From Candidatus Dormiibacterota bacterium (lineage in GTDB: Bacteria; Chloroflexota; Dormibacteria; Aeolococcales; Aeolococcaceae), in the NCBI GenBank assembly GCA_963823765.1, contig CAWGML010000002.1:92337-156336 (forward strand): DNA of 64,000 nucleotides, given 5' to 3'. Positions 1-64,000 of the stretch are shown here, one piece after another (position 1 is the stretch's first letter; every line of letters starts with the position of its first letter). The translations under genes were made by a program, and so were the position numbers. A model generated the notes under the pieces. That model saw only the letters and a program-made list of their open reading frames with translations. It was not told the origin of the DNA and did not search any database.

Positions 1-448
1 GTACGTCGGTGGCGTGATGCCGAACCTCAGACCCTGGTTGGTCTTGCCGCTGAACGTCGAGTCCGTGCAGGTGACCGTGATCGCACCAACCGTCGGGTCG
101 ACTGCGGTGAAGACCGCCGGACCGGCGTTGGTGGCCGTCACCGCCGTGCCCCGCGGCACATTGAACGTGTCCGGGCCGTCCTCGCCGCCCACGGACGACG
201 CGTGTCCCACCGTGGCCCCGGCAGCGCCCAGCACCAGCGGCGCATGCCAGCACCGCGAACGCTTTCCGCGAACCTCTCATCGCGTACCCCCTCATCACAA
301 CCTGCTCTCAGTGGAGCCCGCGCCGGGTTGTTGGCGACGCGCGCCCGATGACGCGAATGATACGTAACCGGACGATCGTCAGCGCAAGCCGGTATAGCCG
401 GAGCTGGTCCGCCCGCCGGTGCCGCGCCGCGAGGGGCGCCGGCGGTGG

Positions 449-1660
449 TCACTGCGAGCGCAGCGCCTCGATCGGTGCCAGGCGTGCGGCGCGCGCGGCC
501 GGGTAGACGCCGAAGACGAGGCCCACGGCCGCCGCGACCCCGACAGCGACCACCACAGGCAGCGGCGTGATGGCGATGCCGATGGTGGTGAAGTGGGGGA
601 GGAGAACCCCGACGAGCAGCGCCGTGCCCACCCCCAGCAGGCCGCCGACGACGCTCAGCGTCGCGGCCTCGATGAGGAACTGGCGCAGCACGTCGGAGGG
701 CGTGGCTCCCAGCGCCTTGCGCAGACCGATCTCGGTCGTGCGCTCGGTGACGGTGACCAGCATGATGTTCATCACGCCGATGCCGCCGACGAGGAGCGAG
801 ATGGCGGCGATGCTGGCGAGCAGCAGGGTGAGCGTGGTGGTCACCGACTGCGCCGTGCTGAGGAACGAGCTCTGGCTGACGATGCTGAAGTCGGCGGCAG
901 CGGTGTCGGTGATGTGATGCGTCTGCAGGAGCAGCTGGTCGGCCTCGGTGTACGCGGAGCCGATCGTCGTCGCGCTCGATGCCGCCACCACGATGCGCTG
1001 CACCTTGCCCTGGCCGGTCAGCAGGTCCTGGTCGGTGGTCAGCGGGATCACCACCAGGTCGTCGGCGTTGGTGAAGCCCGAGCCGCCGCTGCTGGTGAGC
1101 ACCCCGAGCACGGTGAAGGGGGTAGACGCGATGGTGACCTGCGAGCCGACACCGGCACCGAGGTTGGCGGCGGTGGTGGCTCCGAGCACGGCGAAAAGAC
1201 CGTGGTCGTTGACGTTGGCGACCGTGAAGAAGCTGCCGTCGGAGAGGCTGCGTGAGTTCGCCATCAGCCAGCCGGCGCTGCTCCCCTCGACGGTGGTGGT
1301 GACGTTGGTGGCGCCGTTGACGACCGTGGTCGAGCTCTGGTTCTCGGGGGCGACGGCGACGATGTCCGGCGCGTCGCCGCGGTCGGACAGACCACTGACG
1401 TCAGCCATCGTCAGCGTCGCCGCGCTGCCGGCTCCGCCCCTGACCCCGCCGGTGCTCGACGAGCCGCCGGTGATGGTGAGCTCGTTGGTGCCCAGCGACG
1501 CGATGCGGCTGTTGACCGAGTCCGACGACGCCTGCCCGATGCCCACGGTGGAGATGACGGCGGCGACACCGAACAGGATGCCGAGGGTCGTGAGGATGGA
1601 GCGGAGCCGGTGCGACGCGATGCCGCGCAGGCCCGTCTCGAAGGTGCGCAGCAAGCTCAT
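449..1660 (-). CDS. ABC transporter permease, MacB/FtsX family
   Basis: 403-aa ORF with an N-terminal TM helix, a large periplasmic domain and a C-terminal FtsX-type 3-TM bundle ending ...[16 protein letters not shown], which is typical of MacB/LolE permeases. It overlaps the upstream ATPase gene by 4 nt. Confidence 0.85.
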
Positions 1661-2343
1661 GCGGTGATCGCCTCGAGGAGCCGGCCGTCGCGCATCACCA
1701 GCTGCCGCGACGCCACCGAGGCGACGTGCGCATCGTGGGTGATCAGCACGATCGTCCGGCCGCCGGCGTGGAGGCGGACGAGCATGTCGAGGATCTCGCC
1801 GCTGGACGAGCTGTCGAGGTTGCCGGTCGGTTCGTCGGCGAGGATGAGGTCCGGGTCGGTCACCAGGGCGCGGGCGATTGCCACGCGTTGCTGCTGTCCA
1901 CCGGACAGCTCGGTGGGGCGGTGCTCCACGCGGTCGGAGAGGCCCACGCTCTCCAGCGCGCCCATCGCCAGGCGGCGCCGGTCGCTGGCGGCGCGGTACA
2001 GCAGGGGCAGCTCCACGTTGCGCCAGGCGCTGAGTGAGGCGAGCAGCTGGAACTGCTGAAACACGAACCCGATGCGACGGTTGCGGATCGCCGCCAGCTC
2101 CCGCTCGGTCATGCGTTGCACGGCCTCACCGGCGAAGTGGTACTCCCCCTCAGTGGGGATGTCGAGGCAGCCGACGATGTTCATCAACGTCGACTTGCCG
2201 GATCCCGAGGCCCCCATGACGGCGACGAACTCGCCGGCATCGACGCGCAGGTCGACGTTGTCCACGGCGTGGACAGCCACGTCGCCGCGCCCGTACACCT
2301 TCGACACCCCACGGATGTCGATGAGCGGAGTTGTCACGCTCAT
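1657..2343 (-). CDS. ABC transporter ATP-binding protein (MacB/LolD-like)
   Basis: Walker [11 protein letters not shown]-loop, ABC signature [15 protein letters not shown] and Walker [13 protein letters not shown] are all present. The listed ORF extends to 2463, but its N-terminal 40 aa are low-complexity. The ATG at 2343 ([13 protein letters not shown]) fits the family N-terminus. Confidence 0.85.
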
Positions 2344-2734
2344 GCGCGCGAAGGTGCCCCTGCGCGGGCAAAGCCTGGGCGGCGAGGCGGGTCGCCGGCC
2401 GGCTGGCACAGGAGGGCGATCACGACAGCACTCGTAGTGATCCGAGCCGCTGAGGGCCGGCACGCGGATCGAGAGACTCCATCACACGGCCAGGACAGGG
2501 GGAGTGTCGGTGGCGGCCATGGCCGCGACGGTACGGGCGGGCACCTTACGCTCTGATGACCCCCGAGGCCATTGCGGCAGGGTGTCGATCAGGGTGACCA
2601 AGCGCTGGGTTCCCCGGGAGAGCAGTAACAGGGACGTCACGGGCCATCAGAGGCCATGGGGCGCCTGCACGCTGTTGGTCACAGAGCTCACCCCAGCGTA
2701 ATTCGCGGCGGAAGATGACTCCTATGGTCCGGCT

Positions 2735-4378
2735 GTGACGACTGCTCGTGCCGCGGGTGCGGCTCCACAGCTCAGGCTGGTTTCCGACGAGACGGAGAAC
2801 TCCACGCGACGGGCACCGCGCCGGCGCGCTGCGGGCACACGGCTGGCCCGTCTGGCGGCCCAGTTGGACCTCATCGAGTTGCTGCCGTTCTCGGACGCCG
2901 AGGCGGCTTTCGTTCGGGCACTTGCCCTGGAGCGGCGCGCCCGGGCTCTCGGGGCTGAGGACCTGCAGCGTCGGGCTCAGTTGATCCAGGCCGACGTGCT
3001 GGGGCGCAAAGGCAAGCACACTGCATCCGGTCAGCTGATCAAGGAGATCAACGACTGGGCCGAGTTGAACGGCGATCGCCACCTCCTGGCGCGCAGCCAT
3101 CGCTTGCTCGCGGCCTTCTTCAACTCCATGGGCGACATGCCGAGCGCATGGACCCACGCGGTGCGCGCGGTCGACCTCATGGATGACACGATGCCGGACC
3201 GCATGCGCGCCGACCACCTCCTCGGCCTGGGCATCGCGCTGGTCCGCACCGGTGCCTGGGGCGCGGCGGGCGAACGCTACCGCAGCGCGCTGCAACTCGC
3301 GGAGGGCCTCAACGACATCCACCTTCGCCTCAAGCTGCTCAACAACCTCGCGTGGCTCGAGGAGGAGGCCGGCGACCCGCACCGATCGATGGAGATTGCG
3401 CGGCGCATGCGAGCCCTCGCGGTCAAGCACCACGTCGCCCTGGATGCCGCCTGCCTTGACACCATCGCACACGCGCAGGTCATGCTCGGCGAGTACGCGG
3501 AGGCCGAGCGGACTCTCCGACCGATCCTGGAGGACCCTGACCTCGGCACGCGTGACAGCGAGGGTGTGGCTGAAGCGCTGCGTACCGGGGCCATGGCGCA
3601 GCGCATGCAGGGACACGCCAAGAGCGCACAGGCCACGCTCAATCGCTGCGTGCGTTTCTGCGAGGAACGTGGCATCGGTCTGATCCGTGTCGAGGCGCTG
3701 GAGGAGCAGGCGCAGCTGTACGCAGAGCAGGGAGACTTCGAGCGAGCGTATCAGCAGTACATCGAGTTCCACGATGCCGACACCGCCCTGCGCGCCGCCG
3801 AGCGTGAGGCCAATGCACGCACCCTGCAGGCGGTGTTCGAGACCACCGAGGCTCGTCGCGAGGGAGAACGCTTCCGCGAGCTCGCGCTTCGCGACGCCCT
3901 CACCGGCCTGCGCAACCGTCGGTTCGTCGAGAACGACCTCAACGCGCGCCTCATGCGCGCTGTGGAGGACGGCGACGCCTTTTCCGTGGCGCTCGTGGAC
4001 CTCGACCATTTCAAGCTGGTCAACGACCGGTACTCGCATGCGATCGGCGATGACGTGTTGCGCCGCGTCGCCGACGTCCTCGCCGCGGCAACCGCGGAGT
4101 CCGGTTGGGCGGCGCGGATGGGCGGGGAGGAGTTCCTGCTCGTCTTCCCGGGTGACGACGTGCACGCAGCCGCGGTGCGCTGCGAGGAGGTGCGCCGCGC
4201 GGTGGAGTCCTTCCGCTGGGACGCCATCACACCTGGCCTCCTTGTGACCGTGAGCGTCGGCGTCACCGAGGTGCAACCGGGTCGGGTCACCCAAGCCTCC
4301 CTTCTCGGCCAGGCCGATCGCAACCTCTACGCCGCCAAGTACTCCGGACGCAATCGCGTAGCGTCAGACTTGGCGTGA
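2735..4378 (+). CDS. Diguanylate cyclase (GGDEF domain) with N-terminal TPR-like/helical sensor region
   Basis: The C-terminal domain has RDALTGLRNRR, a DxDHFK-like segment and GGEEF, which are the canonical GGDEF active-site elements. The N-terminal 350 aa are helical and repeat-rich. It is divergent from the ABC exporter. Confidence 0.85.
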   Translation: MTTARAAGAAPQLRLVSDETENSTRRAPRRRAAGTRLARLAAQLDLIELLPFSDAEAAFVRALALERRARALGAEDLQRRAQLIQADVLGRKGKHTASGQLIKEINDWAELNGDRHLLARSHRLLAAFFNSMGDMPSAWTHAVRAVDLMDDTMPDRMRADHLLGLGIALVRTGAWGAAGERYRSALQLAEGLNDIHLRLKLLNNLAWLEEEAGDPHRSMEIARRMRALAVKHHVALDAACLDTIAHAQVMLGEYAEAERTLRPILEDPDLGTRDSEGVAEALRTGAMAQRMQGHAKSAQATLNRCVRFCEERGIGLIRVEALEEQAQLYAEQGDFERAYQQYIEFHDADTALRAAEREANARTLQAVFETTEARREGERFRELALRDALTGLRNRRFVENDLNARLMRAVEDGDAFSVALVDLDHFKLVNDRYSHAIGDDVLRRVADVLAAATAESGWAARMGGEEFLLVFPGDDVHAAAVRCEEVRRAVESFRWDAITPGLLVTVSVGVTEVQPGRVTQASLLGQADRNLYAAKYSGRNRVASDLA

Positions 4379-4425
4379 ACTCGCCGCCAGCGGCAGGGCA
4401 CCGGATCCTCGACGAGAGCTGACGA

Positions 4426-7400
4426 TCAGCTCTCCGACACCTCGGTCGCGTCCGCGCGCAGGCTGGCGGCCAGTCGTGCGGCCAGGACCTGCACGTGAGG
4501 CACGACGAGCATCGACAGGTGGTCTCCGGGAATCGGGTGCACGCGCAGTGGCCCTCGATGGAGATCGGCCCACCCGAGGGACTCGCTGCCGGTACGCTGG
4601 ACCATCTCGTCGGTGACGAAGAGGTCGAGTGGCGCGTCGTGCGCCGAGAACGCGTGTCGAGATGCCAGGGTCATCGCGCCGCGCCAGTCGAAGGGCCCGG
4701 CTGGTGCGGCACCTCCGCGCGGGAGCCACGAGGTGCCCACCCTGCGCAGCAGTCGCGCCGCAAGGCTGGCGAATGCCCGCAGCGCCGCACGAGGGCCCTG
4801 GCGCAGCTCGCGGGCGACCATGTCCCAGCGACCGCCGGGAGACGACAACCAGCGCAGGTGGCGTGCCACCACCGCCGGCGTGCCGCAGTCGAGCAGACCC
4901 AGCCACGCCACCGCCTCGCCGGCTGCAGTCAGGCTACCGGCGATCTCGTAGGCGAGTTGGCCGCCCACGGAGTAACCGGCGATGCGATACGGCCCCTGCG
5001 GCTGCTCCGCGCGAATGCGCTCGATCATCGGCCCCGCGACATCGCGGATGGTCCGCGGATCGTCTGCCAGGCGGCCACGGAATCCCGGGTCGAGGCCCAG
5101 CACAGCGTATTCCGTTCCCAAGGCGGCGCTGAAGTGCCGGACGGTGAGCATGCTCGAGGGGTCGGGGTACACGACGAAGAGTTCGTGCGACGTCGTCGCG
5201 CGCGACCGCCGCGACAGGGCCCGCGCCCCGCATGGTGGTGATCAGGGCCGCCATCCCTGCGACCGTCCCGGCTCCGTTGACGATCGAGGCGAGCGGCAGC
5301 TCGACGCCGAGCGCGCGATCCACGTCCGCGAGGAGGCGGGCGGCGAGCAACGAATGCCCCCCGACATCGAAGAAGTTCTCGTGAATACCCACGGCTTGGT
5401 CGAGCCCCAGGGTATCCGCCCACAGGCGTGCCACCTGCTCCTCGAGCTCAGTACGCGGAGCCTGTGCTCGCGCGGTCTCGTGGTCGTTCCAGTCGGGCGC
5501 CGGAAGAGCGGCACGATCGATCTTGCCGCTCGAGGTGAGCGGCAATGAGGGGAGGCCGATGATCGCTGCCGGCACCATGTAGTCAGGCAGACGCGTCCGC
5601 AACCGCGCTCGCAGCTCTCGGGCCGAAGCCACCGTGCCTGCCGGCGCCACGTACGCCACCAACCGTCGCTCGCCATCGGCGTCCGTCGGTGCCACCACCA
5701 CCGCCGCGTCGACGTCCGCCTGCTCCAGCAACGCCGCCTCGATCTCGCCGGGTTCGACGCGGAACCCGCGCAGCTTGAGCTGATGATCAGTGCGGCCGAG
5801 GTGCTCGATCCTTCCATCGTTGAGAAAGCGCGCCCGATCCCCGGTGCGGTACATGACCTCACCGTCGACGAAGGGGTCCGCGACGAAGCGCTCCGCAGTG
5901 AGCTCAGGCCTGTGCAGGTAACCGTCGGCCACGCCGGCGCCACCGATGCACAGCTCGCCGGCGACACCCAGGGCCACGGGCTCATCGGCAGTGTCCAGGA
6001 TGTACACACGGGTGTTGGCGATCGGGCGGCCGATCGTGATCGCGGCGCCGCGCTCGACGCGACCGCACGTCGACCAGACCGTGGTCTCCGTGGGTCCGTA
6101 CATGTTCCACAGCTCCGCCGCGCGATCGAGGATCTGTTCAGCCAATTGGGGCGGCAGCGGTTCGCCGCCGCAGAGGGCTCTCAGCTCGGGCGATCCCTCC
6201 CACCCTGCGTCGACGAGCATGCGCCACGTGGCGGGGGTGGCCTGCATCACGGTCACGCGCGTGCGCGGTCATGGCACGGATCAGCAGGCGGCCGTCCGAG
6301 GCCACAGCACGCGATGCCAGCACGATGCGCGCGCCCGTGACCAGTGGCAGCCAGATCTCGACCGCCGCGATGTCGAACGAATAGGTGGTGACGGCGAGAA
6401 GGGTGTCCTCAGGCCTCATCCCCGGTTCGCGCGCGAGCGATTGCAGCAGGTTGGCCAGGGCCGCGTGCGGCACGACCACCCCTTTCGGACGGCCCGTGGA
6501 GCCTGAGGTGTAGATGACGTACGCGGGGTCCGACCCTTCCGTGCGCGACGCCGGCGGACGCTCGCGCTCTCGGGCACGACCTGAGCCGACGGCGTCGGTG
6601 CACACGACCTTCCGGTCTTGGTGCGGCAGCGTCGCCAGGCGCGAGCTTTCCGTCAGCAGGATGGTGGCACCGGAGCCCTCGAGCATCTCGGCGAGCCGGA
6701 GGGGCGGGTCGTCGGGATCCAGCGGCAGGTACGCAGCACCGGACTTGAGCACGGCCAGCATTCCCACCACCATGTCGGGCGTGCGGTCGACACACATGGC
6801 GACGATGGCGCCCGACGCGGCGCCGGCGCGGCGCAGCTGATGAGCGAGCCCGTTGGCGCGGCGGTCGAGCTCACGGAACGTCAGGATGTCCTCGCCGCTG
6901 ACCAGCGCCGTCGCGTCCGGCGTTCTCTGCGCCTGCTCTGACACCAGGGTGTGCACGCACACGTCGCGCCGGGTGCGTGTCGTCGTGGCATTCCACTCCG
7001 TCAGCTGCCTGCGTTCGCCGCTGGTCAACAGCGGCAGCCTCGAGATGGGGTGATCCGGTTCCTGCACGACACCGTGGAGGAGCGTCAACCAGTGACCCAC
7101 CATGCGGTGCGCGGTCGGAGGGTCGAACAGGTCCGTCCGGTAGATGAGGCGACCGTCGATGTGGCCCTCAGGGCGTTCATCGAGCTCGAGATGCAGGTCG
7201 AACTTCGCGTGACCCACCGCGTTGCCGATCTCGGTCTCCATCTGGCGAAGGCTCCAGGCAGGGTCAACCGGTTTCATCGGCGGCTCGATCACCAGCATGG
7301 CCTGGAAGATCGGATTGGCTCCGGGCTGTCGCGGGGGATGCAGCTCGCGGACGAGGTTGGCGAAGGGGACGACGTGGTCGACCGCATCGAGAAGCTCCGA

Positions 7401-8460
7401 GCGCACCGTCGCCAGCAGCTGCGCGAACGTGGGATCGCCGGCGAGGTCGACGCGGAGCACCAGCGGCGTCATGCAGTACCCGACCATCGTCTGCAGCTCG
7501 GAGCGATCGCGGAGATCACACAGGGTGCCGAAGACCACGTCATCCTGCCCCGAGTAGCGATGCATGAGCACCGCGAACGCTGACGCGATGGTGGCGAAGA
7601 GCGTGCCGCCTGAGTGGCGGCTCAGAGAGCGAAGCTCGCCCACCAGCTGTGCGTCGATCCGGATCGGCAGCATGGCGCCGCGAAAGCGCTGCACCGCCGG
7701 TCGCGGATGATCGAGCGGCAGGAGGAGCTGCGGTGCTCCGGTGAGACGCCGCCGCCAGTGGTCCATCCTGCCGGCAACACGGGTGGTGGCCACCGCGGTG
7801 CGCGTCCGCGCCGCGTAGTCGGAGTATTGAACCAACGGCTCCGGCAGCTGCGGAACAAGTCCCGCGTCGTACGCGTCGTACAGCGCGACAAGCTCCGGGA
7901 GGACGACCCGGTACAGGCTGATCCCATCGAAGATGAGGTGGTGCAGGGCGAGGCAGAGCCGGTGGCTGTCCGCGCCGAGGCGGATCAGAAGGGGGCGCAG
8001 CAGCGGGCCCTGGTCGAGCTGGTAGGGGCGACGCGCCTCACCAGCGGCCAGCAGCACCGCCTCGCGCTCGGCGTCTGCAGGCGCAAGCCCGCTCAGGTCG
8101 ATCAATGGCAGGTCGACCGGCTGCGCCGGGTGGACCACCTGCACGGGCTGGCCGTCAATGATGTCGAAGGTCGTGCGCCAGATCTCGTGGCGGTGGATCA
8201 ACTCGGAGAGCGCGGCGCGCAACGAGTTCGACCGAGAGGGGACCGTCCTTGGTGATCGTGACGAGCTCGTTGTACACGGGCTCGCCCGGGGCCAAGCGGC
8301 TGAGGTACCAGAGATGCTCCTGCGCCACCGAGAGCGGCGCTCGCGCGCCATCAGGCTCGGCGTGCGGGTGCAGCGCGGCACCGTCGCGTTCCCGGCGACC
8401 GCGAAGTCGCTCCTCCAGGAGGGCGCGCTTGGCCGGGGTCAGAACGCGCGTGTGATCCAC
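4426..8460 (-). CDS. Single-module non-ribosomal peptide synthetase C-A-PCP-TE, reading frame interrupted at 3 places (pseudogene or indel errors)
   Basis: 8155..8460 holds the starter C-domain N-terminus (LTPAKRALLEERLRG...PLSVAQEHLWYL). 6138..8381 continues the C domain (HHLIFDGIS) and adenylation A1-A5 (YTSGSTGRPKGV). 4934..6256 holds A6-A10 (YRTGDRARF, GRTDHQLKLRGFRVEPGEIE, LPDYMVP) and PCP (FFDVGGHSL). 4426..5172 is a thioesterase (GYSVGG). The protein continues seamlessly across frame junctions near 8215-8240, about 6250 and 5175-5230. The likely GTG start is near 8460, preceded by GGGAGG. Confidence 0.7.
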
Positions 8461-8527
8461 CCCTCCCTTCCCCAAACGACACCTTTGCGGCGTTTGATGC
8501 AAAGGGTACCACAGGGCCGTCGCCCGA

Positions 8528-9679
8528 TCAAGCCGGCGTGAATCGCTCCAGCACCGCCCGCCATTGGTCGATGGCCTGGGCCTTTCCGTGGTGGGCGGCC
8601 ATCCACGCCCGCTGTGCCTGGGCCAGCTCAGCAGCGACTCCAGGTGGATCCTTCGTCGAGGCCAGTCGACCGACGACTGCGGGGAGGTCGCGCAGCGGCG
8701 CTTCCACCAGGCCAGGGGCGCCGTCCAGTCCCTCGAATGCAACGGCCGTGCCGGCCACGCGCCGACCCTGGGCGAGATAGTGGAGCACCTTTGTCTTGAC
8801 GCCGGCGCCGGACGCGAGCGGGGCCAGGCAGAGGTCGGCGACAGCGATGACCGAGTCGATGTCCTCGACTTTGCCGAGGCCGACGACACGGGCACCCTTG
8901 CCGTGACCGTGTACGCGGTCGCTGTCGCGTCCGCAGAGGACAACGGTCATGGTGGCCGGAAGCGACGGTGCCAGCACGTCCACGATCCATCGAGCCGCGG
9001 CGAGGTTGTGTTTCGCCGTCAGGGTGCCGACGAACAGCAGGATGGGATCTCCCTGGGCGGCACCCACGCGATCCTCGAGGTCCGCACGTGCCAGGGGGCC
9101 TGTCACCGTTTCGGCGAACGGGACGTGGTTCACCGTCATGATCTTGGGCCGCAGCGCCGGGTAGATCCGGCGCCACGCCGCTTCCTCTGCGGCGCCGATG
9201 GCAACCGCCACCGAGCAACGGCGCGCCGCCCACCGCTCCAGGCCCGACCACGTCAGCCGTTTGGCGACCACACCCGGCGAGAGCGGCAACCTCGCGTAGT
9301 GGAGCGCCTGGCACTCGTTGGTGTCCCAGATCATCGGCAGCGAGCTTCGAGAAAGCGCCAGAGCCGGCATGAACAGAGCATTGGCCAGGAAGATGACATC
9401 GCTGTCGGCAGCCACGTCGCTGATCATCCGGCTGAACGCGCGTGAGAAGCCGAAGGTGGGCTTGCGAGACGGCACGTGCAACGACCGCGCCCAGCTCGGC
9501 ACCTGACCTCGTGGCTCTTGCTCGCGTGTGCTGACGATCGCCGCCGGCCGGCCCAGCGCGGCGAGGCTCTCAGCGAGGATGCGCGAGCGGACCTGGAGCC
9601 CGCCATCCGGCTTCAGAACCGAACCGAAGGTGACGATCATCGGCCGCTCGGCCGTCACGCGGCGGGCGGCCCGGACCAT
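8528..9679 (-). CDS. Glycosyltransferase family 4 (GT-B, group 1)
   Basis: The C-terminal motif GAGVKTKVLHYLAQGRRVAGT is the EX7E-type GT4 region. It is a clear paralog of the C-terminal half of the GT2-GT4 fusion at 32788..34791 (MIVTFGSVLKPDGGLQVRSRILAE vs LLITFGSVLNPDGGLAVRSRVLAE). Start chosen at MVRAARR. Upstream ORF residues are low-complexity. Confidence 0.75.
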   Translation of the reverse strand: MVRAARRVTAERPMIVTFGSVLKPDGGLQVRSRILAESLAALGRPAAIVSTREQEPRGQVPSWARSLHVPSRKPTFGFSRAFSRMISDVAADSDVIFLANALFMPALALSRSSLPMIWDTNECQALHYARLPLSPGVVAKRLTWSGLERWAARRCSVAVAIGAAEEAAWRRIYPALRPKIMTVNHVPFAETVTGPLARADLEDRVGAAQGDPILLFVGTLTAKHNLAAARWIVDVLAPSLPATMTVVLCGRDSDRVHGHGKGARVVGLGKVEDIDSVIAVADLCLAPLASGAGVKTKVLHYLAQGRRVAGTAVAFEGLDGAPGLVEAPLRDLPAVVGRLASTKDPPGVAAELAQAQRAWMAAHHGKAQAIDQWRAVLERFTPA

Positions 9680-9726
9680 CGGCAGAGCATAGCCACCGGG
9701 CGAACTCAGCGCCGGACAGCGCCAGG

Positions 9727-11569
9727 TTACTGCACCAACCGGCCGCCCGCGGGTGGCTGACAGCCTCCGTCGCGGTTGTAGAAACCCGGCCCGTCCAGCC
9801 CGGGCCCGGTGATCCGCGGCCGGCTCGTTCCACCGCCGGCAGGGTAGGCAGTGTCGAACCACTCACCGAAGAAGTCCTGCAGCCTCGAGCTGCACGCGGC
9901 GCTGCGGTCGGGCAGCCATCGTTGGAACCCGGCTTCCAACTGTGCCTCGGTGATGTGACCTCCGCCGTACTGGCGCTGCAGCTGTTCCATGGCCTGCGTG
10001 AAGTTGGCGGCGCCGAGGATCTGGCGCAGCGCGATGTATGCGGCTCCAGGCCGAACGTAGGTCGGCGCGCCGCTGAAGAGGTCGAACGGGGTTGGGTCCG
10101 ACGGCGCGGCCGTCCAGAACCTGCCGCCCCGCTGATAGGTCTGGTTGAACACCGTGACCAGGGCGTGGTCGAACGCCGCCTGACCGGCAGGTGAGCCCTG
10201 ACCGCCGGCGGCCTCCTCGGCCGCACGCGCCATCCCCAGGTACTCACCCAGGGTGGCGAATCCCTCCTTGAAGAAGGTGAGGTTGTAGGCGCCCTCGGTC
10301 ACGTTGTCTCCCCACCACTGGTGCATGTTCTCGTGATAGAGCGTGTCGAGGTCGATGCGACCGCCGGGGAAGGTGATCATCGTCTGCATCTCCTCCGCGA
10401 AGCTCGCGTTGGGAGTGCCGATGAGGACGCCGTCGGATGTGAATGGGAAGGCGCCGTTGAACTGGCTCTCGAAGTTGGTGATGTCCTCCTGCTGGTTCAT
10501 GGCCGAGCGGTTCTTCTGCTGCCGCTGCGCGCTGATCGACGAAGTCCTGCACCTCGTAGTAGGTGGTGCCGTTGGCTGCCGTCCGAGACCGGATGTGGTA
10601 GTTGCCAACGCTGTTCTCGACCAGGTAGCTGGCGACCGGCGCAGTCGACCGCCAGTGCCAGGTTACCGAGCCGCCCGGGAAGTTGGCGTCGGCTCGGTTG
10701 ACATGTGAGGAGATGAGCACCCCATTGCAGACCACCTGCTTGCCGGCGTTGACGGTGTCGAAGAAGTCGTAGGGCACCTTGGCCGTCGGGTAGTCGTTGA
10801 GCGGCATCCAGTCCTCGGTGGCCACGGGCTCGGTGGTGACGAAACCGCCGTCCGGTGCGCGGAACCATCCCTCCGTGGTCCCATCGCCGTCGTTGTGCAC
10901 GCCGGGTCTGCCGGTGTAGTCGACCTTCACGACGAAACGAGACCCGGCGGCGATGGGAACCGGTGGCCGGACGACCAGTTTGTTGGCCGGGCACGGCTGA
11001 CCGTTCTGCGAGTTCATGTGAGCAGGGTCGGTGGACTGCAGCTCCGGCGAGCAGGCGGGAGGGAGCGGGTTGCGGTCAGGGCCCCCGACGGGGTTCCGCT
11101 GTGAGGCTTCGTGAGCGCGCGGGTCGGGGTCGTTCTGGCCGTGGGGGTCGCCCGGGTACGTCGGCTGCACGAACGTGAAGCTGGCGGGGTGACCATCCAC
11201 GGTGATCGCGTGCACGGTCATGTCCGGTCCATGGGTGTGATTTGCCGAGCGCTGTTCGAAATCCAGGCTGAAGTCGCGCAGGCACCGCGTGGCGCGGTCT
11301 GTCAGCACGACGTGGTTCCCCGGCAGGAACATGTTGGTGGTGGCGTCGTAGACCATGTGGACGTCGGTACGGATGCTGGTGTAGCCACCGTTGCCCGTGT
11401 CCGGGTACACGTGCGCACCGGGCCGGGAGAGCGTGTGCGCTCCCGGCGAGCAACTCGCACCAGATGGCGCCGGCAGCCCGGCGGCGGCAGCGGGCGACGG
11501 CAGCACCATGCTCGAGAACAGCGCCGTGACGCCGGAGGCCAGCGCAAGCTGCACACGATGGCCACTCAT
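9727..11569 (-). CDS. Secreted M1-family-like zinc metallopeptidase (HExxH...E gluzincin), one apparent frameshift near 10520-10560
   Basis: The N-terminus has a signal peptide (MSGHRVQLALASGVTALFSSMVLPSPAAAA). The motif HENMHQWWGDNVTEG-(x)-FKEGFATLGEYL gives HEXXH plus a downstream E as in M1 aminopeptidases. The protein continues from frame 10244..11569 into frame 9727..10608 (...DFVDQR / SAMNQQEDITNF). Confidence 0.65.
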
Positions 11570-11763
11570 GGCGATTCCCCCTGTCCAGACGCTCCGTCAG
11601 CCCGTCAGCGTACTGGAACGATCAGCCCTCCTTGCGGCGGTTGCACACACCGCCACGGGGAGCCACAATCCGACACCTGAGCGGGCCCAGCTGATCCCGG
11701 GTGACGGGGTGAGGCGACGATGAGGCCTCCGTGTGTGGGCCCGCTCAGCTCCCGCCGAACGTC

Positions 11764-12720
11764 CTAGGCGACATGACTCACCTCGATCGGTCGCGCGCTC
11801 TCACCGGTGGACCACATGCCCTTGTGCCGCGCTCCCCAGCGCACGCCGGTGTAGCAGAGCACGCCCAGGGCCATGCCGGCGACACCGTCGAGAACGTAGT
11901 GCTCGCCCAGGTAGATGGTGGCAAAGGCCATCGTGATCGGGTACAGCAGCCACAGCGACGCGAGGCTTGGGCGCCGCTCCCGCAGCCCGATGATGGTGGC
12001 AGCGATCAGTGAGGGCACGGCCACGTGGAGGGCTGGCATGGCGCTGTATGGCGCCGGGTCGGCACCGCTGTAGAGGCGGCCGACGGGGCCGAGGTGGTTG
12101 AGGAGGCTCACGGTGATGCGGTCCAGATGGGGCAGGAGGCCCGCGCGCGACGCGAGCCACGGCGGCGTCTCCGGGTAGAACACGGCCACCAGGCACGCGA
12201 CCGCCATCATGCAGAGATAGGCGGCGACGAAGAGAGAGAAGCGGTCGCGGTGTCGCAGCCACAGCCACAGCCCGAAGACGATGGGCGCGGCGAAGAATGT
12301 GAGGTAGAGCACGCCCAGGGGCACGTCCATCCAGACAACGAGTGGACGTAGGTGGTCCTGGAGCCAGGCCGCGGCGATGTTGCCGCCGAGCAACGCTCGC
12401 TCGGCCAGGATCGGGTCCAGGGAGTGAGCGCCACTCGCACCCTGTGCCGTCAACGTGCCGAGGTCGGCGAACATCACCCCGACGCCCACGAATGGGAGCC
12501 AGTCCCAGACGAAATCCCGCGCCGGCGCCACCACGCAGAAGACCACCAGTGCGATCAGCATGGCGTGCTCGGCGGTGACCCCGACGGCGTGCACCGTCAT
12601 CAGGATCGTCGAGAGACCCGTGTAGGCGATGAGAACGGTGTAGACGAGCGGCTGGCGACGGACCGCGTGGATCCGAGCGCGCACCGGCAGCGGTCGCTCG
12701 ACCACTCCACCTCCCCCCAT
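11764..12720 (-). CDS. PAP2-superfamily-like polytopic membrane protein
   Basis: Multi-TM protein with C-terminal motifs PALHVAVPS and IYLGEHYVLDGVAGMALG resembling PAP2 phosphatase motifs C2/C3. Start taken at the internal M (MGGGGVVERP). The first about 50 aa of the ORF are low-complexity. Confidence 0.5.
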   Translation of the reverse strand: MGGGGVVERPLPVRARIHAVRRQPLVYTVLIAYTGLSTILMTVHAVGVTAEHAMLIALVVFCVVAPARDFVWDWLPFVGVGVMFADLGTLTAQGASGAHSLDPILAERALLGGNIAAAWLQDHLRPLVVWMDVPLGVLYLTFFAAPIVFGLWLWLRHRDRFSLFVAAYLCMMAVACLVAVFYPETPPWLASRAGLLPHLDRITVSLLNHLGPVGRLYSGADPAPYSAMPALHVAVPSLIAATIIGLRERRPSLASLWLLYPITMAFATIYLGEHYVLDGVAGMALGVLCYTGVRWGARHKGMWSTGESARPIEVSHVA

Positions 12721-12985
12721 CTCAACCCCCTCAGGCGGGCGCCACGCGTTTGCGGATGGCACCCGGCGGGGGCACCCCTCGGGGCGGGATGAGAGCGGTG
12801 CTCGAAGCCCTCTCGACGCTGCTGACCGGTGAGCGGAAGACCACGGTCGTCCAACTATGCCGCGTCCGTGCACCTGTCGTCACGCAGTCCTGATCGGGAG
12901 AACTCCCGATGCCACGCGGCGCGATCGACGGTAGCGTCGCCTCCGAGCACAGAGATGCTCCAGATCGTGAACAGGAGGCACAGAC

Positions 12986-13423
12986 ATGGCAAGCAGCGAG
13001 GCGACCACCCTGGTCACCCGGATCTTCGAAGAGGTCATCAACCAAGGACGGCTGGAGAGCATCGACGACCTCTTCGCGGAGGACTTCGTCGACCACGGAC
13101 CGGGCGGCGATCTCCATGGCCGCGAGGCGTTCCGCGTGGTGGTCAGTACCTGGCGCTCGGCCTTCTCCGACATCCGCTGTGAGGTCTCGAACATCATCTC
13201 CGACGGCGACACGGTGGGCTGGCTGGTTCACACCACGGGCGTCCACACCGGCGACGCCCTCGGCTTCCCGGCCACCAACCGGCGCATCGAGACGGTGAGC
13301 CCGAACATCGGCATCTTCCGCGGCGGCAAGGCCGTGGAGCACTGGGCCGAGCAGGGGATGCTCGCCACCCTCCAGCAGCTGGGGGTGATCCCGGTCATGG
13401 CTCCGCCGCAACCCGTGTCCTGA
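12986..13423 (+). CDS. SnoaL-like polyketide cyclase / ester cyclase family protein (NTF2-like fold)
   Basis: 145 aa. The FEEVINQGRLESIDDLFAEDFVDHGP...HG and GGKAVEHW pattern is characteristic of the SnoaL_2/ester-cyclase family. Confidence 0.75.
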   Translation: MASSEATTLVTRIFEEVINQGRLESIDDLFAEDFVDHGPGGDLHGREAFRVVVSTWRSAFSDIRCEVSNIISDGDTVGWLVHTTGVHTGDALGFPATNRRIETVSPNIGIFRGGKAVEHWAEQGMLATLQQLGVIPVMAPPQPVS

Positions 13424-13464
13424 CCGCTTGACAGACCTCCGCCGGGAGACCGCACCATCGCCCC

Positions 13465-15063
13465 GTGGGCGATCGAGTGGCGGCTCCCGGTCCGGAGGCA
13501 CGCAGGGGGTCACAGGCCGCCCCCGCGCGGCTGGCCGAGGCAACCGCCCTGCTCGCGGTCGCCACCGACCTCAGCACCGGCATGCCCCTGACCACGAGCC
13601 TGCGGACCTGCCTCGCCGCGCTGCGGATCGCGGAGCTCCTCGATGACGACTCCCTCGACCGCGGCGCCCTCTTCCACTACTGCCTGGTGAGGCTGATGGG
13701 GTGCACGGTGGAGACGTCGCGGTTCGCCGGGGCCATGGGCAACGAGATCGTCCTCTCCACGGCGATGGTGCCGGTCGACCAGGGCAGCCCGCGCGAGATG
13801 CTCCCGATGGTGCTCCGCTCCGTCGGTGCCGGTGAGGCGCCGCTGCGGCGCGTCCGGCTGATCATGTCGGCGCTGTCATTCGGGTCGGGCATGAAGTCGG
13901 TGATGGCGGGCCACTGTGAGGTGTCGCGCATGCTCACGGACGACCTGCGGCTCGGTGATGAGGTGACGGCCGCGCTGGACAACACCTACGAGCGGTGGGA
14001 CGGCAAGGGCGCCCCGCACGGGGTGCGCGGCGAGAGCATTCCGCTGATCACACGGGTGATGCAGGGCGCGTTCCAGGCCGTTGTCCAGGAGGCTGCCGGC
14101 GGCGAGGAGCAGGTGCGTGCAGTGGCGCGCAAACGCGCTGCGGGCGGACTCGATCCTGGCATCGCCGACATCCTGGCCTCGCATGCCGAGGACGTGCTCG
14201 ACGCCACCCACGTCAACTCGCCATGGGACGCGGTGCTCGCCGCCGAGCCCGGTGTGCGTCGCACGCTGTCGGACCAGCAGATGGACGCGACCGCCACAGC
14301 CATCGGCTGCTTCGCCGACCTCAAGGCCGACGCCTTCGCCGGGCACTCCGCAGGCGTGGCCCGCCGCGCAGTCGACGGCGGCCGGGCCCAGGGCATGAGC
14401 AACGCCGAGATCACCGAGCTCAACCGCGCCGCCCTGATCCACGACCTCGGCCGCGTGGCTGTCACCACCACCATCTGGGACAAACGCGGGCCGCTCGCCG
14501 ACGACGAGTGGGAGGAGGTGCGACTGCACGCGTACCACACCGACCGGGTGGCCGGGCGCGTGCCCTGGTTGTCGGGGGCGGCGCGTACCGCCGGGCTCCA
14601 CCATGAGCGCCTCGACGGCGCCGGCTACCACCGCGGCTGCGGGCCGTCCGGCCTCACCGCGTCCGCGCGCCTGCTCGCCGCCGCCGACTGCTACCGCGCC
14701 CTGTGTGAGCCTCGTCCGTACCGACCGGCTCATTCACGCGACGAGGCGGCCAAGCTCCTCAGCGAGGAGGCGCGGGCCGGCCGCCTCGACGCTGATGCCG
14801 TCGCGTGCCTGCTCGAGGGCGCCGGCCACCCCGTGAGCCGCGCTCCGCGCGTCCTGCCTGCCGGCCTCACCGAGCGGGAGATCGAGGTGCTGCGGGTCAT
14901 CGCCAAGGGTGCAACCGTCAAGCAGGCTGCCTACACGCTGCATCTCGCTCCCAAGACAGTCGACGCGCATGTCCAGCACATCTACGACAAGGTCGGCTGC
15001 ACGACCCGCGCCGGTGCCGCGGTCTTCGCCATGCGCGAGGGGCTTCTCGACCCGGCGATCTGA
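13465..15063 (+). CDS. HD-GYP-like domain protein fused to LuxR-type HTH (c-di-GMP-related transcriptional regulator)
   Basis: The central domain has HDLGRVAV...HHERLDGAGYHRG, an HD-GYP signature with GYP replaced by GYH. The N-terminal about 230 aa look like a degenerate second HD-type domain. The C-terminus TEREIEVLRVIAKGATVKQAAYTLHLAPKTVDAHVQHIYDKVG is a LuxR/GerE HTH. Confidence 0.75.
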   Translation: MGDRVAAPGPEARRGSQAAPARLAEATALLAVATDLSTGMPLTTSLRTCLAALRIAELLDDDSLDRGALFHYCLVRLMGCTVETSRFAGAMGNEIVLSTAMVPVDQGSPREMLPMVLRSVGAGEAPLRRVRLIMSALSFGSGMKSVMAGHCEVSRMLTDDLRLGDEVTAALDNTYERWDGKGAPHGVRGESIPLITRVMQGAFQAVVQEAAGGEEQVRAVARKRAAGGLDPGIADILASHAEDVLDATHVNSPWDAVLAAEPGVRRTLSDQQMDATATAIGCFADLKADAFAGHSAGVARRAVDGGRAQGMSNAEITELNRAALIHDLGRVAVTTTIWDKRGPLADDEWEEVRLHAYHTDRVAGRVPWLSGAARTAGLHHERLDGAGYHRGCGPSGLTASARLLAAADCYRALCEPRPYRPAHSRDEAAKLLSEEARAGRLDADAVACLLEGAGHPVSRAPRVLPAGLTEREIEVLRVIAKGATVKQAAYTLHLAPKTVDAHVQHIYDKVGCTTRAGAAVFAMREGLLDPAI

Positions 15064-15219
15064 TCCGCGGAGAAGGGGGTGCCGGCCGGGCGGCTGATGG
15101 ACGCCGTTCGCGCGGTGCGATCCGGCCTCGGGCGGTAGGTCCACGGCGACCGGAACCCGCGTCCTACACTCGTCACGGCTGCACCGGTCGCCGCCCAACC
15201 CGCGGACCATGGAGGACCC

Positions 15220-15735
15220 GTGGACGTTCCTTTCGGACTCGATCGGGAGCGCAACCTGGAGCGCGAGTCGCACTCCGTGTGGGCCCGCCGGGCCGGCCTG
15301 GTCGTGATCCTCACATTCATCGTCCTCGGGCTCCTCAACCTGTTCGGTCAGCGCTCGACGGTGTCCACCGTCACCGCCAACGGCGTGGCGCTCACCCTCG
15401 ATTCACCGACGGCGCTGCGCAGCGGCCTGCTCTTCACGACCGAGATCAGCGTGACCTCGCAGACGCCCGTCAAGGACCTCCACGTGGTGGTGTCGTCCGA
15501 CTGGCTGCGCGGCATGACGCTGAACGGCATCGCACCCCAGGCCAGCAACGACAACGGCTCCGACCGGGGCCTCGACCTCGACTACCAGCAGCTCGACGCC
15601 GGCAAGCCCTTCGTGATGTGGATCTCCTGGCAGGTGAATCCCACCACCGTCGGTTCGCGCAGCCAGGACGTCACCATCGACGACGGTTCCAAGGAGCTCG
15701 TCACCATGCACCGCGCAACGTTCATCTTCCCCTAG
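15220..15735 (+). CDS. Hypothetical membrane-anchored protein
   Basis: 171 aa with one N-terminal TM (LVVILTFIVLGLLNLF) and a beta-rich extracytoplasmic domain. No recognisable motif. Confidence 0.45.
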   Translation: MDVPFGLDRERNLERESHSVWARRAGLVVILTFIVLGLLNLFGQRSTVSTVTANGVALTLDSPTALRSGLLFTTEISVTSQTPVKDLHVVVSSDWLRGMTLNGIAPQASNDNGSDRGLDLDYQQLDAGKPFVMWISWQVNPTTVGSRSQDVTIDDGSKELVTMHRATFIFP

Positions 15736-15738
15736 CCG

Positions 15739-16188
15739 ATGGACCTGGTTCTCCGCGCCGCCGCGGCCTTCGTGCTGGTCTTCCTCTTCACGCGCATCGT
15801 CGGGCGGCGCGAGCTGGCCCAGATGCAGCCGATCGACCTGATCCTGCTGGTGCTGGTGGGCGACCTCGTGCAGCAGGGCGTCACCCAGAACGACATGTCG
15901 ATCACCGGGATACTGCTGGTGATCGGCACCGTCGGGCTGCTGCAGGTCTTCGTGTCGTACGTCAGCTACCGCTTCCGTCGCCTGCGCCCGCTCATCAACG
16001 GGGTGCCCGTGATCATCGTCGACAACGGCAGGCCGGTGGAGCGGAACATGCGCCGCGAGCGGGTCAGCCTCGACGACCTCGCCGAGGAGGCGCGCCTCAG
16101 TGAGATCAGCTCGCTCGATGAGATCCAGTGGGCGGTGCTCGAGACATCTGGGCGGATGAGCTTCGTCAAGCGTCAGGCGCAGGCCTGA
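15739..16188 (+). CDS. DUF421 (YetF-like) membrane protein
   Basis: Two N-terminal TM helices, then PVIIVDNGRPVERNMRRERVSLDDLAEEARLSEISSLDEIQWAVLETSGRMS. This matches the conserved YetF C-terminal domain pattern. Starts 4 nt after the previous gene. Confidence 0.75.
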   Translation: MDLVLRAAAAFVLVFLFTRIVGRRELAQMQPIDLILLVLVGDLVQQGVTQNDMSITGILLVIGTVGLLQVFVSYVSYRFRRLRPLINGVPVIIVDNGRPVERNMRRERVSLDDLAEEARLSEISSLDEIQWAVLETSGRMSFVKRQAQA

Positions 16189-16313
16189 CTGGTCCGAGGC
16201 CCGCGCGGGCACTCACACGCCATCGATCGCGCCAAGAGCTGCACACGGAGCCAACGCCCAACTCGCGCCGAGATAGAGTGGGGCCCTCATCAGACGGGGA
16301 ACAGGGGGACAGT

Positions 16314-17204
16314 TCAATGCAAAGCCGCATGCGGATCCTTGGAGTTGTGACAGCGCTGGGCGTGAGCGCTGTCGCCGGCGCGTCGGTAGCGTCGACAGTC
16401 CACGCCGCAGTCGGGAAGGGCGCGGCGCCAGCCGCCCTGGCGACGCCGTCGAAACCGTCGGGGTACAAGGTGGTGATATCCAGTCTGATCGCGGCCGCCG
16501 CGGGCCAGCAGACGCATGGGTCGGTGGCATGCCCGACCACCAAGAGGGGCGTCCAGACGGAACCGACCGGCGGAGGCGCGGTGATCAGTGGCACGGACAC
16601 CAACATGAACATCAACTCCAGCTATCCGTTCGGGACAGCATGGGACGTCGACGTCAACAACGCCAGCGCCAACAACGGGTCGTTCGATGTCTATGCGGTG
16701 TGCTCGCTGCCCACAAAGGGCTACACCGTGGCGACGGCATCCTTCGCGGGCTCGGCAGGCATGCAGAGCCACGGCGACGCCACCTGCCCGAGCGGGACCA
16801 AGGTGCTCGGTGGCGGCGCGTTCAGCAGCTCTGGGAACACGTCGGACAACATCAACTCGAGCTACCCGTCGGACGCGTCGAACTGGGTCGTCGACATGAA
16901 CAACGCCAGCGGGGCCAACAGCGGCTTCAACGTCTACGCGGTGTGCTCGAAGTACCCAGCGAAGACCGGCTACCAGATCGTTTACAGCGCGTCGGTCACC
17001 AACGCGCCGCAAGCGCAGACGCTTGCAACCGCCACCTGCCCGTCTGGGACCGTTCCGCTCGGTGGTGGCGGGCTGTCGTCCTCGATCTCGACCAATGTCA
17101 GTCTCAACAGCACGCTCCCGAACGGAACCAGTTGGTCGAGTTACGAGGACAACAACAGCACCAATAACGAGACCATAACCGCGTCCGCGATCTGCGCCCA
17201 CTGA
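16314..17204 (+). CDS. Secreted protein with three tandem ~80-aa Cys-containing repeats
   Basis: Signal peptide MQSRMRILGVVTALGVSAVAGASVAS. Three repeats share GY.V...H/TG...CP.G...GGG...N.NSSYP...W.VD.NNAS...F.VYAVCS. The listed ORF starts at 16128, but the signal peptide begins at 16314. Confidence 0.65.
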   Translation, partial: SMQSRMRILGVVTALGVSAVAGASVASTVHAAVGKGAAPAALATPSKPSGYKVVISSLIAAAAGQQTHGSVACPTTKRGVQTEPTGGGAVISGTDTNMNINSSYPFGTAWDVDVNNASANNGSFDVYAVCSLPTKGYTVATASFAGSAGMQSHGDATCPSGTKVLGGGAFSSSGNTSDNINSSYPSDASNWVVDMNNASGANSGFNVYAVCSKYPAKTGYQIVYSASVTNAPQAQTLATATCPSGTVPLGGGGLSSSISTNVSLNSTLPNGTSWSSYEDNNSTNNETITASAICAH

Positions 17205-17237
17205 CCGCTAGGCCGAGGACAGACCGCCGGGACCAGC

Positions 17238-17258
17238 GCGGCGAGCCGGGCTCGCCGC
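17238..17258. terminator. GC-rich hairpin between convergent genes
   Basis: GCGGCGAGC-cgg-GCTCGCCGC is a perfect 9-bp inverted repeat in the 66-nt gap between the convergent genes ending at 17204 and 17271. Confidence 0.45.
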
Positions 17259-17270
17259 GTCGGCTCTCGG

Positions 17271-18777
17271 CTACGCGCTGGTGCGCACGTAGATCAACAG
17301 GGAACCGGCGTGGCGCGTGGCGAAGTCCTCGGCCAGCTCCGCGCGAACCGGCGCTGACAGCGGGATCCGCCCGTTGAACCTCGTGTACACGAGGTAGTCA
17401 CTCCTCTCGATGGCGTGGACCCACACCTCGGCGGTCTCGGCGGCGTCTGCGCCGCCGGATGCGATGGTCGTCCCGTAGGGGTCGGCCGCGTTGTCCGCAC
17501 AACCGCGGACGCGCGAGACGAAGCGGTCCGAGACGATCAGGTAGTCCGAGCTGTCCGCCAGCGCGCAGGCTTGAACGGGGATCACCGCGTCGACGGCACG
17601 GGAGACGTCGTTGCCGTGCTCACCGAGGATGATCCGCCCCTGGTTGAAGGCGAGGGCAACGACCAGGAGAGCGGTCACCGCCAGCGCCGGGCGCACCGAG
17701 CCCCACGGGCGAGCAGCATGCCGACGGCGCCGCCGATCACCATCGACGCGAAGGGCGCGAAGAACGCCGCGTAGTGGTCGTAGAACTCCGACGGCGCCAT
17801 GAGCAGAAGGCCGGCGCCGACCATCGAGCAGAGCACGAACCAGTCGAACGCGCTCGGCGCCGCGCGCGCACCAGCAGTGCGACGGCCAGAGCCGCGATCA
17901 GCGTCACCAGCACGATGGATGCGACGTGCGCAGCCGTGCCGGGCGCGACGGCCGAGCCGCCGGTGAGGTCGCCGAGCCGGGTGATCAGCGGGACACGGTC
18001 TCCGTAGCCGACGCGGCCGAGTTGCGTGAGCACGACCTGGTGGAAGAAGGCGGTGGGCGCGGCCAGGGCAAAGGGCAGCGTCGGCACCACGAAACCCGCG
18101 GCAACGCCACCGAGGAACGGCCCCAGCCGGCGGCGGGCCTGGACAGCGCAGAGCACGACGATCACCAGCACCGGTATCAGCGCCCAGCCCTTGATCGTCC
18201 CGGCGAAGCCGAACATCACCCCCCCGAGCAGCATCCGGCGTGTCCCGGCGAACCTGTCGCCGCTGAACGCGAGCACGGCACCGAGCAGGCAGAAGAGGTC
18301 GAGCAGCGGCTCGAGAAGCAGGGTGTGCGAGGCGTGCACCTCCGACGGGTACACGGCCATCAGCCCGGCGGCGACCAGCGTCGCGAGCTGTCCCCTGTGG
18401 CGCATCAGCATCCCCACCAACACCACGTTCGCGGCTGCCACCAGCGGCATGAAGAGGCGCGCGGTCGCCAGCGCGTCGCGGGTGCCGATGGCGCGCGAGA
18501 GCAGCGCAAAGGGACTGGCCAGCAACTCGAAACCGGGCGGCTGGACCAGGACGAAGTCGCGATAGGGCAGTGCGCCATGCACCATGCGGATGGCCGAGCC
18601 GAAGTACGCGCCGTCGTCGTACTCGGTGACGCCGAAGAGCGTGCCGGGACGGCTCAGCTCGTAGAAGCAGAGAGCCATCGCGAGCGCCGCGGCCCCGCCG
18701 ATGATCACGCGCATCATGTCGGTGTGGCGCGCGCCGCTGGCTGCGACGCCGGCATCCCTCCCGGTGCGGAGGCCCAT
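17271..18777 (-). CDS. GT-C fold membrane glycosyltransferase (PMT/ArnT-like), two apparent frameshifts near 17700-17830
   Basis: N-terminal TM followed by the GT-C first-loop motif GVTEYDDGAYFGSAIRMVHGALPYRDFVLVQPPG and about 10 TM helices. The protein continues across three frames (...ALAVALLVRARR / FDWFVLCSMVGAGLLLMAPSEFYDHYAAFFAPFASMVIGGAVGML / RPALAVTALLVVALAFNQGRII...) into a C-terminal extracytoplasmic domain in 17271..17696. Confidence 0.5.
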
Positions 18778-18790
18778 CGAGTTGTTCACC

Positions 18791-19978
18791 CTACCGACCC
18801 GTTCCGACCGCGACGTTCGGTCGTGCCGCTGCCGGGGGGTGAGCACCGCTGACCTGCGCGGACGCATGGCGCGTGGTCTCCGTGACGAGCAGGCGAGCCA
18901 GTGTTGCGGCGAGGGCCACTGCGAACGCCACGTTGACCACCGGAGGCTGCAGGCCGAACGGATGGAAGTGCGCGTTGACGAGCATCCCCGCCACGGTCAG
19001 CTCACCGATGAGCCACCACGCCGGGCGGGAGCCGCGGCCCGTCGCCAGCAGGACGACGAAGGGGAGCGGCCAGATGAGGTACTGCTCGATGACCTGCTTG
19101 CTGAGCAGCAGGAAGAGCAGCAGCGTGGCGGCCACGACCACCGTGTCATCCTCGAGGGACGTGACGATGATCGCGGCAGCCACGAACACGCCGAGCAGCA
19201 CGTAGCCGACGTCGACCTGCAGCGCGGCGGGCAGCCCATGCAGCACGACCTGCCAGGACAAGCCGCCGGGCAGCTTGCCGGCGCTGTAGAGGAGATCGGT
19301 GACGAAGGCGCGCGGGCTGGTGAGGAGGTACGGAGCCGCGAGGACGACGAGGACCAGGCAGACGGTCGCGACCACGCGCACCGAGCCGATCCGGCCACGC
19401 CGCAGCACCCACGGCAGCAGGAAGAGAGGGAACGTCTTGGCGGCGATCGACAGCGCGTACCACAGCGAGAAGCGCCTGTTCCCCGGTCGCCCGCCGACGA
19501 CGGTCACGAAGGCGAGCAGGAGCAGTGCGACAGCGACGCTGTCGAAGCGACCGTAGAACGCGCCGTTGTACAGGACCAGCGGGTTGAGGAAGAAGAGCGC
19601 CGCGGCGATCGCCTGGGCGCGTCGATCCACGTGGCGGCGGCGCAGCGCGCCCACGATGAGCACCGTCGTCAGCAGGTCGGCGGCGGCGATCGGCAGCTTG
19701 CCGAGGATGGTGAACGGCACCCCGGTGTGCAGCGCCAACCACTGCATGGGCAGCTCGACATAGAGGAAGAGAGGGAAGTACGTGTACGGGCCGCCGCTGT
19801 ACGCGGGGTGATGCGCGTAGACGTTGACCCCGTTCAGGGTGGCGCGCGAGGCCAGGTCCCAGACCGTGAAGTCGGGCCCGTGCGTGATCGGGATGAGAAC
19901 AGCGCGCACCACCAGCCCCACGACCAGCACGACGCCCACAGGGCCAAATGTCGCGAGCCGGCGCGCGATCCTCCGCAT
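18791..19978 (-). CDS. GT87 / DUF2029 family membrane glycosyltransferase (polyprenol-phosphate-sugar dependent, MptB/PimE-like)
   Basis: VYAHHPAYSGGPYTYFPLFLY...NPLVLYNGAFYGRFD matches the conserved DUF2029/GT87 N-terminal loop, followed by about 10 TM helices. The start ATG overlaps the upstream gene stop (TGATG) at 19978. The listed ORF N-terminal 44 aa lie in the upstream gene's frame. Confidence 0.75.
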   Translation of the reverse strand: MRRIARRLATFGPVGVVLVVGLVVRAVLIPITHGPDFTVWDLASRATLNGVNVYAHHPAYSGGPYTYFPLFLYVELPMQWLALHTGVPFTILGKLPIAAADLLTTVLIVGALRRRHVDRRAQAIAAALFFLNPLVLYNGAFYGRFDSVAVALLLLAFVTVVGGRPGNRRFSLWYALSIAAKTFPLFLLPWVLRRGRIGSVRVVATVCLVLVVLAAPYLLTSPRAFVTDLLYSAGKLPGGLSWQVVLHGLPAALQVDVGYVLLGVFVAAAIIVTSLEDDTVVVAATLLLFLLLSKQVIEQYLIWPLPFVVLLATGRGSRPAWWLIGELTVAGMLVNAHFHPFGLQPPVVNVAFAVALAATLARLLVTETTRHASAQVSGAHPPAAARPNVAVGTGR

Positions 19979-21410
19979 CACGCGCACCCGGGGGCGATGT
20001 ACAGGTATCGCGACACCCCCAGACGCATGGCCATGGGGTAGCGCTGCGACACCCAGGCAGGGAAGCCCGGAAGGTGTGCGAAGCGTCCACTGGAGAACAG
20101 CACGGCGCACACAGGTGGGGCGCCGTCAGCCACCACCTCGAGGCCCCTGAATGCGCCCGGCTCGGCGTAGAGGCGTGTGTTCGACGTGTCGACGTAGCCC
20201 GGCGGTGCCGGCCGATTCGCCAGCGCCTGGGCGAACTGTTCGTCGCCGACGAGCTGAACTCGACTGTGAGGTGTGGGCCCTGATCGCGGCTGCGAGCGCG
20301 GTGAGGTCGACAGTCGGCGGCAGGCCGCGGAAGCCCCGACCATAGCGACAGCGCGGCCGCTGAGCCCAGCGCGACGCCGAGCCCGGCCGTGACAGCAAGG
20401 GCGTCGCGGCGCCCGGCGCGGGAGAGCCACTGAGAATGCCGACGACACACCGGCTGCGCAGAGCAGCGCGTAGCCAGGTGACACCGCTACGGCGTGGTGG
20501 TCGCCAGAGCGGACGGGTGATCGCCATCGCGAGCACCGCGCCCGCGAGCCACAGCACCCCGGCGATCACCAGTCGCGGATGGCGGCGCCAGCCGACCACG
20601 CCGCCGATCAGGGCGATCAGGGCGAGGGGCCAGCGCGCCGTCAGCGCGCCGAGCACGCTCAGCCCCGAGGTCGCCGATCGCGAATCGAGGTGGAGCCCGA
20701 TGGCCTGGTTCCACATCGCCTGCCACGCGTCGTGGAGCGGGAGGAGCAGCGCGGCAGCAGCGAGGAGTCCCCCGCCCACGGCGGCGGGAAGCAGCCGGCG
20801 CCACGCGCCGCGGCTCATCAGCACCGCCAGCATGGGCGGCACGACGGCGACGTCGAGCGAACTTGGTGAGGAAGCCGAGCGCCAGCGCCGCCCCGGCCAG
20901 GCCGGCCGCGAGCGCGCTCCAGCGGCGGCTCGCCGTGGTGACCGCGACCGCGGCGAAGGCGACGCTGAGAAGGCCGAGCGCCGTCGCGGGTCCGTCGGAC
21001 TGGAGGACTAGCGACTGGCGGACCATGATCGGGTCGACGGCCAGGGTGACCGCAGCCGCCACCGCCGCCACCCGCCCGGCGAGGCGCCAGCCGATGACGC
21101 CGCCCGCGACCACGGCGAGAGCCCCCCAGGCCAGCATCACGCCACGGGCCGCCGCGATGCCGCCGCCGAGCAGCGCCCAGGGCGGCTCGGTGAAGAGCAG
21201 GAAGGCGGGCGGTTGCGAGCTGTACACCGAGATGAAGAGGGGATGGCCATTGCGCATCGACTGCATGGAGAGCCAGTAGACCCCCTCGTCCCAGTCGATC
21301 TCGCCACCACCAAGAACGTGCAGGCGGGTGACCACGGTGACCACCACCACGGCCCCGATCGCCAGGGCCGCGAGCGCCTGCGGCCGATTCCGGGGGAACC
21401 AGGATGGCAT
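19978..21410 (-). CDS. GT-C fold membrane glycosyltransferase (PMT_2/ArnT-like), apparent frameshifts near 20850 and 20480
   Basis: N-terminus ...GEIDWDEGVYWLSMQSMRNGHPLFISVYSSQPPAFLL is the acidic first-loop motif of PMT_2-type GT-C enzymes, followed by multiple TM helices. The protein continues in 20126..20842 and a soluble C-terminal domain continues in 19978..20484 (QLVGDEQFAQALANRPAPPGYVDTSNTRLYAEPGAFRGLEVVADG...). Confidence 0.5.
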
Positions 21411-21474
21411 CTCGAGTCGGGAGCCTAGTGCACGGCGGTGCGATCGGCCCCCGCCGCAGTGGCCGGCACCGGGC

Positions 21475-22323
21475 TCAGCTGACCCTGCTGACCGGCGCCT
21501 CGATGCGGTCCAGAATCGCCGCCTGCACCAGGCCGAAGCGGAGCTTGAGGACCATGAGCATGGCCTCGGGGATCATGCCGACCTGCATCTTGGAGAGCCC
21601 GTGGGCGCGATCGTTGAACGTGATCGGGATCTCGACGACGCGCTGGCCGCTGCGCTTGATCGCCCAGTCGAGCTCGATGAGGAAGCCGTACCCGCTCGAC
21701 CTGATGCGGCTGAAGTCGATGGCCCGCAGGGCGTCGGCGCGGATGCAGCGGTAACCGCTCGTGCAGTCGCGCATGGGCAGCCCGAGCACAGTCCGTGCCC
21801 AGATGCACGCCCCGGCGGTGAGCGCGATGCGCCAGGCCGGGCGACCCACGACGCGACCGCCCTCGACCATCCGGGAGCCGATGGCGACATCCGCTCGCCG
21901 GCACGCCTCGAGCAGGGCCGGAAGGTCCTCGGGTGGGTGCGAGAGGTCGGCGTCCATCTCCACGACGAGCTCGTAGCCACGTTCCAAGGCGTGGTCATAG
22001 CCGCGGAAGAGCGCGCTGGCCAGCCCCGCCTTGCCGGGCCGGTGGATCACCCGCAGCCGCGGCTCCAGGCTCGCCATCCGGTCGGCGACGGTGCCGGTGC
22101 CGTCCGGTGAGCTGTCGTCGACGACAAGAACGTCGACATCGGCGGCGGCCCAGATCCGCTGGAGCACGATCGGCAGGTTCTCGCGCTCGTTGTAGGTGGC
22201 CAGCACCACGAGCGCGTTGCGCCGGCGTCCGTGGGACGGGACATCCTCACCGCGGTCCGTGTGCCCCGTCTCGTGCCCGGGAGCGGTCAGGGGCCCGCGG
22301 ACGGCCGGGTCGTTGGACACCAT
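21475..22323 (-). CDS. Polyprenol-phosphate mannosyl/glycosyl transferase, GT2 (Ppm1/DPM1-like)
   Basis: ALVVLATYNERENLPIVLQRI...DVLVVDDSSPDGTGTVADR...HRPGKAGLASALFRGY...VVEMDADLSHPPEDL is diagnostic of dolichyl/polyprenyl-phosphate mannose synthases. It is followed in the same operon by three GT-C enzymes that use such donors. Start taken at MVSNDP. The longer listed N-terminus is low-complexity. Confidence 0.8.
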   Translation of the reverse strand: MVSNDPAVRGPLTAPGHETGHTDRGEDVPSHGRRRNALVVLATYNERENLPIVLQRIWAAADVDVLVVDDSSPDGTGTVADRMASLEPRLRVIHRPGKAGLASALFRGYDHALERGYELVVEMDADLSHPPEDLPALLEACRRADVAIGSRMVEGGRVVGRPAWRIALTAGACIWARTVLGLPMRDCTSGYRCIRADALRAIDFSRIRSSGYGFLIELDWAIKRSGQRVVEIPITFNDRAHGLSKMQVGMIPEAMLMVLKLRFGLVQAAILDRIEAPVSRVS

Positions 22324-22372
22324 GGGGGGACTTCTGACAGGTGATCCGTGTACCGGGGAAACGAACGCCCGA

Positions 22373-22783
22373 TCAGCCCGGGGTGGCGACCTCGCCGGCG
22401 GGGGCGCCCACCGCCAGGGCGCGCGCCTGGACGAGCGCGTCAGCAACCCCGTCGCGGAGCGGTGCGACGCCGGCGCGCAGCGTCTCCTGGAGACCCAGCT
22501 TGTGCATCTGCTTGAGGAGCCGGCGCGCTGCCACCTGCCCCGAGGAGACGCCGCCCTCCCGGATCAGGAGGGCGGCGGCACCGCCCTCCAGGATGGTCAC
22601 CGGCTCGTTGGCGCGGGCGTAGGCGATCACCAGCGCGGCGTACCCGGACCGAGCGCTGGCCGGGATCGATTCGTCGATGAGGAAGAGGCAGCAGGCGCCC
22701 TCGCCGGTGACCGCGCCGGCCGCGGCAAGGAACCGGTCGTGCCCCACCGCCCACGGCAGCTGCGAGATCGGGGGCAGCTCCAT
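22373..22783 (-). CDS. Hypothetical protein
   Basis: 136-aa ORF immediately downstream of the receiver gene. No clear motif. It could be a degenerate receiver/STAS-like domain. ATG at 22783. Confidence 0.3.
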   Translation of the reverse strand: MELPPISQLPWAVGHDRFLAAAGAVTGEGACCLFLIDESIPASARSGYAALVIAYARANEPVTILEGGAAALLIREGGVSSGQVAARRLLKQMHKLGLQETLRAGVAPLRDGVADALVQARALAVGAPAGEVATPG

Positions 22784-22795
22784 TGCCGGCAACTG

Positions 22796-23230
22796 TCAGG
22801 TCACCAGGAGGTCGGCGCCGAGCAGGTCCAGGGCGGCCAGTCGCGCCTCGAGCGGCGCGCCGCCGCCGGCGGACCAGGCGATGAGGAGACCGACGGCGTC
22901 GAGCAGCTCGCGCAGGCGCAGCGGCTTGGAGAGCGCGCTGACGCCGTCGCGCATCGCGCGCGGGTGGCGCAGCGACCCGCTCACGAAACAGATGCCGCTG
23001 CCGGCGGCGTTGCGATGGCGCACCAGCTGCTTGGCGAGCTCGAGCCCGTGGACGTCGGGAAGAAGGCCGTCGAGAAGGATGGCGCCGTAGCGGCGGCGGG
23101 CGACGGCGCCGAGCGCATCCTTCCCGGTCGCGTAGGCGTCGATCTCCCCACCAAGGCCGGAAAGGGCCCGGGACAGAAACGAACGAACCAGCTCGTCGTC
23201 CTCCACGATGAGGATCGCCACGTCTTCCAC
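22796..23230 (-). CDS. Stand-alone response regulator receiver domain protein (CheY-like)
   Basis: ILIVEDDELVRSFL (acid pocket), phospho-acceptor Asp in ILLDGLLPDVHG and conserved Lys in LSKPL. There is no output domain. Confidence 0.7.
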   Translation of the reverse strand: MEDVAILIVEDDELVRSFLSRALSGLGGEIDAYATGKDALGAVARRRYGAILLDGLLPDVHGLELAKQLVRHRNAAGSGICFVSGSLRHPRAMRDGVSALSKPLRLRELLDAVGLLIAWSAGGGAPLEARLAALDLLGADLLVT

Positions 23231-23249
23231 CCGGCTGATCCTACCCGGC

Positions 23250-24227
23250 TCACTCCTGACGATGCGGACAGGACACGAGATTGTGATGGCATCCGCACTG
23301 GCCGCGGAGCTCGTCGACGGCGATGTCGCCGTCGGCGAAGGAGATGCCCGGCCGGCCGGGCGGCGCTGTTCCTGCGTGGGCTGCGAAGACGTAGGCGACC
23401 CTGCCGTCGACGAGTGTCCAGGCGGGCATGTTGGGCACCCCGGCGCGGATCAGTCGCAGCGCCGCCTCTGCCGAGGGCGCGGCGTCGACGTGGCGGTGAC
23501 CGACCGAGGGCGCGTACGTGGCCCCGGTCATGTCGATGGCCTCGCCCGGGACGTCGGCGAGCAGACGGCCGACGGCCTCGCCGAGAGCCGCCGTGCCGAG
23601 CTCACAGAGCCGCCGTGTCAGCGTCCCCGACGTGTCGTCGTCGGCCACCGCGGTGGTCCGCTGCGCCAGGATCGGCCCCGCGTCCACCTTGGGCACGGCG
23701 CGGTGCAGCGTGATCCCCGCGACCGGGTCGCCGTCGGCGATGGTCCAGTACACGGGCTCAGGACCGCGCCGCAACGGCAGCGCGCTGGGATGGACGTTCA
23801 TCCAGCCGTGGTTGGTGATGCCCAGCGCGCGCGAGCCGATGATCTGGTCAAAGCTGGCCATGACCACCGCATCGAGTTGCAGGGCGGTGAGGTCGAGGAT
23901 GGAGTGCTCGTCGTTGACCCGCCAGGCGCGCAGCAGCGGGATGTCCAGGTGGTCGGCGATACGGCTGAGGGCGTTGTCGCGGAGGATGGCTTCGTGTGCC
24001 CCCGGGGAGGTGAGCAGCCCGACCACCTCGACGTCGAGCTCGAGGAGCGCGAGCAGGAACGCCAGGCTGTAGTCGGACGGGAAGCCGGCGAAGAGAACGC
24101 GCGGTCCGCGCGACTGCTCGGCGGTGCCGCGCAGCGCGGGCACGTCGCGGTCCGGGATGAATGAGAACTCGCTCCGCCCCCACAGCGTCGACCGGACCTC
24201 GTCCAGCGCAGGTGAGAGGGTCGCCAC
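23250..24227 (-). CDS. Formyltransferase (methionyl-tRNA formyltransferase / ArnA-N-like family)
   Basis: N-terminal Rossmann RVLFAGFPSDYSLAFLLALLE and catalytic region WMNVHPSALPLRRGPEPVYWTIADGDPVAGITLH match the Formyl_trans_N HxSLLPxxRG/SLLP motif, with a C-terminal Formyl_trans_C-like domain. Confidence 0.7.
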   Translation of the reverse strand: MATLSPALDEVRSTLWGRSEFSFIPDRDVPALRGTAEQSRGPRVLFAGFPSDYSLAFLLALLELDVEVVGLLTSPGAHEAILRDNALSRIADHLDIPLLRAWRVNDEHSILDLTALQLDAVVMASFDQIIGSRALGITNHGWMNVHPSALPLRRGPEPVYWTIADGDPVAGITLHRAVPKVDAGPILAQRTTAVADDDTSGTLTRRLCELGTAALGEAVGRLLADVPGEAIDMTGATYAPSVGHRHVDAAPSAEAALRLIRAGVPNMPAWTLVDGRVAYVFAAHAGTAPPGRPGISFADGDIAVDELRGQCGCHHNLVSCPHRQE

Positions 24228-24236
24228 CGGGGCATC

Positions 24237-25388
24237 CTACCGAGCAGGCGGCGAGGTGAGCACCTGCGCCGCGCTGGCGGCCACGAAGACGACCAGGGCG
24301 GCGAGCACGGCGATCAGCACGATCTGCCACGTCGCCAGCGTGTGGCCGTGCAGGATCCAGGCCCGTCCCGGCGCGTCTTCGCGGGCGGGCGTCCCAGCGA
24401 CTGCCGTGTCCGGCTCGGCGGCGACGGCCGCCGGCGCCGGCGAGGTGCCTGCGGCCTGCTTCGCGCGCGCGGGCGAGCGCTGTGCGGTGGAGCGACGGCG
24501 CGGCGATCGAACCTTGCGCGGCGGCGCCGGCGTGGCGTCCGCCGCCGTGGCCGCGGCGAGCAGCTGGCGCCCCGTCCTGCGCCACTCCGTCCCGGCGAGC
24601 GGCCGGGCCGTCTCGTCGAGGTGCTGGCGGCACTCGGCGAGGTCGGATCGCCGCGCCGCGGGGTCCTCTGCCAGCGCCTGCAGCACCAGCGCCTGCACCG
24701 GGATCGGCAGCGCGGCGTCGACGATCGCGTCGTGCACCTGCTGCTGCACGGAGACGTCCGAGCCCGCTCGCAGCTGCCTGCCCGTCACCGCCTCGACGAA
24801 CACGGCGGTCGCGGCGTAGACGTCGCCGGCCGCGCTCGGGCGTCCGGTGGCAGCCTGCTCGGGCGCTGTGTACTGCGGCGTCCCCCACGGATCTCCGTCA
24901 GCCCCCGGCGCCGCGGGCATGCCCACGTCGCGGAGCAGGACCACGCCCGTCGACTCCACCAGGATCGCGTCGGGGCGCATGTCGCGGTGCAGCACACCGA
25001 CGCCGTGCAACACCTGCAGGCCTGCGAGGCAATCGTCGTAGAGGACAAGCGCCGCTGCCAGCTGCAGCCGGCCCACGGTCTCCAGCACCTCGCGCAGGGT
25101 GACGCCGGTGATGGCCTCGCACAGCACCGCCGAGCGGGCCTTGTTGAACCCGATCACCGACACCAGGTGGGTGTGGCGGAGGTCGTGCAGCCGGGCGACC
25201 TCGCTGCGCAGCGCACGCATCCGGCGAACGTCGGCGACGAGCGCGGGCGGGATGGGCCGCACCATCAGCGCGGGCACCCAGCCCGATGCGCTGTCGTGGG
25301 CTGGCCCGGTGACCGCCTCCGAGGGGGACGGGTTCGCCGTCCGTGGTGGCGAGTGGCGCCCCCGGGGGGAGGCGACCCGGGCGGGCAT
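24237..25388 (-). CDS. Truncated Ser/Thr protein kinase-like (probable pseudokinase) with C-terminal TM anchor
   Basis: Contains the C-lobe only. The catalytic-loop variant VLHRDMRPDAILV (HRDxK with K replaced by R), LRDVG (DFG-like), the activation segment GTPQYTAPEQ and a single TM (IVLIAVLAALVVFVAASAA) are present. The Gly-rich loop and VAIK are absent. The ATG overlaps the stop of the upstream sulfotransferase (TGATG). Confidence 0.55.
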   Translation of the reverse strand: MPARVASPRGRHSPPRTANPSPSEAVTGPAHDSASGWVPALMVRPIPPALVADVRRMRALRSEVARLHDLRHTHLVSVIGFNKARSAVLCEAITGVTLREVLETVGRLQLAAALVLYDDCLAGLQVLHGVGVLHRDMRPDAILVESTGVVLLRDVGMPAAPGADGDPWGTPQYTAPEQAATGRPSAAGDVYAATAVFVEAVTGRQLRAGSDVSVQQQVHDAIVDAALPIPVQALVLQALAEDPAARRSDLAECRQHLDETARPLAGTEWRRTGRQLLAAATAADATPAPPRKVRSPRRRSTAQRSPARAKQAAGTSPAPAAVAAEPDTAVAGTPAREDAPGRAWILHGHTLATWQIVLIAVLAALVVFVAASAAQVLTSPPAR

Positions 25389-26362
25389 CAGGAGATGCCG
25401 CTGGCCGCCGCGCCCACGCTCGCCGGTGGCCGCACCCACCCCCGCGACGGGAATCGTTCCAGCACCGCCTCCACCTGCGCCACCTGCTCGTCAGAGAGCC
25501 GTCCCCGCCAACGTGTCGGCTGCTCGCGGGTCACGCGCACGTGGCTGAAGCCCTCGCCGGGACGGTTGGCCTCGTCGAGGAAGCGCTCGACATCTTCGGA
25601 CCAGGGGAGCCCGAGCCGGTCGCACACCGCGCGGATCTGCGGCTGGGGATCGCTGCAGAGATCCTCGTGGGTGACAACCAGCCAACCCGGGTGGCGCTGC
25701 ACCTCGTCGGCGAGGACGGTGGTGAGCAGGCCCACCCAGGCCGCGCAGCGCTCCAGGCTGCTGGCGGCGTCATCGGGCGGGGAGATCCCGAGCGGGGTGA
25801 GGTAGCGCTCGCGGATCGCAGGCCGCGAGAGCAGGTCGAAGCCGTGCACGCCGAGCTCGTTCCACGAGGAGATGACGTTGAGCGGGTTGCGCTGCAGCAC
25901 CACGACGCGCGGCTCGTAGTTGCGCAGCAGCCAGTCGACGGCGAACATCGCGTAGATCGACTTGACCACAACGTGTGGCGGCCGTCCCGGCATCGCCGAC
26001 ATCGCCTGCGCAGTGCGCCGCAGCAGCGGATCGCGCACGGGGCGGGGCAGGCGGAGTGCCGCGCGTGCGGCTCCGCGCCGCCACCCGCGCGGCACGCGGG
26101 CGGTGAAGGACAGGTCCCACAGCCCGCGGAACTGTGGCGCGGACTCGTTCTCGCCGATCATCGGGTACGGACCGAAGCCGAGCTTGCTCTGGCCGGCGCC
26201 GCGGGGGTCGGCATCGACGTTGTCCGGCTCCTTGACGAGGCGCGTGCCCTCGGCGTGGCCGAGGGCGGTGCCCAGCCAGCGTGTCCCCGAGCGGGCCACG
26301 CCGAGGAGGAGGATGCGGTCGGGCCTTCCTGGCACGGATGGCGTCAGCGTGGTGTCCGACAT
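25388..26362 (-). CDS. PAPS-dependent sulfotransferase, Stf0-like (Sulfotransfer_3 family), paralog 1
   Basis: The 5'-PSB loop LLLGVARSGTRWLG is 15 aa from the N-terminus. The C-terminal VTHEDLCSDPQPQIRAVCDRLGLPWSEDVERFL is conserved in the two other paralogs (31829..32791, 41495..42457). Start chosen at MSDTTL, with GGAGA 11 nt upstream. Confidence 0.75.
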   Translation of the reverse strand: MSDTTLTPSVPGRPDRILLLGVARSGTRWLGTALGHAEGTRLVKEPDNVDADPRGAGQSKLGFGPYPMIGENESAPQFRGLWDLSFTARVPRGWRRGAARAALRLPRPVRDPLLRRTAQAMSAMPGRPPHVVVKSIYAMFAVDWLLRNYEPRVVVLQRNPLNVISSWNELGVHGFDLLSRPAIRERYLTPLGISPPDDAASSLERCAAWVGLLTTVLADEVQRHPGWLVVTHEDLCSDPQPQIRAVCDRLGLPWSEDVERFLDEANRPGEGFSHVRVTREQPTRWRGRLSDEQVAQVEAVLERFPSRGWVRPPASVGAAASGIS

Positions 26363-26384
26363 GATCGTCGAGTCTCCCATTTGT

Positions 26385-29300
26385 TCAGTGCGCGTCAGCT
26401 TTGGCGGTGGCGATGTAGGCCTTGAGCCGGGCGCGCGTGTTCGGTCCTGCGGCAGCCGGGACCACCTGGAGCGCGGTCTCGAAGTCATGGATCGCATCGT
26501 TGTCATGGTGGAGCTGCACCTCGATCCAGGCGCGAGCCGCGTAGAGGCTGGAGAGCCCGAAGCCGTCCACCCCGGACTCCTGCGCGTATGGGCCGGCATT
26601 GGCAAGAAAGGCGTCGATGGAGGAGTTCATGGCGGCCAGCGCGGGCGTGGCGTTGCCCAGCGCCAGCTGAGCGGCCGCGAGGTCATCGTAGGCGCCGGAG
26701 CCCCCGCGGCTCGCCGACGCCGAGGCGGTGCAGTCCGCCACCGCCCGGTCGTACGCGCCGCGCAGCACGTCCCTGTGGCACACGTGGCTGAGCACCACAG
26801 CCGTCTGCGAACCGCCCGTGGCGAGGCGCTCGGCGGTGGCGAGCTCCTGGTCGGCGAGCGTGTCGTCGCCGTTCCTGATGGCGAGGTCCGCGTCACCGAG
26901 GTGCAGCAGCGCCGAGGTCGGCTGGCGTGCGATCGCCTGGGCGTACACCGCCTGCGCGTCCGAGCCGTCGTCCAGCGCCACCAACCCATCGATCGCGGTG
27001 AGGTCCTGGTTGTCGGTGGCAGCGGGGATGGCGGCGGCGTGGCGGTAGTCGGCGATCGCCGAGTTGGTGTCCCCGACGACGCGGTACGCCACCGCCCGGC
27101 GTAGGTACAGGTCCGCCGAGTCCGGGGAGAGCCCGATGGCGCGGCTGTAGTCATGGATCGCCGCCGCGCCGTTGCCGCCTCCGTTGATGTAGCAGTCGCC
27201 CCTGCCGACGTAGGCGCGGACCAGGGTGGGGAAGTCGGTGAGGGCGCTGGTGTAGTCGGCGATGCACAGGCCCGCCTTGCGGGCGGCCCGCTGGAGGCGC
27301 GCGTCGTCCAGTGACGAGCCCTGGATGCTGGGGGGCACGGAGCCTGCCTGCTGGGCCTCCGAGAGAAGGCTCTGGAGGTCCGACGGCGATGCCCCGCACG
27401 CCGAGAGGAGCAGCAGCGAGACGATCGCGGCGATGCCCGCCCCCGCCGAGGCCGAGACGGGCCGGCCGGCGCCCGACGCGTGCCGCGAGCTGACCAGGTG
27501 CGCGACGACGCGGACGGTCGCCGAGAGGAGGAGCAGAGCGACCGCCACGCCTCCGTAGCCGACGTCGACGGAGTACGGGTCGTTGGCGAAGCTGGTCACC
27601 GGGAACTGGGACGGCACCCCGAACCACTCGATGGTGACGGCGACCGCGGTGACACCGAGGAACACGAGCCCCGCGATCGCCAGCCAGCGGGCGGCGCGCG
27701 AGGGGCCGAACGACTCCTCGACCGGCCCATCGACGACAGCGACAAGCCGGCGCCGGCGGATGTCGAACACCAGCAGCAGCACCGCCGCGACCAGGCTCAC
27801 CGCGGCGATCCCCTGGCCGATCCGCTCGAACGGCACCGTCGAGTACGTGAAGGTCAGGTGAGCCTTGGCGAGCTGGGCGGCGTCGACGTGGTAGAGGTTG
27901 AACAACCCGTCGCCGAGGCTGGTCGGCTTGGTTCCACCGAGCTGCCAGCCCGGGTCGTAGTAGCGGCGCAGCTCGACCCACCGGGTCGAACCGCCCGCCG
28001 GCGTCGCCTGGAGTTGCTCGCCGTTCGAGCGCACCGTGACCGCTGCGGTGGCCTGGCTGGGGCCGGCGAGCGCCTCGGCTGTGAGGGCGGACCAGGCGAC
28101 GCATGGGCCCAGCGTGGCCGGGGTGGCGCCGGCCGGCGCGATCGGGACCGGGCCGGCGCTGAGCGGGATGGGGCCGTACATGCCCCACCCGGGCGCCCCT
28201 GCCGGCGCGGTGAGAAGCGGCAGCGTCTGCTCGGCCCCGGCGACCGTGAGGCTCACCGACGGCGAGGCCGCGCGAACCATCACCGCAGCGCTGACCGCGC
28301 GCGTGCTCAGGCAGCCCCCGTCGACGCGCGGGATCACCCCGACGCTGTCGGGGAGCGACGCGGAGGCGGGCGGATAGTGGACGTTGTCGAAGCTCTGCTG
28401 GTACGCCGCCGGGACGCCGAGCGCCTGCAGCGCGGGCAGGACCGACGGCGTCGACCAGGTCCCGGACTCCACCAGCGCGACCGTGCTGCTGCTGGTCACC
28501 GCCGGCGCGGGAGTGGTGCGCCACACCAGCAGCTCGGTGGCGCTGTCGCCGAGGCGCTGCGGCGCGCCGAAGATGGCGGTGAGCCGTTCATCCAGCCAGG
28601 CACGGGTGACGCCGCCGGGCAGGGTCCCGGCGAGGGAATCGCTGCCCGGCGCCACCACGTAGCCGGCGCCTGTGACGGTGGTCAGGTACGGGAACAGCTG
28701 GCTGTCGAGGTAGCAGAAGGGAACGAGGTTGTCAGCGCAGTACAGCTGGTAGGGGTCGCGCTGGTTGATCTTGGTGCTGCTGAAGCTGCCGGTGAGGTTG
28801 ACGGCCGGGTGCATCGGCGATGCGATCAGGAAGTGGTGGTTGCGCGCGCCCAGGTCGACGAGTGGCTGGCCGATCCAGAGCACCGAGCCCGGGTTGGGGT
28901 CGCGGGCGAGGATGTCGGACAGAGCCGAGAAGGAGGACGGTTCGGGGGTGGGCGTCGTCGTCGACCCCAGCGCGCCCGTCTGCAGGACACCGATGGAGGA
29001 GACGGAGAGCGCCGCCACCCCGGCGAGGGCGATCGCGGCACCGGCGCGCGCCAACAGCCGGCGGCGGTCGCCCAGGCTGGACGCCCATCGAAACGCCGCG
29101 GCGAGCGCGATGGGGATGAGGATGGAGTAGGCGAGAGCCACGATGTACAGGAACTTCGAGCCCTCGCGGAAGAACTTCCAGCCCGGAACGTGGATGTACA
29201 TCCAGTCATAGAGGCCGCCGAACGGCGGGTTGTTGGTCTTGGCGAGGAAGGCGAAGCACAGTGCCGCCACCGCCAACCACAGCACCTCGGGGCGGACGCG

Positions 29301-30269
29301 GCGGGCCAGCAGGGGCGCCATCGCCAGCAGGGGCATGATCATGAACGCCGGGTTGAGCGGCGCCTGGACCAGCTGCGCGGGCGACCCCCCCGACCAGAAG
29401 GCGTCGACACCGCCGAGCCCGTGGCCGAGCGTGATGATGGTGAAGTCGGGCGCCTGCGGGGTGGGGAAGCCGGCGTTGCCGTGGTAGGTGAGCAGCGGCA
29501 CCAGCCAGTAGGCCTGCGTGCCCAGGAACGTCACCGCCGCCACCCCGGCGAGCAGCAGGCGGCGGCGCAGCACCGGCCAGCCGCGCTCGCAGAGAGCCAG
29601 CACGACCAAGTACATCACCATCAGCACCGCCACCAGGTACGCGGGCCGGATGTCGTACGCGGCTGTCAACGCCACCAGCAGCCCCGTTGCCAGCGCCCAG
29701 CGCAGCGTGCGCCGGCGCATGGTGCGGATGAAGGTGAGCAGGGCCAGGACGCTGACCACCTCGGCGAGCGTCAACGGGATCTCGCCGTTGGCCTCGAGCA
29801 GGAAGTACGTGCTGCCCAGGAGCAGGAGGGGGGTCAGCAGCGCCCAGCGCGTGCGGCCCATGATCTCGCGGGCGAGCAACCAGCCTGAGACGGGCAGGAG
29901 GATGGCGAAGGGGACGAAGTAGACGACCTTCTCGATGAGGGTCCAGTTGGCCCCGATGGTGGCGAGAAGGCCGGACAGGAAGTTCACGGGGTAGCGGAAC
30001 GCCTGGACGAAGCGGTTCTCGCCCCCGAGCCCCAGTGTGCTGTCCCACACGGACGGCCACGGGAAGTACTCGAGCAGGCGCTGCCGGTCGGGCCAGTGCC
30101 AGTCGCCGGCGGCGAGCGGCGTCGCCGTGACCCACGCATGCCGGACCAGGAGCCCGATCGCGGCCAGGCACGCGATCACCACCTTGGGCCGAGTCACCAT
30201 CCACTCGGTGTGCTGCCGCCACCACTGCGGCGCAAGCCAGGTCCGAGATCGGCTGTCCACCGGCTCCAC
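26385..30269 (-). CDS. Large polytopic membrane protein, YfhO/GT-C-like N-terminal domain plus extracytoplasmic beta-rich domain, late TM and C-terminal TPR domain
   Basis: 1294-aa intact ORF with about 13 TM helices in the first 520 aa, then an about 400-aa non-membrane domain. A further TM (IAAVSLVAAVLLLVF) and hydrophobic segments follow, then a C-terminal about 330-aa TPR-like helical repeat region (YLRRAVAYRVVGDTNSAIADYRHAA...). The architecture resembles YfhO-type lipid-linked glycan transferases. The start overlaps the flippase stop. Confidence 0.6.
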   Translation of the reverse strand: MEPVDSRSRTWLAPQWWRQHTEWMVTRPKVVIACLAAIGLLVRHAWVTATPLAAGDWHWPDRQRLLEYFPWPSVWDSTLGLGGENRFVQAFRYPVNFLSGLLATIGANWTLIEKVVYFVPFAILLPVSGWLLAREIMGRTRWALLTPLLLLGSTYFLLEANGEIPLTLAEVVSVLALLTFIRTMRRRTLRWALATGLLVALTAAYDIRPAYLVAVLMVMYLVVLALCERGWPVLRRRLLLAGVAAVTFLGTQAYWLVPLLTYHGNAGFPTPQAPDFTIITLGHGLGGVDAFWSGGSPAQLVQAPLNPAFMIMPLLAMAPLLARRVRPEVLWLAVAALCFAFLAKTNNPPFGGLYDWMYIHVPGWKFFREGSKFLYIVALAYSILIPIALAAAFRWASSLGDRRRLLARAGAAIALAGVAALSVSSIGVLQTGALGSTTTPTPEPSSFSALSDILARDPNPGSVLWIGQPLVDLGARNHHFLIASPMHPAVNLTGSFSSTKINQRDPYQLYCADNLVPFCYLDSQLFPYLTTVTGAGYVVAPGSDSLAGTLPGGVTRAWLDERLTAIFGAPQRLGDSATELLVWRTTPAPAVTSSSTVALVESGTWSTPSVLPALQALGVPAAYQQSFDNVHYPPASASLPDSVGVIPRVDGGCLSTRAVSAAVMVRAASPSVSLTVAGAEQTLPLLTAPAGAPGWGMYGPIPLSAGPVPIAPAGATPATLGPCVAWSALTAEALAGPSQATAAVTVRSNGEQLQATPAGGSTRWVELRRYYDPGWQLGGTKPTSLGDGLFNLYHVDAAQLAKAHLTFTYSTVPFERIGQGIAAVSLVAAVLLLVFDIRRRRLVAVVDGPVEESFGPSRAARWLAIAGLVFLGVTAVAVTIEWFGVPSQFPVTSFANDPYSVDVGYGGVAVALLLLSATVRVVAHLVSSRHASGAGRPVSASAGAGIAAIVSLLLLSACGASPSDLQSLLSEAQQAGSVPPSIQGSSLDDARLQRAARKAGLCIADYTSALTDFPTLVRAYVGRGDCYINGGGNGAAAIHDYSRAIGLSPDSADLYLRRAVAYRVVGDTNSAIADYRHAAAIPAATDNQDLTAIDGLVALDDGSDAQAVYAQAIARQPTSALLHLGDADLAIRNGDDTLADQELATAERLATGGSQTAVVLSHVCHRDVLRGAYDRAVADCTASASASRGGSGAYDDLAAAQLALGNATPALAAMNSSIDAFLANAGPYAQESGVDGFGLSSLYAARAWIEVQLHHDNDAIHDFETALQVVPAAAGPNTRARLKAYIATAKADAH

Positions 30270-31699
30270 TATCGACGTTCCTGCGCGCGCGGCACCGCGT
30301 CGTCACTCAACCGTGGTCGATGCATGACCGCCCAGGACTCCTCGTCACCGTCGGCCGGAGGGACAGCCGGCTGCGCGGGTGCGGGGCGGCGTTGCAACTG
30401 CCTCTCCTGCACCATGTAGGTCACCGCCAGCGCCAGGAGGATGGCGAGGATGGAGACGTCACTCACCACCGACACCACCAGCAACGATTGGTGGAAGATC
30501 ACGATCAGCAGCGGCTTGATCACGGTGCCGGCGCCGAGGACCCAGAGGAGCCTCAGGTCGGCGAGCGACTGCAGGCTGTTGCTGAGCATCACCACCGTGG
30601 CCAGGAGCGGCATGCCGAGCGCGTACCAGCCGATGTAGCTCGCCCCCGCCACGTACGCGCCGCCGGAGAACGAGCGCAGGATGACGTGGCTGCCGAGTGA
30701 GAAGACGGCCAGCCCGGCAAGCCCGCCGGCGAGCCCCAGGGCGACGGACGCGGCCACCACCGTGGTGGTGCGCCGCGCGTTGGCGTGCCGCGCCGCCACC
30801 TTGGGGAAGAGAACGCTTGTCACGCTCCCCATCGCGAAGAACAGCGCTCTGCTGGTGACGGTGACCGAGCTGAACTGGCCACCCTGGCGCGCGTTGAAGA
30901 GATGCTCGACGAGAAGGACGTCACTCCCCATGAGGCTGGCGATCATCACCGTCGAGGCCACCGCCACGATGAGGAAGTTGCGCTGTGGGCGCCAGCTGAT
31001 CCGCGGGCTGCCCCGCCGCATGCGGTCCCGCACCATGTAGAGCGTGGCCACGTAGACGACGGCCGCAGCCACCGAGATCCCCAGCAGCACCCCTTCGATG
31101 CCGAACATGAGGACCCCGATGGCGACGAAGCCCACGCGGCTGGCGGCAATCGCGATGCTGACCCCGCTCCACGCGCCCCAGCGCTGCTCGCCCTGGAGCG
31201 ACGCCTGCAGCGGCGCCGTCGACAGCAGGAACGGGACGCCCAGGGCGCCGAGGATCACGTACGAGCTGGGGACGTGCAGGAACCCTCCCAGCAGCGGGGC
31301 GCCGGCCACGAACGCCGCGGCGATGACCACCCCGGCGATGAGGAGGCGCCGGTTGGTGCTGCGCAGCAGGGAGGAGCTCTCCTCAGCCTCGCTCCCCCCG
31401 GTGGCGACCTCACGGCTGGTGCTCCAGGCGACCATCCGGCTGAAGCCGGCGGCCGGCTGGGTGAGGATCGTGAAGAACGTGAAGACCGCGAAAGCGTGCC
31501 CGTACGCCGACGGCGAGAATCGATGGCTGACCATCGCCTGGAGCACGAGGCCGAGCACGCCGGCGACCCAGGTCCCGGCCGCGGCCACGATGTTGTGCCA
31601 GATGAACTGACGGCGCTCGGCACGCGCGCCGCCGCGGCCTCCCTTGGGCAGCCGGGTCGTCCCCGCCTCAGCGGCGACCTCGAGCGGCAGCTCAGTCAT
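30269..31699 (-). CDS. Polysaccharide/oligosaccharide flippase (Wzx/MOP superfamily)
   Basis: About 14 TM helices with the Wzx/MurJ-like arrangement. It sits between a sulfotransferase and the giant membrane protein. ATG at 31697-31699 (MTELPLEV). The 20 aa upstream in the listed ORF are low-complexity. Confidence 0.7.
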   Translation of the reverse strand: MTELPLEVAAEAGTTRLPKGGRGGARAERRQFIWHNIVAAAGTWVAGVLGLVLQAMVSHRFSPSAYGHAFAVFTFFTILTQPAAGFSRMVAWSTSREVATGGSEAEESSSLLRSTNRRLLIAGVVIAAAFVAGAPLLGGFLHVPSSYVILGALGVPFLLSTAPLQASLQGEQRWGAWSGVSIAIAASRVGFVAIGVLMFGIEGVLLGISVAAAVVYVATLYMVRDRMRRGSPRISWRPQRNFLIVAVASTVMIASLMGSDVLLVEHLFNARQGGQFSSVTVTSRALFFAMGSVTSVLFPKVAARHANARRTTTVVAASVALGLAGGLAGLAVFSLGSHVILRSFSGGAYVAGASYIGWYALGMPLLATVVMLSNSLQSLADLRLLWVLGAGTVIKPLLIVIFHQSLLVVSVVSDVSILAILLALAVTYMVQERQLQRRPAPAQPAVPPADGDEESWAVMHRPRLSDDAVPRAQERR

Positions 31700-31828
31700 C
31701 GACGCTGCGCGTCTCGGGCGCGCCCAGTTCTGCCACCTGCCTCCTCCTCCCGCACCCACAGTGTAGCCCGGAAGGCGTCAAATACACCACTGGCGTCAAT
31801 CGGAAGCATGAGGACAGCCGGCGATCGG

Positions 31829-32791
31829 TCAGGAGGGCACCGGGGATGGATCCCGGATCCAACCCCGCCGGGGAAACTGCTCGAGCACGGTGTCGATCTC
31901 CCTGACCTCCGCGTCGGAGAGCCGCTTGCGCCAGCGGTCCGGCTGTTCGGCGGTGACCCGGACGGGCTTGAGGCCCTCGCCGGGCTGGTTGTTCTCGGCC
32001 AGGAACCGCTCGACCTCGGCGGTCCAGGTCAGCCCGACCCGACTGAAGATCGCCCGGAAGCTCGTCACCGGGTCGACGCAGAGGTCCTCGTGGGTGACCA
32101 GGTGCCACTGGGGATGGCGCTCGACCGCGTCGCCGAGGACGTGGGTGAGCAGGCCCACCACCCAGGCGATCCGGGTCAGCTCGGACGCCGCTGCCGGGAG
32201 GGGCGCGATCCCCAGCGGCTCGAGGTAGCGCTCGCGGATGGCCGGCCGGCTGGTGAGGTCGAAGAGAGGGATCTGCAGCTGGCGCCAGCTGGACACGACA
32301 TTGAAGGGGTGGCGCTGGATGGCGACCACGTCCGGCTGGTAGCGGGCCATCAGCCAGTCGAGCGAGAACGTCGCGTAGATCGTCTTGGCGATGGCGAAGT
32401 CGACGTTGGTGGGCCGGCGGGCCGAGACAGACGCGACCCCGCGCACCAGCGGGTCGCGGATCACACGGGGCACGTGCAGCGCGGCCCGCGCCACCGACCG
32501 GCGCCTGCCGTCCCCGCCACCGGCGGTGAAGGGGAAACGACCGGCGAATACCATGTCCCACAGCGAGGTGAACGGGCCTCCGCCCTGGTCCGGGTCGATG
32601 ATCGGGTAGGGGCCGAAGCCCGAGCCGCCGTTGGACTTGGCACCGGTCGGGTCAGCGCCCACGTTGTCCGGCTCGTAGTAGAAGCGGACTCCCGGCGCGC
32701 GTCCCATCGCATAGCCCAGCCAGGACGTGCCCGAGCGCGCGGTGCCGAGCAGCAGCAGGCGCCGTGGCGCCGCCCTTCCCTGCCCGGTCAT
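31829..32791 (-). CDS. PAPS-dependent sulfotransferase, Stf0-like, paralog 2
   Basis: RLLLLGTARSGTSWLG PSB loop. Strong collinearity with paralog 1 (EPDNVGADPTGA...GFGPYP; HEDLCVDPVTSFRAIFSRVGLTWTAEVERFLAENNQPGEG; LSDAEVREIDTVLEQFPRRGW). The ATG overlaps the upstream GT stop as ATGA at 32788-32791. The listed 641-aa ORF N-terminus lies in the GT frame. Confidence 0.8.
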   Translation of the reverse strand: MTGQGRAAPRRLLLLGTARSGTSWLGYAMGRAPGVRFYYEPDNVGADPTGAKSNGGSGFGPYPIIDPDQGGGPFTSLWDMVFAGRFPFTAGGGDGRRRSVARAALHVPRVIRDPLVRGVASVSARRPTNVDFAIAKTIYATFSLDWLMARYQPDVVAIQRHPFNVVSSWRQLQIPLFDLTSRPAIRERYLEPLGIAPLPAAASELTRIAWVVGLLTHVLGDAVERHPQWHLVTHEDLCVDPVTSFRAIFSRVGLTWTAEVERFLAENNQPGEGLKPVRVTAEQPDRWRKRLSDAEVREIDTVLEQFPRRGWIRDPSPVPS

Positions 32792-34791
32792 GCTGCCTGG
32801 ACGCAACGCAGGATCTCCTTCCACTGATGCGCGATGTGCTCGCGCCCATGATGCCATTCGAACCAGTTCCGCTGGTCGGCTGATCTCGTCGCGCTCTCCG
32901 CCTCGGGTTCGGGCTCGCCGGTCAGCGTCGCCACCAGCGCGGGCATCTCGTCGAGGGCGGCGGCGAACACCCCGGGCGCACCCTCGAGGCCCTCGAAGGC
33001 GATCGGGGTGCCCGCCACCCGGCGCCCGTGCGCCAGGTAATGGAGCACCTTGGTCTTGACCCCCGCGCCGGACGCCAGTGGGGCGAGGCAGAGATCGGCG
33101 GCGGCGATGATCGAGTCGACATCCTCGACCGTCCCCAGGGCGGCCACCCGGGCGCCGCGCCCGCCGGACTGGAAGCGCTCGCTGCCCGGGCCGCAGAGGA
33201 CGATGGTGGTGGTCGAGGGGAGTTGCGGTGCCAGCACGTCGACGATCCAGCGGGCGGCCGCGGCGTTGTGCTTGGCGCGCATGGTCCCGACGAACACCAG
33301 CACCGGCCCGCCGGGCCGGCCGCCCAGGACGCGCGCCAGCTCGTCGCGGCTCGCAGCGGCAGCGCGGGGTGCGACGAACGGCCCGTGGTCGACGGTGGCC
33401 ACCTTGTCGCGCAGGCTGCGGTGGATGCGCCGCCACTCGGTTGCCTCGCTCTCGCCGATGGCGACGGCGACCCGCGAGCGGCTGGCCGCCCACCGCTCGA
33501 GCAGCCACCAGGCGGCGTACTTGAGCCGGTTCGACGGCGTGGCGGGAAGCCGCGCGTAGTGCAGCGTCTGGCACTCGTTGGTGTCCCACAGCACCGGCTG
33601 GCGCACCCGCGCCATGACCAGCGCGGGCATGAACATGGCGTTGGCGATGATGATCACGTCGGCGTCCGCCGCGGACTTGCGGATGAGCCGCACCAGCTCC
33701 CAGGAGAAGCCGCGCTTCGGCTTCGTGCGCGGCACCACCAGGGAGCGCGCCCACGGGGTGGAGAGCGGGCGGGGCTGCGCTTCGCGCGTGCTGAGCACCG
33801 TGGGGGAGGCGCCGAGCGTGGTGAGCGTCTCCGCCAGCACCCGCGATCGCACCGCCAGGCCACCGTCGGGGTTGAGCACCGACCCGAACGTGATCAGCAG
33901 GGGCCGTGGCTGCGCGGCCGGCTCCCGACCGGCCGATGCGCGATACACGTCGACAGCCCGGCCGGCGCGCTCGGGACGCACCTTCTGCTCCACCGCCACC
34001 TGCAGGATGGCGGCGCTCTCGACCGCCTTGAGCCCGATCATCCCGGCGGTGAGCAGCGGGTGGCGCGCCAGCGCCCGCCAGTTGCGCACGTACGCAGCCC
34101 GGATGATCGGGTTCCCCTGAGAGACGACCTCGCTGCCGTGCTTGCGCAGGTAGCGCAGGTAACCCGGCGCGTAGTAGCGCCGCTTCTGGAACGCGCTGCG
34201 CAAGCGGATGTGCCCCTCGTCGTGGAGCAGTGAGGCTTTCGTGCGCGGCAGGCTGCGGCCGCGCGCCACGCGGCGTGACAGGTCCCAGTCCTCCGCCCCG
34301 GTCAGCTGCACGTCGAAGCCCCCGGCCTGCGCGAAGGCGCCGCGTTCGAAGATGCGAGCCGCCTCGATCGAGTCGTCACCGTCGTAGCAGCTGCGCTCGA
34401 GGATCCGGCACCGCGACCAGAAGCCGTCGCCGACGCTCACCTCGGGCACGATCGCCGCGGGGAGGGAGGTGCGACGCAGGGCCGCGAGGCCCTCGGCGAC
34501 CACGTCGGGGCTGAGCACCATGTCGGAGTCCACGAACATCAGGTAGTCACCGGCGGCGATCCCCGCGCCGAAGTTGCGCTGAGCGCTGCGCTCCGGCCCC
34601 GCCGTGTCCACCCTGTCGGCGTAGCGGCGAGCGATGGCCAGCGTGTTGTCGGTGGAGCCGTTGTCCACGACCACCAGCTCGACGTGCGGATGGCTCTGGG
34701 CGCGCACGCTCGCCAAGCAGGCTTCGAGCTTCTGGTCAGAGTTGCGGGTGGTGACTACGACCGAGACGACGCCCTCGCCGTCAGCCGACAT
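32788..34791 (-). CDS. Bifunctional glycosyltransferase: N-terminal GT2 (GT-A) fused to C-terminal GT4 (GT-B)
   Basis: The N-terminus VVSVVVTTRNSDQKLEACLASVRAQSHPHVELVVVDNGSTDNT...FVDSD is GT2 with a DxD. The C-terminal half is paralogous to GT4 8528..9679 and ends with GAGVKTKVLHYLAHGRRVAGT. The true start MSADGEGV at 34791 overlaps the upstream gene by 11 nt. Confidence 0.8.
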   Translation of the reverse strand: MSADGEGVVSVVVTTRNSDQKLEACLASVRAQSHPHVELVVVDNGSTDNTLAIARRYADRVDTAGPERSAQRNFGAGIAAGDYLMFVDSDMVLSPDVVAEGLAALRRTSLPAAIVPEVSVGDGFWSRCRILERSCYDGDDSIEAARIFERGAFAQAGGFDVQLTGAEDWDLSRRVARGRSLPRTKASLLHDEGHIRLRSAFQKRRYYAPGYLRYLRKHGSEVVSQGNPIIRAAYVRNWRALARHPLLTAGMIGLKAVESAAILQVAVEQKVRPERAGRAVDVYRASAGREPAAQPRPLLITFGSVLNPDGGLAVRSRVLAETLTTLGASPTVLSTREAQPRPLSTPWARSLVVPRTKPKRGFSWELVRLIRKSAADADVIIIANAMFMPALVMARVRQPVLWDTNECQTLHYARLPATPSNRLKYAAWWLLERWAASRSRVAVAIGESEATEWRRIHRSLRDKVATVDHGPFVAPRAAAASRDELARVLGGRPGGPVLVFVGTMRAKHNAAAARWIVDVLAPQLPSTTTIVLCGPGSERFQSGGRGARVAALGTVEDVDSIIAAADLCLAPLASGAGVKTKVLHYLAHGRRVAGTPIAFEGLEGAPGVFAAALDEMPALVATLTGEPEPEAESATRSADQRNWFEWHHGREHIAHQWKEILRCVQAA

Positions 34792-37018
34792 CCAGTGCCT
34801 TGAACTGCTCCTGGTCCACCACCATCGTGGAGCGCGCCGGCCAGAGGTCGAGGCGCTGGACGTCGGCGATGCCGGTGCTGGCGATGACCGCGCGCAGCTC
34901 GTCCGCGCTCCTCTCCCAGGAGTGCAACGAGGCCCAGCGCCGGCCCGCCTCGCCCATCTCGCGGCGCCGCTCCGGGTCGCCGAGGAGCTCGGTGATCGCC
35001 GAGGCGAGGCCGACAGAGTCGCCGTGGGTGACCAGCAACCCGGTCTCGCCGTCGCGGACGGAGTCGCGCAGGCCGTTGACGTTGGAGGCGATGACCGGGA
35101 GACCCCGGGCACTGGACTCGAGGCAGGTCACGCCCCAGCCCTCGAACACCGACGGGCACACCGCCACCCAGGCGCGGGCGGCGAGCTCGTCCCGGATGGG
35201 CCCGGGCAGGTAGCCGTGGAAGCGGACGTGGTTGGCGAGGTTGAGCGACCAGGCGAGGATCTCGAGCCGGCGGCGGTCGGGTCCCTGGCCGACGATGTCG
35301 AGACGGGCGTTGGGGAAGACGCGCAGCACGTTGGGCAGAGCCCGGATCAGCACATCGACGGACTTCTGCGGCGTGAGCCGGCCCATGCACAGGATCGTGG
35401 GCGTCTGCGCGGGGGGCGACAGCACCCGTGGGGCGGGGTGGACGCCGTTGTGGACGATGGCGATCTGGTCGGCGCGGAAGCCGAGGGCGACGAGGTCGTC
35501 ACGCGTGCTGGCCGACACCGCCACGACCTGGGCGTTGCGGTACGCGCGGGGCATCAGCCAGCCCTCCAGCCACAGCCCAAGCCAGCGCATCGGCGGCTTG
35601 GTCTCGCGGCGGAAGATCTCGCGGTGCACGTGGTGCACCACCAGGACCTTGGGGACACGCGAGAAGAGTGGCGTGAAGAACGGGATGCCGTTCTCGCAGT
35701 CGATGATGACGTCATACCGGCCCCGCAGACGCAGCACGTACATGATCGCCACCATCGGGTACAGGGTCAGCCGGCCACCGCCGCGGTGGAACCGGATGCC
35801 GTCGATCATCTCGACGCGGCGGCTCCCCGAGTGGCGCTGGCACAGCCAGCCGACGTCGATGCCCTGGGCGGCCCAGCGCCGGCCGATCTCGTGCATGTAG
35901 CTCTCGGCGCCCCCGGCCCAGGGATGGGTGACGTCGCGCCAGTTGATGATGAGCACGCGCAGCGGGCGCTCGCGGGCGCGCGGCGGCGAGATCTCGCCCA
36001 TGCTCGGTCCCAGGTAGCCGCGCAGGAATGCCAGGCCGTTGGTGAGAGCAACCAGGGGGAGCGCTGCGGCGGCGAGGAGACGGTCACCGAACCGCCCCTT
36101 GCCGAGCAGCACGCGCACCGCCGCGAGGAGGTACGCGCTGCCCAGGAGCGCCAGCCCGGCCAGGGCACCGAAGCCGCGGTGGAAGGGCAGCAGCGCCAGC
36201 TCCGCCGCGGCCACCAGCGCCAGGACTGTCGGCAGGGCGTGGGGGACGAGCGGGGCCATCGCCGGGTACCGTCGTGCCAGGTCGCCGCGCGCCCGCCCGT
36301 AGGTCGAGACGTCGCTGAGGAACGGGCCGGGGAATCGACGGACCGTGGCGGTGGCCGCCAGGCGCGGGTGGTACAGCACAGTGCGGCTGCGCAGCGAGCG
36401 CACCTTGTAGCAGAGCCTCGCCGCCTCGCCGCCGACGCTCGGGGACTGGAAGCCGCCCACCGACCAGAACAGCTTGCGCGGGATCACCAGGTTCGAGCCG
36501 GTCAGCTCGCGCACGGTGTGGACGCGCTGCAGCCTCGACATGTGCCCCGCCCGCGACATCCCCGAGTACCTGTCGGTGATCACCGCAGAGACGCGCTCGC
36601 CCCGCCAGGGGCTGCGCGGGAGGACGGGGCCGCCGATGACCCCGACATGGGGGTGCTCGGCGAACACGTCGATCGCCGTCTGGGCCCAGCCGGCGGGCAG
36701 GCGCACCCGGGTGTCGGTGAAGGCCAGCAGGTCGCCGGTGGCGAACTCCGCGGCGCGGTCGAACCGGTCGCCCCGCGAGGCCGAGTTGTACGGAACCACC
36801 GTGACCCAGTCCGGCGCGTCGCGCCACGGCTCGCGAGAGGCGACGATGATCTCGCCGTTGGCATCGGCCAGCGCCGACGACATGGCCTCGAGCGATCGGA
36901 TTGCCCCCGCCGTGATCTCGTCGACAGCGACGATCAGGCTGATGGAGGTGTGCGGGTTGTCGGCATCCGTGTCGACGACAGGGGACACCGACGACATCAC
37001 GAGTTGTTCGAGATCCAA
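34781..37018 (-). CDS. Multi-domain glycosyltransferase: GT2-like N-domain, central TM region, C-terminal GT4
   Basis: 745-aa intact ORF. The N-terminal GT-A-like region is followed by 4-5 TM helices (LPTVLALVAAAELALL..., LLGSAYLLAAVRVLL...). The C-terminal GT4 has EGWGVTCLESSARGLPVIAS and a DSVRDGETG motif. Confidence 0.75.
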   Translation of the reverse strand: MDLEQLVMSSVSPVVDTDADNPHTSISLIVAVDEITAGAIRSLEAMSSALADANGEIIVASREPWRDAPDWVTVVPYNSASRGDRFDRAAEFATGDLLAFTDTRVRLPAGWAQTAIDVFAEHPHVGVIGGPVLPRSPWRGERVSAVITDRYSGMSRAGHMSRLQRVHTVRELTGSNLVIPRKLFWSVGGFQSPSVGGEAARLCYKVRSLRSRTVLYHPRLAATATVRRFPGPFLSDVSTYGRARGDLARRYPAMAPLVPHALPTVLALVAAAELALLPFHRGFGALAGLALLGSAYLLAAVRVLLGKGRFGDRLLAAAALPLVALTNGLAFLRGYLGPSMGEISPPRARERPLRVLIINWRDVTHPWAGGAESYMHEIGRRWAAQGIDVGWLCQRHSGSRRVEMIDGIRFHRGGGRLTLYPMVAIMYVLRLRGRYDVIIDCENGIPFFTPLFSRVPKVLVVHHVHREIFRRETKPPMRWLGLWLEGWLMPRAYRNAQVVAVSASTRDDLVALGFRADQIAIVHNGVHPAPRVLSPPAQTPTILCMGRLTPQKSVDVLIRALPNVLRVFPNARLDIVGQGPDRRRLEILAWSLNLANHVRFHGYLPGPIRDELAARAWVAVCPSVFEGWGVTCLESSARGLPVIASNVNGLRDSVRDGETGLLVTHGDSVGLASAITELLGDPERRREMGEAGRRWASLHSWERSADELRAVIASTGIADVQRLDLWPARSTMVVDQEQFKALDVG

Positions 37019-37243
37019 AACCCCCTGACCCCCCCTATCCCGGCACCGTTACCCACGGCGCCTCACGCGATTGCTGCTAGCCCGCCTACGGCTGTCAACA
37101 GTGGCGATTATCGCAAATCAGCTGGGCCAGTCAAGCGAGGTGCGACAGAGCGCCTGCCCGAACTCTTTCCCAAACGACGTCGAATCGTTAACCCGTGCAC
37201 AAAACGCTCTGTGTGCGATTTGTGCAATGCGTCAGGGGCCGGC

Positions 37244-37270
37244 GCAGTGCCGGCCCCTGACCATCAGCAA
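37244..37270. terminator. GC-rich hairpin downstream of surface-protein gene
   Basis: CAGGGGCCGGC-gcagt-GCCGGCCCCTG is a perfect 11-bp stem 4 nt after the stop of 37274..38092 (minus strand). Confidence 0.5.
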
Positions 37271-37273
37271 ATG

Positions 37274-38092
37274 TCAGATGACGTCAGCCTTGGTACGGCG
37301 GCTGGCGAACAGCGAAGCGGCGATCCCGAGACCCACGAGGAGCGAGCCCGCCAGGCCGGTCGGCGAGAGGCCGCCGGAACCGGCGCCGGTCCCCGGAGTC
37401 GTGATCCCCTGGACACCACCACCGCCGCCACTCGGCGTCGGGGTGCTGGTCGTGCCCTGCACGCTGCCCGTCGGGCTGGGCGTGGAGGTGGGCGTCGGGG
37501 TCGGGCACGAGTTCTTCAGGCCACCCTGCTCGCCGTCGATCCAGCGATGCTGAGCGGCGTAGTCGCCCTCGTGGTTGGGGTTGATCTCCTCGCCGTAGAC
37601 GAGGTCGATCTGGAACCCGCAGGTGCCGACCGTGACCGTGAGGCTGGTGCTGGTGGCCGAGGTGCAGGCGTCGCTGGCATCACCGGCGCGGACATAGCTC
37701 GCGCAGTCGAGCAGCGTCTGGACCTTCGGGTTGGCCGCAGGGGCCGCGTAGCTGACCAGGGTGACCTCGTCGCCGGGGCTGCTGGCGTGCGCGAAGGTGA
37801 AGTTGGCGGTGACGATGTCGCCCGACTTCACGTGACCGAAGAGGCTGCAGTACGACGTCGTGGTGCCGTTGTGGTTGATGTCGAAGGAGTAGTTGGTGAG
37901 CACCTGGTGGGCGCCGTTGGTCGGCCAGTTGAGGTGTGGCTGATGGCCGCAGCTGATCGGTCCGACCGGGCCCTTGTGTGAGGCCTTGACCGACGACGCG
38001 CTGGCCGGGCCGGGCACCAAGAGGAGAAGAAGCCCCGCTCCCAGGCCGGCGATGCCGGTGCGTCCAATGACCTTGCTCGAGATCAGTCTCAT
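37274..38092 (-). CDS. Secreted surface protein with Pro/Thr-rich linker and C-terminal sortase-type sorting signal (LSPTG + TM + basic tail)
   Basis: Signal peptide MRLISSKVIGRTGIAGLGAGLLLLLVPGPASA. The C-terminus reads ...PTPTPTSTPSPTGS...GGLSPTGLAGSLLVGLGIAASLFASRRTKADVI, which is an LPXTG-like motif followed by a hydrophobic helix and a positively charged tail. Confidence 0.6.
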   Translation of the reverse strand: MRLISSKVIGRTGIAGLGAGLLLLLVPGPASASSVKASHKGPVGPISCGHQPHLNWPTNGAHQVLTNYSFDINHNGTTTSYCSLFGHVKSGDIVTANFTFAHASSPGDEVTLVSYAAPAANPKVQTLLDCASYVRAGDASDACTSATSTSLTVTVGTCGFQIDLVYGEEINPNHEGDYAAQHRWIDGEQGGLKNSCPTPTPTSTPSPTGSVQGTTSTPTPSGGGGGVQGITTPGTGAGSGGLSPTGLAGSLLVGLGIAASLFASRRTKADVI

Positions 38093-38384
38093 CGCCTTAT
38101 GTCCCCCACTCATGCGTTCGCGTTCCGCAACTCTACCATGCTGGCGTGCACGACGCAATCGGTTTGTACGGTGCGTTCCTGACGGGCCAATTTCGGTTGC
38201 GGCATCGTGACCCGATGCGCATTGCGCTCACGAATCGAGAAGGGTACCCTTTCGGGACACGCGCGGTTTGACGCATTTGAATGATTGAAGCCGCCACCGG
38301 TCAGATTTTGGGGCTGTTGTATGCTCGCCGAGAGCACACGGCCAGTCCCGCGTGCCCGGGAGGGCTTGCAGCAGGGGGTCTCAC

Positions 38385-39482
38385 ATGACCAATCGGGTCA
38401 CTCGTCGCATTCTCATCGGCCTCGGGGTCGTCGTCCTGCTCGCGGCCGTCGCGTTCGGCCCGCGGATCGTCTCGAACCTCACCAAGAAGAAGGCGGTCGG
38501 GCCGGCCCTCGCCACCGTCGCCAGGCAGAGCTTCCCGGTGGTTGCCAAGGCCTCGGGCTCGCTGACCCCGCAGTCGCTGATGTTCGTCAACTTCGCGGCC
38601 GCGGGCACGATCGCCCAGCTCAACGTCAAGGTCGGTGACGCGGTGACCACGGGGCAGGTGCTCGCCAAGCTCGACCAGTCCGCCGCCCAGGCCGAGTTCC
38701 AGGCAGCCCAGACATCGCTGAGCTCGGCGCGCCAGGCGCTGGCCGCGGCCGGCAACAACGCCACCGCGGCGGCGGCCGCAGAGGCGCAGATCGCCAGCGC
38801 GCAGGTGCAGATCCAGCGCGCCCAGACGGACCTCTCCCACACCACGCTGACCGCCCCGGAGTTGGCCAGCGTGCTGGCCATCAACGCCCAGGTGGGGGAG
38901 ACGGTCACCGCGGGCAGCACCCGCGTGCCCACGCTGCCCGGCTCGTTCTCGATCGTCGACCCCAACGCCGCCACCAGCAGCGCGCCGTCCAACGTGTTCA
39001 TCGTCCTTGGCAGCCTCACCAACTTCCAGGTGTCGGCGCCCTTCAGCCAGGCCGACGCCGCCCAGCTCCAGGTGGGCCAGGTGGGCACGGTCAGCTTCGA
39101 CGCCGTCCCCGGCCTCACCATGCAGGCGCACATCGTGGCCATCTCCAACAGCGCCACCCAGGTGAGCGGCGTCAACGAGTACTACGCGGCCATCGACACC
39201 GACGGGGTCGACGCCAGGCTGCGCAGTGGCATGTCCGCCAGCGTCAGCATCACCGTCGCCCAGGCGACCAACGTGCTGGCCGTGCCCAACCAGTCGCTCT
39301 TCACCCTGAACAACGCGCCCTACGTCGACATCTGGTTCCAGGGGGCGGCGGTGCCCACCAAGGTGTCGACCGGGCTCATCGGCGACCAGCTCACCGAGAT
39401 CACCACGGGCCTCACCTCCGGGCAGCAGGTCGTCCTCTCCGCGGGCCAATCGCTGCCGACGCCGAAGCCCTCGGCGGGTTAG
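38385..39482 (+). CDS. Efflux periplasmic adaptor subunit, HlyD/MacA family
   Basis: N-terminal TM, biotinyl-lipoyl-like hairpins (NVKVGDAVTTGQVLAKLD), a long coiled-coil with Q/A-rich heptads and a C-terminal beta-barrel. It is upstream of a MacB-type ATPase and permease. Start at MTNRVTRR. Confidence 0.8.
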   Translation: MTNRVTRRILIGLGVVVLLAAVAFGPRIVSNLTKKKAVGPALATVARQSFPVVAKASGSLTPQSLMFVNFAAAGTIAQLNVKVGDAVTTGQVLAKLDQSAAQAEFQAAQTSLSSARQALAAAGNNATAAAAAEAQIASAQVQIQRAQTDLSHTTLTAPELASVLAINAQVGETVTAGSTRVPTLPGSFSIVDPNAATSSAPSNVFIVLGSLTNFQVSAPFSQADAAQLQVGQVGTVSFDAVPGLTMQAHIVAISNSATQVSGVNEYYAAIDTDGVDARLRSGMSASVSITVAQATNVLAVPNQSLFTLNNAPYVDIWFQGAAVPTKVSTGLIGDQLTEITTGLTSGQQVVLSAGQSLPTPKPSAG

Positions 39483-39509
39483 GCATCTCTCCGGTGTTGG
39501 GGCTTCCGC

Positions 39510-40241
39510 ATGATTGAGCTCAACGGCGTCACCAAGGTGTACGCGGGCGCGGACACCCCGGCGTTGAACGGGATCGACCTCTCGATCCTGCGTGGCGAGT
39601 TCGTCGCCATCGTGGGGCCGTCCGGCTCGGGGAAGTCGACCCTCCTCAACCTCATCGGCTGCCTCGACCGTCCCACGTCGGGCCACGTGGTGCTCCTCGG
39701 CGAGGACACCAGCCGGCTCAACGACCAGCGTCTCTCGCGTCTGCGCAACCGCTCGATCGGGTTCATCTTCCAGGCGTTCAACCTCGTCCCCGAGCTGACG
39801 GTGGAGGAGAACGTCGAGCTGCCCCTTGTCTACGCGGGGATCACCGGCAACCGGCGCACGCTCACCCAGGCGGCTCTCAACGCCGTGGGCATCGCCCACC
39901 ACTCCGAGCAGCGCGCCGGCCGCCTCTCCGGCGGCGAGCAGCAGCGCGCCGCGATCGCCCGGGCGCTGGTCATCGATCCACCACTCGTGCTCGCCGACGA
40001 GCCCACCGGCAGCGTCGACCCGCGGAGCGCCGCCCAGATCATGCAGCTGCTCGGCCAGCTGCACGACCAGGGCAGGACCATCGTGGTGGTGACGCACAAC
40101 CAGCAGGTCGCCGCGGCCGCGCAGCGGGTCATCGGCATCGATGCCGGGACGGTGTCGGACGCCGAGGGGATGGCACGGCGGCCTGATGCGCACGCCCGCG
40201 CATCGTCGCCGGCGCGGTCTGTCAGCGGGTCGGCCACGTGA
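39510..40241 (+). CDS. ABC transporter ATP-binding protein (MacB/LolD-like)
   Basis: Walker A GPSGSGKST, signature LSGGEQQRAAIARAL and Walker B LVLADEPTGSVD. It overlaps the downstream permease by 4 nt. Confidence 0.9.
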   Translation: MIELNGVTKVYAGADTPALNGIDLSILRGEFVAIVGPSGSGKSTLLNLIGCLDRPTSGHVVLLGEDTSRLNDQRLSRLRNRSIGFIFQAFNLVPELTVEENVELPLVYAGITGNRRTLTQAALNAVGIAHHSEQRAGRLSGGEQQRAAIARALVIDPPLVLADEPTGSVDPRSAAQIMQLLGQLHDQGRTIVVVTHNQQVAAAAQRVIGIDAGTVSDAEGMARRPDAHARASSPARSVSGSAT

Positions 40242-41470
40242 AGCTGGGGGACACGCTCTCCGCCGCGTTCCGTGGCCTCAGCCGCCACTGGGTGCGCGCG
40301 CTCCTCAACCTCATCGGGGTGTTCGCCGGCGTCGCCTCGGTCGTGCTCCTCATCGCGGTGGCCCACGCGGTCGGCGGCGCCAGCAAGCTCGAGGTCGAAG
40401 GCCTCGGCGCCAACATCGTGGTGGTGTACCCCGGCGCCGTGTCGTCCTCCGGCGTGCAGGTCGGCATCGGCACCGCGTCGACGCTGACCACCGACGACGT
40501 GCAGTCGCTCGGCGACCAGGGCTTCGTCCCCGACGGCGTCCAGGCGGTGCCGACCGCCGGCGTGCGCACCAACGTCATGGCGCTGTCGCGGGCCGCCGAC
40601 ACCGACGTCATCGGCACCACGGAGGGCTTTCCCTCCGCGCGCGGCTACACGCTGCGTGAGGGTCGTTTCTTCAACGGCGCCGAGGACAAGTCGGCGGCCT
40701 CGGTGATCGTGCTCGGCAGCGCGGTCACCGCCACCGTCTTCCCGGGCGTCGACCCGATCGGCCAGTCCGTGACCATCAACAACCATCCCTTCACGGTCAT
40801 CGGTGTCTTCGCGCAGCGCGGCTACTCCGGGTCGTTCAACCAGGACGACCTCGCCGTCATGCCGATCGCCTCGAGCTGGGCCTACGTCCTGCCCTCCTCC
40901 GCGGAGCGGATCCAGCAGGTGTTCGTGGTCGCCAACACCCCGAGCTCCACCTCGCTCGTCAAGAGTGAGGTGACCAACACGCTGCTGCAGCGCCACCACA
41001 TCGTCGACCCGGCGCAGGCCGACTTCCAGGTGCGCACCCAGCAGGACCTGCTCGCCAGCGCGCAGCGCATCGGCACCGTCATGAAGTGGATGCTGGGAGT
41101 GGTGGCCGCGATCTCCCTGGTGACCGGCGCCATCGGCATCACCAGCCTCATGCTCACCAGCGTGCGCGAGCGCGCCTACGAGATCGGCATCCGTCGTGCG
41201 GTGGGGGCGACCAAGCGGAACATCGTCGCCCAGTTCATGGTGGAGTCGCTGCTGCTGGCCGGCGCGGGCGCCGTCGCCGGCATCGCGCTGGGCTTCGGCG
41301 GCGCGGCCCTCACCGGTGAGCTGTTGCCGGACCTGCCCACCCCGATCGTGACCTGGACGGCTGTTCTCGTCGCCATCGCCGTGGCCCTGGTCATCGGCGT
41401 CGGGACCGGCCTCTACCCGGCAGCCCGAGCCGCCCGTCTCCAGCCTGTCGAGGCGGTGCGCCGCCGCTGA
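40238..41470 (+). CDS. ABC transporter permease, MacB/FtsX family
   Basis: Same architecture as 449..1660. The C-terminus ...[20 protein letters not shown] is the FtsX family ending. GTG start. Confidence 0.9.
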   Translation: MKLGDTLSAAFRGLSRHWVRALLNLIGVFAGVASVVLLIAVAHAVGGASKLEVEGLGANIVVVYPGAVSSSGVQVGIGTASTLTTDDVQSLGDQGFVPDGVQAVPTAGVRTNVMALSRAADTDVIGTTEGFPSARGYTLREGRFFNGAEDKSAASVIVLGSAVTATVFPGVDPIGQSVTINNHPFTVIGVFAQRGYSGSFNQDDLAVMPIASSWAYVLPSSAERIQQVFVVANTPSSTSLVKSEVTNTLLQRHHIVDPAQADFQVRTQQDLLASAQRIGTVMKWMLGVVAAISLVTGAIGITSLMLTSVRERAYEIGIRRAVGATKRNIVAQFMVESLLLAGAGAVAGIALGFGGAALTGELLPDLPTPIVTWTAVLVAIAVALVIGVGTGLYPAARAARLQPVEAVRRR

Positions 41471-41494
41471 TCGTCCGCAGACATCCAAGAGGGG

Positions 41495-42457
41495 TTGAAC
41501 ATGAAGATTCTGATCGCGGGCACAGCCCGCTGCGGCAGCACGTGGGCTGCCAACGTCCTCGGCCGCGCCGACCAGAGCCGCTCGGTATATGAGCCCGATG
41601 GCCCCCGTTCGGACATTCTCGGCGCCATGGTCGCCACCCGCCTCGGCGAATACCCGGTGCTGCAGCCGGGCCAGCGCAGCGGCTGGTATCGCCTGGTGTG
41701 GGACCTCGCCTTCAGCGGCGGCTGGCCGTGGGACAACGTGGAGACCGCGCGCGCCGCCGGACGCCGCATGGTGCGCATCCCGCCGCTGATGCGCGACTAC
41801 CTCGTCGCGGGGTTGGCGGAGGGGACGCGTCGCGTGCGCCGCGGGCCGAGGAACGTGCTCGTCAAGTCGGTGAACTCCGCGTTCTCACTCGAGTGGATCG
41901 CCCAGCGCTACCAGCCCCGGGTCCTGGTGTTGCGGCGCAACCCGCTCAACGTCGTCTCCAGCTGGGTGGTGCTCAACATGTGGTCCGACAGGCCGATCGG
42001 GCAACACCCGGCCGTGCGCGAGCGATACCTCGCCCCCATCGGCGTGACCGCACCGGACAATGGCGCGTCCGCGGTGCGCATCGCCGCCTTCAACGTGGGC
42101 CTGCTCACGCGGGCTCTCCGGCAGGCCGCGGCCGAGCATCCCGAATGGATCGTCGCCTCCCACGACCAGCTCTGCATCGACCCGGAGACGGGCTTCCGTG
42201 ACCTGACCGCGCGGCTGGGGCTGCGCTGGACACCGGCGATGACCGACTACCTGCGCAAGTCGGACGACCCGTCGTTCACCGTGCATGGCGGCACCCCCAA
42301 GTTTCATCCCAACGCGGTGAGCTCCACCACCACGGACAGCCGCCGCGACCAGCAGGCCAGCCAGTTCAAGCGGCGGCTCACGCCGGCGCAGGCCGACGAG
42401 GCCCGCGAGGTGCTCGCGTCCTTCGACCTCGCGGAGTGGGGCGTGCCGGCGGCCTGA
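41495..42457 (+). CDS. PAPS-dependent sulfotransferase, Stf0-like, paralog 3
   Basis: KILIAGTARCGSTWAANVLG PSB loop. Collinear with paralogs 1 and 2 (YEPDGPRSD...; VLVLRRNPLNVVSSW; SHDQLCIDPETGFRDLTARLGLRWTPAMTDYL). Confidence 0.8.
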   Translation: MNMKILIAGTARCGSTWAANVLGRADQSRSVYEPDGPRSDILGAMVATRLGEYPVLQPGQRSGWYRLVWDLAFSGGWPWDNVETARAAGRRMVRIPPLMRDYLVAGLAEGTRRVRRGPRNVLVKSVNSAFSLEWIAQRYQPRVLVLRRNPLNVVSSWVVLNMWSDRPIGQHPAVRERYLAPIGVTAPDNGASAVRIAAFNVGLLTRALRQAAAEHPEWIVASHDQLCIDPETGFRDLTARLGLRWTPAMTDYLRKSDDPSFTVHGGTPKFHPNAVSSTTTDSRRDQQASQFKRRLTPAQADEAREVLASFDLAEWGVPAA

Positions 42458-43411
42458 TCAGCAGCCCGGGCCGTCCACCGTCTGGCCCGAGATGGTGATG
42501 CCGTCGGACGGCTGCTTGACGATGCCGTGACCGCCGTGGCTGACCACGTTGGCGACGGTGATGTGGTGGGACGGCCCGGTGATGTACCACGGTTGCGCGC
42601 AGGTCTTGGCGAACGGTCCGGGAGTGAAGCTCTCGCCATCGAGCGTGACGTTCTCGTCCTCGAACAGGGCCAGGATGCCGCCGTGGATGGTGATGTTGGA
42701 GAGCGTGGCGTGGTTCTGGCAGTCGACGTCGACCGACGCGAAGCCGCCCGTGCCGGTGGTGGTCATGTCGATGTTGCGCAGCGTGGTGCCGCCGCGCTGG
42801 TAGCTGAAGCACGGCGACGGCCCGACGAAGCGCATCCCGAAGCCGCTGCCGGCCTCGCCGGTGACGTTGGTCACCGTGGTGTTGTTGGCGTTGCTGAAGA
42901 GCACTCCCGGCTTGGGCTGCTTGAGCACGGGCCCGCCGGGGTTGAAGGTGGCGGTGTCGAGGTTCATGTCGGACACGGTCACGTTGTCGGCGCTGATGTC
43001 GAAGATGTTGATGGCACCGTGCTGCACCAGGAAGGTCGAGGCGCTTCCCGCGCCGCGCACCGCGACGGGGCCGCCGACGACGATGTGGTTGCTCAGCACG
43101 CAGGTACCGGCGCCGATGGTCACCGTGCCACCACGGTCGACGGCGGCCTGCAGCGCGATGGTGACATCCGTGCTCCCGTCACAGCTGACGCTGCTGGCCA
43201 CGGTCGACGTGGGGGAGGGAGGGAACGTCGACAGCGTCGGCGCCGGTGACGCGGAGCCGCTGCGCGTCGGCATCGAGCTCGGGCTGCCGCAGCTCGCCAG
43301 CATGGCGAGTGCCAGGAGTGCCGGCCCCGTGCAGGCGAGCCGCCGCCTCAGCTGGCCCGTCCCCGGGAGCCGCGCGACCAGCGGCGCAGGTCGCTGCGCC
43401 GCCGGCCGCAC
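42458..43411 (-). CDS. Secreted/lipoprotein right-handed beta-helix protein
   Basis: Lipoprotein-type signal (RRRLACTGPALLALAMLASCGS, lipobox LASC), then beta-helix repeats rich in short N.T/G.V...I rungs. The start is uncertain (GTG near 43411). The listed ORF N-terminus is low-complexity. Confidence 0.5.
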   Translation of the reverse strand: MRPAAQRPAPLVARLPGTGQLRRRLACTGPALLALAMLASCGSPSSMPTRSGSASPAPTLSTFPPSPTSTVASSVSCDGSTDVTIALQAAVDRGGTVTIGAGTCVLSNHIVVGGPVAVRGAGSASTFLVQHGAINIFDISADNVTVSDMNLDTATFNPGGPVLKQPKPGVLFSNANNTTVTNVTGEAGSGFGMRFVGPSPCFSYQRGGTTLRNIDMTTTGTGGFASVDVDCQNHATLSNITIHGGILALFEDENVTLDGESFTPGPFAKTCAQPWYITGPSHHITVANVVSHGGHGIVKQPSDGITISGQTVDGPGC

Positions 43412-43425
43412 AGGCGTCCCATTGG

Positions 43426-44959
43426 CTACGGCGAGAACTGGATGGCGTCGGTGGCGCCACTCTGCGGACGGTGCAGCACGCTGGTGTAGGTGGAGTTCTG
43501 CACGGTGCCCTGCGCGATGATCTTGGGCGAGATGGTGATCCCGTCCAGGGAGCTGTTCTCGACGAGCAGGTTCTGCACGTCGCCGATCAGCAGCCTGAAG
43601 GTCGGGCCGCCGGTCATCTGCTCGTTGTCGATGGTGATGTCCTGGTTGACGCGCGCGTTGTCGGGGGCGGTCTTGATCTGGCCGCCCTCGCCAGAGGTGG
43701 TGAAGTTGGTGATGGTGAGGTTGTCGCACGGGGTGGACATCACGAAGCCGGCGGTGGCGCCGTGCGTGCCCGGCGTGTAGTTGTAGTTGGTGACGGTGGT
43801 GTTGGTGTCGGCATAGAGCGTGATCCGCGAGCCCGTGTGCTGCACGTTGCTGATCGAGGCGTTGTCCTGGAACGAGAAGCTCCAACCGTCGCCGGTGAAC
43901 CAGTCGTTGAGGATCACGTCGTTGACGACGTTGCCCTCGCTGTGCAGGCCGTTACCCGGGTGCGCGCTCGGCGGGCCGGGGTAGTAGATGCCGAAGGTGT
44001 TGGTGCCGCTGAGCACGCGGATGCGCTGCACCAGCGTGTAGTTGCCACCCACGCCGAGCCCGTGGCCGGCGTCGAAGGTCTGGGTGTCCAGCGTGAGGTC
44101 CTGGACCGTGGCGTGGTCACTGCGGACGCTGAGCAGGTCGTTCCTGCCGGTGCTCGTCTCCACCAGCGTGGTGCTGTCGCGGCCCGCGCCCGCGAACACG
44201 ATCGGCACGCTGCCGCCGATCTGGATGCTCGCCGGGGTGGCCGTGGCGAAGGTGTACGTGCCCGCGGGCACCCACACGATGCTGCCCGCCCCGCCGGCCT
44301 GGGCGGCGGCAATGGCGGACTGGAAGTTGCTGGCGTTGTCACCGGTGTCGTCGCCGTGGGCACCGTACGCGGTGACGTCGAAGATCGCGCTGAAGCGGGT
44401 CGAGCTGGTGCCCTTGCCCCACTTGTTGGAGACGACGATGGGCCCTGACTTCACCCCGGCGGGCACGGTGGCGGTGAGCTGGCTGTAGGAGTTGACCGTG
44501 AAGCCGGGGGCGGCAATGCCGCCGAAGCTCACCTGGGTGGCGCCGGTGAAGGCGCTGCCGTTGATGGTCACCGAGTTCGCCCGGCCTGCCGCTGGCCGGC
44601 GTGAAGCCGGTGACCGACGGTGTCACCTTGAAGAACTTGTTCTTGCTGGTGACGTTGCCCCCCGGGGTGTGCACGCTGATCGTCCCCCTCGAGGCGCCGT
44701 TCGGCACGGTGGCATCGATCTCGGTGTCGGAGACCACCGAGTACGTCGACGAGACCAAGCCCACGAGCACCGCGGTGGCGCCGGTGAACCCGGTGCCGCT
44801 GATCACCACGGCGGTGCCCACCGGTCCGCTGGTGGGCGAGAAGCCGGAGATGGTTGGACCAGCCGCCGCCACCGAGAGGGTCGAGCCGAACAGAGAGCCG
44901 CCCGCGACCGCGAGGACGGCACAGACCGTGACGAGCCGGCGCCAACGCAACTGATCCAC
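43426..44959 (-). CDS. Secreted tandem-IPT/TIG + right-handed beta-helix (Pectate_lyase_3-like) protein, paralog 1 (apparent frameshift near 44570)
   Basis: Signal peptide, then TIG repeats (PTISGFSPTSGPVGTAVVISGTGFTGATAV...; VTINGSAFTGATQVSFGG...). The beta-helix N-cap VTAYGAHGDDTGDNASNFQSAIAAAQAGGAGSIVWVPAGTYTF is diagnostic of the Pectate_lyase_3/GH28/GH55-like family. The protein continues from frame 44339..44959 into 43426..44571. Confidence 0.7.
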
Positions 44960-45167
44960 AGTGATCCCCCCTTACCGCCCTGTCGGTGCCGACAGGGTCC
45001 TATTCCAGATGCAGTGCGGAGCGTCCGACAGTCGCGCCAAACGCACCGATCCCTTCTCAGACCAGTCTAGAGAAAGGCTTCTTGAAAGTCCAGTTCCCCG
45101 TGTGAACCAGGCCTGGTTGGAGGCTGGGACGGCCGCGTTCCGCGAGGTCGCGGCCGTCCCTGTTGCC

Positions 45168-46565
45168 TCAGCCCCAGGCGTTCAGCGTCCCGTTGTCGGC
45201 GCCGAAGAACAGCATGTTGTCGGCAATGGCGGCAGACGAGTGGATCTTGCCGCCGACGTTGGTCGAGAAGACCAGCGCCCCGTCGCTGAGCCTGTAGCCG
45301 CGCTCACCGCCGTTGAGGTCTCCGACGAAGGCGAGCTGGTCGCCCGCGGCGCCGGAGATGGCCGGCGACGTGAGAATGGTGGCGGTGGCGGTGGCCGACC
45401 GCCAGGTCACGGCGCCCGTCGTGGCATTGAAGTCGTAGACGTAGCCCGCGTAACCCACCACGAGGTCGTTGCCCGTCAGCGCCGCGACTGAGACCGAGTT
45501 GGTCTTCATACCGGCGTCGAGGGACATGTCGAAGTTCCAGATCTGGGCGCCGGTCGCCAGGTCGAGCGCGTACTCGATCTTGTCCTTGCCGTCGATGTAC
45601 ACGACACCGTCCGCGAAGCCGTTGACGCCCGGTGCGCTGATGGTCGGACCCGCGCCGACGTCCTGGTCGCCACCGTTCTGGATGGTCTGGAAGCGCCACA
45701 TCTGGGCGCCGGTGGTGGCGTTGAGCGCGTACACGGAGTTGTCAGGGTTGCTGCTGCCGAAGACCAGCATCCAGGTGCCTGCGCTGTTCTGGACGAGGCC
45801 CGGCTCCGACCACGAGCCCGAGTTGAACCCGTGGGTGCCCTTGTTGGCGAAGCCGTTGAACACCCACTTGAGCTGGCAGCTGCCCGCTGTGTTGCCGATG
45901 CCGGTGACCGCCCACTCGTGCCCGGCGTTGTGCTTCTCGTTCTGACCCTCGTCGCCGAAGAAGACCACCGGGCCGGTGCCGTCGACGCGGCCGACGACCG
46001 GCGAGGCCTCGATCCGTCCGGGGACGGTCTGGGGCGACACGATCGGCAGGGAGAAGGAGCACTGGAAGGCGCCGGTGGTGGCGTTCAGCGCGTAGAGGAT
46101 CCCGTCGGTGCCGGCGAAGTAGATCGTGTTGCCGTCGATCGCGGGCGACGACACGAAGGCGCCGGGCGTGTACTGCACGCTCCAGATGGTGGCGCCGGTG
46201 GCCGCGTCGAATGCATGCACCTGGCCGAGGACGCTGACGTCGTACACGACGGTCTTCTGCAACGTGGCGTTGAAGACCACCGCCGGTGATGCGTACACGG
46301 ACGCCTTGCCCTGGCTGCCGCCGCCCACCAGCTGCGACCACTTCTTGGTCAGGCCTGAGGCCGTCGAGGCGCCGATGGCGGTGTCCGGCGACACGCCGCT
46401 GTGCGTCGCGTTGCCGTGGAACATCGTCCAGTCATCCCCGGTCGTCGCGCGCGCGCTGCTCGGCACCACCGCCATGGCGATCGAGGCGGCCACGGCCACA
46501 CCCAACAGCAGTGGGCGATGGACGCGCCCGGTCGCCCACGTCAAGGCACGGTTGTTGACGATCAT
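45168..46565 (-). CDS. Secreted PQQ-like beta-propeller repeat protein
   Basis: Signal peptide followed by repeated (V/I)YALNATTGA..W / AFDAATGATIWS motifs. About 8 repeats of about 40 aa, typical of PQQ/BamB-like propellers. Confidence 0.7.
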   Translation of the reverse strand: MIVNNRALTWATGRVHRPLLLGVAVAASIAMAVVPSSARATTGDDWTMFHGNATHSGVSPDTAIGASTASGLTKKWSQLVGGGSQGKASVYASPAVVFNATLQKTVVYDVSVLGQVHAFDAATGATIWSVQYTPGAFVSSPAIDGNTIYFAGTDGILYALNATTGAFQCSFSLPIVSPQTVPGRIEASPVVGRVDGTGPVVFFGDEGQNEKHNAGHEWAVTGIGNTAGSCQLKWVFNGFANKGTHGFNSGSWSEPGLVQNSAGTWMLVFGSSNPDNSVYALNATTGAQMWRFQTIQNGGDQDVGAGPTISAPGVNGFADGVVYIDGKDKIEYALDLATGAQIWNFDMSLDAGMKTNSVSVAALTGNDLVVGYAGYVYDFNATTGAVTWRSATATATILTSPAISGAAGDQLAFVGDLNGGERGYRLSDGALVFSTNVGGKIHSSAAIADNMLFFGADNGTLNAWG

Positions 46566-46883
46566 TGACCCCCCTCCCGATTGTCCACGCGTGTTTCTGT
46601 CGAACTGATGGGATGCGACACGCCGGTGTCATTGGCGGGAGCCGTTTCAGCTTCCCGCAGCCCTTCCCAGCTGCAGGTTACGGGGTGGGCCACTACGTGT
46701 CAAGTCAAGCAATCACGTCTAACGTGCTATGACGCCGGGGTAACGGCTCGGCAAACACGCGTTCGCATCGTGACCTGGCTATTGTGCGGACTTCTCTGAC
46801 GTCGATCTGACACTGCGTTACGCAGCGGATACATACATACGATCCGGCGGATTGGATCGGCGTACCACTGCGACCGTGGCGAC

Positions 46884-48173
46884 ATGAACTTCCACCCCCG
46901 TCGACTGACCCTCGTCACCCTCGTCTCCGGCGCCGTGCTCCTGTCCGGCAGCACCTCCAGCGCCGTGCTGACGTCGTCACGCTCGGGTGTGGCGACCGCG
47001 CCACGACACCTGGCGGTGTCGGACAGCCTGACCACAGCGCCAACGAGCGGAGCCACACCCGACGCCACCGCAGCCCCGACCGCGGTCCCGTCAACTCAGG
47101 GCCCCGGGCTGGCGGTCAACCCCTCCACGCAGTCCCCGGCCCAGCTGCGTGCCCAGCAGGCCACATGGCGGCCCCAGCTCAACGTCACCGAGCTCTCGGT
47201 CAGCGCGGCTCACCTCAACCTCGTGCTCTTCGGGGAGCCGACAATCGCGGCCGACGGTTCGATGGGCACCAACATCGGCGGCACCTGGCACTCGGTCGGG
47301 GCACAGCGAGACGTCACCAACCACTTCCTCGGCGCGCTGGCCACGGACAACGCGGCGGACCTCAGCCGGGCCATGGCCGCGCTCGAGTACACCTTCGCGC
47401 ACCAGAACGCCGACGGCTCGTGGCCTCAGGTGGACATCCCCGGCTCGCCCTACTCGCCCGGCGGGGGCTTCATGAGCACCATCTTCTTCTACGCCTCGCT
47501 GGGACGCTCGCTGGGCCTGGCCGCGGACTCCCACTGGTTCCAGACCAGCGCTGCAACCGCCGCTCTGCGCGCCCGTCTGGCGGCCCTCGCTCCGGGGATG
47601 GAGCGCGGCCTCGCCTGGATGCGCGGCCCCGTCAACAGCCAGCAGATGCAGAACATGGGCAAGGGCTCGCAGAGAGACAGCAACCGCGCGGCCGCCGGGG
47701 CCGAGGGGTTCCTCCTGGTGGGCCAGTGGCTCCACAGTGCCGCGGACGTGGCGACCGGCCAGCGCCTGCTGCTCCAGGTCGAGAGCAACCAGCTGCCCGA
47801 CGGCACCATCCTGGAGTCGGGGGGCTTCGACGCCGGCTACCAGACGGTGTCGCTGAACCACCTGTACGACATCTGGTTCCACCTCACCGGCTCCCTCGCG
47901 GGTCTGCGCGGTGGTGTCTGGAACGAGCTGGCCAAGGGCACGGCCAAGGAGAACAGCGTCGTGCTGCCCTCAGGCGAGATCAACTTCGACGGCAGCACCC
48001 GCGTCGACTGCGGTGGGGAGACCTTCCACGGCCAGCCCAAGCAGGGCAGCGGGCAGGACCTCTCCCGGGTGGAGGTGTACACCGCGGGCGTCACCGCGAA
48101 CGGCTCGCTGCTCGCCATGGCGGCGCGGATCATCAACTACTACAACACCCACACCCACTCGCACTGCGTCTAG
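46884..48173 (+). CDS. Secreted hypothetical protein (paralog of 55053..56234)
   Basis: Signal peptide with a Thr/Pro-rich linker. Conserved blocks are shared with 55053..56234: AAHLNLVLF/AAHLAMVIH, GSMGTNIGGTWHSVGAQR/GSIGTNHSGWHSLGFQR, ALEYTFAHQNADGSW/ALEYSYQHQNPDGSF, FGAEGFLL.G.WL, LPDGTILE.GGFD.GYQ.VSL.NL, CGGE.F.G..KQG.G. Function unknown. Confidence 0.7.
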   Translation: MNFHPRRLTLVTLVSGAVLLSGSTSSAVLTSSRSGVATAPRHLAVSDSLTTAPTSGATPDATAAPTAVPSTQGPGLAVNPSTQSPAQLRAQQATWRPQLNVTELSVSAAHLNLVLFGEPTIAADGSMGTNIGGTWHSVGAQRDVTNHFLGALATDNAADLSRAMAALEYTFAHQNADGSWPQVDIPGSPYSPGGGFMSTIFFYASLGRSLGLAADSHWFQTSAATAALRARLAALAPGMERGLAWMRGPVNSQQMQNMGKGSQRDSNRAAAGAEGFLLVGQWLHSAADVATGQRLLLQVESNQLPDGTILESGGFDAGYQTVSLNHLYDIWFHLTGSLAGLRGGVWNELAKGTAKENSVVLPSGEINFDGSTRVDCGGETFHGQPKQGSGQDLSRVEVYTAGVTANGSLLAMAARIINYYNTHTHSHCV

Positions 48174-48187
48174 CCGGCGACCGCGAG

Positions 48188-48221
48188 GAAGAGGGCCCGC
48201 GCGAAACCGCGGGTCCTCTTC
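48188..48221. terminator. Hairpin between convergent genes
   Basis: GAAGAGGGCCCGCG-loop-CGCGGGTCCTCTTC is an imperfect 14-bp stem in the 54-nt gap between 46884..48173 (+) and 48228..49776 (-). Confidence 0.4.
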
Positions 48222-48227
48222 GCTGCG

Positions 48228-49776
48228 CTAGGAGAAGGTGATCGCGTCGGTGGCGCCGCGCTGCGGGCGGTGCACCACCTTGGTGTAGGTCGTCGATGTC
48301 ACCGTGCCCTGGGCGATGTTCTTCGGCGAGATGACGATCTGGTCGAGCGAGCTGTTCTCCACGAGCAGGTTCTGGACGTCGCCGATGAGCAGCCGGAACG
48401 TGCCGCCTCCGGTCATCCGCTCGCCGTTGATGGTGATGCTCTGGTTGACCCGCGCCATGTCAGGCGCGTTGTTGATCTGGCCGCCCTGGCCGGAGCTCAC
48501 GAAGTTGGTGATCGTGATGTGGTCGCAGGGGGTTGAGATCACCCAGCCGGCCGTGCCTCCGAAGCTGCCCGGCGTGTACGTGTAGTTGGTCACGGTCACG
48601 AAGCTGTCGGCGTACAGCGAGATGCGCGAGCCGGTGTGCTGCACGTTGCTGATCGAGCCGTTCTTCTGGAAGGAGAAGCTGAACCCGTCACTCTTGAGGT
48701 GGTCGTTGAGGATGACGTCGTTGATGACGTTGTTGGTGTCGTACTGGCCATCGCCGGGATGGGCCCCGGGCGGGCCGGGGTAGTAGATGCCGAATGTCCT
48801 GGTGCCCGAGATCACCCGGACGCGCTGCACCGTGGTGTTGCTGCCGCCGTCGCCGATGCCGTGGCCGCCGGAGTGGGTCTGGGTGTCGAAGGTGAGGTCC
48901 TCCACCGTCACGCCGTCGCAGTGGTTGCTGAAGAGGTCCTTCTTCAGTGTCAGCTCGACCAGAGCTGGTGCTGTCGCGGCCGGCGCCCGCGAACGTGATC
49001 GGCACAGTGCCACCGATCTGGATGCTGGCCGGGGCGGCGGTGGAGAAGGTGTAGGTGCCGGCGGGCACGTACACGATCCCGCCTCCCGCACCCTGCGCGG
49101 CGGCGATGGCCGACTTGAACGCGGCCGCATTGTCACCGCTGCCGTCGCCGTGCGCACCGTATGCGGTCACCGCGAAGACCTGTCCCACCGTGAAGCTCGA
49201 CGAGCTGGCTCCCTTGCCGCCCTTGGTCGACACGACGATCGGCCCGCTGCTCGCTCCCGCGGGCACGGTGGTCGTGATCTTGCTGTAGGAGTTCACCGTG
49301 AAGGGCGCGGAGACGCCGTTGAAGGTGACCTTGAGCACCTTGACGAAGGCGCTCCCCGTGAGGGTGACGCTGGTCCCGGCCGGGCCGAACTTCGGTGTGT
49401 AGTCCGTGACCGTCGGGGACACCTTGAACTTCTTGCTGCTCGCGGCGTTGCCGCCAGGTGCGCTCACCACGATCAACGCCGTGGTGGCACCGAAAGGCAC
49501 TGTGGCGGTGATCTGGGTGTTGGAGTTGACCGTGTAGCTGGCGTGCACGTTGTGGAAGGTGACCGCCGTGGCCCCGGTGAACCCGCTTCCTGTGATCGTG
49601 ACCGAGGTACCCACCGGTCCCGACCCCGGCGAGAAGCCGGTGATGGTGGGACCCGACGCGAAGCCGCGCACGCTCGACGCGAGCAGCGAGCCGCTCACCA
49701 CCACCAGCACGGCGGCGGCTGTCACCAACCGCCGCCACTGACTCCGTTGCCTGTTCAAGCTCCCATCCCTCCTCAT
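48228..49776 (-). CDS. Secreted tandem-IPT/TIG + beta-helix protein, paralog 2 (apparent frameshift near 48950)
   Basis: Signal peptide, then two or three TIG domains (PTITGFSPGSGPVGTSVTITGSGFTGATAVTF; PTVTDYTPKFGPAGTSVTLTGSAF). The beta-helix N-cap is AVTAYGAHGDGSGDNAAAFKSAIAAAQGAGGGIVYVPAGTYTF. It continues in frame 48228..49157 (LTFDTQTHSGGHGIGDGG...), which is collinear with paralog 3. Confidence 0.7.
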
Positions 49777-49788
49777 GTCGGCGAGAGC

Positions 49789-51321
49789 CTAGGGCGAGAA
49801 GGTGATGGCATCGGTCGCGCCACTCTGGGGACGGTGCATCACGCTCGTGTACGTGGAGTTCTGCACTGTGCCCTGCGCGATGTTCCTCGGCGAGATGATG
49901 ATCTCGTCCAAGGTGCTGTTGTCGACGAGCAGGTTCTGCACGTCCCCGATCAGCAGCCTGAAGCTAGGGCCGCCGGTCATCACCTCGTTCCTGATGGTGA
50001 TGTTCTGGTTGACGCGAGCCGGGGTCGGCGCCGTCTTGATCTGGCCGCCCTCGCCGGCGGTGGTGAAGTTGGTGATGGTGACGTTGACGCAGGGCGTCGA
50101 CATCACGAAGCCGGCGGTGGCCCCGTGGGTGCCGGGCGTGTAGTTGTAGTTGGTGATGGTGGTGTTGGTGTCCGCGTAGATGGTGATCCGCGAGCCGGTG
50201 TGCTGCACGTTGCTGATCGAGGCGTTGTCCTGGAAGGAGAAGCTCCAGCCGTCACCGGTGAACTCGTCGTTGAGGATGAGGTCGTTGACGACGTTGCCCT
50301 CGCTGTGCAGGCCGTTGCCGGGGTGCGCGCCGGGCGGGCCTGAGTAGTAGATGCCGAAGGTGTGGGTGCCGGAGATCACCCGGATGCGCTGCACCAGCGT
50401 GTGGTTGCCACCGATGCCGAGGCCGTGGCCTCCGTTGAACGTCTGGGTGTCGAGAGTGAGGTCCTGCACGGTGACGCCGTCGGTGCGGACGCTGAGCAGG
50501 TCCTTCCTGCCGCTGGTCGTCTCGACCAGCGTGGTGTTGTCGCGGCCCGCCCCGGCGAACACGATCGGCACGGTGCCATTGATCTGGATGCTCGCGGGTG
50601 TGGCGTTGGCGAAGTAGTAGGTGCCGGACGGCACGAAGACGGTGCTGCCCGCCCCGGCGGCCTCGGCGTCTGCGATGGCCGACTGGAAGTTGGCCGTGTT
50701 GTCACCGGTGCTGTCGCCGTGGGCGCCGTAGGCGGTGACGTCGAACTCCTCGCTGAAGTTGGTCGAGCTGGTGCCCGGCCCCCACTTCGTGGTCACTGTG
50801 ATCGGCCCCGTGGTGTCGCCCGCCGGGACGGTGGCGGTGATCTGGCTGTAGGAGTCCACCGTGAAGGTGGTCGTCGGCACGCCGTTGAAGGCGACCTGGG
50901 TGGCGCCCGTGAACGCGCTCCCGCTGATGGTCACCGTGTCCCCCGCCTTGCCGGTCCCGGGGGTGAAGCCGGTGACCGCCGGGGTCACCTTGAAGAACTT
51001 GTGCGTGCTGGTGACGTTGCCGCCAGGGGTGTGGATGCTGATCGTGCCCCTCGAAGCACCGAACGGGACGGTGGCGTCGATCTCGGTGTCCGACGCCACG
51101 GTGAAGCTCGCCGCCACCAGGTGGAACTTGACGCTGGTCGCGCCGGTGAAGCCGGTCCCGGTGATGGTCACGGGGGTGCCTACCGGTCCGCTGGTGGGGG
51201 AGAAGCCGGAGATGGTCGGCCCTGACGCGGCCACCGACAGTGTCGAGCCGAACAGGGAGCCACCAGCCACGGCGACGATTGCGCAGGTGGTGACAAGCCG
51301 ACGCCAATGGATGTGATGCAA
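49789..51321 (-). CDS. Secreted tandem-IPT/TIG + beta-helix protein, paralog 3 (intact)
   Basis: 510-aa intact ORF with a signal peptide, two TIG domains and a beta-helix. It is about 85-90% identical in long stretches to paralog 1 (DVTAYGAHGDSTGDNTANFQSAIADAEAAGAGSTVFVPSGTYYF). It lies 12 nt upstream of paralog 2. Confidence 0.85.
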   Translation of the reverse strand: MHHIHWRRLVTTCAIVAVAGGSLFGSTLSVAASGPTISGFSPTSGPVGTPVTITGTGFTGATSVKFHLVAASFTVASDTEIDATVPFGASRGTISIHTPGGNVTSTHKFFKVTPAVTGFTPGTGKAGDTVTISGSAFTGATQVAFNGVPTTTFTVDSYSQITATVPAGDTTGPITVTTKWGPGTSSTNFSEEFDVTAYGAHGDSTGDNTANFQSAIADAEAAGAGSTVFVPSGTYYFANATPASIQINGTVPIVFAGAGRDNTTLVETTSGRKDLLSVRTDGVTVQDLTLDTQTFNGGHGLGIGGNHTLVQRIRVISGTHTFGIYYSGPPGAHPGNGLHSEGNVVNDLILNDEFTGDGWSFSFQDNASISNVQHTGSRITIYADTNTTITNYNYTPGTHGATAGFVMSTPCVNVTITNFTTAGEGGQIKTAPTPARVNQNITIRNEVMTGGPSFRLLIGDVQNLLVDNSTLDEIIISPRNIAQGTVQNSTYTSVMHRPQSGATDAITFSP

Positions 51322-51627
51322 AGCGGATCCCCCTCTCCTGTCCCGGGCGCTCAGCCGCGCCCACCTCGGTTGCCTTCCTCATGGAGTGCCGAACCGGCCT
51401 GCGCGCGCCAGTTCTCCCCCCGTAGGCGTGAGTTCTAGAGAACTGTCCTCCCAAAGTCCAGCCGCACCCCAACGTGCTGGCATCTCTTTACAGTTCTTTC
51501 CCACTGCACCAGTGACAGTCGGCGTGCGCACTCGACCGTCCCGGTTACCGTGTACAACTGCACCTCCACGAACGCGCCGGTGTAGGATCCGCCGTGGAGA
51601 GGGGTAAAGAAAGGGGGGGATCATTGG

Positions 51628-53504
51628 TGGCTCACGAGGCCGCGACGCATCGACGCGCGCTCGAGCCGGACCGGTCACGGACCAGGCGGCGACCTCGATG
51701 GCGTCGGCCGGTGCTCAGCGGTGCGCTGTTCCTCCTCGTGGTCGGCTCCGTGCAGGCGGCGACATCAGCGAAGACCTCGATCCAGGCCACAGCCGCGACC
51801 TCCCCGATCAAGCACGTCGTCGTGCTGATGGAGGAGAACCACTCGTTCGACAACTACTTCGGCACCTACCCCGGCGCCAACGGCATCCCTGCAGGCGCCT
51901 GCATCCCCGACCCGGCGGCGGGGCACTGCATCGCGCCGTACCACAACCCGGCCGGCTTCGTCGACGATCTGCCGCACGTCTACCCCGCTGTCATCGACGA
52001 CCTCGATGGGGGCAAGATGGACGGGTTCGTGAAGGTGCTGCAGCACGCCTGCCAGTGTTCGCGGACGGACGCCGCCGGGTACTCCGACGCGACTGACATC
52101 CCCAACTTCTGGCAGTACGCGCAGAACTACACACTGATGGACAACCTCTTCGAGCAGGTGCCGTCGTGGAGCTTCCCGTCGCACGTCGCCATGGTTTCCG
52201 AGTTCACCGGTTCATGCACCTCGCCGACAGACCCGCTGACCTGCACGAGCTCGCCGCGGATGGGCTTCCCCGGCTGGGACACGTGGCCCGCGCCCAGCAA
52301 GACACTGCCCTGGACGGACATGACGTACATCCTGCACAAGCAGGGGATCAGCTGGGGCTACTTCAACGCGGACCAGACCGAGCCCGTCTGCTTCTCCAAC
52401 GCGTGCACGATGACCCGCACCAGCGCGGGAACGCCGATCTGGCAGAACCCCCTCCCGTGGTTCACGGATGTCCAGCAGGATGGACAGCTGGCCAACATCT
52501 CCACGCAGAGCACGTTCTTCAGCGATGTCGCCTCCGACAACCTGCCGTCAGTGTCCTGGCTGATTCCCAACCGGCTGCAGAGCGGGCATCCCGGCACGGG
52601 GACAAACCCCGGCAGCGAGCAGTTCGTCGTCCATGCCATCAACGCAATCGAGTCGAGCCCCGAGTGGTCGAGCACGGCGATCATCCTGGCGTGGGACGAC
52701 TTCGGCGGTGAGTACGACCACGTGGTGCCGCCCAACCTGAGCAGCCTTGCCTACGGCGCCCGCATTCCCGGGATCCTGATCAGCCCCTACGCCAAGAAGG
52801 GCTACATCGACCACCAGACGCTGTCGATCGATTCCTTCAACAGGTTCATCGAGGACACCTTCCTCGGCGGTCAGCGCCTCGACCCGAGCAACGACGGCCG
52901 CCCCGATTCGCGGCCATCGGTGCGCGAGAACGACCCCATCCTGGGCGACCTGAGCCAGGATCTCGACTTCACCCAGCCGCCGTCGCGACCGATGCTGTTA
53001 CCGGAGGTCTCGGTGCCCGACAAGCTCGTACCGGGGCACCAGGTGACCGTGACCGGCACCAACTTCAGGCCGGGCCACCCGGTCGACATCAGGTTCAACT
53101 GTGGAGCGCCGAGCTGCACGGGGGCAATCGACGAGGGGACGGTGACGGCGACCGGCAACGGGTCGTTCTCCACCACCTTCACCGCTCCGACCACCATGCC
53201 GGCCGGCTACTACTTCGTCAGCGGCGCGGGAGCCGACCCACTGACCTGGTTCGGCGTACACTCCGACCCGGCTCACCAACTCCAAGGGACAGGCGCCGCC
53301 GCTGCCGGACAACCCAGCCGTACCGGACGACTGAGCCGGCCACCGGGAAGCCGGTGGCGTGCCCTCTCCCCGGTGGGTCGCCAGTGTCAGGTCGGGTCGT
53401 TCAGGTCCGCCAGGTCCACCTGGCGCATCGCCGGCGTCACCGCCGTCTGGCTCAACTTCACCGGCCTGCGCGGTGCTTGCGTGAAGTTGAAGCTGCCGGT
53501 GTAG
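51628..53504 (+). CDS. Phosphoesterase family protein (PF04185; phospholipase C / AcpA acid phosphatase family), type A paralog 1
   Basis: The N-terminal family signature [28 protein letters not shown] comes after a basic signal region (RRRPRWRRPVLSGALFLLV). The start is GTG/TTG near 51625-51628, preceded by AAGGGGGGG. The C-terminal extra domain has FRPGHPVDIRFNCGAPSCTG. The last about 40 aa overlap the convergent gene and may reflect a missed stop. Confidence 0.75.
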
Positions 53505-54935
53505 TTGTAGGCGCTGGCGTCCCAGGTGGAGGTCGTGATCGGCGGCAGGCCGAACGCCCACTCGGTGAAGGCGAGCACGGAGGCGAACTGCGCCGGGTTC
53601 GAGTCGGTGTGTCCGGCGATCGTGTACGGGCTGACGATGATCATGGGCACCCGGATCCCCTGGCCCGTGGGGGGCGCGACGTGGTCGTAGAAGCAGCCGC
53701 AATCGTCCCAGCTGATGAAGATCGCCGTCGATGACCACTCGGGGCTGTTCTCGATCGCGGTCACCGTGGAGCTGATCCAGTTGTCGCCGACGGTCATCGA
53801 GTCGCCGTTGTGCTGCGAGTCCGTCTGGGTGGGCGTGACCAGCGAGAAGTTCGGCAGCTGGCCGGCCGCGGCGTCGGTGCTGAACTGGCTGTTGGAGGGA
53901 TGCTGAGAGACTGGCTTGTTCAGGCACTCGGCAAAGGTGGGACAGGTCGCCCAGCCGTAGCCGGTGGTGTTGCCGCTGCTCTCGCCCTGGCCACCGTTGC
54001 TGCCGCCGGGAGGTCCGCCGTACATCTTCCAGGTGAGGTTGGCGGCGTCGAGGCTGTCCATGATCGTGGGCACGTAGGGCACATCCGAGGGGCGGTAGGC
54101 ACCGCCATTGGTGATCACCGTCCCGGTCGGCGAGGTGGTGCCGTTGAGGGCCGGGTCCGGGAATGCAGGCCGGCTCCGTGGCCTGGTGCCCGTTGCTGGG
54201 GTTCTTCCAGGTGGTGTCCCGGCCGGAGTCGCAGCCCCACCCGTTGCCGAGGAGGCCGAGGGTGCCGGGATGCGGGGTGCCGCCGCCGGTGAAGCCGTCC
54301 ATCGTCCCCGCCACCGCTCCGAGGTGCATGCCCCACGAGGCCAGCGGCCCATCGCTGAACGTGCGGTCAGAGACGGCGAAGTCGTTGGCGAGCGTGAGGA
54401 CGTTCTTGATCGCCGTCTGGCCGGGCGTGTACTGGGTGTAGCACTTGTAGTTGTCCTTGGCGGTGCAGCCCTGGAGCGTCGAGTACCCGTCCATGAGCCC
54501 GCCGTCGATGGCATTGGTCTGGCCCTGGCCCGAGTGGATCACCTGGACGATCTTGTCCTTGGCCTTGGTCAGAGGGATCGAACCGACTCCTTTGACGTTC
54601 CCGGTGGTGGCGCCGTCACAGCGGGCGGTCTGCACACACCAGGCGCCGAGCACGTTGTCGAATGAGTGGTTCTCCTGGAGGATGAACACCACGTGCTGGA
54701 TCGGCGATTGGAACCCGGAGCTGCGCGCGGGGGTGGCGGGGGAGTTGGCCACGGCTGCCCCGGCCACGCCGACGGCGACGACCCCGATCACGGCGCGGCG
54801 CCGCGCCCGGCTCCCCGAGGTGCGCCGCTGGCGACGCGGAAACGCGGATTTCAAGTTCAAGTTGCCCCCTTCGAGTGTCCTCACCCCGGTCTGGTCAGAC
54901 GAGACCGGCGCCTTCCCTCCGACACAGGATGCCAC
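53387..54935 (-). CDS. Phosphoesterase family protein (PF04185), type B paralog 1 (apparent frameshift near 54150)
   Basis: Signal peptide, then IQHVVFILQENHSFDNVLGAWCVQTARCDG. The C-terminal part continues in frame 53387..54514 (PNFSLVTPTQTDSQHNGDSMTVGDNW...[16 protein letters not shown]...IIVSPY). It is collinear with 58921..60352. Confidence 0.7.
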
Positions 54936-55052
54936 AAACGCCAGTACAGAGCAATAACGTCAAGCGCATCAGCCCGACTCTCACCGCCCTCTCAGGCGAG
55001 AGGACCGGGCCGCGCTCGTATCCTGCGGTGGTGACCCTCATGGCGCTCTCGC

Positions 55053-56234
55053 ATGCTGCGGACTAGACGGAGCCGGTGGCTCCTCGCCGCCGCCCTCCTC
55101 GCCGTCTTCGTGCTGTCCGGGGGCGTCGGCGCGCTGGTGGCGCGCGAGACGGCACCGCCGACCGCGTCGCGCTCCTCATCCTCGTCGTCGAACGGCGCCG
55201 CGGGCGCCCCGCTGGCCACCGTGCCGGCGCCCGCTGTGAACGGCGCCTCCGAGCTCAGCATCGCCGCGGCGCACCTCGCCATGGTCATCCACAGCACGTT
55301 CAAGATCAATCCAGACGGGTCGATCGGCACCAACCACAGCGGCTGGCACAGCCTGGGTTTCCAGCGACCCTTCGGCAACGACGCGGAGATGGCCCTGATC
55401 AAGCAGGATCCCCAGGCCCTGTCGCTGGCGGTCACGGCCCTCGAGTACAGCTACCAGCACCAGAACCCCGATGGGTCGTTCCAGGTCACCCAGGTGCCCG
55501 GCGCCGCATACCAGCTGAACACCGACCCGGTGGTCGGCGTGGTCTTCTGGTACGGCGACCTCGGTCATGTGCTGCAGCTGCTGACCGACTTGCAGTGGTA
55601 CCAGGCCAGCCCGGAGACCGCGGCGATCCGGGCGCGCGTCGACGCGCTGCGCTCCAAGATCGCACTGACGTTGCGGTGGCTGTCCGCGCCAACGCAGCTG
55701 AAGGTCGTGCAGAACACCGGCAACCAGGACACCAACCGCGCCACCTTCGGCGCCGAGGGATTCCTCCTCACCGGCGAGTGGCTCAACGACCCCGCAGTCA
55801 TCGCCATCGGCACCGGGCTGCTGCAGAAGGCCGAGGCCAACCTGCGGCCCGACGGCACCATCCTCGAGAAGGGTGGCTTCGACAGTGGCTACCAGTCGGT
55901 GTCGCTCGACAACCTGCTCCACATCTACATGCACCTCAACGGCACCCTGGCGTCGCTCAAGCCCGCGCTCTGGACCATGATCAACAAGGGGATGTCCCGC
56001 GAGAAGCAGGCGATCGCGCCGACCGGCCAGCTGTCGCACGCCAACAACTCGCGCACCTACTGTGGCGGGGAATCCTTCCGCGGCAAGCAGAAGCAGGGCG
56101 GCGGTAACGCGGTGGTGCGCGACCTCGTGTTCTACTCCGGCCTCACCAACGATGCATCGCTGGTCAGCACCGCCAACTCGGTGGTGAAGTTCTACGCCAG
56201 CAACCCCCACAACCTCTGCGCACTTCCGCAATGA
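55053..56234 (+). CDS. Secreted hypothetical protein (paralog of 46884..48173)
   Basis: Signal peptide MLRTRRSRWLLAAALLAVFVLSGGVGA and a Ser-rich linker, with conserved blocks as listed for 46884..48173. Confidence 0.7.
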   Translation: MLRTRRSRWLLAAALLAVFVLSGGVGALVARETAPPTASRSSSSSSNGAAGAPLATVPAPAVNGASELSIAAAHLAMVIHSTFKINPDGSIGTNHSGWHSLGFQRPFGNDAEMALIKQDPQALSLAVTALEYSYQHQNPDGSFQVTQVPGAAYQLNTDPVVGVVFWYGDLGHVLQLLTDLQWYQASPETAAIRARVDALRSKIALTLRWLSAPTQLKVVQNTGNQDTNRATFGAEGFLLTGEWLNDPAVIAIGTGLLQKAEANLRPDGTILEKGGFDSGYQSVSLDNLLHIYMHLNGTLASLKPALWTMINKGMSREKQAIAPTGQLSHANNSRTYCGGESFRGKQKQGGGNAVVRDLVFYSGLTNDASLVSTANSVVKFYASNPHNLCALPQ

Positions 56235-56250
56235 CGGACGCCCACCCCGC

Positions 56251-57490
56251 GTGAGCGCCCCGCCGCCGGCGCCACCACCGCCGACGGCCCCCGAGCGTCG
56301 CTGGCCCGTCTACATCGTGGCCATGGCGCTGGTGGTGATCGCGGCCCTGGTCGTGGTGCTCGTCGTCCATCCCTTCGGATCGACGCGGCCGGCCGGTCCC
56401 GGCAGCGGGTTGGCGGCGGTGACCACCCCCGTCTCGGCCTTCCCCTCGATGAACCCGCCGGCGCCACCCTCGGACGCGTTCAACGTGGTGCGCTACGGCG
56501 CCGACCCTTCGGGCCACCACGACTCGACCGTGGCCATCCGCGCCGCCATCACCAGGGCGTCAGCCTCGCCGGGGAAGACGGTGTACTTCCCCGCGGGGTC
56601 GTACCTGCTCGACCTCAACGACGGGGCCCAGACCGACTTCCAGCTCACCGGGGCCAACGCCCCCAACATCCTCGGGGCGGGGAGGGACTCCACGCTGGTC
56701 GTCGAACGCGTCGGCACCACCGCGTACCCCGGCCTCGCCAAGCCGAAGACGGTCTTCAGGCTCACCAACGTCACCGCCACCGTCTTCGCCGGCCTGACCG
56801 TCGACGCGCAGAGGTACAACGCCGGCGACGCGCTCGACGATTCCGGCGACAACACCACCATCGAGGCCTCCCGCTTCCTCGGGGCGACCAACCGCAACAC
56901 GTTCACGCTCCGCGTCATCGCCGTCTGCAACCAGTCACCGACGCACCATCTCTACGGCATTCACCGCAGCAACAACACCGTCAGGGACGTGATCCTCAGC
57001 GGCCGCGGCACGGGCGGCAACGACGACCTCGACTTCTCCTGCCAGTGGAACGGCACCATCTCGGACATCACGGACGTCGGGCTGGGGAACCGCCCTCTAC
57101 ATCGACAAGGACGTCACCATCACCAACTTCAAGTACACACCGGGAACGGTGGAGAAGAGTCCCAAGGGGTGGTTCATCACCGACTCCTCCGGCATCCACA
57201 TCACCAACTTCACGACCTCCGGCGCGGGCGGGATCATCAGGAACCCCAACTACCAGACCACCAACGTCACCATCGACCACGAGGTCATGACCAAGCCCGG
57301 GTTCTTCTTGGCCATCGGCGACGCCGCCAACGTGACGATCACGAACAGCACGCTCACCGGCCTGCGCATCGAGCCGTACAAGGCAACGACAGCGCTGACG
57401 GTGACGTCGTCGTCCGTGGCCACGACCGTGTGCGCGCCGCAGGCGAGCGCGGTGGTCTCCGGGCTGGCCGGGGTGCGCTGTGGTGGCTGA
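56251..57490 (+). CDS. Membrane-anchored right-handed beta-helix protein (Pectate_lyase_3-like), apparent frameshift near 57095
   Basis: Pro-rich N-terminus plus a TM ([20 protein letters not shown]). The beta-helix N-cap is [42 protein letters not shown]. It continues in frame 57149..57490 ([31 protein letters not shown]...). Confidence 0.65.
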
Positions 57491-58907
57491 GCGGGGGCAC
57501 CGTGGCGCCGGCCCGCTCCGGCACTGGCGGCTGCTGGCGCTGCCGCTGGGGCTCGCGGTCGTTCTGCTCGGCTGCGGCCCTGCGACCAGTGTCGTGACAG
57601 CGCTGCAGAAGATCAAGCACGTCATCGTGATCATGCAGGAGAACCGCTCGTTCGACAGCTACTTCGGCACCTATCCCGGCGCCGACGGCCTGCCGGTGAG
57701 CAACGGTCAATTCACCTCCTGCGTCCCCGACCCGCGAGCGGGGACGTGCCAGCGCCCCTACCACGACCCGTCGATCGTGAACGGGGGAGGGCAGCACAAC
57801 AAGAAGGACGCCGTGGCTGCGATCGACGGCGGCAAGATGGATGGCTTCATCACGGTTGCGGAGACGCGGTCTCGAGGCTGCGGCCCATCTCCCGACGCCA
57901 CCGCGTCGGCGGCCTGCGACCCGGCCACGCCACCCGACGTCATGGGGTACCACGACGCGCGCGAGATCCCCAACTACTGGGCCTACGCGAGGAACTTCGT
58001 CCTCGCGGACCACATGTTCCAATCCGACGCGTCGTGGAGCAGGCCCTCGCACCTGTACCTGGTCTCGGGGTGGTCCGCCCGCTGCAAGAACCCGCAGGAT
58101 GCCTCGACATGCAAGAACGACGACTCGTCCGGCGGGTTCACCAACCTGGGCACCGACACCACGACCACGTCCAGGTACGGGTGGACGGACCTGACCTACC
58201 TGATGCACAAGGACAGCGTCAGCTGGAAGTACTTCGTCGAGACCGGCACGCAGCCCGATTGCAGTGACGAGGCCTGCACCGCGCTGCCGCAGAATGCCAA
58301 GACGCCGAGCATCTGGAACCCGCTCCCATACTTCACGGATGTCTCGCAGGACGGCCAGCTGGGCAACGTGACAAGCCTCGCCAACTTCTACACCGCGGCC
58401 GCCAAGGGGACGCTGCCGGCCGTCAGCTGGGTCGCTCCCTCACAGTCGGAGAGCGAGCACGCACCCGCCACGCTGGCGGCCGGACAGGCGTACACCGCCA
58501 GCCTCATCAACGCGGTGATGAAGGGCCCGGACTGGAGCAGCACCGCGATCTTCCTGACCTGGGACGACTGGGGCGGCTTCTACGACCATGTCGCTCCGCC
58601 CACGGTGGACCAGAACGGCTACGGGCTGCGCGTGCCCTTCATCGTGATCAGCCCCTATGCGCGCAGGGGCTACATCGACCACCAGGTGCTCAGCTTCGAT
58701 GCCTTCAACAAGTTCATCGAGGATGACTTCCTCGGCGGTCAGCGGCTCGACCCCAAGACCGACGGACGGCCCGACCCGCGACCGGACGTCCGCGAGAACA
58801 GTCCGCTCCTCGGCGACCTGGCGCGCGACTTCGACTTCACCCAGCCCCCGTTACAGCCGTTGATACTGCCGCTCACACCCAGCCCCGGTCCCGCGTCGAC
58901 TCCCTAG
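57480..58907 (+). CDS. Phosphoesterase family protein (PF04185), type A paralog 2
   Basis: [28 protein letters not shown] follows a lipoprotein-like signal ([16 protein letters not shown]). The C-terminal blocks [16 protein letters not shown] and [37 protein letters not shown] are shared with 51628..53504. Confidence 0.8.
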
Positions 58908-58920
58908 CGCCGGCCCCGGC

Positions 58921-60352
58921 TCAGGTGGGGTCCTCGGGGTCGCCCTGGGACTGCAGCATCGCCGGCGTGACCGGAGTGGTGGTCATCCGCACCGGGGCCC
59001 GCGGCGCGTGCGTGAAGTCGAAGGCCTTCCAGTAGTTGTAGGCGCCGGAATCCCAGGTGGTTCCCGGTGTGATCGGCGGCAGCCCGAACGCGGTCTCGGT
59101 GAAGGCGAGCACCGAGGCGAAGCTGGCCGTGGCGTGGTCCGTGCCACCAGCACGCGCGTACGGGCTGACGATGATCATCGGCACCCTGATGCCCAGCCCC
59201 GCCGGGTGGCGCCACGTGGTCGTAGAAGCAGCCGCAGTCGTCCCACGTGATGAAGATGGCCGTCGACGCCCAGTCGGGACCGTTCTCCACCGCGCTGACC
59301 ACCGAGCCGAGCCAGTTGTCGCCGACGGTCATGGAGTCGCCGTTGTGTTGCGACGCCGTCTGGGTCGGCGTCACCACCGAGAAGTTGGGCAGGTTCCCGG
59401 ACGACGCGTCCGCCGTGAACTGGCTGTTGTCGACCATCTTCGACGGGGATCCATACAGGCACTCGGCGAACGTGGGGCAGATCGCCCATCCGTACCCGGT
59501 GCCGTTGCCGGAGTTGTCGCCCTGGTGGCCGCGGGTGGCGGCGCCGGGCGGGCCGCCGTAGAGCTTCCAGGAGAGTCCCGCGGCGTCGAGGCTGTCCATG
59601 ATCGTCGGGACGTAGGGCACCGGCGTCGACCGGTACGCTCCCCCATGCGGGAGGTCCGACCACCGGTCCGGGACGCAGGCCGGGACGCTGCTCTGCACCC
59701 CCGTCTGCGGGTCCTGCCAGGTGGTGTCGCGTCCCGAGTCACAGCCCCATCCGCTGCTCAGCACGCCCGCGGTACCCGGGATCGGTGTGCCGCTGTCGAC
59801 GAAGCCGTCCTGGGTCGCGGCCACCGCCCCCACGTGCATCCCCCATGAGGACACCGGACCGTCCTCGAACGTCCGATCCGACACGGTGAAGTTGGTGGCG
59901 AGCGCGAGCACGTTGGTGATGGAGGACTCCGCAGGTGTGTACTGCGTGTAGCACTTGTAGGCGTCCGCTTGGCCGCAATGAATGATGCGGGCGAAACCGT
60001 CCATCGCCCCCCCGTCGATGGCGGCAGTCTGTCCCTGCGCCGAGTGAGCGACCTGCACGACCTTGTCCTTGGCCGTGGTCAACGGGATCGACCCCACTCC
60101 TTTGACCACGCCCGTGGTGGCGCCGTCGCACCGACCGGTCTGCACACACCACGCCCCCAGCACGTTGTCGAAGGAGTGGTTCTCCTGGATGACGTACACC
60201 ACGTGCTGAATCCGCGTGGTGAACCCGGGACGCTGCGCCGCCCCGGCGGGCGAGCCGCCGGCGGTCAGCAGCGCCACAGCCGCGGCGGCGCATGCCACCA
60301 CGCCACGTCGAACCGCTCTGCGCGCCGAAGCGCTGTTCCTGCTGCCCCCCAC
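58921..60352 (-). CDS. Phosphoesterase family protein (PF04185), type B paralog 2 (apparent frameshift near 59180)
   Basis: Signal peptide, then IQHVVYVIQENHSFDNVLGAWCVQTGRCDG. The C-terminus continues in frame 58921..59184 (MIIVSPYARAGGTDHATASFASVLAFTE...). Confidence 0.7.
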
Positions 60353-60377
60353 AGGGTTGACTATGTCAGGTGCGGGC

Positions 60378-60415
60378 TGTCACCGGCTCCCGGGCTGCCA
60401 CCCGGGAGCCGGTGA
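60378..60415. terminator. Strong GC-rich hairpin (intrinsic-terminator-like)
   Basis: GTCACCGGCTCCCGGG-ctgcca-CCCGGGAGCCGGTGAC is a perfect 16-bp stem. It lies 8 nt downstream of the stop of 60423..62613 (minus strand) and upstream of the 60352 gene start. Confidence 0.6.
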
Positions 60416-60422
60416 CCAATCG

Positions 60423-64000
<3,578 letters not shown>

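Follow-up and report, generated by a model that had tools for sequence, protein, structure and literature searches.

A rare family of exported beta-helix proteins encoded beside sulfated-glycan genes in uncultured soil bacteria

Five paralogous right-handed beta-helix genes (A, B, E, F, and J) lie at positions 42458-57490 of the window, the whole 64-kb stretch of DNA analyzed here. We put at about one in two the probability that they encode extracytoplasmic carbohydrate-active proteins, in a clade with an ancestral role bound up with a cluster for building and exporting a sulfated glycan or glycoconjugate. What is new is the gene context: this beta-helix family stands beside the same sulfated-glycan genes in several uncultured soil bacteria. 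The genes belong to a rare, uncharacterized clade and probably encode glycan-processing enzymes of the neighboring cluster. The features of the window that bear on this reading are the following.

25388-26626, minus strand: sulfotransferase, conserved cluster
26385-30302, minus strand: 1305-aa protein with ~11 TM helices and TPR repeats, conserved cluster
30269-31759, minus strand: protein with ~10 TM helices, conserved cluster
31829 to ~32800, minus strand: sulfotransferase, conserved cluster
32788-35112, minus strand: GT2-GT4, conserved cluster
34781-37048, minus strand: 755-aa GT4 (GT4-755), conserved cluster
38289-39482, plus strand: HlyD-type adaptor of the exporter, partner block upstream of A
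39510-40241, plus strand: ABC ATPase of the exporter, partner block upstream of A
40238-41470, plus strand: MacB/FtsX permease of the exporter, partner block upstream of A
41495-42457, plus strand: PF13469 sulfotransferase, end of the partner block directly upstream of A
42458-43411, minus strand: gene A, divergent beta-helix lipoprotein, short at ~317 aa; lipobox MLASC
43426-44959, minus strand: gene B, beta-helix protein with signal peptide and two TIG domains; 510 aa after frame correction
45168-46565, minus strand: secreted PQQ-like beta-propeller, 465 aa (PF13360, 89.5 bits)
46884-48173, plus strand: gene D, secreted all-alpha toroid-like protein, paralog of I
48228-49776, minus strand: gene E, beta-helix protein with signal peptide and two TIG domains; 515 aa after frame correction
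49789-51321, minus strand: gene F, uninterrupted copy used as reference, 510 aa; signal peptide, TIG domains at 36-112 and 115-190, beta-helix at 193-510
51594-53504, plus strand: gene G, secreted PF04185 phosphoesterase (212 bits) with C-terminal Ig-like tail
53387-54935, minus strand: gene H, PF04185 phosphoesterase, +1 insertion at ~54164
55053-56234, plus strand: gene I, paralog of D (39% identity)
56251-57490, plus strand: gene J, beta-helix with N-terminal membrane helix anchor and no TIG; 412 aa once corrected
57480-58907, plus strand: gene K, PF04185 phosphoesterase lipoprotein (230 bits)
58904-60352, minus strand: gene L, PF04185 phosphoesterase, +1 insertion at ~59206
62380-63999, minus strand: fused ATP-sulfurylase/APS-kinase (PAPS supply), frameshifted in the kinase domain and running off the window

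The sulfation and glycan genes of the window comprise three PF13469 sulfotransferases, the PAPS synthase, at least five glycosyltransferases, and the HlyD/ABC/MacB exporter. The fused ATP-sulfurylase/APS-kinase also lies at the edge of L001, a syntenic metagenome contig that is 89% identical to the window. The sulfated-glycan island proposed in the initial annotation is supported by these genes and by conserved gene context in relatives. In 12 related loci (L001, L002, L005, L006, L007, L008, L010/L011, L013, L014, L015, L016, and L017), as in the window, a beta-helix gene lies within 10 kb of orthologs of the window's MacB/ABC/HlyD, sulfotransferase, GT4-755, GT2-GT4, 10-TM, or 11-TM+TPR genes. 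The recurring neighbors are an HlyD/ABC/MacB exporter, two to four PF13469 sulfotransferases, a GT4, a GT2-GT4, and two large membrane proteins. Orthologs of the exporter and sulfotransferase block adjoin beta-helix genes in L001, L002, L005-L008, L013, L014, and L017; orthologs of the 25388-37048 cluster (50-67% identity) share loci with a beta-helix gene in L005-L008, L015-L017, and L010, and in four of these (L005, L007, L015, and L016) the beta-helix gene is directly upstream of GT4-755. The family and cluster occur together in metagenome contigs and in MAGs labeled Dormibacteraeota, Actinomycetes, Acidimicrobiaceae, and Candidatus Angelobacter; cluster genes were not seen in the available flanks of family members at L003, L004, L009, and L012. 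On this genomic context, co-location at 12 loci and in the window would place the family, by function and not by homology, among cluster-encoded extracellular glycan-processing enzymes. The cluster product could be a glycolipid or protein glycan instead of a polysaccharide.

Membership of the family was assessed against Pfam PF12708 (Pect-lyase_RHGA_epim, formerly Pectate_lyase_3), whose gathering threshold is 27 bits. Genes B, E, F, and J exceed it (33.1, 39.5, 38.2, and 52.4 bits, respectively), and all 29 members of alignment A1 match this profile. Gene A falls under the cut-off (PF12708, 16.8 bits; PF13229, 23 bits), lacks the last coils of the helix, and is tied to the family solely by tblastn and by 27-30% pairwise identity to B, E, F, and J. 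The initial annotation located the five genes correctly, but the N-cap it ascribed to all of them is degenerate in A, which has no YGA. Its tandem array is in fact interleaved with a PQQ-type propeller, the two all-alpha proteins D and I, and four PF04185 phosphoesterases, of which K is an extra copy with no counterpart in L001. Nor are B, E, and F near-identical, as had been stated: B and F share 80% protein and 84% DNA identity, E is 65-67% identical to either (a range of 65-80% for the three proteins), and the longest exact DNA match between paralogs is 38 nt. J and A are about 34% and 28% identical to the others. An exhaustive profile search recovered ~143 cluster representatives at E <= 1e-30 among 1.84 billion, and Pfam, NCBIfam, and PDB-sequence searches yield PF12708 and N-cap matches only. 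Some homologs are labeled "polygalacturonase" by JGI.

By inspection, all five products carry export signals: Sec signal peptides in B, E, and F, a membrane anchor in J, and a lipobox in A (MLASC), which the 91% identical L001 ortholog retains as LLAGC. A-type copies are present in L010 as well. Together with the Pfam matches, these signals agree with the earlier description of secreted PF12708-type beta-helix proteins bearing TIG domains, although of the "two or three" such domains proposed for B, E, and F, only two were recovered. The AF2 model of F (pLDDT 90.2, pTM 0.83) contains two beta-sandwiches, at 36-112 and 115-190, and TIG (PF01833) scores 65.3 bits over two stretches in E; neither the model nor these stretches includes a third. 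For B and F, the only TIG match of the Pfam scan was PF20144 (TIG_SUH), under its cut-off, while the precomputed Pfam annotation of P0001, identical to F, lists PF01833. With respect to L001 orthologs, B, E, F, and J show dN/dS values of 0.16-0.20, reflecting purifying selection.

Conserved polar residues within the helix suggest an active site, on the evidence of the family alignment. In F numbering these are D291, N343, D357, Q364, H374, R378, Y382, D384, and E446, most of which fall in one coil, residues 357-384. Across 129 family representatives, Q364 is conserved in 98%, N343 in 94%, E446 in 81%, D357 in 80%, R378 in 74%, D384 in 69%, and H374 in 60%, and position 291 is D or N in 128 of 129. 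N343, with recurring xxN positions, may form a structural Asn ladder. The set is incomplete in genes A and J; in the J sub-clade, D358/D360/D374/G378 replace G/S/H/R.

The predicted structure resembles a range of known beta-helix proteins. Foldseek matches of probability 1.0 include beta-helix enzymes with anionic polymers as substrates (the AlgE4/AlgE6 epimerases, the alginate epimerase/lyase 8ja4, the RbmB lyase, and GH28), as well as GH87; the structural matches, at 10-16% identity and TM about 0.3-0.5, also include phage tailspikes and, as the one adhesin alongside epimerases, lyases, and hydrolases, PfbA. The family shares with the PF12708 superfamily the fold and the N-cap YGAxGDGxxDNT...A...GG.V.VPAGTY, but sequence similarity to solved proteins ends after this ~80-residue N-cap, and a helix-body profile (F residues 272-510) matched no solved protein in the PDB (best E 0.25).

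The five genes contain no catalytic triad of a known family, nor the signature motifs of GH28, AlgE/AlgG, or PL1. For GH28, we take the signature to be the ordered series NTD, (G/Q)DD, G(H/S)G, and RIK. NTD and RIK are found in none of the five genes, the sole GDD is that of B's N-cap, and GHG at 298 stands ahead of any acidic pair, out of GH28 order; NCBIfam rhamnogalacturonidase matches cover only the N-cap, at 16-22 bits against cut-offs of 500-800 bits. The family resembles GH28 in its fold, its N-cap, and these weak matches, and assignment to GH28 was rejected. AlgE4/AlgE6 and 8ja4 are the best PDB matches (fold E 5e-9, TM 0.53 on the target; N-cap sequence E 5e-11), and as secreted proteins that modify an anionic polymer after export they offer a parallel to the role proposed here. 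An AlgE/AlgG-type epimerase was nevertheless rejected: the catalytic motif, presumably of YG(F/I)DPH(D/E) type, is missing (DPH[DE] in none of the five genes or 129 family members), the profile match to AlgE4/AlgE6 is limited to query residues 193-273, and the likeness of fold is generic. Identity is 14-16%, and the family has neither Ca-binding R-modules nor an alginate context. A PL1 pectate lyase was likewise rejected, as W[IV]DH, corresponding to what we take to be the PL1 signature segment vWiDH, occurs in none of 129 members; of the Pfam families taken to mark PL1 (PF00544 or PF03211), PF03211 matches one of 29 A1 members, at E 0.31.

Parallels are also found in genomic setting. Vibrio RbmB, a beta-helix protein among the fold matches (13-14% identity), is encoded inside an exopolysaccharide cluster. 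[quoted passage not shown] The cluster in the window has an HlyD/ABC/MacB pump and unannotated multi-TM proteins instead of recognizable Wzx, Wzy, and Wzz.

The family's fold, export signals, purifying selection, rarity, and conserved synteny are observations; catalysis, the substrate, and a stalk role for TIG are inferred. Taken as a pathway, the cluster would operate as follows. Cytoplasmic GT4 and GT2 transferases, together with PAPS-dependent sulfotransferases, would assemble a sulfated oligosaccharide, to be exported by the multi-TM proteins or the HlyD/ABC/MacB pump. Outside the cell, the beta-helix proteins may bind the chain lengthwise and cleave or alter it by glycanase, lyase, or epimerase chemistry, with the catalytic work falling to D291, D357, Q364, H374, R378, Y382, D384, and E446. 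The TIG pair in B, E, and F may act as a stalk or spacer; J, with its membrane anchor and Asp-rich site variant, and A, as a truncated lipoprotein, could be specialized or degenerate relatives. In this lineage the family has expanded to five copies and is accompanied by PF04185 phosphoesterases, the PQQ-type propeller, and lyase-like all-alpha proteins, a combination that looks like a surface toolkit for remodeling or turning over an anionic polymer. The all-alpha proteins weakly resemble, by predicted structure, uronate-polysaccharide lyases and GH88: gene D has no Pfam or NCBIfam match and belongs to a very rare family (8 clusters in 5.8 billion proteins), and Foldseek weakly matches its confident AF2 core (E 2e-3 to 3e-2) to PL5, PL38, PL8, and PL17 lyases and to GH88. 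The L001 ortholog of gene I is 92% identical.

It is possible, if unlikely, that the beta-helix proteins are instead non-catalytic surface lectins or adhesins, or structural envelope proteins, with the helix as a binding platform and the TIG domains as a stalk. The pneumococcal adhesin PfbA and the TIG-containing SGBP-B of Bacteroides would be analogs; PfbA is found at ranks 10, 12, and 24 of the PDB fold matches, and by Foldseek the TIG pair of F matches both the IPT domains of plexin/MET and the glycan-binding SGBP-B proteins. The missing catalytic motifs and the incomplete polar sets of A and J are consistent with such a role, and five copies with varied anchors (secreted, membrane helix, and lipid) would fit a surface coat. 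However, a near-invariant Q364 that shares a single coil with conserved Asp, Glu, His, Arg, and Tyr in 129 divergent members is more like an active site than a binding platform, and enzymes make up most of the top fold matches. The refuting condition set in the initial annotation, a lack of catalytic residues together with adhesins alone as best structural matches, thus gives an ambiguous answer between enzyme and lectin. Moreover, extracytoplasmic proteins encoded within glycan-synthesis clusters are usually processing enzymes.

An equally minor share of our confidence goes to the view that these are depolymerases of foreign polysaccharides, scavenging nutrients or phosphate in soil with PF04185, PQQ, and D/I proteins, so that adjacency to glycan genes would be functionally meaningless. 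Degradative enzyme families often expand to several copies, and the TIG module is common to the PQQ propeller, phosphoesterase, and D-like enzyme families, with TIG-PQQ fusions existing in relatives. The PQQ propeller is co-located with the beta-helix family in L001, L009, and L012, and at L009 and L012 TIG-bearing copies accompany PQQ, PF04185, and D-like genes with no sulfotransferase or glycosyltransferase visible. Against this, the single-copy, TIG-less form stays between sulfotransferases and GT4-755 in the distant loci L005, L007, L015, and L016, with no PF04185, PQQ, or D genes nearby, and in the window we saw no sugar importer, no regulator, and no further glycoside hydrolase of the kind that marks utilization loci.

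As the sequence stands, B, E, and J are each interrupted, and the coordinates that the initial annotation gave run across two reading frames without saying so. Relative to L001, each has a single-base +1 insertion: at ~44577 in B (coding strand GAC to GAAC), at ~48963 in E, and at ~57081 in J (GG to GGG). The 3' end of gene G is probably a read-through from a net +1 indel at ~53260, its L001 ortholog being 540 aa. It is improbable that B, E, and J, with the phosphoesterases H and L, are true pseudogenes, redundant paralogs decaying after expansion while F, A, K, and G remain working. The deposited assembly does contain the frameshifts, and its gene calls are fragments (P0008, 381 aa; P0123, 261 aa), and within the 23 kb comparable with L001 all six shifts are confined to two expanded families. 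Yet every shift is a +1 insertion, with no deletion or nonsense mutation in that span, and B, E, J, and H each read through without a stop when one base is taken out (one stop codon is left in L after correction). Selection does not appear relaxed past the shift: dN/dS is 0.16 on both sides in B, 0.22 upstream and 0.12 downstream in E, and 0.17 and 0.11 downstream in J and H, like intact genes. The L001 orthologs are all intact, and unrelated genes are split as well, in the adenylation domain of an NRPS and the APS-kinase domain of the PAPS synthase. Assembly error is thus the most likely source of the frameshifts in B, E, and J, and all five genes are probably functional.

The likeness to phage tailspikes or depolymerases drawn in the initial annotation does not hold up, and an origin of these genes in a prophage remnant is highly improbable: many BFVD beta-helix tail proteins match (Foldseek E down to 1e-10) and PHROG tail-spike families match the N-cap, but the shared features are confined to the generic fold and a 45-70-residue N-cap, no phage genes, integrase, or tRNA occur in the 64-kb window, G+C is even across it, chromosomal synteny is kept across lineages, and the proteins carry Sec, lipoprotein, or membrane-anchor signals, with no trimer or particle-binding module identified, in place of a particle-binding N-terminus.

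The extracytoplasmic glycan-processing reading has a further extension, which we advance tentatively and regard as rather doubtful: that the family is the first of a new class of carbohydrate-active enzyme with a beta-helix fold, acting as lyase, epimerase, or hydrolase and specific for a sulfated heteroglycan. The cluster making that glycan, with its sulfotransferases, glycosyltransferases, and MacB-type exporter, would be one not described before. Sulfated extracellular glycans among bacteria are usually seen as a cyanobacterial specialty. The cluster is common to uncultured soil lineages labeled Dormibacteraeota, Acidimicrobiaceae, and others; if this extension is correct, sulfated extracellular glycans would be widespread in soil bacteria, each with its own remodeling enzymes.

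The window, whose G+C content is even at about 68–70% over its full length, carries five related beta-helix genes between 42458 and 57490, as the initial annotation had proposed. Four of them (B, E, F and J) exceed the 27-bit Pfam threshold of PF12708 (Pect-lyase_RHGA_epim), and gene A falls below it at 16.8 bits. These genes and some of those lying between them are:

42458..43411 (-): gene A, a short, divergent lipoprotein
43426..44959 (-): gene B, signal peptide, two TIG domains and beta-helix
45168..46565: PQQ-type propeller
46884..48173 (+): D, unannotated
48228..49776 (-): gene E, signal peptide, two TIG domains and beta-helix
49789..51321 (-): gene F, of the B/E architecture, intact, 510 aa
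55053..56234 (+): I, unannotated, a second copy of the D type
56251..57490 (+): gene J, N-terminal membrane anchor and beta-helix, without TIG

Inspection of the N-termini finds Sec-type signal peptides in B, E and F, a single hydrophobic helix in J, and a lipobox (MLASC) in A, an orthologue of which has LLAGC. The AlphaFold2 model of F (pLDDT 90.2, pTM 0.83) consists of two Ig-like sandwiches (36-112 and 115-190) followed by the beta-helix (193-510), and Pfam matches TIG to two separate stretches of E; the TIG domains reported for B, E and F are therefore present, at two each rather than two or three. Their description as near-identical copies is an overstatement, since B and F share 80% identity, E shares 65-67% with either, and the longest exact DNA match among the three is 38 nt. 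J (approximately 34%) and A (approximately 28%) are more distant still. The five genes are clustered as a tandem array would be, but are interleaved with the PQQ propeller, D and I, and four PF04185 phosphoesterases (G, H, K and L). One of these, K (57480-58907, +), is a lipoprotein and an extra paralogue that lies precisely between J and L and has no counterpart in L001, a 187-kb JGI metagenome contig that is otherwise collinear.

The D/I family is represented by only 8 clusters in 5.8 billion proteins, and has no Pfam or NCBIfam match. Its members are secreted, share the motifs HQNxDGSW and DGTILExGGFDxGYQ, and are modelled as an all-alpha, toroid-like domain, whose PDB matches are weak (E 2e-3 to 3e-2) and mostly involve uronate-polysaccharide lyases (PL5 Smlt1473, PL38, PL8 and PL17), along with GH88. 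On this thin evidence, the lyase likeness would fit an anionic-polymer locus, and D/I could be a new lyase family. Relatives also carry TIG domains in fusion with PQQ propellers and with PF04185 phosphoesterases (locus L009, 5568-7442; proteins P0063, P0097, P0088 and P0120); TIG therefore seems to be a stalk or anchor that an entire group of secreted enzymes shares in these lineages. A 721-aa ORF at 60423-62588 (-), with neither a Pfam or NCBIfam match nor a predicted TM helix, is conserved beside the phosphoesterase and PAPS-synthase genes, at 75% identity in L001 and 60% in L009.

Much of the remaining window is consistent with the sulfated-glycan island originally suggested, with three sulfotransferases, glycosyltransferases, an exporter and a PAPS synthase:

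25388-26626: sulfotransferase, upstream of A
31829 to ~32800 (-): sulfotransferase (PF13469, 28.5 bits; P-loop GTARSGTSW)
38289-42457: HlyD adaptor, ABC ATPase and MacB/FtsX permease, then a PF13469 sulfotransferase, upstream of A
62380-63999 (-): fused ATP-sulfurylase/APS-kinase (PAPS synthase)

The sulfotransferase at 31829-32800 is concealed in a longer, 641-aa ORF that overlaps a GT2-GT4 gene. Also upstream of A are a 755-aa GT4 glycosyltransferase (GT4-755), the GT2-GT4 gene and two membrane proteins, one with approximately 10 TM helices and the other, of 1305 aa, with approximately 11 TM helices and TPR repeats; the membrane parts of both lack a Pfam match. Further genes upstream of A encode a Ser/Thr kinase, a response regulator, a formyltransferase, a GT2 and two GT87/PMT-like enzymes. 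The latter, adjacent polytopic GT-C glycosyltransferases at 17737-20125 (-), upstream of the cluster and near the other four, may belong to the same glycan pathway. The secreted protein at 37274-38227 (-) has no Pfam match and is conserved in Dormibacteraeota loci (44-45% identity); its C-terminus (LSPTG, a hydrophobic helix, then RRTK) resembles a sortase sorting signal, which would suggest a monoderm envelope. A promoter and terminator scan returned background levels.

The association between this cluster and the beta-helix genes extends well beyond the window. Loci were retrieved through the beta-helix family, with a metagenome scan using the 29-member family alignment (A1) contributing seven, and were searched by tblastn with the cluster proteins. 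The same partners adjoin a beta-helix gene in MAGs titled Candidatus Dormibacteraeota (L005, L007), uncultured Actinomycetes (L006), Candidatus Angelobacter (L008) and Acidimicrobiaceae (L002), and in metagenome contigs L010/L011, L013, L014, L015, L016 and L017. The cluster at 25388-42457 is kept at 50-70% protein identity in L005, L006, L007, L008, L015 and L017, under titles naming different phyla, and holds two to four PF13469 sulfotransferases; L015 has four, with an APS-kinase fragment. In L005, L007, L015 and L016, a single TIG-less gene like F is flanked immediately by a sulfotransferase on one side and the orthologue of GT4-755 on the other. The available flanks of L003, L004, L009 and L012 contain no cluster genes, and in L009 and L012 the beta-helix genes are accompanied instead by PQQ, PF04185 and D-like genes. 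Tandem expansion is recurrent rather than peculiar to the window, as L010 (3208-15362) carries seven beta-helix genes in approximately 12 kb; three are A-type and four F-type, TIG being present in three of the latter. The literature searched contains no description of this partnership, in which beta-helix genes accompany a cluster of sulfotransferases, glycosyltransferases and MacB in several uncultured lineages from soil.

The beta-helix proteins themselves resemble known proteins chiefly at their N-termini. A 29-homologue profile matched solved proteins only over the approximately 80-residue N-cap, with AlgE-type mannuronan epimerases best (E 5e-11), followed by GH55, GH28, GH87, GH82 and GH110; a profile of the helix body alone (F 272-510) found no match in the PDB (best E 0.25). 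Across the 29 family members Pfam returned only PF12708 and TIG at E <= 1, and NCBIfam only sub-threshold N-cap matches. GH28 enzymes are recognized by NTD, DD and RIK motifs, AlgE/AlgG by DPHD/E and PL1 by WiDH. The beta-helix family differs from all three in that none of these signatures was found. Foldseek of the F model yields generic beta-helix matches at 10-16% identity, among them AlgE4/AlgE6, the alginate epimerase/lyase 8ja4, GH87, RbmB lyase and GH28, but also the adhesin PfbA and phage tail proteins; its TIG pair resembles plexin/MET IPT domains and Bacteroides SGBP-B. The likeness to phage tailspikes or depolymerases that had been raised, and with it a phage origin, is not supported, as PHROG matches are restricted to the N-cap and the phage fold matches are generic. 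The family is rare: a word-indexed search of 5.8 billion proteins recovered 49 clusters, bearing only automatic names such as "polygalacturonase", and 143 representatives out of 1.84 billion reached E <= 1e-30 in an exhaustive profile search. No paper on the family or its gene cluster was found, nor any linking Dormibacterota with sulfotransferases; the mention of a "beta-helix" in the synechan paper is an unrelated cupin annotation. The fold and N-cap are thus already known, and it is the helix body and its conserved residues that are without description in the literature searched.

These residues were counted over 129 family representatives in the numbering of F. The most conserved are Q364 (98%), N343 (94%), E446 (81%), D357 (80%), R378 (74%), D384 (69%) and H374 (60%), along with D291 (D or N) and Y382 (Y or F), each so in 128 of the 129. 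A single coil, 357-384 (DGWSFSFQ...HTGSR..YAD), holds most of the conserved polar residues. All of them are retained in B, E and F. J falls in a sub-clade with D358, D360, D374 and G378 instead, and A is truncated and divergent. Some of the conserved residues may form a structural Asn ladder.

B, E and J are each spread over two reading frames. L001 is collinear with window positions 39770-62717 at 83-89% DNA identity, and all its orthologues are intact. Alignment to it locates uncompensated +1 single-base insertions at ~44577 (B), 48963 (E), 54164 (H), 57081 (J) and 59206 (L), and a net +1 near 53260 in G. It is possible that the shifts mark real, very recent pseudogenes. However, deleting one base restores a stop-free frame in B, E, J and H, and dN/dS against L001 does not rise downstream of the shifts (0.11-0.17, versus 0.16-0.22 upstream; intact F 0.20, PQQ 0.19, D 0.17). 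Genes unrelated to the array are hit as well. One NRPS adenylation domain falls into two parts, on ORFs 6138..8438 and 4934..6256 (-), which cover AMP-binding profile positions 2-255 and 258-384 in Pfam, and the APS-kinase domain of the PAPS synthase ends at profile position 90 of 152. The frameshifts are therefore most probably assembly errors, and the NRPS and APS-kinase cases point to an assembly-wide indel error rate of about one in every 5 kb. At 1.72 Mb, the source contig would be consistent with a long-read MAG. An explanation by phase variation or by programmed frameshifting is rejected, given these unrelated genes and the mixed insertion contexts (two GG-to-GGG, one A-to-AA, two outside homopolymers). 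Three of the five beta-helix genes are thus broken only by probable assembly errors, and their annotation as pseudogenes would be unwarranted.

The best-supported reading is that these genes encode a rare, uncharacterised clade of extracytoplasmic, carbohydrate-active beta-helix proteins, a conserved part of a cluster for synthesis and export of a sulfated glycan or glycoconjugate. In the window lineage, the family would have expanded to five copies, three of which would have acquired a two-TIG stalk. A putative catalytic role, in which the proteins cut or modify the exported polymer, is favoured on four grounds: fold neighbours that are rich in enzymes, a conserved polar set confined to a small region, purifying selection, and the known occurrence of processing enzymes inside polysaccharide clusters, as in a sulfotransferase-containing cluster of Actinoplanes (PMC13390465). 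It is possible that the proteins are instead non-catalytic and serve in binding, or that they scavenge foreign polymers. A remote possibility, suggested by the O-mannosylation of eukaryotic IPT domains, is that a GT-C/TPR protein glycosyltransferase modifies the TIG proteins, but TIG is missing from the beta-helix genes of the conserved core cluster.

What makes these observations interesting is mainly the association at cluster level. Sulfated polysaccharides are prized as biomaterials, and the beta-helix protein, dedicated and so far unclassifiable, is the cluster's only obvious extracellular processing component; if catalytic, the family would qualify as a candidate for a new CAZy family and could serve to cut or edit sulfated glycans. 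Among bacteria, sulfated polysaccharides have been stated to be exclusive to cyanobacteria (PMC13390465); the window locus, together with its relatives, suggests that abundant uncultured soil bacteria have a conserved sulfated-glycan route.

Follow-up and report, generated by a model that had tools for sequence, protein, structure and literature searches.

Introduction

Bacterial phospholipases C (PLC), including the Plc enzymes of Mycobacterium tuberculosis and PlcH and PlcN of Pseudomonas aeruginosa, use a threonine nucleophile, and PlcH and PlcN are exported by the Tat pathway. M. tuberculosis PlcA/B/C and PlcD and P. aeruginosa PlcH/PlcN (PDB 9GYE and 9GY2) belong to Pfam family PF04185, the same family as the four proteins described in this work. 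The M. tuberculosis plcABC operon and plcD are found at copy numbers from 0 to 4, the plc genes and PlcH/PlcN are both induced by phosphate starvation, and the plc genes support survival with phosphatidylcholine as the sole phosphorus source (PMC4658479). They are thus the textbook actinobacterial precedent for several clustered paralogs of variable copy number. PlcA-D, PlcH and PlcN are ca. 520-740 aa long and carry C-terminal DUF756-type domains, which our proteins lack; also unlike the Plc enzymes, our proteins have a serine nucleophile and score 102-170 bits against a PC_PLC cut-off of 580 bits.

The plant and fungal non-specific PLCs (NPC4, 8HAV/8HAW; RePLC, 8K3G) have the phosphoesterase-domain fold in common with our proteins but differ from them in being eukaryotic, in using threonine as the nucleophile and in requiring a C-terminal domain for activity on lipids. 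In NPC4, the nucleophile is T158, and a two-step covalent mechanism has been described (PMC9837106). The glycerophosphoethanolamine ethanolaminephosphodiesterase of Streptomyces sanglieri (8YK5), an actinobacterial PF04185 enzyme that acts on a soluble phosphodiester, is similar to our proteins in structure (E 2e-19) and sequence (E 3e-23), although it is longer (666 aa), has added domains and shares ca. 21% identity with them. Its activity shows that the family is not restricted to PLC or monoesterase functions.

The best solved relative of our proteins is the Francisella tularensis acid phosphatase AcpA (2D1G), a single-domain protein of similar size (ca. 450-500 aa) with the same Ser nucleophile and ENxSFD, His and DD..YDHV motifs; the TM score with our type-B model is ca. 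0.64. The differences are low identity (ca. 20-25%), 10 invariant cysteines and an insertion of ca. 40 aa in one of our two protein types, and an extra C-terminal domain in one protein of the other type.

Arrangement of the Four Phosphoesterase Genes

The window, i.e., the whole stretch of DNA analyzed here, comprises 64,000 nt of Candidatus Dormiibacterota bacterium (GCA_963823765.1 CAWGML010000002.1:92337-156336). The host is an uncultured soil bacterium of high GC content. Four PF04185 genes are located in the window:

51628..53334, plus strand: A1, type-A PF04185 phosphoesterase, Pfam score 212 bits
53387..54860, minus strand: B1, type-B (Cys-rich) PF04185 phosphoesterase, 39 bits for the unshifted N-terminal part only
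57480..58907, plus strand: A2, type-A PF04185 phosphoesterase with an intact ORF, 230 bits
58921..60352, minus strand: B2, type-B PF04185 phosphoesterase, 127 bits

The preliminary description of this DNA had proposed two sequence types arranged as two convergent plus/minus pairs. Both motif strings that it gave for the types are found exactly in an alignment of the four proteins, and the orientation of A1/B1 and A2/B2 is as proposed. The start of B1, which had been placed at 54935, is instead most likely the TTG codon with a ribosome binding site at 54860, or a codon further downstream. A1 starts with a GTG codon with a ribosome binding site at 51628, and its C-terminal extension of ca. 100 aa appears Ig/TIG-like by eye. 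The A2 and B2 stop codons (58907 and 58921) are separated by 13 nt and those of A1 and B1 (53334 once corrected, and 53387) by ca. 50 nt. Were it not for single-base frameshifts in B1, B2 and the A1 C-terminus (see below), the raw ORFs 51594-53504 and 52998-54935 would not overlap.

Four such genes within 9 kb had been called unusual, and this is borne out by comparison with 78 type-B and 80 type-A loci of other genomes: at least three PF04185 genes are present only in L005, the syntenic locus of the closest genome, and two in about 10 loci. None of these loci (about 155 besides our own) has an A gene adjacent to a B gene.

The Four Proteins Resemble AcpA

The assignment to PF04185 holds for all four proteins, whose scores are given above (the gathering score is 23 bits); the related proteins P0121, P0130 and P0149 (orthologs or paralogs) are precomputed as PF04185. 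AcpA is the best match among solved structures for both types (E 8e-31 and 5e-32). In HMMER alignments to 2D1G, AcpA Ser175 aligns with a serine in the motif SWS(F/R)PSH of type A and SSWGMH of type B, and ENxSFD, the His106 equivalent, S(x)H and WDDxGxxYDHV are kept in A1, A2, B1 and B2. In these alignments, each protein has the complete catalytic set of a hydroxyl nucleophile, E-N metal/phosphate ligands, two histidines and a DD pair. The threonine nucleophile of PC-PLC was found in none of the four, the aligned residue being serine throughout. Neither the PC_PLC model TIGR03396 (cut-off 580.25 bits; A2 170, A1 136, type B 102-104 bits) nor the Burkholderia-type acid phosphatase model TIGR03397 (cut-off 362.75 bits; 100-137 bits) reached its threshold.

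An AF2 model of P0121, the B2 ortholog (pLDDT 69, pTM 0.80), was compared with known structures by Foldseek. All solved PF04185 structures matched it (E 1e-17 to 1e-19, TM ca. 0.6-0.68), with RePLC 8K3G at the top (TM 0.65-0.68), while sulfatases gave TM values of only ca. 0.3-0.4. The modeled type-B protein thus has the AcpA-like fold of the alkaline phosphatase superfamily.

N-terminal hydrophobic signals are visible by eye in the alignment of all four proteins. The signal of A1 is of the Sec type; A2 (LLGC), P0001 and L088_A have a lipobox, i.e., a lipoprotein-type signal; and Arg-rich n-regions can be seen in B1, B2 and P0149. A search for the Pfam TAT_signal gave no match at E<=0.01.

Type B has 10 invariant cysteines, an insertion of ca. 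40 aa after the nucleophile and the motifs WDDCGCFYDHV and QENHSFDNVLG.WC. It is a coherent Cys-rich subfamily without a characterized member, distributed among uncultured Actinomycetota, Dormibacterota, Chloroflexota and similar groups, and is common in uncultured soil phyla relevant to organic phosphorus cycling. Type A is a very abundant clade of soil bacteria. The first search retrieved more than 8000 relatives of type A and about 2900 of type B. As found, the four genes are further members of a very large, already recognized family and matter little in themselves. By sequence, they are real and look active.

Neighbouring Genes and Probable Role

The four genes lie in an island of genes for secreted proteins, next to a cluster (ca. 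18-41 kb) with GT87, GT2, GT4, formyltransferase and HlyD-ABC-MacB genes:

41471..42457, plus strand: sulfotransferase, end of the glycan biosynthesis/export cluster
42461-43285, minus strand: distant beta-helix copy
43429-44950, minus strand: H0, beta-helix paralog, 77-81% identical to H1
45168..46565, minus strand: secreted PQQ-like beta-propeller protein (NCBIfam/Pfam-type matches; orthologs in L084/L088)
46884..48173, plus strand: U1, secreted, rare family, no Pfam match, paralog of U2
48231-49758, minus strand: H2, secreted TIG + pectate-lyase-like beta-helix protein (PF01833/PF12708)
49789-51321, minus strand: H1, secreted TIG + pectate-lyase-like beta-helix protein (PF01833/PF12708)
55053..56234, plus strand: U2, same rare family as U1
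56251..57490, plus strand: H3, distant beta-helix paralog (PF12708; L005 ortholog intact, 394 aa)
60423..62576, minus strand: 717-aa secreted protein (orthologs in L005, 736 aa, and L084, 763 aa)
62709..64000, minus strand: bifunctional ATP-sulfurylase/APS kinase (PAPS synthase), running past the window end

Besides H1-H3, two to three beta-helix paralogs, H0 and the distant copy included, are present at 42.5-45 kb. The 717-aa protein has no Pfam or NCBIfam match. The L005 ortholog of the PAPS synthase matches PF14306/PF01747/PF01583 and is 97% identical in amino acid sequence. Only 11 homologs of the U family were found. The AF2 model of U2 (pLDDT 78.5, pTM 0.78) matched Smlt1473 in Foldseek (E 1e-4, TM 0.4-0.5), and U2 is thus predicted to be an alpha/alpha toroid nearest to PL5 polysaccharide lyases.

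The four proteins are most likely exported phosphoester hydrolases of the AcpA/PLC superfamily, representing two anciently separated subfamilies. By analogy with AcpA, a metal-assisted serine would attack the substrate to form a phospho-enzyme intermediate that water would then resolve, and phosphate or a phosphorylated head group would be freed from extracellular phosphoesters. From family precedent, they may serve to scavenge phosphate from organic phosphoesters or from phospholipids. A scan for PHO boxes found none near the genes, the consensus used being of the Streptomyces type, which may not apply to the host lineage. The joint reading that we favor, with a probability of about 0.6, is that these are competent exported PF04185 enzymes with AcpA chemistry that scavenge phosphate, that the genes accumulated in separate old events and that their frameshifts are errors.

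An alternative that we consider possible, though doubtful, is that the enzymes belong to the adjacent glycan system and, together with the lyase-like U proteins, the beta-helix proteins and the propellers, attack a cell-envelope polymer or exopolysaccharide that is phosphorylated, sulfated or both, possibly by cutting phosphodiester links or a lipid-phosphate anchor. U2, H3 and A2 are tightly packed, the GTG start of A2 overlapping the H3 stop by 11 nt, so the three genes look co-transcribed, and U2 is likely the first gene of this operon. The gene for the 717-aa protein is co-directional with B2 and lies 70 nt upstream of it. Both features are a hint that the enzymes work with the glycan-active neighbors rather than as generic scavengers. 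The GT87/GT2/GT4, HlyD-ABC-MacB, sulfotransferase and PAPS synthase genes are all within the window; P0002, the nearest A2 homolog, adjoins a PF12708 gene; an Acidimicrobiaceae locus (L007) combines a beta-helix gene and type B with GT2, HlyD, MacB and a sulfotransferase; and in L040 and L019, type B is found among sulfatases, sulfotransferases, PQQ propellers and Wzy_C. Sulfatases and sulfotransferases are the commonest immediate neighbors of type B, at 8/133 as a raw count. However, such neighbors are missing in ca. 85% of type-B loci and in all 80 type-A loci, no neighbor family is common to more than 5 of the 78 loci, the closest relative does without A2, and L084 and L089 have U-H pairs without any PF04185 gene. 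The turnover of phospholipid, phosphosugar or teichoic acid linked to the glycan system, which had been suggested earlier, is weakly favored by these comparisons, and for type B only.

A more specific proposal, which we regard as quite improbable, is that type B is a distinct Cys-rich branch whose natural substrates are not phospholipids. It would instead act on extracellular glycans that are sulfated, at their ester decorations or at lipid-phosphate linkages, and its partners would be sulfatases and sulfotransferases, PQQ-like propellers, and glycanases of the beta-helix or alpha/alpha-toroid type; even an activity on sulfo-esters or phosphosulfates is conceivable. If this were true, the window would exemplify a gene set for "sulfated-glycan turnover" that recurs among uncultured Actinomycetota of soil. 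The repeated adjacency of type B to sulfatase/sulfotransferase genes is the remaining lead. The recurrence of the U family, the TIG-beta-helix proteins and type B with sulfation genes offers a testable entry to the sulfated exopolymers of soil Actinomycetota.

Origin of the Paralogs

The two pairs had been described as a segmental duplication of a multi-gene module, each pair being preceded by a secreted protein of unknown function and a beta-helix protein. U and beta-helix genes do precede both pairs, while their orientation and number differ (U1(+)-H2(-)-H1(-) versus U2(+)-H3(+)). Dot-plot comparison of the two modules revealed U, A and B to be collinear, with 68-76% nucleotide identity in patches; the H matches were inverted, and similarity between intergenic regions was absent. 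The amino acid identity is 46-50% for A1/A2, 65-71% (about 68%) for B1/B2 (75-76% at the nucleotide level), 42% for U1/U2 and 27-31% between A and B.

In a neighbor-joining distance tree, built as one without support values, A1 falls into a subclade separate from that of A2, with best matches of 59-62%. A2 is closer to outsiders than to A1: its best matches reach 76%, P0001/P0002 are 75-80% identical to it, and hundreds more are at 55-66%. The paralog pairs are not mutual sisters of equal depth. L005 lacks A2, which appears as a clean 1.4-kb presence/absence difference with the H3 and B2 stops separated by 3 nt at the junction. The more distant relative (L084/L088) has U2 and U1 in tandem, one B gene, an A2-like gene 6 kb away and no A/B pair. 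Neither relative has both copies complete.

Four-fold synonymous sites are near saturation in all paralog pairs; therefore, none of the pairs is recent. From these comparisons, the two A/B pairs were probably built by separate old events and not by a single segmental duplication of recent date. Both B1/B2 and U1/U2 are lineage-restricted paralogs, A1 and A2 derive from different deep A subclades, and closely related genomes differ by gain or loss of A2. The island of secreted proteins (U, TIG-beta-helix, PQQ-like propellers, the 717-aa protein) is a lineage-specific, plastic region bordering a sulfated-glycan biosynthesis cluster.

Given the shared order of U, A and B in 46.9-54.9 kb and 55.0-60.4 kb, an ancient duplication of the module with later rearrangement has to be considered: one U-H-A-B cassette would have been duplicated and then undergone long divergence, inversion of H, tandem amplification of H in copy 1 and loss of A2 in L005. 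The paralogs of U, A and B had all separated before the split from the L084/L088 organism, synonymous saturation is equal across the three pairs, and the A2 start codon lies within conserved H3 sequence, which fits an old operon from which L005 lost A2 and not a new insertion of the gene. We nevertheless consider this scenario unlikely, because A1 and A2 fall into different deep subclades with many foreign sequences between them, B1/B2 are far closer than A1/A2 or U1/U2 despite alike divergence of the A, B and U orthologs (88-92% identity), U2 and U1 are directly tandem beside a single B in the outgroup relative, and the H genes of the two copies are oppositely oriented and 31-40% identical. 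The four genes are more likely an ordinary, stepwise build-up of old paralogs than a duplicated four-gene module.

Single-Base Insertions in the Assembly

Comparison of six genes with L005 mapped seven frameshifts, and all seven are +1 insertions in the window, with no deletions; an eighth shift, in H0, has no ortholog for comparison:

near 44575: H0, frameshift
near 48963: H2, 1-nt insertion
near 53258: A1 C-terminus, 1-nt insertion hiding the true stop
near 54148-54157: B1, 1-nt insertion splitting the ORF
near 57079: H3, 1-nt insertion
near 59197: B2, 1-nt insertion in a G run, shifting the last ca. 95 codons
near 62980 and 63876: PAPS synthase (CysNC), two 1-nt insertions

The L005 orthologs of A1 (540 aa, 89% identical), B1 (467 aa, 87-90% identical), H2 and H1 (509 and 510 aa) are intact, as is P0121, which is 89% identical to B2. 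The PAPS synthase shifts recur in comparison with L084. As judged from relatives rather than from reads, the frameshifts are probably assembly errors, and all four phosphoesterase genes are therefore probably intact in the organism. That the cluster is instead decaying, with B1, B2, H2, H3, H0, the A1 tail and CysNC as pseudogenes and only A2, H1, U1 and U2 functional, is very unlikely: the deposited assembly does contain the shifts (P0122 is the exact frameshifted B2 ORF of the public assembly), several of them within about 20 kb, but those mapped against L005 are never deletions, two fall in the PAPS synthase despite its near-identity to the L005 ortholog, GC3 and codon signal are as strong after each shift as before it, the orthologs are intact in two relatives, and a contig of Mb scale points to a metagenome assembled from long reads. 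Annotation of GCA_963823765.1 should allow for +1 insertion errors behind apparent pseudogenes.

Four PF04185 genes in two convergent pairs

The G+C content of the window is about 69% and GC3 is very high, which accounts for the many spurious ORFs. A Pfam search (cut-off 23 bits) retrieved PF04185 matches at 51.6-60.4 kb, with scores of 212 bits for A1, 230 for A2, 127 for B2 and 39 for B1 (unshifted part only). As the preliminary description had stated, these genes form two convergent pairs, A1/B1 and A2/B2. The genes of the island and its flanks are:

41471-42457, sulfotransferase, flanking the island
42461-44950, 48231-51321 and 56251-57490, secreted pectate-lyase-like beta-helix paralogs (including H0-H3), five in 15 kb
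46884-48173 (+), U1, secreted protein
51628-53334 (+), A1, PF04185 phosphoesterase, type A
54860-53387 (-), B1, PF04185 phosphoesterase, type B
55053-56234 (+), U2, secreted protein
57480-58907 (+), A2, PF04185 phosphoesterase, type A
60352-58921 (-), B2, PF04185 phosphoesterase, type B
60423-62576 (-), 717-aa secreted protein, 70 nt upstream of B2 and in the same direction
62709-64000, bifunctional ATP-sulfurylase/APS kinase (PAPS synthase, CysNC), flanking the island downstream

Alignment recovered the two sequence types exactly as described, with amino acid identities of 46-50% for A1/A2, 65-71% for B1/B2 (75-76% at the nucleotide level) and 27-31% between A and B. U and beta-helix genes were found upstream of each pair; the first copy reads U1(+)-H2(-)-H1(-), the second U2(+)-H3(+). 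U1 and U2, 42% identical, have no Pfam match, and H1 and H2 are TIG-bearing beta-helix proteins (PF01833/PF12708). Since matches, convergent pairs, types and upstream genes were all found, the original observation is confirmed, with gene limits corrected. Outside the window, the 1.72-Mb contig to which it belongs encodes two or more further intact type-B paralogs (P0130 and P0149, 58-62% identical to B1/B2), bringing the PF04185 count of the genome to at least six.

Apparent gene decay

GC3 phase plots and tblastn revealed frame changes in B1, B2, H0, H2, H3, the C-terminus of A1 and the PAPS synthase gene, at eight sites in seven genes (~44575, ~48963, ~53258, ~54148-54157, ~57079, ~59197, ~62980 and ~63876). 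In the syntenic close relative L005 (JGI sample 3300066018, a 187-kb contig with 85-88% nucleotide identity), counterparts of the compared frameshifted genes are intact, and base-level alignment resolved all seven shifts mapped against it, in six genes, as single-base insertions in the window; the eighth shift, in H0, has no ortholog for comparison and was left out of this count. Several inserted bases lengthen short runs of G or C. The PAPS synthase gene holds two of the +1 insertions, and both were seen again in comparison with the more distant relative L084; at the protein level, this enzyme shares 97% identity with its L005 ortholog. Deleting a single base per gene gives uninterrupted frames of 490 aa for B1 and 476 aa for B2, which end at a common ...DPT stop, and the corrected A1 acquires its ortholog's tail, with a stop at 53334. 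Since only insertions are seen, in genes under obvious purifying selection, the comparison points to systematic long-read assembly error rather than pseudogenisation, so that the gene decay would be apparent only. The database protein P0122, from the 1.72-Mb NCBI/ENA contig, is the frameshifted B2 ORF verbatim. Series of broken-looking ORFs also occur upstream, e.g., at 17.3-20.1 kb and 21.5-24.2 kb, and may have the same cause.

One duplication or several events

The two copies had been read as a duplicated multi-gene module. In a dot-plot, U, A and B are collinear between copies, H is inverted and intergenic similarity is nil, which by itself does not refute duplication. A single event is, however, weakened by four observations. 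First, A2 shares 75-80% identity with its homologs P0001 and P0002 and 55-66% with hundreds of foreign proteins, but only 46-50% with A1, whose nearest relatives (59-62%) form a subclade separate from those of A2. Second, L005 lacks A2 (see below). Third, in the more distant relative (ERZ1700618, loci L084/L088), U2-like and U1-like genes stand directly in tandem, the only B lies beside two TIG-beta-helix genes, and an A2-like gene is 6 kb off. Fourth, B1/B2 are much closer than A1/A2 or U1/U2, yet ortholog identity to L005 is equal across the three families (88-92%). The segmental-duplication idea is thus partly supported at best. A further locus, L089, has a U-H pair and no PF04185 gene. In all three paralog pairs, identity at four-fold sites is 0.54-0.58 versus 0.40-0.42 by chance, which is near saturation and indicates no recent event in the cluster. 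The same grounds, together with ~75% nucleotide identity and an alignment free of near-identical tracts, led to the rejection of recent gene conversion in the B1/B2 pair.

The absence of A2 from L005 is exact: at site 11383, the H3 and B2 stops are separated by GGC, where the window has 1.4 kb (57491-58917) carrying A2. No flanking repeats were found around this segment, and the two convergent stop codons of L005 make a perfect small palindrome, CCTGAG-G-CTCAGG. Since the GTG start of A2 sits within the conserved 3' end of H3, the sequence favours an old operon from which A2 would have been deleted in L005. Against deletion, P0001, the closest homolog of A2, has IS21/Mu transposase genes on either side (L002-L004). 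A metagenome scan found no closer outgroup bearing on gain or loss.

A/B pairing and copy number elsewhere

Among 78 type-B loci of other genomes, all from uncultured organisms (phyla including Actinomycetota, Dormibacterota, Chloroflexota and Eremiobacterota), type B genes stand alone or as B-B tandems, and only some three loci have an A-type gene no more than 10 kb away; the best match in the type-B profile search of genome contigs was 58%. Conversely, none of 80 metagenome loci with A2-like genes has B, U or H nearby. It thus follows that the A/B pairing is lineage-specific. Among the type-B and type-A loci compared, three or more PF04185 genes were found only in L005, so the density noted earlier is indeed unusual. 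Precedent for such dense clusters exists in plcABC and plcD of M. tuberculosis, genes present in 0 to 4 copies that show a response to phosphate starvation (PMC4658479).

Catalytic residues and likely function

The best solved-structure match of both types is Francisella AcpA (2D1G; E 8e-31 and 5e-32). Its nucleophile Ser175 aligns with the serine of the A motif SWS(F/R)PSH and the B motif SSWGMH; all four proteins share this AcpA-like serine, and the PLC-like nucleophile is absent. They also have the E-N pair, the His106 equivalent, the S-x-H histidine and WDDxGxxYDHV, active-site residues whose roles have been described for AcpA and NPC4 (PMC9837106). Most probably, the enzymes hydrolyse phosphoesters outside the cell; the conserved residues suggest that they would do so by an AcpA-type Ser/metal mechanism. 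Family precedent leads us to infer a phosphate-scavenging role.

The family assignment holds at the superfamily level and no finer. Both types score 100-170 bits, below the curated cut-offs for PC_PLC (580 bits) and Burkholderia acid phosphatase (363 bits), and are therefore PF04185 members without a characterised subfamily. The B2 ortholog P0121, modelled with AF2 (pLDDT 69, pTM 0.80), matched every solved PF04185 structure (a set including fungal and plant NPC, AcpA, PlcN/PlcH and Streptomyces glycerophosphoethanolamine phosphodiesterase) at TM ~0.6-0.68, with sulfatases only as distant matches. Literature searches on PF04185 and on PDB 8K3G, 8YK5, 9GY2 and 9GYE turned up nothing concerning these subfamilies. 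Export is predicted for all four proteins: each has a hydrophobic N-terminal signal, a lipobox is present in A2 and its nearest homologs, and type B has ten invariant cysteines.

Streptomyces-type PHO boxes (GTTCAC N5 GTTCAC, up to two mismatches) matched at three places, all away from the genes, where chance would give 4.35; this consensus may not fit the lineage. Sigma-70 promoters and intrinsic terminators at 46.5-62.8 kb were at chance level.

A putative sulfated glycan and its possible link to type B

Upstream of the secreted-enzyme island, at about 18-41 kb, is a glycan biosynthesis and export cluster, which ends with the sulfotransferase and also contains GT87, GT2, GT4, HlyD-ABC-MacB, a formyltransferase and a Ser/Thr kinase. 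The sulfotransferase and PAPS synthase, together with the glycosyltransferases, formyltransferase and exporter, suggest that a sulfated extracellular glycan is made here; L005 additionally has an inositol-monophosphatase/CysQ-like gene. That the PF04185 enzymes act in turnover of this adjacent glycan is a plausible minority view. All-vs-all clustering found no neighbour family common to more than five of the 78 type-B loci. Sulfatase or sulfotransferase genes lie within 10 kb in 12 of the 78 and are the commonest immediate neighbours (8/133); as raw counts, these make the association a lead. In L007 (Acidimicrobiaceae MAG, 5454-16237), beta-helix, type B, GT2, HlyD, MacB and sulfotransferase genes occur together as in the window, the sulfotransferases being 61.5% identical. 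In L040 (6020-15467) and L019 (6936-15458), type B lies amid sulfatases, sulfotransferases, PQQ propellers and Wzy_C; at 8390-11269 of L040, a PQQ propeller and a PF04185 domain share one stop-to-stop ORF and may be fused. Further loci in the minority of distant genomes with type B near sulfatase, sulfotransferase, PQQ-propeller, beta-helix or glycan-export genes are L039, L027, L050 and L051.

Neighbouring secreted proteins

The predicted fold of U2 is an alpha/alpha toroid (pLDDT 78.5), with PL5 polysaccharide lyases as the nearest, weak structural matches (E 1e-4, TM 0.4-0.5). The U family (in the window, in L084 at 10001-12588, and in L089 at 287-1519 and 6179-8356) is very rare, with 11 matches in 5.8 billion proteins, and lacks a Pfam model. 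A PF12708 beta-helix gene recurs downstream of its genes, and distant homologs are located in glycosyltransferase clusters (L085-L087). Expansion has gone further in the beta-helix family, with five paralogs 28% to 81% identical to H1 (three of them with H1-type TIG-bearing N-termini), than among the PF04185 genes. The 717-aa protein has no Pfam or NCBIfam match; it is conserved in L005 (75%) and L084 (60%), and visual inspection picked out a single Asp-box-like motif, SADGGATW. Genes unrelated to the cluster lie further upstream:

2702-4378, TPR-GGDEF diguanylate cyclase
6138-8438, NRPS fragment (condensation and adenylation)
13432-15063, HD-GYP-like/LuxR regulator
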